This document shows, piece by piece, positions 1 to 24,000 of a DNA stretch of 24,000 nt (position 1 is the first letter of the stretch; every line of letters starts with the position of its first letter). Made by a program: the position numbers and the translations under genes. The notes beneath the pieces were generated by a model. That model ran no database searches, was not told where the DNA came from, and worked only from the letters and a program-made list of their open reading frames with translations. The DNA is taken from NCBI RefSeq assembly GCF_003173035.1, contig NZ_QGLE01000003.1, positions 44,731 to 68,730 of the forward strand. Direction: 5' to 3'. The stretch comes from Zavarzinia aquatilis. GTDB taxonomy: Bacteria; Pseudomonadota; Alphaproteobacteria; Zavarziniales; Zavarziniaceae.

Positions 1-76
1 GCGCGGACTTGTCCAGTGGCCCGCCTGTGCCAATATGCAGGAGACGACAAGAAACAACGATCGGGGAGGAACGATC

Positions 77-3000
77 ATGGCCGATGGTACCCTGGTGCCC
101 GCCGACATCTCCCTCGACGACAAATACCGCCGTCACGAGGGCCGGATCTATCTGAACGGGATGCAGGCGCTGGTGCGCCTCGCCCTCGAGCAGCATCGCC
201 GCGACACGGCGGCCGGGCTGAACACCGCCGGCTTCATCTCGGGCTATCGCGGCTCGCCGCTGGGCGGTTTCGATCTGGAACTCGAGCGCAACAAGCCGCT
301 GCTCGAGGCCGGGAACATCCGTTTCCAGCCCGGCGTGAACGAGGATCTGGCGGCGACCGCCCTCTGGGGCACGCAGCAGGTCGCCCTCGGCAAACCCGCG
401 CTGTTCGATGGCGTGTTCGGCTTCTGGTATGGCAAGGGGCCGGGGGTCGACCGCACGGGCGACGTGTTCAAACACGCCAATCTGGCCGGCACGGCGCCCC
501 TCGGCGGCGTCCTCGCCATCGCTGGCGACGACCACACCTGCAAATCCTCGACGACGGCGCATCAGACCGAATATGCCTTCGTCGACGCCATGATCCCGGT
601 GCTCGCGCCGTCCAACCTCGCCGAGGTGATCGACTTCGGCCTTGCCGGCATCGCCCTCTCGCGGTTCGCCGGGACCTGGGCGGCGCTGAAGCTGGTGTCG
701 GAAATCGCCGATACCTCGGCGACCATTCCCGCCGTCCCGGCCTATCAGGCCTTCGCCCGGCCGACCGATTTCACCCCGTCGGACGGCGGCCTGCACATCC
801 GCTGGCCCGACACGGCGCAGGCGCAGGAAGCGCGGCTGCATCTGCACAAGCTGCCCGCCGTGCTCGCCTTCGCCCGGGCCAACCCGCTGAACCGCGTGAT
901 GGAACGGCCGGCCGGGGCGCGCCTTGGCATCGTCACCGCGGGCAAGGCTTACGGCGACCTGATGCAGGCCTTCGACCTGCTTGGCCTCGACAAGGCGGCA
1001 CGGGCGCGGCACGGCATCGCCATTTACAAGATCGGCCTCGTCTGGCCGCTGGAGCCGGAAGGTCTGGCGGCTTTCGCCGAGGGGCTGGAGGAAATCCTCG
1101 TCGTCGAGGAGAAACGCCCGCTGATCGAGGATCAGGTGAAGGCCCTGCTCTACGGCCGGCAGGGCCCCCGGGTTTCGGGCAAGCGGGACGGCGCGGGCCA
1201 TCACCTCCTCAAGTCGCACGACGAACTCTCGCCGGTGGAGATATCCGATGCCCTCGCCCGCCGGCTGCACGCCCTGACCGGGGACGAGGCGCTGGAAGAC
1301 CGCCGCCGTCGCCTGACCGGGGCCAATGCGCCCGAGCCGCCGCCCGCGAAGCGCACACCCTATTTCTGTTCCGGCTGCCCGCACAACACATCGACCAAGG
1401 TGCCCGAGGGCAGCCAGGCCCATGCCGGTATCGGCTGCCATTACATGGCGACCTGGATGGACCGCTCGACCGAGACCTTTACCCATATGGGCGGGGAGGG
1501 GGCGAATTGGATCGGGCAGGCCCCTTTCGTTGCGACGAAACACATCTTCCAGAACCTCGGCGACGGCACCTATTTCCATTCCGGCCTGCTGGCCCTGCGC
1601 GCCGCCGTTGCGGCCAGGGTGCCGGTCACCTACAAGATCCTCTACAACGACGCCGTCGCCATGACCGGCGGCCAGCATCACGACGGGCCGCTGACCCCCG
1701 CGATCATCGCGGCGCAGGTGCGGGCGGAAGGCGTTACGCGCATCGCCCTCGTCGCCGAGGACATCACCCGTCACAGGCCCACCGATTTCCCGCCCGGCAC
1801 CAGCTTCCACGGCCGCGACGAGCTCGACGCCGTGCAGCGCGAGCTGCGCGAAATCCCGGGTGTTACTGTCATCATCTACGATCAGGCCTGCGCCGCCGAG
1901 AAGCGCCGCCGTCGCAAGCGCGGCCTGCTGGCCGATCCTTTGCGCCGCGTCGTCATCAACGAGGCGGTATGCGAGGGCTGCGGCGATTGCGGCGTGCAGT
2001 CCAACTGCCTGTCCATCGTGCCGGTAGACACCGAATTCGGCCGCAAGCGCCAGATCGACCAGTCGTCCTGCAACAAGGATTATTCCTGCCTCAAGGGTTT
2101 CTGTCCCAGTTTCGTTTCGGTCGACGGCGCCGCGCTGAAAAAACCGCATCCCAAGGGCGGCGACGCGCCCGATCCCGCCGGCCTGCCCGCGCCGCCGCTC
2201 GCGCCCCTGCCGTGGTCGATCCTCGCCCTTGGCATCGGTGGCACGGGGATCGTTACCTTGGGCGCCCTGATCGCCATGGCCGCCCATGTCGAGGGCAAGG
2301 AGGCCAGCGTCCTCGACCAGACCGGCCTTGCCCAGAAGGGCGGCGGCGTCACCAGTCACATCCGGATCGGTGCGCCGGGCGAGGCGCCGCCCGCGCCGCG
2401 CATCCCGGCCCTTGGCGCCGACCTCGTGCTGGCGGCCGATGCCGTGGTCGCCGCCGGCACCGACGCGCGCCTGCGCCTGCGCCTCGACCACACGGCCGCC
2501 CTCGTCAACAGCCATGTCGGCAGCATCGCCGAATTCACCCATGACGCCGAGGCGCGCCTGCCCATGCCCCTGCTGGTCGACCTGATCCGCCAGGGCTGCG
2601 GCACCGGTCCGGTTGCCGATCTCGACGCCACCCATCTGGCGACGGCGCTGACCGGCGATGCGCTGGCGACCAATATCTTCCTGCTCGGCATCGCCTGCCA
2701 GCGCGGCCTGCTGCCCGTCGCTCCCGCCTCGATCGAGGCCGCGATCGCGCTGAACCGCACGGCGGCGCGCGACAATCTGAACGCCTTCCGCTGGGGCCGG
2801 GCCTGGGCCCATGACGCCGCTGCGGTCGAGACGGCGGCGACAGCGACCGAGGGCAAGGCCAATCCGCCGCATCACCGCCGCTCCTCCAGTCTGGACGAAA
2901 TGGTGGCGCGGCGGGCGGAGGCGCTCACCATCTATCAGAACGAGCGTTATGCCGCGCGTTACCAGGAGGCCATCGCGCGCTTGCGCGCCGCCGAACAGCG

Positions 3001-3553
3001 GGTGTCACCCGGCGGCGAGGAATTGGCGCGGGCGGCGGCGGACGGGCTGTTCCGCCTGATGGCTTATAAGGACGAATATGAAGTCGCCCGCCTGCAGGCC
3101 GATCCCGCCTTCCGCCAGCAGCTGGACGCGATGTTCGAGCCGGGGGCAAAGGTCAGCCTGCACCTGAGCCCGCCCCTGCTGGCGCGGCCCGACCCCGCGA
3201 CCGGGCGCCCGGCCAAGCATGTCTTCGGGCCATGGATTTTCGGCTTTCTCGGGCTATTGCGGCGCCTCAAGATTCTGCGCGGCACCCCCTTCGATCCCTT
3301 CGGCCGGACGGAAGAACGGCGGACGGAACGCCGCCTGCGCGACGAGGCCCTGGCCCTCGCCGAGGAGATTGCGCGCGACCTGTCGCGGGACAATCACGCC
3401 GCCGCCGTCGCCCTGATGGCGCTGCCTGCGCGCATTCGCGGCTTCGGTCCCGTGAAGATGAAAGCGGTGGCGGAAGCGGAAGCCGCCCGCGCCCGCCTGC
3501 TCGCCGAGTTCCGGCGCGAGCCGCCCAAGGGCATGGCGAAGGCGGCAGAGTAA
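77..3553 (+). CDS. Indolepyruvate/2-oxoacid:ferredoxin oxidoreductase family protein (fused alpha/beta type)
   Basis: Protein contains 'SLDDKY..GMQALVRL..GLNTAGFISGYRGSPLGG', 'CSGCPHNTST' and the Cys cluster 'NEAVCEGCGDCG', typical of fused IorA/IorB-like enzymes. ATG at 77 is preferred over ATG at 35 because GGAGGA lies at 65-70, 6 nt upstream. Stop TAA at 3551-3553. Confidence 0.9.
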   Translation: MADGTLVPADISLDDKYRRHEGRIYLNGMQALVRLALEQHRRDTAAGLNTAGFISGYRGSPLGGFDLELERNKPLLEAGNIRFQPGVNEDLAATALWGTQQVALGKPALFDGVFGFWYGKGPGVDRTGDVFKHANLAGTAPLGGVLAIAGDDHTCKSSTTAHQTEYAFVDAMIPVLAPSNLAEVIDFGLAGIALSRFAGTWAALKLVSEIADTSATIPAVPAYQAFARPTDFTPSDGGLHIRWPDTAQAQEARLHLHKLPAVLAFARANPLNRVMERPAGARLGIVTAGKAYGDLMQAFDLLGLDKAARARHGIAIYKIGLVWPLEPEGLAAFAEGLEEILVVEEKRPLIEDQVKALLYGRQGPRVSGKRDGAGHHLLKSHDELSPVEISDALARRLHALTGDEALEDRRRRLTGANAPEPPPAKRTPYFCSGCPHNTSTKVPEGSQAHAGIGCHYMATWMDRSTETFTHMGGEGANWIGQAPFVATKHIFQNLGDGTYFHSGLLALRAAVAARVPVTYKILYNDAVAMTGGQHHDGPLTPAIIAAQVRAEGVTRIALVAEDITRHRPTDFPPGTSFHGRDELDAVQRELREIPGVTVIIYDQACAAEKRRRRKRGLLADPLRRVVINEAVCEGCGDCGVQSNCLSIVPVDTEFGRKRQIDQSSCNKDYSCLKGFCPSFVSVDGAALKKPHPKGGDAPDPAGLPAPPLAPLPWSILALGIGGTGIVTLGALIAMAAHVEGKEASVLDQTGLAQKGGGVTSHIRIGAPGEAPPAPRIPALGADLVLAADAVVAAGTDARLRLRLDHTAALVNSHVGSIAEFTHDAEARLPMPLLVDLIRQGCGTGPVADLDATHLATALTGDALATNIFLLGIACQRGLLPVAPASIEAAIALNRTAARDNLNAFRWGRAWAHDAAAVETAATATEGKANPPHHRRSSSLDEMVARRAEALTIYQNERYAARYQEAIARLRAAEQRVSPGGEELARAAADGLFRLMAYKDEYEVARLQADPAFRQQLDAMFEPGAKVSLHLSPPLLARPDPATGRPAKHVFGPWIFGFLGLLRRLKILRGTPFDPFGRTEERRTERRLRDEALALAEEIARDLSRDNHAAAVALMALPARIRGFGPVKMKAVAEAEAARARLLAEFRREPPKGMAKAAE

Positions 3554-3554
3554 T

Positions 3555-3673
3555 CGGGGAAGACCCGGCATCCCCACCTCACCCCGCCCTCTCCCCCCAG
3601 GGGGCGGAGAGGGAGATGCAGCATGGCCCCCTCTCCGCCCCCTGGGGGGAGAGGGCGGGGGGTGAGGTGGGGG
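3555..3673. repeat. GC-rich nested-palindrome intergenic repeat (REP-like), copy 1
   Basis: Outer arms 'ccccacctcaccccgcc' and 'ggcggggggtgaggtgggg' enclose two inner hairpins of the form 'ccctctcc...ggagaggg'. About 90% identical by eye to the copy at 4091-4209, in the same orientation. Lies between the convergent stops of the oxidoreductase and the 3683-4054 ORF. Confidence 0.8.
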
Positions 3674-3682
3674 CGCAGGCGT

Positions 3683-4054
3683 TCAGTCCAGACGGGACCA
3701 GACGATTTCTTCGGGTGACACGCGGAGTTCCCGCATGATCGACAGAAGGCGGGCCTGGTATCCGGCATCCCGCGCGATCCCCGTCGGCCGAATGTCTTCG
3801 CGACCGTAAGGAAAGTATAGCGTTACCGTATCGTTTTCATGCCCGCGATATTGCATTAGGGCGAAGCCGAAACCTTCCGCTGTTTCGGGTTCGTCGAGCT
3901 GGAAGGCGTGAGCCCTGAAGTAATCGAGATCGTCGAAATCGCTTTCGAACAGGATACCGAATTCTCTTTCGATGTTCGCTATCGGACGCCGCAGGGTGAG
4001 CTCGGGGATCAGCTCCCTGCCCTTGAAGATGCTCATGTCGGATGGGCGTATCAT
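3683..4054 (-). CDS. Hypothetical protein, 123 aa, no family recognised
   Basis: C-terminal part of track ORF 3683..5416. ATG at 4054-4052 is directly preceded on the minus strand by 'GGAGGAAGGC'. The sequence has ordinary, non-Arg/Pro/Gly-rich composition ('MIRPSDMSIFKGRELIPELTL...EEIVWSRLD'). GC is visibly lower than the flanks and it uses ATA, AGA and CTA codons, which I did not notice in neighbouring genes. Confidence 0.6.
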   Translation of the reverse strand: MIRPSDMSIFKGRELIPELTLRRPIANIEREFGILFESDFDDLDYFRAHAFQLDEPETAEGFGFALMQYRGHENDTVTLYFPYGREDIRPTGIARDAGYQARLLSIMRELRVSPEEIVWSRLD

Positions 4055-4090
4055 GCCTTCCTCCGGCGTTGATCGGGCAGCGTTGTAACC

Positions 4091-4209
4091 GGGAAAGACC
4101 CGTCCTTCCCACCTCACCCCGACCCTCTCCCCCCAGGGGGCGGAGAGGGAGATGCGGGTGGCCCCCTCTCCGCCCTTCAGGGGGGAGAGGGCGGGGGGTG
4201 AGGTGGGGA
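4091..4209. repeat. GC-rich nested-palindrome intergenic repeat (REP-like), copy 2
   Basis: Same architecture and orientation as 3555-3673 ('cccacctcaccccgaccctctccccccagggggcggagaggg...ccctctccgcccttcaggggggagagggcggggggtgaggtgggg'). Lies between the htpG stop (4219) and the start of the 3683-4054 ORF. Confidence 0.8.
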
Positions 4210-4218
4210 TACGCGTGG

Positions 4219-6105
4219 TTACCCGACCGCGCGCACCATCATGTCCGACAGGCGCCTGGCGAAGGCGATGGGGTCCTGCGGGCCTTCGCCTTCGATAATG
4301 CGGGCCTGGTCGAGCAGCAGATGGGCGGCATCGGCGAGGTCGTCGGCGCTGGCGGCCGCGGCGGCGCGGATGGCGAGGGCCTTCACCAGCGGGTGGCGCG
4401 GGTTGATTTCGAGGATGCGGGGGGCGTCGGCCGCACCCGTGCCCTTGGCCGCGCGCATCAGCCGGGCGAGGTGCATGTCCATGTCGTTGGCGTCGGCGAC
4501 GAGGCAGACCGCGCTGTCGGTCAGGCGCTTGGAGACGCGGACATCCTTCACCGCCTCGCCGAGGGCGAGCTTGGCGGCGCCGATCAGGGTGGCGATATCG
4601 GCTTCCGGCGCTTCCGCCGCCTTCTCGCCCGCATCTTCCGCTTCCGGGATCAGCGACAGGTCGATGTCGCCCCGGGTCACGGACTGGAACGGCTTGCCTT
4701 CGAAATCGAGGCCGGCGCCGGTCCAGAAATCGTCGATCGGGTCGGACAGCAGCAGGACCTCGACATCCCGCGCCTTGAAGGCTTCGAGCTGGGGCGAGGA
4801 GGCGATGGTGGCGGCGTCGCCGGTGATGAAGTGGATGGCGGTCTGGTTCGGCCGCATCCGCGCGACATAATCGGCGAGGCTGATCACATCGTCGCCCGAC
4901 TTGGTGCTGCGGAAACGGGCGATCTTCAGGATCTGCTCGCGCCGCTCGAAATCCTCGTAGAGGCCTTCCTTCAGCACGGGACCGAAGGCATCCCAGAAGG
5001 TCCGGTAGGCGGCGACATCGGCGCTGCGCTTTTCGAGTTCCGACAGGATCTTCTTCACGAGACCGGCGCGGATCTTGGCGGTCAGCGCGCTTTCCTGCAG
5101 CATCTCGCGCGAGATGTTCAGCGGCAGGTCGGCGGAATCGACGATGCCGCGCACGAAGCGCATGTAACCCGGCAGCAGGCTTTCGCAATCGTCGGTGATG
5201 AAGACCCGGCGGACATAGAGCTTCAGCCGCGACTGGCGCTTGGGATCGAACAGGTCGAAGGGCCGGCTGCCGGGGATGAACAGCAGGCCGGTATATTCGA
5301 TCGTGCCTTCCGCCTTCCAGTGGATGGTCGCCCAGGGCTCGTCCACCGCATGGCCGACGTGGCGGTAGAATTCGGTGTATTGCTCGGCGGTGATGTCCGA
5401 CTTCGGCCGGGTCCACAGGGCCGAGGCGGCGTTCAGCGTCTCGTCCTCGGTCTGGCCCTCGTCGGCGCCGGCCTTCAGGATCACGGGCAGGGCGATATGG
5501 TCGGAATAGGTCTTCACGATCCGCTTCAGGCGCCAGGGATCGAGGAATTCATCCTCCCCCTCGCGCATGTGCAGGATGATCGTGGTGCCGCGCGTGGCGC
5601 GTTCGGCGGGGCGCAGCGTGTAGGTGCCGGTGCCTTCCGATTCCCAGGCGTGGGCCTGCGCCTCGCCCGCCCGGCGCGACACGACCTCGACCCGGCCGGC
5701 GACCATGAACACGGAATAGAAGCCGACGCCGAAACGGCCGATCAGGTTCATGTCCTTGTTTTCGTCGCCCGACAGCTGCTCGACGAAGGCCGAGGTGCCG
5801 GAGCGGGCGATGGTGCCGAGATTGGCGATCAGCTCGTCATGGGACATGCCGATGCCATTGTCGGAGATGGTGAGGGTGCGGGCGGCGCGGTCGATGGCGA
5901 TCTCGACCCGGAAGCCCGGATCGTCCGCGGTCAGGGACGCATCGGTCAGCGCCTCGTAGCGCAGCTTGTCGCAGGCATCGGAAGCGTTGGAGATCAGCTC
6001 GCGCAGGAAGATGTCCTTGTCGGAATAGACCGAATGCACCATCAGGTGCAGGAGGCGCGCCACCTCCGTCTCGAAGCCACGGGTTTCGATCGCTTCAGCC
6101 GTCAT
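4219..6105 (-). CDS. htpG: Molecular chaperone HtpG (Hsp90 family)
   Basis: N-terminal GHKL motif 'EVARLLHLMVHSVYSDKDIFLRELISNASDACDKLRY' and full-length Hsp90-like sequence. Start placed at ATG 6105-6103 ('MTAEAIETRGFE'), not the upstream in-frame ATG at 6159. Stop TAA at 4219-4221. Confidence 0.95.
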   Translation of the reverse strand: MTAEAIETRGFETEVARLLHLMVHSVYSDKDIFLRELISNASDACDKLRYEALTDASLTADDPGFRVEIAIDRAARTLTISDNGIGMSHDELIANLGTIARSGTSAFVEQLSGDENKDMNLIGRFGVGFYSVFMVAGRVEVVSRRAGEAQAHAWESEGTGTYTLRPAERATRGTTIILHMREGEDEFLDPWRLKRIVKTYSDHIALPVILKAGADEGQTEDETLNAASALWTRPKSDITAEQYTEFYRHVGHAVDEPWATIHWKAEGTIEYTGLLFIPGSRPFDLFDPKRQSRLKLYVRRVFITDDCESLLPGYMRFVRGIVDSADLPLNISREMLQESALTAKIRAGLVKKILSELEKRSADVAAYRTFWDAFGPVLKEGLYEDFERREQILKIARFRSTKSGDDVISLADYVARMRPNQTAIHFITGDAATIASSPQLEAFKARDVEVLLLSDPIDDFWTGAGLDFEGKPFQSVTRGDIDLSLIPEAEDAGEKAAEAPEADIATLIGAAKLALGEAVKDVRVSKRLTDSAVCLVADANDMDMHLARLMRAAKGTGAADAPRILEINPRHPLVKALAIRAAAAASADDLADAAHLLLDQARIIEGEGPQDPIAFARRLSDMMVRAVG

Positions 6106-6145
6106 TTCTGTTCCGCCTCGATTGATGAGTCCCAAGCGCACGTCG

Positions 6146-6173
6146 ATATAGGAAGGCACCCCCGGCCTTCAAG
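6146..6173 (-). promoter_or_regulatory. Candidate RpoH (sigma-32)-type heat-shock promoter of htpG
   Basis: The minus strand reads 'CTTGAAggccgggggtgccttCCTATAT', that is CTTG-N17-CCTATAT. This matches the alphaproteobacterial RpoH consensus as I recall it (CTTG-N17/18-CYTATNT). It sits about 40 nt upstream of the htpG ATG. Confidence 0.5.
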
Positions 6174-6178
6174 GCCCC

Positions 6179-7342
6179 TTATTGGGCCGGCGGCACGGGG
6201 GCGGCTTCAGTGGGGGCGGCTTCGGTCGGCGTCTCGGGCGCCGGGGGCGCCGCGGGCTTGGGCTCGGCGAGGTCGGCGCGCTTCGGCGTCAGGTCGATGA
6301 CCCGCGTGCCGTCGAGGCGGTAGAGCCAGCCTTTGGTGCGGGCGGCGATGGCGCCGGCCTCGGCCCGCGCGTCCTCCGCCGGGCGGACCACCGGCTGGCC
6401 GCCGGCATCCTGCGCGGGGTCGAGCAGGCGGCTCTCGCCCGCGATCACGGGATCGAAGGCGGCGTCGATGCGGGCCCAGCCCTGACCGTCGATGGAGACG
6501 AGGTCGAGGGTCAGCGTGATGCCGTCGAAGGTCTCGAAGCTCACCCGGCCCAGCGGCGTGCCCGCCGGGGCCTTGTCCGCCGGCTGCACATCCTCGAGCG
6601 CGAGATAGGAGGCGGCGACGGACAGCGCGTTCAGCCGTGCTGCCTTCACCTGCTCGGCACCGGGGTCGAGCCCGTCGAGGCTGAAGACATCGCCCGGTTT
6701 CGCCCGGCTGATCCGGGCGGCCGCGCCGTCGATGGTCACGCTCGCCGCGCGGAAACGGTCGGGCGAGATGACGACGAGATCGCGTTCCAGCCATTGCGCG
6801 GCGTCCCGCTCCAGCCGGACATCGGCCTCCGCTTCCCAGGACTGGGGCTGGCCGACCGGGCGGACGAAGAAGCGCGGCACCTTGGCGGCGCCCATGACCG
6901 ACGACGGCTTGCCGAAGATCATGTCGCCGAAGGCGCTGCCGTCCGGCCCCTTCACCGTCAGCTGCAGGCCCCGGGTGCCGGGGCCGATGTCCTCGACGTC
7001 GATGAAGTGGAAACGGTCGGGCCGCGCGGTCTTCGGCTCGATGGCGCGCAGGTCCGCGAGGGCGAGCAGCAGGCGCTGAACCTTGCCGAAATCGGCCGGA
7101 TAGTCGCCCTTTTCGGCCATGACCCAATGGTCGGCGCCGACGCGCTTCAGGGTGAAGCGGCCTTCGGCCCCGGCGACGTCGACTTCGGTCACATCGTTCA
7201 GCCGGGCCTTCAGCCCGGGCAGCATCAGCTGGCCGGAGAGATCGGCGCTGGTCTGCGCGATCTTGTTGGCGACGAGCCAGGCGCCCACGGCGGCAAGCGC
7301 GAGGGTGAAGCCCAGCAGGATGGCGAGGGTGGAGCGGCGCAT
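6179..7342 (-). CDS. DUF4340-like protein, last gene of the ABC-2/GldG-like operon
   Basis: ATG at 7342-7340 ('MRRSTLAILLGFTLALAAVGAWLV' N-terminal membrane anchor). Position immediately downstream of the GldG-like gene (11-nt gap) is the usual DUF4340 context. Ala/Pro-rich C-terminal tail. The upstream part of track ORF 6179..7873 is Arg/Gly/Pro artefact overlapping the GldG-like CDS. Confidence 0.75.
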   Translation of the reverse strand: MRRSTLAILLGFTLALAAVGAWLVANKIAQTSADLSGQLMLPGLKARLNDVTEVDVAGAEGRFTLKRVGADHWVMAEKGDYPADFGKVQRLLLALADLRAIEPKTARPDRFHFIDVEDIGPGTRGLQLTVKGPDGSAFGDMIFGKPSSVMGAAKVPRFFVRPVGQPQSWEAEADVRLERDAAQWLERDLVVISPDRFRAASVTIDGAAARISRAKPGDVFSLDGLDPGAEQVKAARLNALSVAASYLALEDVQPADKAPAGTPLGRVSFETFDGITLTLDLVSIDGQGWARIDAAFDPVIAGESRLLDPAQDAGGQPVVRPAEDARAEAGAIAARTKGWLYRLDGTRVIDLTPKRADLAEPKPAAPPAPETPTEAAPTEAAPVPPAQ

Positions 7343-7353
7343 GGGCTTCTGCC

Positions 7354-9288
7354 TCAGTTCACGCCGCGCCGCGCCCGGCGCCGGCGCTGGCGGGCCAGCG
7401 ACAGACCGAGGGCGACGAGGGCGACGACGAGGGGCACCAGCCCCATGTTGACGAAACGCAGGTTCGCTTCCAGCCGCTCGATTTCGACATCGAGGCTGCG
7501 CTGCACGTCGCGCAGCTGGCGCCGCGTGGCGGCGACCTCGGCCCGCGCGTCGGCCAGCGCCTTCTCGGTCTCGGCCGAGACGATGGCGCCGCTGCGCGCG
7601 CCATTGGCGCCGCCGCGCAGCTCCTGGATCCGGGCTTCGGTCGCCTGCAGCTTGGCCTGAAGCTCCTGGCTGCGGGTCAGGAATTTCTGCTCCGCCGCCT
7701 TCTTCATGTCGGTGACGACGGTGAACGGCCGGCTGGCCGGACCCCGGCCGCGAATCGCGATCAGGTCGGTGGAGCCGGCCAGATTCTCGACCGCGTTCAC
7801 GATCAGATTGCCATTGTCGGCGATGGGCACCGGCGCCTGGCGCCCGGCGCCCTGACCGCTGTCCTGCAGCCACAGGCGGTCGTCCAGCACGTCGGCGTCG
7901 GCGATGACGATCAGGTTCAGGCTGCCGTCCTTCACCTGCGCCCGCTCGCGCGCGCCGAAGGCCGGGGTCTCGCCCGGCTTGACCGGGTTCGGCTGGTCCT
8001 TCTCGTCGACCTTGGGCGGGCCGTCGGGGAAGGCGGTCCTGGCCGGGCCGGTGACGCGGGCGGCGAGGATGAAGCGCCGGTCCTCCGGCTTGAACAGTTT
8101 GGCGAGGTCTTCCGGATTGCCGGTCATGCGGACGGCGACCGGGTTGAAGGTGCCGGCATTGGCCGTCGTCTCGATCAGCGGCTCGACGTTCGTGGTGGCG
8201 CCGTCCAGCTTCTCGATGGCGCCCGCGGTCGCGAACATCACCTGGCTCAGGTCGCCGGTCACGATGTCGGCGGGGTTCATCTGCGCCTTGCCGGCGCGCA
8301 GCCAGACCAGATAATCCATCGGCCGGCGGTTGCCCGCGACCGTGACCTTGGTGGCGAGGTCGCCGTCGCCCACCACCTTCTCGGTGTCGACCTTGAAGCC
8401 CCAGGCGGCGGCCAGCGGCCCGATATCCGAGGCGGTCTGCGGCGGGGGCGCGCCGCGCTGGGCGCCCTGCATCGCGACTTCCGCGTTGGGGTCGAGGATG
8501 ACCACGGCCTTGCCGCCGCCCATCACGAACTGGTCGATGGCATAGAGCTGCTGCGGCCCGAGGCGGGGCGGATGGGCGATCAGCAACAGGTCGACATGGC
8601 TGCCGATCTCGACGAAATCGGGCGCCATCTGGCGGACGTCATAAAGCTCCGACAGCTGGGAATAGACCGCGAAGGGGTGGGACTGGCCGCGCAGCGCCGC
8701 CATCGGCCCGCCGAAGCCGACATCGAGCGGCAGCGACGAGATGACGCCCAGCACCGGCTTCCGCTCGGCGGTCAGCGAGACGATCATCCGCGCGAAATCA
8801 TATTCGAGGAAGGATTCCCGGTCGGGCGTGATCACCGGAATGACCTCGCGCCCGCCGATGGGTCCGGTGCCGACGAGGCCGAAATAGAAACTCTCGCCCG
8901 AGGGCGTGTCGTTCCCCTGGATGCCGGCGGCGACCGCCTCGTCCTCGGTCAGCGTGTAGGAGATGGGGTCGATGATCTCGACCCGGACCTTGCCGCCGCC
9001 CGCCCGCCGGAAGGCGTCGAGCAGCTCGGTCACCCGCCCGGCGAAAGTCTTGATCGCCGGAAACTGGTTGGACAGGGTCGCCGAATAGAACAGGCGAAGG
9101 GTCACCGGCTCGTCCAGCTTGTCGAGCACGGAACGGGTGCCGGGCGACAGCGTGTAGAGCTGGCGCTCGGTCAGGTCGAGGCGAAGCCCGGCGCCGCCGA
9201 CCTGCACGATCAGGTTGGTGGCGAGGAACAGGGCGGCGATCAGCACAAGCGCAAGGCCGCCGGCGACGCGGACGCGGGTGGGGGCCAT
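7354..9288 (-). CDS. GldG-like ABC-transporter-associated protein (ABC-type uncharacterised transport system auxiliary component)
   Basis: N-terminal TM helix followed by 'LTERQLYTLSPGTRSVLDKLDEPVTLRLFYS', which is typical of GldG-family proteins. C-terminal coiled-coil ('QELQAKLQATEARIQELR...') plus a terminal TM helix and an 'RQRRRRARR' stop-transfer sequence. Lies downstream of an ABC-2 permease. Confidence 0.85.
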   Translation of the reverse strand: MAPTRVRVAGGLALVLIAALFLATNLIVQVGGAGLRLDLTERQLYTLSPGTRSVLDKLDEPVTLRLFYSATLSNQFPAIKTFAGRVTELLDAFRRAGGGKVRVEIIDPISYTLTEDEAVAAGIQGNDTPSGESFYFGLVGTGPIGGREVIPVITPDRESFLEYDFARMIVSLTAERKPVLGVISSLPLDVGFGGPMAALRGQSHPFAVYSQLSELYDVRQMAPDFVEIGSHVDLLLIAHPPRLGPQQLYAIDQFVMGGGKAVVILDPNAEVAMQGAQRGAPPPQTASDIGPLAAAWGFKVDTEKVVGDGDLATKVTVAGNRRPMDYLVWLRAGKAQMNPADIVTGDLSQVMFATAGAIEKLDGATTNVEPLIETTANAGTFNPVAVRMTGNPEDLAKLFKPEDRRFILAARVTGPARTAFPDGPPKVDEKDQPNPVKPGETPAFGARERAQVKDGSLNLIVIADADVLDDRLWLQDSGQGAGRQAPVPIADNGNLIVNAVENLAGSTDLIAIRGRGPASRPFTVVTDMKKAAEQKFLTRSQELQAKLQATEARIQELRGGANGARSGAIVSAETEKALADARAEVAATRRQLRDVQRSLDVEIERLEANLRFVNMGLVPLVVALVALGLSLARQRRRRARRGVN

Positions 9289-9292
9289 CGGA

Positions 9293-10027
9293 TCAGCTCG
9301 CCTTCTTCATGTCGATGACGATGGCATTGGCCGCCAGCGCGGCCAGGATCAGCGAGGCGAAGAAGACGATGTCCTTCGCCTCGATGACGCCCGCGACGAT
9401 GCCGTTGAAATGGGTCAGGAAACTGAACGACGCGACGGTGTCGACGATCGCCTGCGGCGCCCAGCCCGAAAAGGCGTCGAGCACCATGGGCGCGCCCGAG
9501 ACCGTGAACAGGAAGCAGACGACGACCGTCAGCACGAAGGCGACCACCTGATTGCGCGTCGCCGCCGACAGGCAGGAGCCGATGGCGAGATAGGCCCCGG
9601 CCATCAGCAGCGAGCCGATATAGCCGGCGAGGATGACGCCATTATCGGGCTCGCCCAGGTAATTCACCGTGATCCACATCGGGAAGGTGAGGGCGAGGGC
9701 GATGGCGGTGAAGGCCCAGGCGGCGATGAACTTGCCCGCGATGGCCGCCCACAGCGGCACCGGCAGGGTCAGCAGCAATTCGATGGTGCCGCTTTTCCGC
9801 TCCTCGGCCCACAAGCGCATGGCGATGGCCGGGATCAGGAACAGATAGAGCCAGGGGTGGAAATCGAAGAAGGGCACCAGGTCGGCCTCGCCCCGCTCGA
9901 AGAAATTACCGACATAGAAGGTGAAGATGCCGGTCAGGAACAGGTAGACGATGATGAAGACATAGGCGAGCGGCGTGGCGAAATAGCCGGCCAGCTCGCG
10001 CCGCGCGATGGTACAGACGGACTTCAT
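9293..10027 (-). CDS. ABC-2 type transporter permease
   Basis: ATG at 10027-10025 ('MKSVCTIARRELAGYFATPLAYVFI') with a multi-TM hydrophobic profile. Its start overlaps the ATPase stop by 4 nt (ATGA). The upstream part of track ORF 9293..10390 is artefact. Confidence 0.85.
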   Translation of the reverse strand: MKSVCTIARRELAGYFATPLAYVFIIVYLFLTGIFTFYVGNFFERGEADLVPFFDFHPWLYLFLIPAIAMRLWAEERKSGTIELLLTLPVPLWAAIAGKFIAAWAFTAIALALTFPMWITVNYLGEPDNGVILAGYIGSLLMAGAYLAIGSCLSAATRNQVVAFVLTVVVCFLFTVSGAPMVLDAFSGWAPQAIVDTVASFSFLTHFNGIVAGVIEAKDIVFFASLILAALAANAIVIDMKKAS

Positions 10028-11052
10028 GGCCGGGCTCCGGTGCGGGCGGCGTCGCTGGTGGTCAGGTCGCGGAAGACGTCTTCCAGCTTGCCGTGTTCGA
10101 CCGCCATGGTCTCGATGGCGATGCCGGTCTGGCGCAGGCGCGCCGCCACCCCTTCGATGATGCTGGCGCCCTGCGCCGGCACGACGAGGAAATCGCGCCC
10201 CGGCGTGCCGCCCTCGGGCGTCGTCACCCGCGTCACCCCCGCCACGTCGGCCAGCCGCGCGCCGAGATCGGCGACGGTGGCGATCAGGCGCAGGCGCACC
10301 GCGTTGTGGAAGGGCGAGCGGGCGACCAGATCGGCCGGCTTGCCGTCGGCGACGACACGGCCCCGGTCGATGATCACCGCCCGGCTGCACACCGCCTCGA
10401 CCTCCTCGAGGATATGGGTGGAGACGACGATGGCCTTGTCCGGCGCCATGCGGCGGATCAGGTTGCGCACCTCGTGCTTCTGGTTGGGGTCGAGGCCGTC
10501 GGTCGGCTCGTCGAGAATCAGGCAGGGCGGATCGTGCAGGATCGCCCCGGCGAGGCCGACCCGGCGCTTGAAGCCCTTGGACAGGGTCTCGATCGGCTGG
10601 TCCAGCACGGCGGCGAGCTGAATCTCGTCGACCACCTGCGCCAGCCGCCCGGCCAGCGCCGCCCGCTCCAGCCCGCGCACCCGGCCGAGGAATTCGAGGA
10701 AGCTGCGGGGCGTCATGTCGCCATAAGCCGGCGCGCCTTCCGGCAGATAGCCCAGCGCCCGCTTGGCCGCGATGGCGTCGTTCTCGACGTCATGGCCGGC
10801 GATGGCGATGCGGCCCCGCGTCGGCGACAGGAAACCGGCCGCCATCTTCATGGTCGTGGACTTGCCGGCGCCATTCGGCCCGAGAAAGCCCAGAACCTCG
10901 CCCCGCCCGACCGCGAAGGAGACACCGTCGACGGCGGTGAAGGGCCCGAAGCGTTTCACCAGATCGACGATCTCGATCATCGGCGCGGCGGCATCCTCGA
11001 CGGCGCCAACCCTGGCATTCCGAACGGCGGGTTCATCCAACATGCGGCTCAT
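10024..11052 (-). CDS. ABC transporter ATP-binding protein
   Basis: Walker A 'GPNGAGKST', signature 'LSKGFKRRV' and Walker B 'CLILDEPTDGLD'. The start is uncertain: ATG at 11052, 11043 or 10980 ('MIEIVDLVKRFG'), none with a strong SD. Confidence 0.9.
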   Translation of the reverse strand: MSRMLDEPAVRNARVGAVEDAAAPMIEIVDLVKRFGPFTAVDGVSFAVGRGEVLGFLGPNGAGKSTTMKMAAGFLSPTRGRIAIAGHDVENDAIAAKRALGYLPEGAPAYGDMTPRSFLEFLGRVRGLERAALAGRLAQVVDEIQLAAVLDQPIETLSKGFKRRVGLAGAILHDPPCLILDEPTDGLDPNQKHEVRNLIRRMAPDKAIVVSTHILEEVEAVCSRAVIIDRGRVVADGKPADLVARSPFHNAVRLRLIATVADLGARLADVAGVTRVTTPEGGTPGRDFLVVPAQGASIIEGVAARLRQTGIAIETMAVEHGKLEDVFRDLTTSDAARTGARP

Positions 11053-11166
11053 CCAATTCGGGCATCCAGCGCGGGCAAACCCCGGCGGCGCAGGCTATGT
11101 GCCGGCACGGCGCGGATCAAGCGCGTTTCGGCGCGACAGCTTCGGAAGGGGAGGGGCATCGGGTGG

Positions 11167-11204
11167 TCCGCCGGACACGAGGGGGGGCTTTTGCGTCCGG
11201 CGGA
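11167..11204. other. Perfect 10-bp inverted repeat (stem-loop) upstream of the ABC operon
   Basis: 'tccgccggac' (11167-11176) and 'gtccggcgga' (11195-11204) are exact reverse complements separated by 18 nt. Confidence 0.4.
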
Positions 11205-11215
11205 ACCGACGGTCC

Positions 11216-11279
11216 GGACCGACCGAACATCAGGAAGGGGGCTGGGGGCTTGGGGGTCTTCCTGACATCCGGTCGGGCC
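11216..11279. other. Imperfect 22-nt inverted repeat enclosing a G5-run loop
   Basis: The arm 'ggaccgaccgaacatcaggaag' (11216-11237) pairs with 'cttcctgacatccggtcgggcc' (11258-11279) at 18/22 positions. The loop is 'gggggctgggggcttgggggt'. Confidence 0.35.
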
Positions 11280-11451
11280 ATCGTTGAGGACCAACGCTGA
11301 TGAAAATGCCCCCCCAATAGGGCCGCCGAAGGGCCGAATCTGGGCAAAAGCGTGGCGGGGGGAGGGAGGGGCTAAGGCAAATCGTCGTTCAGGTGAAAGC
11401 AGGATCATAGGGTCGGAAGGCATTTTAGTGTTTGGCGGGCAGATATTGAAT

Positions 11452-11498
11452 ATAGCGTCCCCAAAATTTCTCAAAATTTCTAGCGTCTCCAAAATTTC
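11452..11498 (+). repeat. Direct repeats at the left edge of the islet
   Basis: 'tagcgtccccaaaatttc' (11452-11469) and 'tagcgtctccaaaatttc' (11480-11497) match at 17/18. 'caaaatttct' is perfectly tandem at 11461-11470 and 11471-11480. This gives three CAAAATTTC units within 38 nt, about 330 nt upstream of the cassette. Confidence 0.6.
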
Positions 11499-11826
11499 CA
11501 GATTTATGATAGAGGCTGTATGATAGAAAAAATCCAAAACGGGAGGAAAATAAATTGCCCATCACCCGGCGGGGTGAAGACGCTGTATCATTTTGGATTT
11601 ATCTTTGTGGGAAGCGATCAATTATTGCGATAAAATCGCTTTTGATGATTTAAGATCAAAGTAATAAATTTGCATTTATATGCACGTTCTCCAGAATTAG
11701 TCGGAATTATGTTAAAATTTTCTATATAGTTTCTATAAATATTTATGTATCAATGAGTTACATCGAATGTAAGTGAAATCTGTTTCATACGAGTTGTTCG
11801 GAATCGAATCTCAGGAAGGCAATATA

Positions 11827-12384
11827 ATGAAGATATCAACAATTTATATAAAATGCCGCATGATTAAGGCGCTAAGAAAGATTAATGGTAAATGCATTTA
11901 TGCTATCGCCATTATATTAGTATTTTTTCCTTCAAGATTTTCAAAAGCGCAAGATGATGATATGTGTGATATTGTAAAAAATTTAGTATTTCAATTGCAA
12001 ACCGATCCGAGTGCGCTGCACGGAGAAGACGCAAAAAGAGATAATGAATTTATTGTTTCGATGCCGAGGGTAGTTCTTCCAAATGCGGAGGAATGTGAAA
12101 TCAGCACTAGTGATGACCGAGGAGGGTTGTATTACAGTTACGAATGCGCTTGGCCGCAAAATAAAGGGACGGACGAGGCGGATGCAAGGAAATTTGGCTA
12201 TGAACTTGCGAAATATATTTCAGAATGTTATGAGGTAAAGATTAATAATCAAGAAAAATCAGAGAGGGTGCGGTGGTGGGGTAATATACGTAGTAATGGT
12301 CAATCGACGAGATTCGAGGTAATTGTCCCATTGGGATTAAGATACAATAGGATTTCATTAAGATTCGGGGGGATTTCAGAATGA
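11827..12384 (+). CDS. Hypothetical exported protein (islet ORF A), 185 aa
   Basis: ATG at 11827 is preceded by 'AGGAAGG' (the track start at 11773 is a GTG with no SD). An alternative ATG lies at 11860. Sec-type signal 'MIKALRKINGKCIYAIAIILVFFPSRFSKA|QDDD'. Four Cys in the mature part. Its stop overlaps the ORF B start (ATGA at 12381-12384). No family recognised. Confidence 0.65.
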   Translation: MKISTIYIKCRMIKALRKINGKCIYAIAIILVFFPSRFSKAQDDDMCDIVKNLVFQLQTDPSALHGEDAKRDNEFIVSMPRVVLPNAEECEISTSDDRGGLYYSYECAWPQNKGTDEADARKFGYELAKYISECYEVKINNQEKSERVRWWGNIRSNGQSTRFEVIVPLGLRYNRISLRFGGISE

Positions 12385-13193
12385 GGGGTGATCGCCGTGA
12401 TTTTATCTTGTCTGTCTTGGGGGCTTATTGCGGCGGGTGCATCTGTGCTGTGCCGCGGGCGTTCGCGCAGTTCCCGCCAGCTCGCACCGATGGGCCAGAT
12501 CTTGGTCCTGAGTCCGATTTGAATCAATATTCATCGCGAGCCCGTCGTGCCTATCACGGTTGTGGCTTACGTTCGAATAGCGAGCTCCAAGCAACTTTTG
12601 GCGGATCTCAGTTCGGGAGTTCTACGGGGATTCCCGTGCTAGATGCTGGTCTGAATCGGGAACTTGATTACCTCAAGCGATTATTTCAAGTTAATCCGGG
12701 GGTTTTTACATACGCGGACAATAATGCTTTCGCGACTCCTGAGAAGATCATGGGGCACGATTATCCAGATGGAACGGTTGTTGTTGGAATCTCACTGATA
12801 TACGAGTTGTTTAGAAAATTCCAGGGGACCAGCTCAATCAGCATGGGAGATCATGCGCTGGTTGGTGTGCTGGCCCATGAATTTGGCCATATTGTTTTTT
12901 TCAAGAAGATGCAAAATTGGCTATCAGGGAAGCGTCCTGAGTTGCATGCTGATTTTCTCGCTGGTTGGTATACCGGGTGCCGTGCCTTAGATATTCCTGG
13001 GCAGGTCAATATCCAAGAAATATCTAAGCAGATGTTTGATATCGGGGACACGGACTTCAATAGTCCAAGTCACCATGGAACTCACGAAGAGCGGCTTGGG
13101 TTTTATACCTCTGGCTTAAGAATGGTTCTTCAAAATGGTCGGGTTCCCATTGATGCTGCATTTAGTGAAGCGAGTAGGATTTTAGGTTTGTAA
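12381..13193 (+). CDS. Tat-signal zinc metallopeptidase (gluzincin-type HExxH...ExxxD), islet ORF B, 270 aa
   Basis: Twin-arginine motif 'DRRDFIL', a hydrophobic stretch and 'AFA|Q' (aa 1-30). 'NAFATP' lies upstream of 'VLAHEFGHIVFF' (HEFGH at 12876-12890). 'ELHADFLAG' (12939-12965) begins 17 residues after the second His, comparable to thermolysin 'NEAISDIFG' and to the 'ELQAD' of YpfJ-type neutral metallopeptidases. Confidence 0.8.
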   Translation: MRGDRRDFILSVLGAYCGGCICAVPRAFAQFPPARTDGPDLGPESDLNQYSSRARRAYHGCGLRSNSELQATFGGSQFGSSTGIPVLDAGLNRELDYLKRLFQVNPGVFTYADNNAFATPEKIMGHDYPDGTVVVGISLIYELFRKFQGTSSISMGDHALVGVLAHEFGHIVFFKKMQNWLSGKRPELHADFLAGWYTGCRALDIPGQVNIQEISKQMFDIGDTDFNSPSHHGTHEERLGFYTSGLRMVLQNGRVPIDAAFSEASRILGL

Positions 13194-13240
13194 TTTAAAT
13201 GAAATTGTAGAAATGTTTGGTTAATGGAGGGGGGGGTAAA

Positions 13241-13615
13241 ATGTTCTTGAACAAATATATGATATTTTTTCTTAGTATAGTTCTTGAAGGTAATGCCGCT
13301 CTGGCTTATAATAGAAGTGAATTATTTATAACATGGTCTGGAGAAAACGATATCGGATGTTTTCTTATGAGCCCAAGAGGTCAGCAAACCTATCATGTGC
13401 CTAATAAAATGGAATCTACCGATAGAAAAATAGTTCTAATTGGGAATTCTGTGGAGCGCGGGGCATATACCATAAGTTGTGAGGTGATTGCTAAGCGAGA
13501 TTCGCGCCGCTTAAAATTCAAAGTATTTCTGCAGAATGGGAATGAAATTTTATTTACGTTTGATGGATTTACGGGAAATTCGGTTTCAGATTATTACAAA
13601 TTTGAAATTCCCTGA
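13241..13615 (+). CDS. Small hypothetical exported protein (islet ORF C), 124 aa
   Basis: ATG at 13241 is preceded by 'GGAGGGGGGGG' 4 nt upstream (the track start at 13217 is a TTG). Sec-type signal 'MFLNKYMIFFLSIVLEGNAALA|YN'. The mature ~102 aa have two Cys and alternating hydrophobic, beta-strand-like patterns ('KFKVFLQNGNEILFTFDGF'). No family recognised. Confidence 0.6.
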   Translation: MFLNKYMIFFLSIVLEGNAALAYNRSELFITWSGENDIGCFLMSPRGQQTYHVPNKMESTDRKIVLIGNSVERGAYTISCEVIAKRDSRRLKFKVFLQNGNEILFTFDGFTGNSVSDYYKFEIP

Positions 13616-13876
13616 ATCAAAATTTGATTTTGGAATTTAATTTTATTGGTACTATTTTTATGGATGATTTCGAGATTTTATTGAGCGTGGAATTGGTAAA
13701 AATTAATAGTTCTTGATAAAAAATATTCATGCCACCTAATTCTGTTGAATTTAATTTCAATGCTATATTGGCGCATTTGCCGAATTTCTCACCTCCTGTA
13801 TCAGGCAAGTGTGTACTGAAATGGCAATTGGCTGACGGTGCCGCATTTATGGGCAGGGCTTCAGGCCGCTTTCTGA

Positions 13877-13963
13877 GGCTTTGCTGACATTACCGAGATC
13901 GGCCGCCAATTCAAGCAAGCTGAGCTTGCGACGTGCTACTTTCTTCTCCGTGGTCATGCTCAT
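13877..13963 (-). pseudogene. Truncated transposase N-terminal (HTH) fragment, IS remnant
   Basis: 'M(S)MTTEKKVARRKLSLLELAADLGNVSKA' matches the conserved N-terminus ('RKLSLLELA..LGNVSKAC..') of a widespread transposase class, remembered as IS481/ISNCY-annotated (family uncertain). Similarity ends after about 27 aa and a stop follows at 13847. The DDE domain is absent. Confidence 0.55.
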
Positions 13964-14019
13964 CTCCGGTTGGGGGGATGTTGCTTGCAACTCCATCAAA
14001 CCCGTCCAGAGGCGGCATA

Positions 14020-14051
14020 GCCACACCGGCCCCGCGCGGGGCCGGTGTGGC
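14020..14051 (-). terminator. Perfect 14-bp GC hairpin downstream of the paraoxonase-like gene
   Basis: 'gccacaccggcccc' + 'gcgc' + 'ggggccggtgtggc', 41 nt after the minus-strand stop at 14093. No U-tract follows on either strand, so terminator function is not certain. Confidence 0.45.
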
Positions 14052-14092
14052 TCGAACTGTCGGGTCGTTACCCTCTCAGCACGCACAAAAGA

Positions 14093-15178
14093 TCACCGCC
14101 CCCGGCAATCCAGCACCTTCTCCTCGAACACCGACCCCACCAGGAACCGCTTCGGCCCCGCGTAAGTCGCGACCGAGGCGCCGGAGATCAGGTGGCCGGG
14201 GTCGGTGAGGATGGTCTCGACGTTAAGGCCATCGCCCTGGGGCGTGAGGCGGAGCACTTCCGAGGGGGAGAGTTTGGCGGGGTCGGCGGCGTGGGCGACG
14301 AAGTCGAGGAGGTGGGGGTGGCCGGCGACCCAGAGGGAGCCGTCGGGCGCCATGTCGATATTGTCGGCGCCGTTCGGCACCGGGGTCGAGGACAGCAGGG
14401 TGAGGCTGCCGCTGTCCCTGTCGCGGGCGTAAGTGCGAACGGCGAAACCCGTCGTCTCGGCGAGATAGAGCCGGCTGCCGTCGGGCGAGAGGCCGAGGCC
14501 ATTGGCGAAGCGGATGCCATCGGCCACCGGGCGGAAGCCCTTGCCGTCGAAATAGACCACATTGGCGCGCGGCAGCTGGAGGTAATTCTCGGCCATGAGG
14601 CCGAGCGTGGTGCGCGAGCCATGGTCGTTGCTGGCATAGAATTGTTCGGGGCCGACGGCGAGCACGTCGTTGGGCGAATTCATCTCGGCGCCGATCACCC
14701 CGCCCTTGTGGCTCAGCTTGCCGTCGGCGGCGACGTCGAACAATTCCACCCGGCTGATGCCGATGGCGTTCAGCCCGCCTTCGACATGATTGACGACGAA
14801 GAGGGTGCGGGCGCCGCTCGCCGGGTCGGTCCACAGGCTGATGCCATGGGGATGGAACGTCTCGGGCACCGGCGGCGTCACGTCGACCGGCACCGGGTTG
14901 GCGGCCGAGAGGTCGAGGAGGGCGATCCGCCCGCGCACCGGATTGCCGGCCATCAGGGCGCGGCGGTCGTCGATGGAGACGAAGGCCTGATGGCGGGACA
15001 GGTCGGCGACGATATCCTCCGCCCCGACGACGCCGGTGATCGCCGTGCATTGCACGTCGCCCGTCGCCTCGATGGCGCGGAACTGGCCCGCCTTGTCCAT
15101 CAGCAGGGCGGCGCCCCCGGCGCAGAGGGCGAAGACGGCGACGCCCGTCACGATCAGGCGCTTGCCCCAGCTGTTCAT
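14093..15178 (-). CDS. Paraoxonase/arylesterase-like (PON family) six-bladed beta-propeller hydrolase, probable lactonase
   Basis: By-eye alignment to mammalian PON1 as remembered: 'FHPHGISLW' vs 'FNPHGISTF', 'NDVLAVGPEQFYASNDH' vs 'NDIVAVGPEHFYGTNDH', 'FANGLGLSPDG' vs 'FANGINISPDG', 'SLWVAGHP' vs 'DLWVGCHP', 'SEVLRL' vs 'SEVLRI', and 'GSVFEEKVLDC' vs 'GTVFHKALYC'. N-terminal signal or anchor 'KRLIVTGVAVFALCAGGAALL'. SD 'GAGGAGAGAGAG' precedes the ATG at 15178. Confidence 0.8.
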   Translation of the reverse strand: MNSWGKRLIVTGVAVFALCAGGAALLMDKAGQFRAIEATGDVQCTAITGVVGAEDIVADLSRHQAFVSIDDRRALMAGNPVRGRIALLDLSAANPVPVDVTPPVPETFHPHGISLWTDPASGARTLFVVNHVEGGLNAIGISRVELFDVAADGKLSHKGGVIGAEMNSPNDVLAVGPEQFYASNDHGSRTTLGLMAENYLQLPRANVVYFDGKGFRPVADGIRFANGLGLSPDGSRLYLAETTGFAVRTYARDRDSGSLTLLSSTPVPNGADNIDMAPDGSLWVAGHPHLLDFVAHAADPAKLSPSEVLRLTPQGDGLNVETILTDPGHLISGASVATYAGPKRFLVGSVFEEKVLDCRGR

Positions 15179-15210
15179 CTCTCTCTCCTCAGGTATTGTT
15201 TCGTTATGTC

Positions 15211-15230
15211 CCCGGGGTCTTCGCCCCGGG
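15211..15230 (-). terminator. Short GC hairpin between the ABCB exporter stop and the PON-like gene start
   Basis: 'cccgggg' + 'tcttcg' + 'ccccggg' forms a 7-bp stem. There is no U-tract, so it may only attenuate read-through. Confidence 0.3.
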
Positions 15231-15241
15231 TTGATCTGATC

Positions 15242-17041
15242 TCAGTCGTGGCGGGCGCGCGCCTCCGCCTCGCCGAACTGGAGGGCGGCCAGTCTCGCAT
15301 AGAGGCCGCCCCTTGCCACCAGCTCGGCGTGGGTGCCGGTCTCGGCGATGCGCCCCTCGTCGAGGACGATGATGCGGTCGGCGTTGATCACGGTCGCCAG
15401 GCGATGGGCGATGACGAGGGTGGTGCGGCCCTGCATCAGGCGGTCGAGGGCGCTTTGCACCTGAACTTCCGATTCCGCGTCGAGGGCGGATGTCGCCTCG
15501 TCGAGCAGCAGGATCTTGGGGTCGCGCAGCATGGCCCGGGCGATGGCGATGCGCTGCTTCTGCCCGCCGGACAGGCGCACGCCCCGCTCGCCCAGCTGCG
15601 CGGCGAAACCGCCCGGCAATTGCTCGATGAAACCCCGGGCGGAGGCGCCTTCGGCGGCGGCCAGCACCTCGGCGTCGCTCGCCTCCGGCCGGCCGTAACG
15701 GATGTTGGCGGCGGCGTCGGTGGCGAATATCGTGGTTTCCTGCGGCACCAGGGCGAAGAGCCGGCGTAGATCAACCGGGTCCAGCTCGCGGATGTCGATG
15801 CCGTCGACCGTGATCCGCCCGGCTTCCGGATCGTGGAAGCGGAGGAGGAGCTGGAACACCGTGGTCTTGCCGGCGCCGGACGGGCCGACCAGCGCCACGC
15901 TCTCGCCCGGGCGGACGGTGAAGCTGAGGTCTTGCAGCGCCGGCAGATCGGGCCGCGAGGGATAGTGGAAGGTCACCCCCTCGAAGGCGATGGTGCCCGT
16001 CGGCTGGGCGGGCAGGGGGCGCGGCTGATCGGGCGCGCGGATGGCGGGCACGATGGCGAGGAGTTCGAGCAGGCGCTCGGTCGCGCCGGCCGCGCGTTGC
16101 AGGTCGCCCCAGACTTCCGACAGGGCACCCAGGGCGCCCGCGGCGACGATGGCATAGAACACGAAGGCCGCGAGATCGCCGCCCGACATGGCGCCGGAAG
16201 CGACATCGCTCGCCCCGGTCCACAGGATGAGATCGATCGCCCCGAAGACGAGGGTGATGACGAGGGCGGTGAGCCAGGCGCGGGTGCGGATGCGCTGGCG
16301 GGCGGTGCCGAAGGCGCTTTCGACCGTGGCGCCATAGCGCGCGGCTTCGCCCGTCTCCTGCCCGAAGGCCTGCACGGTATGGACGGCGGACAGGGTCTCG
16401 TTGGCGACGGCGGCGGAATCCGCCAGCTTGTCCTGGCTCGCCCGCGACAGACCGCGCACCCGCCGCCCGAAGATCAGGATGGGCAGCAGGACGAGCGGCA
16501 CGACGAGCAACAGGAGCAGCGAGAGCTTGACCGAGGTGACGACGAGCAGCGCCGAGCCGCCGAGGAACATGAGCAGGTTGCGGAGGGCGACCGAGGCGGA
16601 GGAGCCCACGACAGCCTCGATCACCATCGTGTCGGAATTCAGCCGCGACAGGATCTCGCCGGTCTTGGTCGTCTCGAAGAAGGTGGCGTCCAGCTTGACG
16701 ACATGGCCATAGAGCGTGCGGCGCAGGTCGGCGATCACCCGCTCGCCCAGCCAGGACACCATGTAGAAACGGCCATAGGTGGCGAAGGCCAGCACGACGA
16801 CGACGCCGAGCAGGGCGATGAAATAGATGTCGAGATGGCCGCCCGCGGCGTTGGCGCTGCCGAAGCCGTTGTCGATCAGGCGCTTGATCGCCTGACCGAT
16901 GGTCAGGGTCGCGCTGGCGGCGACGAAGAGCGAGACGAGGGCGACGAGAACGCGAAAGCGATAGGGACGGATGAAGGGCCAGAGCGCGCGCAGTTTGGGG
17001 ATGGGATTGCCGCGGCGCTTCTCCGCGGGGGCGTCAGACAT
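15242..17041 (-). CDS. ABCB-type half-transporter (fused permease + ATPase; MsbA/Mdl1/ABCB10-like exporter)
   Basis: N-terminal six-TM domain. Walker A 'GPSGAGKTT', signature 'LSGGQKQRIAIARA' and Walker B 'ILLLDEATSALD'. Its ATG at 17041-17039 overlaps the cyaY stop by 8 nt (ATGTCTGA). Confidence 0.9.
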   Translation of the reverse strand: MSDAPAEKRRGNPIPKLRALWPFIRPYRFRVLVALVSLFVAASATLTIGQAIKRLIDNGFGSANAAGGHLDIYFIALLGVVVVLAFATYGRFYMVSWLGERVIADLRRTLYGHVVKLDATFFETTKTGEILSRLNSDTMVIEAVVGSSASVALRNLLMFLGGSALLVVTSVKLSLLLLLVVPLVLLPILIFGRRVRGLSRASQDKLADSAAVANETLSAVHTVQAFGQETGEAARYGATVESAFGTARQRIRTRAWLTALVITLVFGAIDLILWTGASDVASGAMSGGDLAAFVFYAIVAAGALGALSEVWGDLQRAAGATERLLELLAIVPAIRAPDQPRPLPAQPTGTIAFEGVTFHYPSRPDLPALQDLSFTVRPGESVALVGPSGAGKTTVFQLLLRFHDPEAGRITVDGIDIRELDPVDLRRLFALVPQETTIFATDAAANIRYGRPEASDAEVLAAAEGASARGFIEQLPGGFAAQLGERGVRLSGGQKQRIAIARAMLRDPKILLLDEATSALDAESEVQVQSALDRLMQGRTTLVIAHRLATVINADRIIVLDEGRIAETGTHAELVARGGLYARLAALQFGEAEARARHD

Positions 17042-17363
17042 TCTCGCCCACCTCGATGCCGACGGCGGCGAGATCGGCCACCAGCCGCGCCGTCATCGCC
17101 TCGCCGCCCCTTGTCGAGAACCAGCCGTCGCGTTCCCCGTCGAAGGCATAGTGATGGGCGCCCGAGACGGGGGAGGACAGCCAGACCTGACGCAAGGGAT
17201 TGTGCCGGTTCAGGACGAAGGTGCGGCCGTCCTCGGTCTCGGCCTGGAGCACGCCGTCGATCAGTTCCAGCTCGTCGAAGCCTTCCGATTCCTCGAAGAC
17301 GTCGAGCCAGAACGCGAGGCAGTGCTCGGCCCGGTTCCTGAAGTCCGTATCGTCCTGCGCCAT
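17034..17363 (-). CDS. cyaY: Iron donor protein CyaY (bacterial frataxin)
   Basis: 109 aa. 'VLNRHNPLRQVWLSSPVSGAHHY' aligns with E. coli CyaY '[22 protein letters not shown]'. The acidic N-terminal helix ('FEESEGFDELELIDGVL') is typical of frataxins. Confidence 0.85.
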   Translation of the reverse strand: MAQDDTDFRNRAEHCLAFWLDVFEESEGFDELELIDGVLQAETEDGRTFVLNRHNPLRQVWLSSPVSGAHHYAFDGERDGWFSTRGGEAMTARLVADLAAVGIEVGENV

Positions 17364-17427
17364 CCATCAACTCCCCGGCGGAATGGCCGAAAGAGTTACG
17401 ACGATTGCCCCGGAGAGGGAAGGGGCA

Positions 17428-17447
17428 GACGGCGCATTTGCGCCGTC
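17428..17447 (-). terminator. Hairpin downstream of the DOPA-dioxygenase-like gene
   Basis: 'gacggcgc' + 'attt' + 'gcgccgtc' forms an 8-bp stem, 10 nt after the minus-strand stop at 17458. No clear U-tract. Confidence 0.35.
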
Positions 17448-17457
17448 CCGGGGGCTC

Positions 17458-18237
17458 TTATGCAGCCCGCGCACTGCCCCAGGCATCCATGGCGAGGATG
17501 CCGTAGGTGTAGGCGCGGTGCCAGGCGACCGCCGCCTCGCCCGCGTCGAGGGCGCCGAGCACGGTGAACAGGGGCAGCAGATGCTCCTCCGTCGGGTGGT
17601 TCTGCGGCCCGAAGGGGGCCTTTTCCCGATAGGCGAGCAGGCTGTCGATGTCATGGGCGGCGATCCGCTCCGCCACCCAGTCGGCGAAGGCGGTGACCCA
17701 GGGCTTGGGCGGCTGTTCCTGCACCGGACTGCGGAATTCATGGAGATTGTGGGTCAGCGAGCCGGAGCCGAGAATCAGCACGCCCTCGTCCCGCAGCGGC
17801 CGCAACGCCTGCCCGACGGCATAGGCGTGGGCCGGCCCCTCCATGGTCTGCACCGAAAGCTGGGTCGCCGGCACGTCGGCCGCCGGATAGGCCAGCTTCA
17901 AGGGCACCCAGGCGCCATGGTCGAGGCCGCGCGCCTCGTCGATCATGGTGCCGGGCAGCAGCTGGGCGACCCTTGCGGCGAGGTCGGGGGCGCCGGGGGC
18001 GGGATATTGCATCTCGAACAGGGCGCGGGGGAAGCCGCCGAAATCATGGATGGTGCGGGGTTTCAGCACGGCCGAGACCCGGGGGCTGGCCGTTTCCCAA
18101 TGGGCCGAGACGACAAGGATCGCCTGCGGCTTCGGCATGGTGGCGCCGAGGCCCATCATGAAGCGGTGGGTCGCGCCGTCGTCCAGCGCCAGCATGGGCG
18201 AGCCGTGACCGACGAACACAGTGGGCATACGCGACAT
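17458..18237 (-). CDS. ygiD: 4,5-DOPA dioxygenase extradiol-like (class III extradiol dioxygenase, YgiD family)
   Basis: 'PTVFVGHGSPM', 'VSAHWET', 'DHGAWVPL' and 'GSGSLTHNL' are motifs of the LigB/DODA family. Start at ATG 18237-18235 ('MSRMPTVF'). Confidence 0.85.
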   Translation of the reverse strand: MSRMPTVFVGHGSPMLALDDGATHRFMMGLGATMPKPQAILVVSAHWETASPRVSAVLKPRTIHDFGGFPRALFEMQYPAPGAPDLAARVAQLLPGTMIDEARGLDHGAWVPLKLAYPAADVPATQLSVQTMEGPAHAYAVGQALRPLRDEGVLILGSGSLTHNLHEFRSPVQEQPPKPWVTAFADWVAERIAAHDIDSLLAYREKAPFGPQNHPTEEHLLPLFTVLGALDAGEAAVAWHRAYTYGILAMDAWGSARAA

Positions 18238-18316
18238 GATCAATCCTTTCCGGGCGCGGTCATCTTGCGCCCCGCCGCGCCCCCGGCACAAGACCGGGGG
18301 GCGGCACGGCCCGCCG

Positions 18317-18733
18317 TTACAGCGAGGCCAGCTTGCCGGGCAGCTTGCGGCCGAGGGCGAAGGCGCCCGGGCCGATCAGCGCCGAGGCGAGCAGCAGCAC
18401 GGTCCAGGCCGCCGGGAATTCCCAGCCGCCGCCCGCCGCCGAGAAGCTCCAGCCGTTGCCGGCGTGCTGCAGCGTCGCGCCGATCAGCACCGGGATCAGG
18501 CCGACGGCGGCGAGGCGCGGCAGGAAACCGACGATCAGGGCAAGGCCGCCCGCGACTTCCGCGAAGATCACCAGATAGGCGAAGGCGGCGGGATAGCCGA
18601 TTGATTCGAAATAGCCGGCGGTGCCGGCCGGGGTGAAGGTCAGCACCTTCAGAATGAAGCCGTGGGAAAAGGCGAGAACGCCAAGGGTAACGCGGAGGAC
18701 GAAGGCGCCGAGATCGGCGGTATTGGTCGACAT
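18317..18733 (-). CDS. DoxX family membrane protein
   Basis: 138 aa with four hydrophobic helices. 'FVLRVTLGVLAFSHGFILKVL' and 'AEVAGGLALIVGF' are typical DoxX patterns. GGAG lies about 9 nt upstream of the ATG at 18733. Confidence 0.8.
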   Translation of the reverse strand: MSTNTADLGAFVLRVTLGVLAFSHGFILKVLTFTPAGTAGYFESIGYPAAFAYLVIFAEVAGGLALIVGFLPRLAAVGLIPVLIGATLQHAGNGWSFSAAGGGWEFPAAWTVLLLASALIGPGAFALGRKLPGKLASL

Positions 18734-18796
18734 GATGAAATCTCCGGACGGCGTGAATGCCGTGACCCCTTCAACATGCGTCTTGTTCGCACATTA

Positions 18797-18826
18797 TTGA
18801 AATTGATGTTTGTGAGGATATATATT
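18797..18826 (+). promoter_or_regulatory. Candidate sigma-70 promoter of the LysR gene
   Basis: TTGAAA (18797-18802), an 18-nt spacer, then TATATT (18821-18826). The predicted TSS is only a few nt before the ATG at 18837, and no SD is visible. Confidence 0.35.
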
Positions 18827-18836
18827 TCCGTTTGTG

Positions 18837-19748
18837 ATGTTCGACCGTCTGGACCTCAATCTTCTCCGCCTGTTCGAGGCCGTGCTTCATTCGGGCAGCG
18901 TCAGCCGGGCGGCGACGCAGCTGGGCCTTACGCAATCCGCCGCCTCCAACGGCCTTGCCCGCCTGCGCGAGGTGTTGGGCGATCCGCTGTTCATCCGCCG
19001 GCCGGGCGGGGTGGAGCCGACGGCGCGGGCGCGCGATCTGGCGGCGCCGGTGGCGGCGGCGCTCTCGGGCTTGCGCATGGCCATCGACGGCCGGGCCCCC
19101 TTCGATCCCACGGGGGCGGAGGCGGAGCTGACGGTCGGCATGTCCGACCATGCCGAACTGGTGCTGGCGCCGGCCCTGATCGCCCGGATCGAGGCGGCGG
19201 CGCCGGGGCTTTCCCTCACCTTCCGCCATTGCGACCGCTCTGACGCGGTCGGCCTGATCGACGACGAGGCGCTGCTGCTGGCCATCGGCGTGCTGCCCGA
19301 TCCCCCCGCGCGCATGACCCGGCAGTTCCTGCGCCGGGAGGGGTTCTGCGTCGTCATGCGGCCGGGCCATCCGGCGGCGGCGGGCGACTGGTCGCTCGAT
19401 GTCTATCTCGCCGCGCGCCACATGCTGGTTTCCGCCGTCGCCAGCCGCACCGGCGCGGTCGACCGGCTGCTGACCGAAAGGGGTCTGCAGCGCCGCCTCG
19501 GCCCCGTGGTCTCCCATCACCTCGCGGCGGGGGCGGTGCTGGCGGACAGCGACCTGTTGCTGACCCTGCCGCAATCGGTCGGCCATGTCCTGATGCGCGC
19601 CTTCGGCCTCGTCGAGCGGCCGGTGCCCTTCGAGTTGCCGCAGGTCCGCCTCGCCATGATCTGGCACCGCCGCAACGACGAGGCGCCCCTGCACCGCTGG
19701 CTGCGGCGCGAGGTGGCGCAACTGGCCAAGGCGGTCGGCGCAGGCTAG
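18837..19748 (+). CDS. LysR family transcriptional regulator
   Basis: '[45 protein letters not shown]' is an HTH_1 domain followed by a substrate-binding domain. The track start at 18834 is a GTG, so the adjacent ATG at 18837 is preferred. It is divergent from doxX and ygiD. Confidence 0.9.
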
Positions 19749-19759
19749 AGTGCGCCGCC

Positions 19760-20227
19760 ATGACGACTTCCCATGAAACCACCACGCTGAACCAGCTCGG
19801 CCACCCGACCGCGCAGGCCGAGGGGCCGGACAGCGCCCTCCTCGAGAAAGTGCCGAACCCGCAGGCGGGCGTGCGCTATCTGATCCGCTTCGTCTGCCCG
19901 GAATTCACCTCGGTCTGCCCGGTGACCGGCCAGCCGGATTTCGCCCATCTGGTGATCGACTATGTGCCGCGCGATTTCATCGTCGAGAGCAAGTCGCTGA
20001 AGCTCTTCCTCGGCTCGTTCCGCAATCACGGCGCCTTCCACGAGGATTGCACGGTGCGCATCGCCCGCCGGCTGGTCGATCTGCTCGATCCCGAATGGCT
20101 GCGCATCGGCGGCTACTGGTATCCGCGCGGCGGCATCCCGATCGACGTCTTCTACGCGACCGGCGCCCCGCCCGAGGGCCTGTGGCTGCCCGATCAGGGC
20201 GTGCCGCCCTATCGCGGCCGGGGCTAG
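19760..20227 (+). CDS. queF: NADPH-dependent 7-cyano-7-deazaguanine (preQ0) reductase QueF, unimodular type
   Basis: '[13 protein letters not shown]' (catalytic Cys) and 'ESKSLKLFL' (QueF motif). Length 155 aa. Confidence 0.9.
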
Positions 20228-20230
20228 GCC

Positions 20231-20950
20231 ATGCCCCGTCCTTCCGAACGCAAGGCCCCCGGGGCGGAGGAGATCGAGGCCCGCGTCCTGTTCAAGGACA
20301 GCCTGATCCTCGTCATCGACAAGCCGGCCGGCCTGCCCGTGCATCAGGGGCCGGGCGGCGGCCCCAACCTGGAGCAATCCTTCGTCCACCTGCGCTATGG
20401 CCTGCCCAAGGCGCCGTCCCTCGCCCATCGGCTCGACCGCGACACCACGGGTTGCCTCGTCCTTGGCCGTCATGCCAAGGCGCTGGCCAAGCTGGGCAAG
20501 ATTTTCGCCGGGGGCCGGGCGCAGAAGACCTATTGGGCGGTGGTGCGCGGCCGCCCGGCGGAAGACCAGGGCACCATCGACAAGCCGCTGGCCAAGCTGA
20601 CGCCGAAGCGCGGCTGGCGCATGGTGGTCGATCCAGCCGGCCAGCCGGCGGTGACCGACTATCGCCTGATGGGGACGAGCGCCGACGGCAGCCTGTCCTG
20701 GCTGGAGCTTTATCCCCGCACCGGCCGCACCCATCAGATCCGCGTGCACTGCGCCGACATGGGCTGCCCGATCCTGGGCGAGCCGATCTACGGCCGCGCG
20801 GAAGACGCCCCCGAGCCGGACGAGCCGCTGCACCTGCTCGCCCGCGCGATCCGGCTGCCGCTCTACCCCAGCCGCGACCCCGTCGAGGTGACGGCGCCGC
20901 CGGCCGAACACATGCTGGCAGCCCTGCGCGCCTGCGGCTATTCCGGCTGA
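20231..20950 (+). CDS. RluA-family pseudouridine synthase
   Basis: 'LVIDKPAGLPVH', 'HRLDRDTTGCLVLG' (catalytic Asp) and 'TGRTHQIRVH'. Lacks an N-terminal S4 domain. Confidence 0.85.
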   Translation: MPRPSERKAPGAEEIEARVLFKDSLILVIDKPAGLPVHQGPGGGPNLEQSFVHLRYGLPKAPSLAHRLDRDTTGCLVLGRHAKALAKLGKIFAGGRAQKTYWAVVRGRPAEDQGTIDKPLAKLTPKRGWRMVVDPAGQPAVTDYRLMGTSADGSLSWLELYPRTGRTHQIRVHCADMGCPILGEPIYGRAEDAPEPDEPLHLLARAIRLPLYPSRDPVEVTAPPAEHMLAALRACGYSG

Positions 20951-21720
20951 GGTCCGCCCGACAGGATCGAGGCCGCGCCGCCAACCCCGGCCCGGAAGGC
21001 ATCGTCGAAGGAAACGCCGCCGCGCGACCACGGCTTCGCCGCCTGGCCGGGCATCGACCAGGTCACGCGCCAGCCCGGCGCCGTCTCGTCCCAGCTCAGG
21101 TCGCCGACCAGCAGGGCCTCGCCCCCCAGCCGGGCGGCGAGGTCGGCCGGCGCCTCCCCCGGCGCGAGGCCGGCGGTTTCAGGCAGGATCAGCGGCACGC
21201 CGAAGCGGTTGCCGGCGGCGTCCAACGCCTCGACCTGCGCGCCCGCGGTCACGCCGGTCACGCCCCGGGCGACGACCCAGTCCCGCCCGTCGCGGTGGCT
21301 GGTGACGACGACCGCCAGCACCGGGCGATCCGCGCCCCAGGGTTTCAGGCCGAAACCGGCCAGCATGTTGCCGATGGCGTCATCGCGGAAGGTTGGGCGC
21401 AGGAAGAAGGGGCGATCCCGCGTGCCCTGTTCGTCACCGACCGGTAACGCCTTCATGCGATCTTCATATTCCAGATCAAGGACGGCCCGTGCCGCCCCAG
21501 GTATCAAGGTCTGGAGGCGCGGGTCATCGGCCAGCCCGGGACGGCCCGAGACCCGCACCAGCACTTCGGTCAGGCAGACCCCGAGCCCTCGCGCGCGCTC
21601 GGCTTCTCCCTGACCCGTGACCAGCGTTTCGCAAGCGTTCAGATGTTCGACCGGCCGGGCCTCGGCCGCGGACGACGCACAAAGGAGACCGAAGAGGAGA
21701 ACGGGGAGCCACGGTTTCAT
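20938..21720 (-). CDS. DUF2066-like periplasmic protein
   Basis: ATG at 21720-21718 with signal peptide 'MKPWLPVLLFGLLCASSAAEA'. 'ERARGLGVCLTEVLVRVSG' and 'FGLKPWGADRPVLAVVV' resemble the DUF2066 patterns I remember. The 3' end overlaps the convergent rluA-family gene by 13 nt. Confidence 0.5.
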   Translation of the reverse strand: MKPWLPVLLFGLLCASSAAEARPVEHLNACETLVTGQGEAERARGLGVCLTEVLVRVSGRPGLADDPRLQTLIPGAARAVLDLEYEDRMKALPVGDEQGTRDRPFFLRPTFRDDAIGNMLAGFGLKPWGADRPVLAVVVTSHRDGRDWVVARGVTGVTAGAQVEALDAAGNRFGVPLILPETAGLAPGEAPADLAARLGGEALLVGDLSWDETAPGWRVTWSMPGQAAKPWSRGGVSFDDAFRAGVGGAASILSGGPQPE

Positions 21721-21880
21721 GGCACCAAGAATATCAGGCCTGTGGTCCTGTCGGAATCGGCTCGTCTGCCATTCTTTTGTCACGGTATCGGGGTAGGTAT
21801 ATCGCAATCTATTGTGGTATGGTTCCAACGTATTCCGAAGATATGGATGTTTGCCGGTAAAGGTCGATCAGCACAGTGCG

Positions 21881-22342
21881 ATGACGAAAAAAGCCGAGAC
21901 CCGACAATATGCCGCCCTGCCGATCGATCTTTCCTCGGGCGAGCTGAAGATCGTCCTCGTCACGTCGCGGACCACGGGGCGCTGGATCGTGCCCAAGGGC
22001 CGGCCGGAGCCGGGCCTGCCGGGGCATGAGGTCGCCCGCCGCGAAGCCTTCGAGGAAGCGGGGCTGCTCGGCACCGTGTCGCACAAGTCGCTGGGCAGTT
22101 TCGTCGGCGTGAAGGGGCAGGGGACCACCGCCGCCCCGGCGCGGGTGCTGGTCTATCCGTTCCGCGTCTCGGCCTATCTCGACGATTTTCCCGAGAAGGG
22201 GCAGCGCGACATCCGCACCGTCACTTACCTCGACGCCCTGATGCTGCTGTCGGACGGCGGGCTGGTCTCGCTGCTGCTGCGCAACGAACGCCGGCTGATC
22301 GACAGCCTGCCGCCGCTGGCGGTGATCGGCGCCGACCGCTGA
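21881..22342 (+). CDS. NUDIX hydrolase
   Basis: ATG at 21881 ('MTKKAETRQYAALP'). Nudix-box core 'VARREAFEEAGLLG'. Confidence 0.8.
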   Translation: MTKKAETRQYAALPIDLSSGELKIVLVTSRTTGRWIVPKGRPEPGLPGHEVARREAFEEAGLLGTVSHKSLGSFVGVKGQGTTAAPARVLVYPFRVSAYLDDFPEKGQRDIRTVTYLDALMLLSDGGLVSLLLRNERRLIDSLPPLAVIGADR

Positions 22343-22348
22343 TCCTCG

Positions 22349-24000
22349 TCAGGGCAGGGTTTCGACCTCCCGCCCGGGCAGGCGGACCGCTTCCTCCCCG
22401 GCTTCACGCCGGGCGCTCAGGCGGTGGCCGAAGCGGCGGGCGAAGAAATCGCGGATATCGTCGACCACGGTAAAGACCACCGGCACATAGACAAGACTGA
22501 GCAGGGTCGAGGTGATCAGCCCGCCGATGACGGCAATCGCCATGGGCGCGCGGAATTCCGTGTCCGCGCCGATGCCGATGGCGATGGGCAGCATGCCCGC
22601 GCCCATGGCGACCGTGGTCATGACGATGGGCCGGGCGCGCTTGTGCGCCGCCTCGATCAGGGCCTCGTGCCGGCTCATGCCGGCGGCGCGCTGGTGCAGG
22701 ACATATTCGACCAGCAGGATCGAATTCTTCGCCGCGATGCCCATCAGCATCAGGATGCCGATCAGCGCCGGCATCGACAGCGCCTGCCCGGTCAGGAACA
22801 GCAGGCCGAAGGCGCCGCCGATGGACAGGGGCAGGGCGGTCAGGATGGTCGCCGGATGGGTGAAGCCCTTGAACAGCAGGACGAGCACGACATACATCAG
22901 GAAGACGCCGGTGCCGAGGGCGACGAGAAAGCCGGTCATCAGCTCCGCCAGATTCTCGACGTCTCCCGTCGGCAGCTCGATCACCCCTTGCGGCAGATTG
23001 CGCATCGCGGGCAAGGCATGGACCCGCTCGGCGGCGACACCCAGCGGAATGCCGATCAGCTCCGCCTCGATGGCGGCGCTGCTGCGCCGGTCCAGCCGGT
23101 AGATCTGGGCAAGGCCGGCGCCATATTCGATGTCGGCCACGGCGGCCAGCGGGACAGAGCCGCCGTCGGCGGTCGGCACGCGAAGGGCGGCCAGCGTCTC
23201 GGCGTCGTGGCGGGCGTCCTCGCGCAGCATCAGGCGGATCGGGATCTGGCGATCCGGCAGATTGAACTTGGGCAAGGCCTGGTCGATGTCGCCCAACGTG
23301 GCGACGCGGGCGACGCTGGCCAGCGTCTCGGCCGAGACGCCGAGGGCGGCGGCCTTGTCGGGCTTCGGCACGATGCGAATCTCGGGCCGCGCCAGATTGG
23401 CGGTCGAGGCGACATTGGCGAGACCGTCGATGCCGCGCATTTCCCGCTCCACCTGGGCGGCGGTGCGGGCCAGCAGGGCGGCATCGTCACTGACGAGGGC
23501 GAGCTGGAACTTGGCGCCCGACGAGCCGTCGGCACCGAAGCGGACGCGGGTGCCCGGCACCTGCCGCAGCAGGGCGCCGACTTCATTCTCGAACTCCTGC
23601 TGGCTCAGTTTGCGCTCGCCCCGCGGCACCAGATTGACGACGACGGTCGCCCGCCGCACCTCGCCCAGCAGCGAGCCGCCGCCGCCCGGGCTGCCGGTCA
23701 CCGTATTGGTGCCGATGGAGACATAGATCGTGCGGACCTCGGGCCGGGCCTTCAGCTGCGCGGTCAATTCCGAGACGGCGGCATCGGTCTCGTCGATGGT
23801 GACGCCGGGCGGCAACTCGACCGACATGACCGAACGGCCGCGGTCGCTGACCGGCACGAAATCGTTCGGCAGCAGCGTGGTCAGGCCGAGGGAGCCGATG
23901 AAGATCAGCACGCCGGCGACGAGCACGGTGAAACGCCGCCGCAGGCACCAGCCGAGGAAACGCAGATAGCCCGGCATCCAGCCCGGCTCGCGGTGCGGAT
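22349..24000 (-). CDS. Efflux RND transporter permease subunit (AcrB/HAE family), 3' part; the gene continues beyond the window
   Basis: C-terminal TM bundle with 'LIGILMLMGIAAKNSILLVEYV', comparable to the AcrB 'AKNAILIVEF' motif. The periplasmic porter-domain sequence is open to the window edge, so the ATG at 23977 is not the true start. Confidence 0.9.
   Translation of the reverse strand, partial: PHREPGWMPGYLRFLGWCLRRRFTVLVAGVLIFIGSLGLTTLLPNDFVPVSDRGRSVMSVELPPGVTIDETDAAVSELTAQLKARPEVRTIYVSIGTNTVTGSPGGGGSLLGEVRRATVVVNLVPRGERKLSQQEFENEVGALLRQVPGTRVRFGADGSSGAKFQLALVSDDAALLARTAAQVEREMRGIDGLANVASTANLARPEIRIVPKPDKAAALGVSAETLASVARVATLGDIDQALPKFNLPDRQIPIRLMLREDARHDAETLAALRVPTADGGSVPLAAVADIEYGAGLAQIYRLDRRSSAAIEAELIGIPLGVAAERVHALPAMRNLPQGVIELPTGDVENLAELMTGFLVALGTGVFLMYVVLVLLFKGFTHPATILTALPLSIGGAFGLLFLTGQALSMPALIGILMLMGIAAKNSILLVEYVLHQRAAGMSRHEALIEAAHKRARPIVMTTVAMGAGMLPIAIGIGADTEFRAPMAIAVIGGLITSTLLSLVYVPVVFTVVDDIRDFFARRFGHRLSARREAGEEAVRLPGREVETLP

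Follow-up and report, generated by a model that had tools for sequence, protein, structure and literature searches.

The window analysed here, a stretch of 24,000 nucleotides from Zavarzinia aquatilis, contains a low-GC islet of ~2.5 kb (about 11420..13875, no strand assigned), with a GC content of about 0.40 compared to 0.69 in the host-type sequence. Measured at positions 11400-13846, the content is 0.402, versus 0.691 in the remainder of the window, and in the sliding GC profile the flanks (0.63-0.75) give way to values of 0.29-0.55 within about 11450-13850. The borders are approximate, with a left transition at 11400-11450 and a right one at 13800-13876. The islet carries three open reading frames, designated A (11827..12384), B (12381..13193) and C (13241..13615), all on the plus strand. 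Their third codon positions differ likewise: GC3 is 0.34 in A, 0.46 in B and 0.30 in C, as opposed to 0.90-0.93 in five host genes. The first-pass annotation of this DNA had proposed a foreign composition on the basis of hand counts of G and C (16/60, 20/60 and 43/60), all of which proved exact, and the composition was borne out. Likewise, the three genes are co-directional and tightly packed as it described, and the ATGA overlap between A and B (12381-12384) and the 47-nt gap between B and C are both exact.

The AT-rich leader that precedes A holds, on the plus strand at 11453..11498, an 18-nt direct repeat, TAGCGTC(C/T)CCAAAATTTC, in two copies with a 28-nt spacing; these possibly represent an operator or promoter element. 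Rfam, tRNA, promoter and terminator scans of the islet gave nothing above background. An integrase, a tRNA and flanking direct repeats were looked for in and around the islet and none was found, nor were remnants of further donor genes found within it; the earlier statement that the islet encodes neither integrase nor regulator agrees with the ORF list and with the tRNA and Rfam scans.

Mobility gene remnant and origin of the islet

At the right edge, the 5' end of an IS481-family transposase gene (MSMTTEKKVARRKLSLLELAADLGNVSKA..., 29 codons) is retained on the minus strand (13876..13963) and stops where the low-GC DNA starts. Positions 13876-13957 exhibit 77-79% nucleotide identity to the IS481-like element ISAs19 (27 amino acids at 81%), and the truncated transposase noted in the first-pass annotation is thus real. 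The same fragment was the sole match of the islet DNA to plasmids. Further to the right, in host-type sequence downstream of a PON-like gene, the hairpin reported earlier is a perfect GC-rich palindrome of 17+17 nt (14019..14052, no strand assigned). The islet lies between this gene and a Gld-type ABC operon. A genome scan for the PON-like gene yielded 19 loci, none of them from Zavarzinia, with a best identity of 43%, which does not mark the gene as "core" in the sense of the first-pass annotation; the flanking proteins, looked up by exact match, are not on record.

Two of the criteria by which genomic islands are recognized, namely deviant composition and the trace of a mobility gene, are represented here by GC3 and by the IS481 remnant at the right edge. 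The islet is foreign in composition, as the contrast with the host genes shows, and was probably acquired recently by horizontal transfer; it would carry a mobile module of two genes, A and B, together with C as a passenger. The extreme compositional mismatch and the truncated insertion sequence at the edge would also fit a chimera of the assembly, or an insertion that is silenced, decaying and devoid of function in this host, and alphaproteobacteria commonly silence foreign DNA of high AT content through MucR-type silencers. Such inert or artefactual DNA is nevertheless very improbable, since all three reading frames are intact, each with its own Shine-Dalgarno sequence, A and B keep every invariant residue of their families, and the islet sits inside host-type sequence on both sides, on a contig of 466 kb.

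Gene A

Gene A codes for a protein of 185 residues, and its start lies 8 nt from the Shine-Dalgarno sequence AGGAAGG. Its N-terminal hydrophobic segment, ending AQ-D, was read directly from the sequence and is consistent with a Sec-type signal, with predicted cleavage after ...SKAQ at residue 42 and a mature domain of about 143 residues. The family is very rare, consisting of 7 cluster representatives (including A itself) among 1.84 billion. In the 5.8-billion-protein index A matched only itself, it had no match among plasmids, and no Pfam family resembles it in sequence. Four Cys residues (C47, C90, C107 and C134) are invariant among its members and probably form two disulfides.

The structure model of A, built from 7 sequences, has a pLDDT >90 for the mature part and an alpha-beta4-alpha-beta4 arrangement. 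Its top Foldseek matches are MTC28, PsbP, EagT6/SciW, DcrB, LpqN and TiME (4ol4, 1v2b, 6xrf, 6e8a, 6e5d and 7cu8), with probabilities of 0.9-1.0 but with E values of 2e-3 to 6e-2 and TM-scores of 0.3-0.43. A is therefore predicted, from modelling, to be a Mog1/PsbP-like alpha-beta sandwich. An Eag-type chaperone of a type VI secretion system (T6SS) was considered and ruled out in view of the signal peptide, the four invariant Cys residues and the lack of T6SS genes.

Gene B

The product of gene B (270 residues), whose start codon overlaps the stop codon of A, is composed of a twin-arginine signal, a flexible linker and a zincin domain. The N-terminus, MRGDRRDFIL (MRGDRRDFILSVLGAY...AFA-Q), contains the RRDFIL motif, with predicted cleavage at AFA-Q near residue 29. 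Together with the HEFGH motif, this identifies B as the HExxH protein with a Tat signal that the first-pass annotation had recognized among three exported gene products, the other two, A and C, having Sec-type signals. At least 51 of the 77 aligned family members have an RR motif, and two members match the Pfam TAT_signal entry. As judged by its RR motif, hydrophobic stretch and AxA site, B would be a substrate of the Tat pathway, and most of its family is likely to be exported in the same manner. The signal is also cysteine-rich, and C61 is near-invariant in the family. A lipoprotein was considered and rejected, as the Cys residues of the signal do not lie in a consistent lipobox.

Examination of the putative catalytic residues shows the pattern H166-E-F-G-H170, E187 and H232-G-x4-R238. 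We collected 86 homologues and aligned 77 sequences, in which H166, E167 and H170 are kept in 76 and E187, H232, G233 and R238 in all 77. In the AF2 model (pLDDT 84.5), HEFGH lies within helix 157-176 and E187 within helix 185-204, and E187 is the putative third zinc ligand.

No match of A, B or C to Pfam, NCBIfam, PADLOC or PHROGs reached the cut-offs, and a PDB search with the single B sequence returned only noise; B scored 16.1 bits against Pfam PF01435 (gathering cut-off 20.3) and 16.5 bits against NF050010 (cut-off 250). The family profile matches the HtpX homologue PDB 3cqb (E = 7.7e-4), and among the 77 members 26 have an M48 match (E <= 0.01) and 14 a match to PF04228, the latter not including the B protein of the window. 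In Foldseek searches, B is matched best by the M48 structures 3c37 and BepA, along with a phage M48 protein, at a probability of 1.0. Only 3 of 2.9 million viral contigs carry a relative of B, which is accordingly not a phage module. An ImmA/IrrE (M78) regulatory protease was likewise ruled out because B is exported and lacks an HTH neighbour. B appears to be a lid-less zinc peptidase, exported and with a distant relationship to M48 enzymes such as BepA, and it belongs to an uncharacterised family.

Gene C

Gene C codes for 124 residues, two of them Cys, and is preceded by a strong Shine-Dalgarno sequence (GGAGGGGGGGG, 13224-13235). Its N-terminal hydrophobic segment, ending ALA-Y, was read directly from the sequence and is consistent with a Sec-type signal. 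C matched only itself among 5.8 billion proteins and had no homologue among 3551 ORFs from B-bearing loci; it also had no match to plasmids. When the AT-rich tail was Markov-resampled 2000 times, a stop-free stretch of 134 codons, like the one in which C lies, was seen in 31. C is an orphan, probably a passenger, and lies outside the conserved module.

Linkage of A and B in related loci

All eight of the closest relatives of B, found in unrelated contexts, are adjoined by one or two A-like genes (loci L001, L004/L005, L006, L007, L008, L029 and L030), and A-like genes also flank B in L060 and L062. In a metagenomic contig (L038), B and A are fused in a single ORF with the A domain complete. 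The first-pass annotation had viewed A, B and C as a three-gene cassette, but only A and B were found together throughout the close relatives inspected, C having no homologue in the 5.8 billion proteins or the 3551 ORFs searched. The conserved unit is consequently A plus B alone, a rare gene pair.

The type of partner follows the B clade. In a sister clade, the upstream partners have unrelated N-terminal domains (DUF1036, LprI, TPR and others), and in 11 loci all of them end in a proline-rich linker followed by a C-terminal C-x2-[FY]-P-x-L-C tag; an example is WP_249489052.1, encoded beside the peptidase WP_085354048.1. Gene order is variable, the partner being upstream in most loci and downstream in others.

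Such an arrangement invites comparison with proteases and their dedicated inhibitors: A, and perhaps C, would bind the active site of B in the periplasm of the producer, functionally like AprI or Inh. In this regard, A is exported and tightly adjoins B with an ATGA overlap, partner families shift with the B clade as would those of co-evolving enzyme-inhibitor pairs, some of the sister-clade partners carry the LprI (lysozyme-inhibitor-type) domain, and even the L038 fusion could conceivably bear a fused inhibitory domain. We consider this reading unlikely, however. The predicted fold of A places it in a scaffold or chaperone class, for which, to our knowledge, no protease inhibitor has been described; B already possesses the residues of an M48-type self-inhibiting plug; and several B relatives lack any neighbour of this kind. 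The defining features of serralysin/Inh pairs are also absent. Indeed, the AprA/AprI analogy offered in the first-pass annotation fails on both of the tested features, as B is a gluzincin with an M48-type H-x5-R plug and the predicted fold of A is not a beta-barrel of the Inh type.

The tag shared by the sister-clade partners is the pattern to be expected if it were recognized by the adjacent enzyme, such that B would be a dedicated processing peptidase and the neighbouring exported protein, A in this case, its substrate or cargo. For the pair described here this is quite improbable: A has no conserved terminal motif and no proline-rich/C-x2-[FY]-P-x-L-C tail, its compact, probably disulfide-bonded domain would make a poor protease substrate, and the L038 fusion keeps the A domain complete.

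The other model put forward in the first-pass annotation, that of a periplasm-acting toxin and its immunity protein serving in interbacterial antagonism, is suggested by the small mobile unit, in which an enzyme adjoins a variable small exported protein. It is nonetheless disfavoured and, in our estimation, highly unlikely, given that no delivery domain, PAAR, Rhs, VgrG, CdiA or secretion gene occurs in the window or in the related loci, that PADLOC gave no matches, that the Tat signal of B leads into the producer's own periplasm, and that the partner may lie on either side of the enzyme or, as in L038, be fused to it.

Proposed role of the A-B pair

We propose that the islet carries a horizontally acquired periplasmic module composed of a peptidase and its partner, with C as a passenger, and we judge this full explanation, on balance, to be the probable one. 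According to this proposal, B would be a zinc metallopeptidase exported in folded form by the Tat pathway and consisting of an M48-like core without a lid. Its H-G-x4-R loop would be equivalent to the zinc-binding "plug" of BepA and, by analogy, B probably inhibits itself through this loop until it is pushed aside by a partner or substrate; in BepA, the H246N change brings hyperactivity or autolysis. A would be exported apart from B by the Sec pathway and, having a predicted protein-binding fold, may bind to periplasmic B and serve, as its accessory subunit, in substrate recruitment or regulation. In this manner, A would fulfil in trans the role played in cis by the C-terminal domains of BepA and by the A domain of the natural B-A fusion, and translational coupling through the ATGA overlap would set the A:B stoichiometry. 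C would be a lineage-specific exported protein that travelled alongside the pair.

Two extensions of this proposal are more tentative. The B family and its adjacent exported proteins might form a new class of two-part periplasmic protease systems, a generalization that we consider rather doubtful; if so, a lid-less, Tat-exported mini-M48 enzyme would owe its specificity, or its control, to an exchangeable partner, A in this islet and the tagged proteins in the sister clade. Furthermore, the cysteine-rich Tat signal and the near-invariant C61 could act as a thiol-based latency switch during folding in the cytoplasm.

Quality control of the cell envelope depends centrally on M48-type peptidases, BepA and HtpX among them, and how their access and specificity are controlled is under active study. 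The present locus points to a minimal, lid-less M48 relative, Tat-exported in folded form, which is tied genetically to a separate partner and has once been fused to it. The A-B arrangement would thereby allow the regulation of an M48-like core in trans to be studied in a simple natural setting, and two protein families without annotation gain a first clue to their function. The islet itself would record a very recent transfer of AT-rich DNA into an alphaproteobacterium with 70% GC. Should A and B turn out to form no more than an ordinary accessory protease, what is left would be a routine horizontally acquired islet.

Comparison with known systems

The serralysin pairs (AprA/AprI and PrtA/Inh) resemble the A-B pair only in that the gene for an exported zinc protease adjoins that for a small periplasmic protein. 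The metzincin motif HExxHxxGxxH is absent from B (HEFGHIVFFKK, with no Gly or His at +3/+6), in which the putative third ligand is Glu. Unlike the serralysins, B has an N-terminal Tat signal instead of RTX repeats and a type I secretion (T1SS) signal, and no ABC, MFP or OMP exporter belongs to the A-B module. Inh is a small eight-stranded beta-barrel, whereas A is predicted to have the alpha-beta Mog1/PsbP-like fold.

Like the "putative neutral zinc metallopeptidases" of PF04228/NF050010 (YpfJ and KPN_02809), B shows a similar layout of HExGH, E-L-x-A-D-x-x-A-G and H-G-x4-R. The second His of their HExGHH motif is missing from B (HEFGHI), and the N-terminal organisation differs.

A shares with the Mog1/PsbP-like proteins (DcrB, MTC28, LpqN, TiME and the DUF1795 proteins EagT6/SciW) the predicted sandwich fold, a size of ~140 residues and an exported location. 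The extracytoplasmic scaffold proteins of this type are binding or adaptor modules. A is distinguished from them by its four invariant Cys residues, its fixed linkage to a metallopeptidase gene and its lack of Pfam similarity.

The M48 peptidases (BepA, HtpX, LoiP, YcaL and the Geobacter protein Q74D82, PDB 3c37) are characterized by the signature HExxH...HPx4R, with the pattern H-E-x-x-H-x(30,140)-H-P-x(4)-R and the zinc ligands H136, H140, E201 and H246 (PMC7950410). As in these enzymes, B has HExxH on the active-site helix and a Glu on the following helix, an upstream NAFAT motif and an extracytoplasmic location, and its best profile and structure matches are to M48 proteins. The spacing of the BepA plug is also preserved: E201 and H246 are separated by 45 and H246 and R252 by 6, and the Glu-to-His and His-to-Arg distances in B are likewise 45 and 6, its invariant H232-G233-x4-R238 lying 61 residues past H170 with the spacing of H246/R252. 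The plug Pro of M48 is replaced in the B family by the invariant Gly233, such that the literal H-P-x4-R pattern fails. In BepA the lid (L146-I194) is inserted between HExxH and E201, and H140 and E201 are 61 residues apart, whereas only 17 separate H170 from E187 in B, which is without the lid. In addition, B differs from M48 enzymes in scoring below the Pfam gathering threshold, in its predicted export by the Tat pathway without a TPR or membrane domain, and in having a separately encoded, rarely fused, PsbP-like partner.

Composition and borders of the AT-rich islet

Measured in 300-nt windows, GC content is 0.63-0.75 up to about position 11400, 0.29-0.55 at 11450-13850, and 0.61-0.71 beyond 13850 (0.402 for 11400-13846 versus 0.691 for the remainder of the window). 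This profile bears out the sharply bordered low-GC islet described in the first-pass annotation, whose three hand counts of GC were reproduced identically upon recounting. Three plus-strand ORFs occupy the islet, namely A (11827-12384, for which NCBI calls the identical 185-aa product), B (12381-13193) and C (13241-13615); both the A-B overlap (ATGA) and the 47-nt spacing of B and C are exactly as previously claimed. Their GC3 values are 0.34, 0.46 and 0.30, respectively, versus 0.90-0.93 for five flanking genes, and their products are 100% identical to Zavarzinia aquatilis “hypothetical protein” entries from a 466-kb contig. At the right edge, the truncated transposase was confirmed as the first ~29 codons of an IS481-family gene (13963-13876, minus strand), which match ISAs19 with 81% identity over 27 aa (77-79% at the nucleotide level) and end where the AT-rich DNA begins. 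Inspection of the islet revealed no regulator or integrase, in agreement with the earlier reading, nor any tRNA, Rfam family or terminal repeats. The islet is of foreign origin and is, in itself, routine horizontally acquired DNA. The intact genes, with every invariant residue kept, make it unlikely that the islet is dead DNA or a chimera of the assembly. At the left edge, upstream of A, an 18-nt direct repeat, TAGCGTC(C/T)CCAAAATTTC, occurs in two copies 28 nt apart (11453-11498) and may represent a protein-binding site.

To the left of the islet lies an ABC-2/GldG-type set on the minus strand (6179-11052), composed of an ATPase, an ABC-2 permease, an ABC_transp_aux protein with DUF7088, and a DUF4340 protein. 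Its 5' leader (11216-11279) holds a 22-nt inverted repeat and has no family match in Rfam. To the right are a PON-like (arylesterase/SGL) gene of host-like GC content (14093-15178, minus strand) and also an ABC exporter. A perfect 34-nt GC-rich palindrome (14019-14052), followed by no T-run on either strand, separates the IS481 remnant from the stop codon of the PON-like gene. A scan of 185,579 species genomes with the PON-like protein yielded 19 loci, among which neither a Zavarzinia locus nor that of the source genome itself was present, and no close relative was found in these genomes; the best relatives (30-43% identity) are from Myxococcota, Rhodobiaceae and Bacteroidota, the highest value being that of a myxobacterium. 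Exact look-ups of the flanking proteins gave no record.

A and B form a conserved module

Numbered loci bearing B relatives were examined for their gene content. L001, L006 and L030 each have an A-like gene immediately next to B; in L001 (37% identity) the two genes exhibit the same 4-nt overlap. Two paralogous A-like copies occur in L004/L005, L007 and L008, and L029 has two copies, both downstream of B. Further cases came from a scan of metagenomes, namely L060 and L062, where A precedes B, and L038 (2764-4056), in which one 431-codon ORF consists of a signal or anchor segment, a B domain, a Ser/Thr-rich linker and a C-terminal A domain with all four cysteines. B and A therefore occur at least once as a single polypeptide, the N-terminus of which is of the Sec type, not Tat. 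The loci named before the metagenome scan are exactly those whose B most resembles the window copy (37-53% identity), and these B sequences cluster together. Apart from A and B, they have no neighbours in common (thr genes, a TonB receptor together with FecR and an ECF sigma factor, NhaB, thiC, LysR). Genomic context thus shows A to be the partner of B. The two form a conserved module of sporadic distribution, which is often located within a local GC dip (e.g., L008, L009). In L008, a second A-like ORF (2956-3516; HMM E = 2e-17), upstream of the called A-like gene, is uncalled in the source assembly.

These arrangements also bear on the earlier suggestion of a toxin-immunity pair, which is unlikely: delivery machinery is absent, gene order varies, a B-A fusion exists, and B has its own Tat signal.

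The proposal of a three-gene unit was not upheld: C is without relatives in a 5.8-billion-entry index, in plasmids, or among the 3551 ORFs of all B-bearing loci. C is considered a real gene, since its 134-codon open frame is uncommon for AT-rich DNA (31 of 2000 resamples), its Shine-Dalgarno sequence is strong, and its signal peptide is plausible. It lies outside the conserved A-B unit; differing, unrelated small exported proteins also adjoin the pair in L001, L029 and L031.

Protein B and its family

The exported HExxH protein anticipated in the first-pass annotation is present, as B contains an HEFGH motif and begins with the twin-arginine sequence MRGDRRDFIL. The curated models all score below their cut-offs (M48, 16.1 versus 20.3 bits; YpfJ NF050010, 16.5 versus 250). 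B has 86 relatives, nearly all metagenomic. In an alignment of 77 sequences, E187, A190, D191, G195, G222, H232, G233, R238 and G245 are invariant, whereas C61, N115-A-x-A118 and A165-H-E-F-G-H170 are near-invariant; the window copy retains its catalytic and plug residues. Members of this alignment touch the Pfam families M48 (26 of 77), PF04228 (14), M78 (6) and TAT_signal (2), and a profile search with the family hit an HtpX homologue (PDB 3cqb; E = 7.7e-4), the match spanning the NAFAT and HExxH regions. The AF2 model (pLDDT 84.5, pTM 0.78) has a sheet of three strands; residues 157-176 make up the active-site helix and 185-204 a “glutamate helix”. Structurally, the model comes closest to a Geobacter M48 protein (3c37; E = 0.013), BepA (probability 0.85) and a phage M48 protein, for which the probability is 1.0 and the TM-scores are 0.42/0.53.

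A twin-arginine motif is found in at least 51 of the 77 relatives, so that Tat export is predicted to be a family trait. Cysteine is enriched about 9-fold in the Tat signals (in the window, at 12381-12470; 5.8% versus 0.6% in the mature part), with a CxC or CC pair after the RR motif in 34 of 55 RR-bearing sequences. Where the mature domain starts, a further Cys, C61 (“GC.L”), is kept in 74 of 77. These residues may serve as a latency switch based on thiol chemistry or zinc.

A sister clade, 28-33% identical to B, has exported proteins encoded directly upstream of its peptidases. Their N-terminal domains are unrelated (DUF1036, LprI, TPR and one unnamed), and every one of these proteins finishes with a proline-rich linker and, at its extreme C-terminus, an A-C-x2-[FY]-P-x-L-C motif. 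This pattern was seen at 11 loci: ten from metagenomes (L036, L040, L044, L045, L047, L051, L052, L056, L058, L068) and L112 (3430-3927, WP_249489052.1) on the Enterobacter roggenkampii plasmid pK666_111k. Judged from these sequences, the motif looks like a modular tag tied to the peptidase family and, together with the Cys-rich Tat signals and C61, hints at thiol- or tag-based coupling of peptidase and neighbours. The tagged proteins lend some support to a substrate or cargo relationship between B and A, a reading that fits A itself poorly.

On a Microvirga ossetica plasmid (L113, 822-3600), a distant B relative directly follows M15 peptidase and N-acetylmuramoyl-L-alanine amidase genes and precedes two Gly-rich exported proteins; these neighbours hint that the setting of some members of the family is related to the cell wall.

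Protein A and its probable role

The indexed protein search matched A only to itself, and Pfam and PDB sequence searches gave no match. When 1.84 billion cluster representatives were scanned exhaustively with HMMER, seven family members including A (149-187 aa) were recovered. They share four invariant cysteines, the first of which comes a few residues after the end of a Sec-type signal. The AF2 model built from the seven sequences (mature-domain pLDDT >90) has an alpha-beta4-alpha-beta4 topology. Its top Foldseek matches are all Mog1/PsbP-like (MTC28, PsbP, EagT6/SciW, DcrB, LpqN, TiME, YwmB), with probabilities of 0.9-1.0, yet E-values of 2e-3 to 6e-2 and modest TM-scores. Export signals and contexts rule out both an Eag-type T6SS chaperone reading of A and an ImmA-like regulatory protease reading of B.

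An adaptor or regulator role for A is preferred to that of a classical inhibitor, because of its fold class, its C-terminal position in the fusion, and the plug already present in B. A dedicated inhibitor of B thus appears rather improbable, and the analogy with AprA/AprI drawn earlier was not upheld. The models suggest that the locus encodes a periplasmic metallopeptidase of M48-like type and, in trans, its PsbP-like partner, the two representing unannotated families.

Comparison with BepA and the M48 peptidases

We infer that B would fold and bind zinc in the cytoplasm prior to Tat export, and that the H232 plug would keep it latent, as H246 does for BepA. A would be exported by Sec, oxidised in the periplasm, and bound to periplasmic B; as an accessory subunit it would resemble the TPR domain at the C-terminus of BepA. 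The BepA structure paper (PMC7950410) gives the M48 signature as H-E-x-x-H-x(30,140)-H-P-x4-R and the zinc ligands as H136, H140, E201 and H246, the last being the plug residue. The candidate counterparts in B are H166, H170, E187 and H232-G-x4-R238, and the Glu-to-His (45) and His-to-Arg (6) spacings equal those of BepA. Unlike BepA, B has only 17 residues between HExxH and Glu, the lid segment being missing, and the B family carries an invariant Gly in place of the Pro of the M48 plug motif. For these two reasons, B is not counted as a member of M48 but is termed an M48-like gluzincin that lacks the lid and belongs to an uncharacterised family.

What the first reader, a model, noticed from the sequence alone, without database searches (positions are those of the whole stretch)
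12381..13193. Tat-exported gluzincin-like metallopeptidase with a long pre-catalytic region
The sequence shows a twin-arginine signal (DRRDFIL...AFA|Q), 'NAFATP', HEFGH (12876-12890) and ELHAD (12939-12953). The ExxxD begins 17 residues after the second His, a thermolysin- or YpfJ-like spacing. Tat export implies folding, and probably zinc loading, in the cytoplasm, which is hazardous for an active protease. Residues ~31-105 may therefore be a propeptide, or a partner protein may keep the enzyme inactive. The signal-peptide region is noticeably more GC-rich than the rest of the islet, which hints at a mosaic origin or amelioration.
Basis: partly seen in the sequence, partly recalled or inferred. 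Interest (0 to 1): 0.65.

Follow-up and report, generated by a model that had tools for sequence, protein, structure and literature searches.

The report
Secreted FP0506-type zinc protease with partner
This gene encodes a secreted zinc protease related to a fish-pathogen elastin-degrading enzyme, and it sits with a small partner gene on a strain-specific piece of foreign DNA; it is a new branch of a little-studied protease family, not a new kind of system.

Summary
ORF 12381-13193 (270 aa) carries DRRDFIL…AFA|Q, NAFATP, HEFGH and ELHAD at the stated coordinates, and Glu187 lies 17 residues after His170. About 86 database relatives keep H166, E167, H170, E187, A190, D191, H232 and R238 invariant or nearly so.

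The protein belongs to the family of FP0506, the Flavobacterium psychrophilum elastinase (hhalign 99.6%, E = 8e-24). That family has no Pfam or NCBIfam model. It is a sister of YpfJ/PF04228 (97.6%, E = 4e-12) and has an M48-like fold (3C37, BepA).

The twin-arginine motif is conserved in most proteobacterial members, but no Tat HMM calls the window protein, so Tat export is probable rather than shown.

The propeptide idea is not supported. Residues 25-58 are a disordered linker of variable length. Residues 60-105 are a conserved part of the catalytic domain, which starts at a near-invariant lone Cys61.

The upstream gene, which overlaps by ATGA, is a conserved partner specific to this clade. 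It is Sec-exported, has four cysteines and a PsbP-like fold, so it cannot protect the cytoplasm.

The genes lie on a 2.7 kb, 40% GC islet in a variable hotspot of a Zavarzinia genome. Interest is moderate.

The parts
11363..14094 (.). Strain-specific low-GC islet (0.40 GC against 0.69 outside) in a variable hotspot between the ABC-ATPase gene and the arylesterase/SGL gene.
   Evidence: Synteny with Zavarzinia relatives L092-L094 (92-94% identity) covers window 7250-11362 and 14095-19031 only. The relatives carry a different 1.9 kb cargo there, a GmrSD_N protein plus a ~200 aa ORF.
11827..12384 (+). Partner gene (185 aa as called; the start is probably the ATG at 11860). Sec-type signal peptide ending ...SKA|QDDD, four invariant Cys, PsbP/MTC28/DcrB/Eag-like alpha-beta fold.
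   Evidence: Homologs are adjacent to the peptidase in all 9 independent loci of the window's clade, as tandem paralogs in four of them. Only 7 representatives were found among 1.84 billion proteins. AF2 mean pLDDT is 82, with the mature domain above 90. Foldseek probability is 0.97-1.0 but TM only 0.3-0.4.
12381..13193 (+). FP0506-family gluzincin metallopeptidase, 270 aa.
12381..12467 (+). Predicted twin-arginine signal peptide, residues 1-29: n-region with R5-R6 (12393-12398), h-region FILSVLGAYCGGCICAV, c-region PRAFA, cleavage before Q30.
   Evidence: Read directly from the sequence. RR is conserved across the family. The Tat HMMs are silent on this protein and weak on its relatives.
12429..12446 (+). 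Cys cluster C17-x2-C20-x-C22 at the end of the signal peptide's h-region.
   Evidence: CC or CxC motifs occur in 41 of 66 Tat-type N-termini against 6 of 31 non-Tat N-termini (Fisher p = 9e-5, not corrected for phylogeny).
12468..12557 (+). Disordered, low-complexity linker of variable length (residues 30-59).
   Evidence: pLDDT is below 50 for residues 25-42 and 46-58. The region varies in length or is absent in homologs.
12561..12563 (+). Cys61, a near-invariant lone cysteine at the start of the folded domain.
   Evidence: Present in 74 of 75 sequences that cover the column. 29 of 74 members have no other Cys downstream. It aligns with the 'KEC' cysteine of FP0506.
12723..12740 (+). NAFATP, predicted upper-rim edge strand of the active-site cleft.
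   Evidence: N115 in 82 of 85, A116 in 85 of 85. It aligns to 'NAFATG' of HtpX 3cqb and 'NAFAFF' of BepA. Model strand E116-119.
12876..12890 (+). HEFGH: zinc ligands H166 and H170, general base E167, in the active-site helix (model helix 157-176).
12939..12953 (+). ELHAD: third zinc ligand E187 plus A190 and D191 in the 'glutamate helix' (model helix 184-204).
   Evidence: E187, A190 and D191 are invariant in 86 of 86. The motif aligns to ELQAD of YpfJ and ELEAD of FP0506.
13044..13094 (+). G222-D223 ... H231-H232-G-T ... R238 motif of the C-terminal subdomain. H232 is the candidate fourth ligand or transition-state residue.
   Evidence: G222, H232, G233 and R238 are invariant. The motif aligns to IGDD...THGTSQQR of YpfJ and IGDN...GHHGTPAQRR of FP0506. 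PMC6414381 predicts the equivalent His as a fourth metal ligand, as seen in 3C37.
13241..13615 (+). Orphan downstream ORF (124 aa, Sec-like signal peptide) on the same islet. Whether it belongs to the module is unproven.
   Evidence: No family hit and no homolog in any fetched locus.
13847..13963 (-). Truncated transposase-like HTH remnant (MSMTTEKKVARRKLSLLELAADLGNVSKA...) at the right edge of the low-GC DNA.
   Evidence: No Pfam hit. The resemblance to IS N-termini comes from my own knowledge.

Best explanation
The ORF encodes a secreted zinc endopeptidase of the FP0506 family. That family is a compact gluzincin sister group of YpfJ/PF04228 with an M48-like catalytic fold.

Inferred mechanism:
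- Zinc is held by H166 and H170 of the active-site helix and by E187 of the following 'glutamate helix'.
- E167 activates the water.
- D191 and A190 shape the ligand shell.
- The NAFAT strand aligns the substrate backbone.
- The invariant H232 (with H231, D223 and R238) from the C-terminal subdomain sits at the metal. It acts either as a transition-state residue or as a reversible fourth ligand that auto-inhibits, as seen in 3C37.

Inferred export and maturation:
- The precursor has a twin-arginine signal peptide (residues 1-29). It is most likely exported folded by Tat and cut after AFA.
- That leaves a roughly 30-residue flexible tether ahead of the domain, which begins at the conserved Cys61.

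The partner gene:
- The peptidase is translationally coupled (ATGA) to an upstream gene for a Sec-exported, disulfide-bonded, PsbP-fold protein. That protein co-occurs with this clade of the peptidase everywhere it was examined.
- It most likely binds the enzyme in the periplasm, as a cognate inhibitor or immunity protein, or as an adaptor.

The whole cassette is horizontally acquired cargo in a variable hotspot of a Zavarzinia chromosome.

Shown: homology, motif conservation, fold class, gene linkage and the islet. Inferred: metal geometry, Tat use, cleavage site, proteolytic activity and the partner's role.
For: Family:
- hhalign of the 86-sequence profile against FP0506 gives 99.6%, E = 7.8e-24 over 200 columns, from the conserved Cys to the C-terminal helices.
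- hmmsearch gives 119 bits (E = 1.5e-32, Z = 1e6) for FP0506, 47 bits for YpfJ, and nothing significant for BepA.
- BLASTP of P0001 against FP0506 gives E = 4e-8.
- FP0506 confers elastin degradation when expressed in a deficient strain (PMC6414381).
- KPN_02809/YpfJ hydrolyses casein, and an H171S mutation abolishes that (PMC3269727).
- hhalign against YpfJ gives 97.6%, E = 4e-12.

Fold:
- The AF2 model has pLDDT 84.7, with the core above 90. It shows the canonical three strands, backing helix, active-site helix and glutamate helix.
- Foldseek's top hits are 3c37 and BepA at probability 0.97-0.99.
- The family profile hits HtpX 3cqb at E = 0.003.

Conservation.

Tat: motif and conservation. 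A relative passes TIGR01409.

Partner.

Islet.
Against: - No Tat HMM hits the window protein, and no dedicated predictor was available.
- Model coordinates are not exposed, so convergence of H166, H170 and E187 rests on homology and secondary structure, not on measured distances.
- Foldseek TM-scores are only 0.37-0.45.
- Identity to FP0506 is low (37% over 89 residues), so substrate specificity cannot be transferred.
- FP0506's activity was shown on plates, not with purified enzyme.
- The partner resembles no known protease inhibitor. More distant clades have different neighbours.
Confidence: 0.7

Rival explanations
1. The cassette is a toxin-immunity or competition module. The peptidase would be a harmful envelope-active enzyme, and the upstream PsbP-fold protein its periplasmic immunity protein or inhibitor that protects the producer.
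For: - The cassette occupies a hotspot that holds a GmrSD-type defence gene in sister genomes.
- The partner is tightly linked, translationally coupled and often tandemly duplicated.
- Different peptidase clades have different upstream secreted partners, the kind of variable pairing seen in effector-immunity pairs.
- From my own knowledge, protease-inhibitor operons exist (AprA/Inh, potempins, emfourin; PMC9505478 covers the protealysin/emfourin system).
Against: - No secretion-system marker, delivery domain or neighbouring T6SS, CDI or T2SS genes were seen.
- PADLOC has no hit.
- A Tat or Sec signal sends the enzyme to the producer's own periplasm.
- The characterised relative, FP0506, is a nutritional or virulence exoprotease without such a partner.
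Confidence: 0.2
2. The N-terminal segment is not a cleaved signal peptide. It is an uncleaved Tat or Sec signal anchor, as in Rieske proteins. Its CxxCxC cluster, possibly together with Cys61, would bind a metal or form disulfides that tether or regulate a membrane-anchored enzyme.
For: - CxC or CC, often followed by His, recurs at the end of the h-region in Tat-type members.
- Weak sub-threshold hits of relatives to the Rieske Tat-signal model PF10399.
- Cys61 is unpaired in many members.
- E. coli YpfJ has an N-terminal hydrophobic (probable membrane-anchor) segment (sequence).
Against: - A good AxA-Q signal-peptidase site is conserved after the h-region.
- Sec-type and lipoprotein members lack the CxC but keep Cys61.
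- The PF10399 hits are far below its cutoff.
Confidence: 0.15
3. It is simply a divergent YpfJ or M48 housekeeping protease that does periplasmic quality control, as BepA or HtpX do.
For: Weak hits to NF050010 (E = 0.005) and PF01435 (E = 0.01). 64 of 86 members touch the YpfJ model and 27 of 86 touch M48. Fold matches to BepA and 3c37.
Against: - All scores fall far below the curated cutoffs (16.5 against 250 bits; 16.1 against 20.3 bits).
- The His-to-Glu spacing is 17, against 32 in YpfJ and 61 in BepA.
- There is no TPR domain or TM segments.
- The gene is strain-specific cargo absent from sister Zavarzinia genomes, so it is not housekeeping.
Confidence: 0.05
4. The protein is exported by Sec, and the RR pair is incidental.
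For: Tat HMMs do not call the window protein. Family members in Bacteroidota use Sec or lipoprotein signals.
Against: RR is kept in about 60-65 of about 70 aligned N-termini, with K only rarely. The context is consensus-like ([STD]-R-R-x-F-[LI]), and there is a basic residue in the c-region.
Confidence: 0.2

Closest known systems
FP0506, the elastin-degrading lipoprotein metalloprotease of Flavobacterium psychrophilum (Rochat et al. 2019, PMC6414381)
   Same: - Same family by profile comparison (99.6%, E = 8e-24; 119 bits).
- Similar size, about 270-296 aa.
- Shares HExxH, E-x-x-A-D 17-20 residues later, the IGD...HHGTxxxR motif with the predicted fourth His, the conserved N-terminal Cys, and the NAF-type strand.
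- Same weak relatives (PF04228 ahead of M48) and the same best template, 3C37.
   Different: - FP0506 is a lipoprotein predicted to be surface-exposed. Its authors reported it as restricted to Flavobacteriaceae.
- It has no coupled upstream partner: the 330 bp upstream is intergenic (supplement Fig. S3).
- The window protein is alphaproteobacterial. It has a twin-arginine signal with a Cys cluster, a disordered tether and a dedicated partner gene.
- Identity is only about 37% over the catalytic core, so elastin specificity cannot be assumed.
YpfJ / KPN_02809 neutral zinc metallopeptidase (PF04228, NF050010, COG2321)
   Same: Homologous catalytic domain with all motifs in register: HExGH, ELQAD-x-AG, IGDD, HGTxxQR. 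KPN_02809 is a zinc-dependent caseinolytic enzyme (PMC3269727).
   Different: - Scores are far below the family cutoffs.
- The second His of the HExGHH signature is missing here (HEFGHI).
- His-to-Glu spacing is 17 against 32.
- NAFATP replaces GPFYCP.
- YpfJ has an N-terminal hydrophobic (probable membrane-anchor) segment rather than a Tat signal, and lacks the Cys61 region.
Soluble M48 peptidases (Geobacter Q74D82 / PDB 3C37; E. coli BepA, PDB 6AIT and 6SAR; HtpX 3CQB)
   Same: Closest solved folds (Foldseek probability 0.97-0.99). Shared NAFA strand, HExxH helix and ExxAD glutamate helix. 3C37 has a fourth His ligand that blocks the cleft, and from my own knowledge BepA does too. This matches the invariant H232 here.
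   Different: - TM-scores are only 0.37-0.45.
- The Pfam M48 score is below the gathering threshold.
- M48 has about 60 residues between HExxH and the Glu.
- There is no TPR domain (BepA) and no TM helices (HtpX).
Protease plus co-transcribed cognate inhibitor operons (serralysin AprA/Inh, Tannerella potempins, protealysin/emfourin)
   Same: A small protein gene is adjacent to the metalloprotease gene, co-oriented and translationally coupled. The partner is periplasmic.
   Different: The partner's PsbP/MTC28/DcrB/Eag-like fold matches no known inhibitor family, and inhibition is untested. This comparison rests on my own knowledge of those systems. Only the protealysin/emfourin paper turned up in the literature search, and I did not read it.

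Membership tests
FP0506-like gluzincin family | Significant profile similarity across the whole catalytic domain | tested here: met
   hhalign 99.6%, E = 7.8e-24, 200 columns. hmmsearch 118.9 bits. BLASTP E = 4e-8.
FP0506-like gluzincin family | HExxH followed about 17-23 residues later by an invariant E-x-x-A(-D) glutamate-helix motif | tested here: met
   H166/E167/H170 and E187/A190/D191. Spacing is 17 here, 20 in FP0506, and 16-26 across nearly all of the family (two outliers at 30 and 52).
FP0506-like gluzincin family | C-terminal IGD...HHGTxxxR motif containing the predicted fourth metal-binding His | tested here: met
   G222, D223, H231, H232, G233 and R238 are invariant or nearly so and aligned. 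The ligand role is predicted in PMC6414381.
FP0506-like gluzincin family | Lipoprotein signal and surface exposure; restricted to Flavobacteriaceae (as described by the authors) | tested here: not met
   The window protein has an RR-type signal with an AxA site, no lipobox, and an alphaproteobacterial host. This is a feature of the published description, not of the catalytic family.
FP0506-like gluzincin family | Elastinolytic or general proteolytic activity | not testable with these tools
   Needs enzyme assays.
YpfJ / KPN_02809 (NF050010, PF04228) | Score at or above the curated cutoff | tested here: not met
   NF050010 scores 16.5 bits against a cutoff of 250. PF04228 is not hit by the window protein and is hit by only 15 of 86 members, best E = 6e-6.
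YpfJ / KPN_02809 (NF050010, PF04228) | Remote homology of the catalytic domain | tested here: met
   hhalign 97.6%, E = 4e-12, 148 columns. 64 of 86 members touch NF050010.
YpfJ / KPN_02809 (NF050010, PF04228) | HExGHH signature and an N-terminal membrane anchor | tested here: not met
   The window protein has HEFGHI, and an RR signal peptide rather than an anchor.
Peptidase M48 (PF01435) | Pfam gathering score | tested here: not met
   16.1 bits against 20.3. 27 of 86 members hit weakly.
Peptidase M48 (PF01435) | M48-type catalytic fold | tested here: inconclusive
   Foldseek probability is 0.97-0.99 to 3c37 and BepA, but TM is 0.37-0.45 and E about 0.01. The profile hits HtpX 3cqb at E = 0.003 over the N-terminal half.
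Peptidase M48 (PF01435) | About 60-residue insert between HExxH and the Glu ligand | tested here: not met
   Spacing is 17 here against 61 in BepA.
Thermolysin family M4 | Sequence or fold similarity to M4 | tested here: not met
   No M4 Pfam hit. Vibriolysin 3nqx ranks 26th at probability 0.15. Only the HExxH...ExxxD pattern is shared.
Tat (twin-arginine) substrates | Consensus S/T-R-R-x-F-L-K-like motif, uncharged h-region, basic c-region, AxA site | tested here: met
   D-R-R-D-F-I-L, 18 uncharged residues, R26, A-F-A|Q. RR is conserved in the family.
Tat (twin-arginine) substrates | Called by a dedicated Tat model | tested here: not met
   PF10518 and TIGR01409 give no hit on the window N-terminus. 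Relatives score 9-16 bits against PF10518 (cutoff 22.7), and P0003 scores 17.0 against TIGR01409 (cutoff 16.7). TatP, SignalP 6 and TATFIND were not available.
Tat (twin-arginine) substrates | Tat-dependent export | not testable with these tools
   Needs a tatC mutant or an RR-to-KK experiment.
Cysteine-switch zymogens (MMP propeptide, Wss1-type minigluzincins) | Conserved unpaired Cys outside the catalytic motifs | tested here: met
   C61 is present in 74 of 75, and is the only Cys of the mature domain in 29 of 74. The Wss1 precedent is in PMC4559962 (abstract).
Cysteine-switch zymogens (MMP propeptide, Wss1-type minigluzincins) | Cys thiolate positioned on the catalytic zinc | not testable with these tools
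   Model coordinates are not exposed, so no distances could be measured.
Protease-inhibitor operons | Partner belongs to a known inhibitor family or inhibits the enzyme | tested here: not met
   There is no Pfam, NCBIfam or PADLOC hit. The fold is PsbP/MTC28/DcrB/Eag-like. Inhibition itself cannot be tested here.

The most novel reading that the evidence does not exclude
In the proteobacterial Tat-type clade, the signal peptide doubles as a prodomain. Its conserved C-x-C(-His) cluster, the invariant Cys61, or both, would cap the catalytic zinc while the enzyme folds and loads metal in the cytoplasm. This would be a cysteine switch built into a Tat signal, and signal-peptide cleavage after export would be the activation step. 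In the periplasm, the clade-specific Sec-exported PsbP-fold partner would then take over as a cognate inhibitor or immunity factor. The two-gene cassette would move between genomic hotspots that otherwise hold defence genes.
Probability: 0.1. Interest if true: 0.7.

Novelty: new variant of a known kind. Interest (0 to 1): 0.4.

Why it matters
- The FP0506 elastinase family has no Pfam or NCBIfam model. It was described as confined to Flavobacteriaceae lipoproteins. This locus and its 86 relatives show that it reaches Alpha- and Gammaproteobacteria, Acidobacteriota, Armatimonadota and a plasmid.
- Members use three export routes: Tat, Sec and lipoprotein. Clade-specific secreted partner genes accompany the peptidase.
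- That provides material for a proper family definition (a MEROPS or Pfam entry).
- It also gives a tractable pair, enzyme plus PsbP-fold partner, for asking how Tat-exported, metal-loaded proteases are kept harmless.
- It gives one concrete, cheap test of whether a Tat signal peptide can act as a cysteine-switch prodomain.
- If none of that holds, this is simply one more horizontally acquired secreted protease.

Tried and rejected
- PADLOC has no defence-system hit for any of the three islet ORFs.
- Rfam finds nothing relevant in 11000-14300.
- The promoter and terminator scan is no better than shuffles.
- The islet has no DNA match in plasmids.
- The peptidase family is absent from phages and found on only 2 plasmids.
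- No direct repeats flank the islet, and there is no tRNA in the window.
- A single-sequence PDB search gave only noise.
- The word-indexed search with the partner found only the query itself. The exhaustive HMMER search was needed.
- The thermolysin/M4 reading is rejected.
- Cys61 and the CxC motif do not fit the lipobox pattern in general. Only a few members (P0019, P0020, P0031, P0082) have a true LxxC lipobox, and theirs lies upstream of the conserved Cys.
- The downstream ORF has no detectable relatives.
- The IS-like fragment has no Pfam hit.
Full report
**1. The observation**

The ORF at 12381-13193 (+) is real: 270 aa with an ATG start.
- DRRDFIL at residues 4-10.
- An 18-residue uncharged stretch, FILSVLGAYCGGCICAVP.
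- R26, then AFA|Q at residues 27-30.
- NAFATP at residues 115-120 (12723-12740).
- HEFGH at residues 166-170 (12876-12890).
- ELHAD at residues 187-191 (12939-12953).
- E187 lies 17 residues after H170.

The start codon overlaps the stop of the upstream ORF as ATGA (12381-12384).

**2. The motifs are more than chance**

A search of 5.8 billion protein clusters returned only 86 relatives, almost all unnamed and without a Pfam domain. Conservation in their alignment (A2) is as follows.
- Invariant: E187, A190, D191, G195, G222, H232, G233, R238.
- H166, E167 and H170 in 85 of 86. The exception is a decayed copy.
- N115 in 82 of 85; A116 in 85 of 85.
- C61 in 74 of the 75 sequences that cover the column.
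- The distance from the second His to the Glu is 16-26 in nearly all members.

**3. What the protein is**

No curated model claims it. Pfam M48 gives E = 0.01, below the gathering score. NCBIfam YpfJ gives 16.5 bits against a cutoff of 250. PADLOC gives nothing.

Across the family, 64 of 86 members touch the YpfJ model, 27 touch M48 and 15 touch PF04228. All are sub-threshold.

Profile comparison against E. coli YpfJ gives 97.6% and E = 4e-12. HEFGH aligns with HEVGH, ELHADFLAG with ELQADCFAG, IGD with IGDD, and HHGT..ER with THGTSQQR. BepA aligns only through the NAFA strand and the HExxH helix.

The AF2 model has mean pLDDT 84.7, with residues 70-270 mostly above 90. It has three strands, a backing helix (137-147), an active-site helix (157-176) and a glutamate helix (184-204). 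This is the canonical gluzincin layout.

Its only credible PDB neighbours are the soluble M48 enzymes 3C37 and BepA, at probability 0.97-0.99 and TM 0.37-0.45. The family profile also finds HtpX 3CQB at E = 0.003.

**4. The key link**

A literature search for PF04228 led to FP0506, the elastin-degrading lipoprotein of Flavobacterium psychrophilum (PMC6414381). The authors describe it as a probable new gluzincin family. It has HExxH and ExxA about 20 residues later. By HHpred its best hit is PF04228, then M48. Its best template is 3C37, and it has a predicted fourth His ligand.

Its sequence is printed in their supplement. Three comparisons place the window protein in that family.
- The family profile matches it at 99.6%, E = 7.8e-24, over 200 columns, from the conserved Cys to the C-terminal helices.
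- hmmsearch gives 119 bits, against 47 bits for YpfJ and nothing for BepA.
- BLASTP against the window protein gives E = 4e-8.

FP0506 confers elastinolysis in a deficient strain. The YpfJ orthologue KPN_02809 hydrolyses casein in a way that depends on the HExxH motif (PMC3269727). Proteolytic activity is therefore the reasonable default.

**5. Export**

The N-terminus fits the Tat consensus at motif level. RR is kept in about 60-65 of about 70 aligned N-termini.

Bacteroidota members instead have Sec signals ending ...AQ|C, and a few members have lipoboxes.

Neither Tat HMM hits the window protein. Its closest relatives score weakly, and one (P0003) passes TIGR01409. Tat export is therefore probable but not shown.

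**6. The 'long pre-catalytic region'**

Residues 25-58 are predicted to be disordered, and the stretch between the signal peptide and the conserved Cys varies in length or is almost absent in homologs. This is a tether.

Residues 60-105 are conserved, fold confidently and align to FP0506 and YpfJ. They are part of the catalytic domain. I find no evidence for a folded propeptide.

Two cysteine features remain unexplained.
- Cys61 is as conserved as the catalytic residues. In 29 of 74 members it is the only Cys of the mature domain.
- Tat-type members usually carry a CC or CxC motif, often followed by His, at the end of the signal peptide's h-region. The count is 41 of 66 Tat-type against 6 of 31 others (Fisher p = 9e-5, not corrected for phylogeny).

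A cysteine switch is known in the minigluzincin Wss1 (PMC4559962). Whether either feature caps the zinc could not be tested, because model coordinates are not exposed.

**7. The neighbourhood**

The upstream ORF (11827-12384) is a conserved partner.
- Homologs lie next to the peptidase in all nine independent loci of the window's clade: the window, L001, L004, L087, L088, L089, L090, L091 and L013.
- Two of those loci (L001, L087) show the same ATGA overlap, and four carry the partner as tandem paralogs.
- The family is extremely rare, with 7 representatives among 1.84 billion proteins.
- It has a Sec-type signal, four invariant Cys, and invariant H65, D68, W109, Q111 and N112.
- The mature domain models confidently, with pLDDT above 90.
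- The fold is a PsbP/MTC28/DcrB/Eag-like sandwich. That is a protein-binding scaffold, not a known inhibitor fold.

Because it goes through Sec and needs disulfides, the partner can meet the enzyme only in the periplasm.

More distant clades have other upstream secreted proteins. One is a CxFLEC protein with an F5/8-type C domain. Several others end in a Pro-rich linker followed by C-x-x-Y-P-[ND]-L-C.

**8. The islet**

Flanking proteins are at least 90% identical to those of Zavarzinia sp.. Synteny with three Zavarzinia assemblies stops at 11362 and resumes at 14095. Between those points they carry a different low-GC cargo: a GmrSD_N protein plus a ~200 aa ORF.

The window's 2.7 kb insert is 40% GC against 69% outside it. 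It ends next to a truncated transposase-like HTH ORF. It has no flanking repeats and no tRNA.

The cassette is therefore strain-specific, horizontally acquired cargo in a variable hotspot.

**9. The GC remark**

The signal-peptide region is 0.60 GC, against 0.46 for the rest of the gene. That is more than its amino-acid content predicts (P about 0.004).

Homologs show a smaller rise of the same kind. The closest relatives are homologous from residue 1. A recent mosaic origin is therefore not needed.

**10. Verdict**

This is a correct observation of a real secreted zinc protease. It is best filed as a proteobacterial, probably Tat-exported variant of the FP0506/YpfJ-like gluzincins, with a dedicated periplasmic partner.

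It is a useful extension of a barely described family and raises a few testable questions. It is not a new kind of system.

Noticed in passing
window 11363-14094 against L092 4896-6785: The slot between the ABC-ATPase gene and the arylesterase/SGL gene is a variable hotspot in Zavarzinia. Sister genomes carry a GmrSD_N (DUF262) protein plus a 196-209 aa ORF on a different low-GC (0.48) insert where the window has the peptidase cassette.
   Followed up: partly
window 13847-13963 (- strand): A truncated ORF, MSMTTEKKVARRKLSLLELAADLGNVSKA..., resembles the HTH N-terminus of an IS transposase. It is cut off where the low-GC DNA begins. It has no Pfam hit.
   Followed up: partly
window 13241-13615 (+): An orphan 124 aa ORF with a Sec-like signal peptide lies downstream of the peptidase on the same islet. 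It has no family hit and no homolog in any fetched locus.
   Followed up: partly
window 11453-11498: Two copies of an 18 nt repeat, TAGCGTCYCCAAAATTTC, starting 28 nt apart, lie in the AT-rich leader upstream of the partner gene. They may be an operator or a promoter element.
   Followed up: no
L008 4155-4916; L011 4097-4897; L025 3977-4888; L095 3430-3927: In another clade of the peptidase, including a copy on Enterobacter roggenkampii plasmid pK666_111k, the upstream secreted proteins have different N-terminal domains (one is DUF1036). All end with a Pro-rich linker followed by C-x-x-Y-P-[ND]-L-C at the extreme C-terminus. This may be a shared recognition or plug peptide for the protease.
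   Followed up: partly
L018 4086-4961; L022 3966-4718; L023 4046-4717: Hyphomicrobiaceae copies of the peptidase are preceded by a secreted protein with a C-V-F-L-E-C motif just after its signal peptide and a NADase_transloc / F5/8-type C domain (PF25302, E = 5e-30).
   Followed up: partly
L001 3046-5004: In the locus of the relative P0004 (52% identical to the window protein), four consecutive small unannotated ORFs (113, 132, 198 and 177 aa), at least three of them with signal-peptide-like N-termini, precede the peptidase. Only the last one is the PsbP-like partner.
   Followed up: no
window 14019-14052: A perfect 17+17 nt GC-rich palindrome lies just downstream of the arylesterase gene's stop codon, inside the non-syntenic segment. 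It is probably a terminator.
   Followed up: no
L088 1520-2770 and 6057-6656: The locus of relative P0008 also carries a Peptidase_C1/C39_2 protein immediately upstream of the partner gene, and a second faint M48-like ORF downstream. This suggests a cluster of secreted proteases.
   Followed up: no
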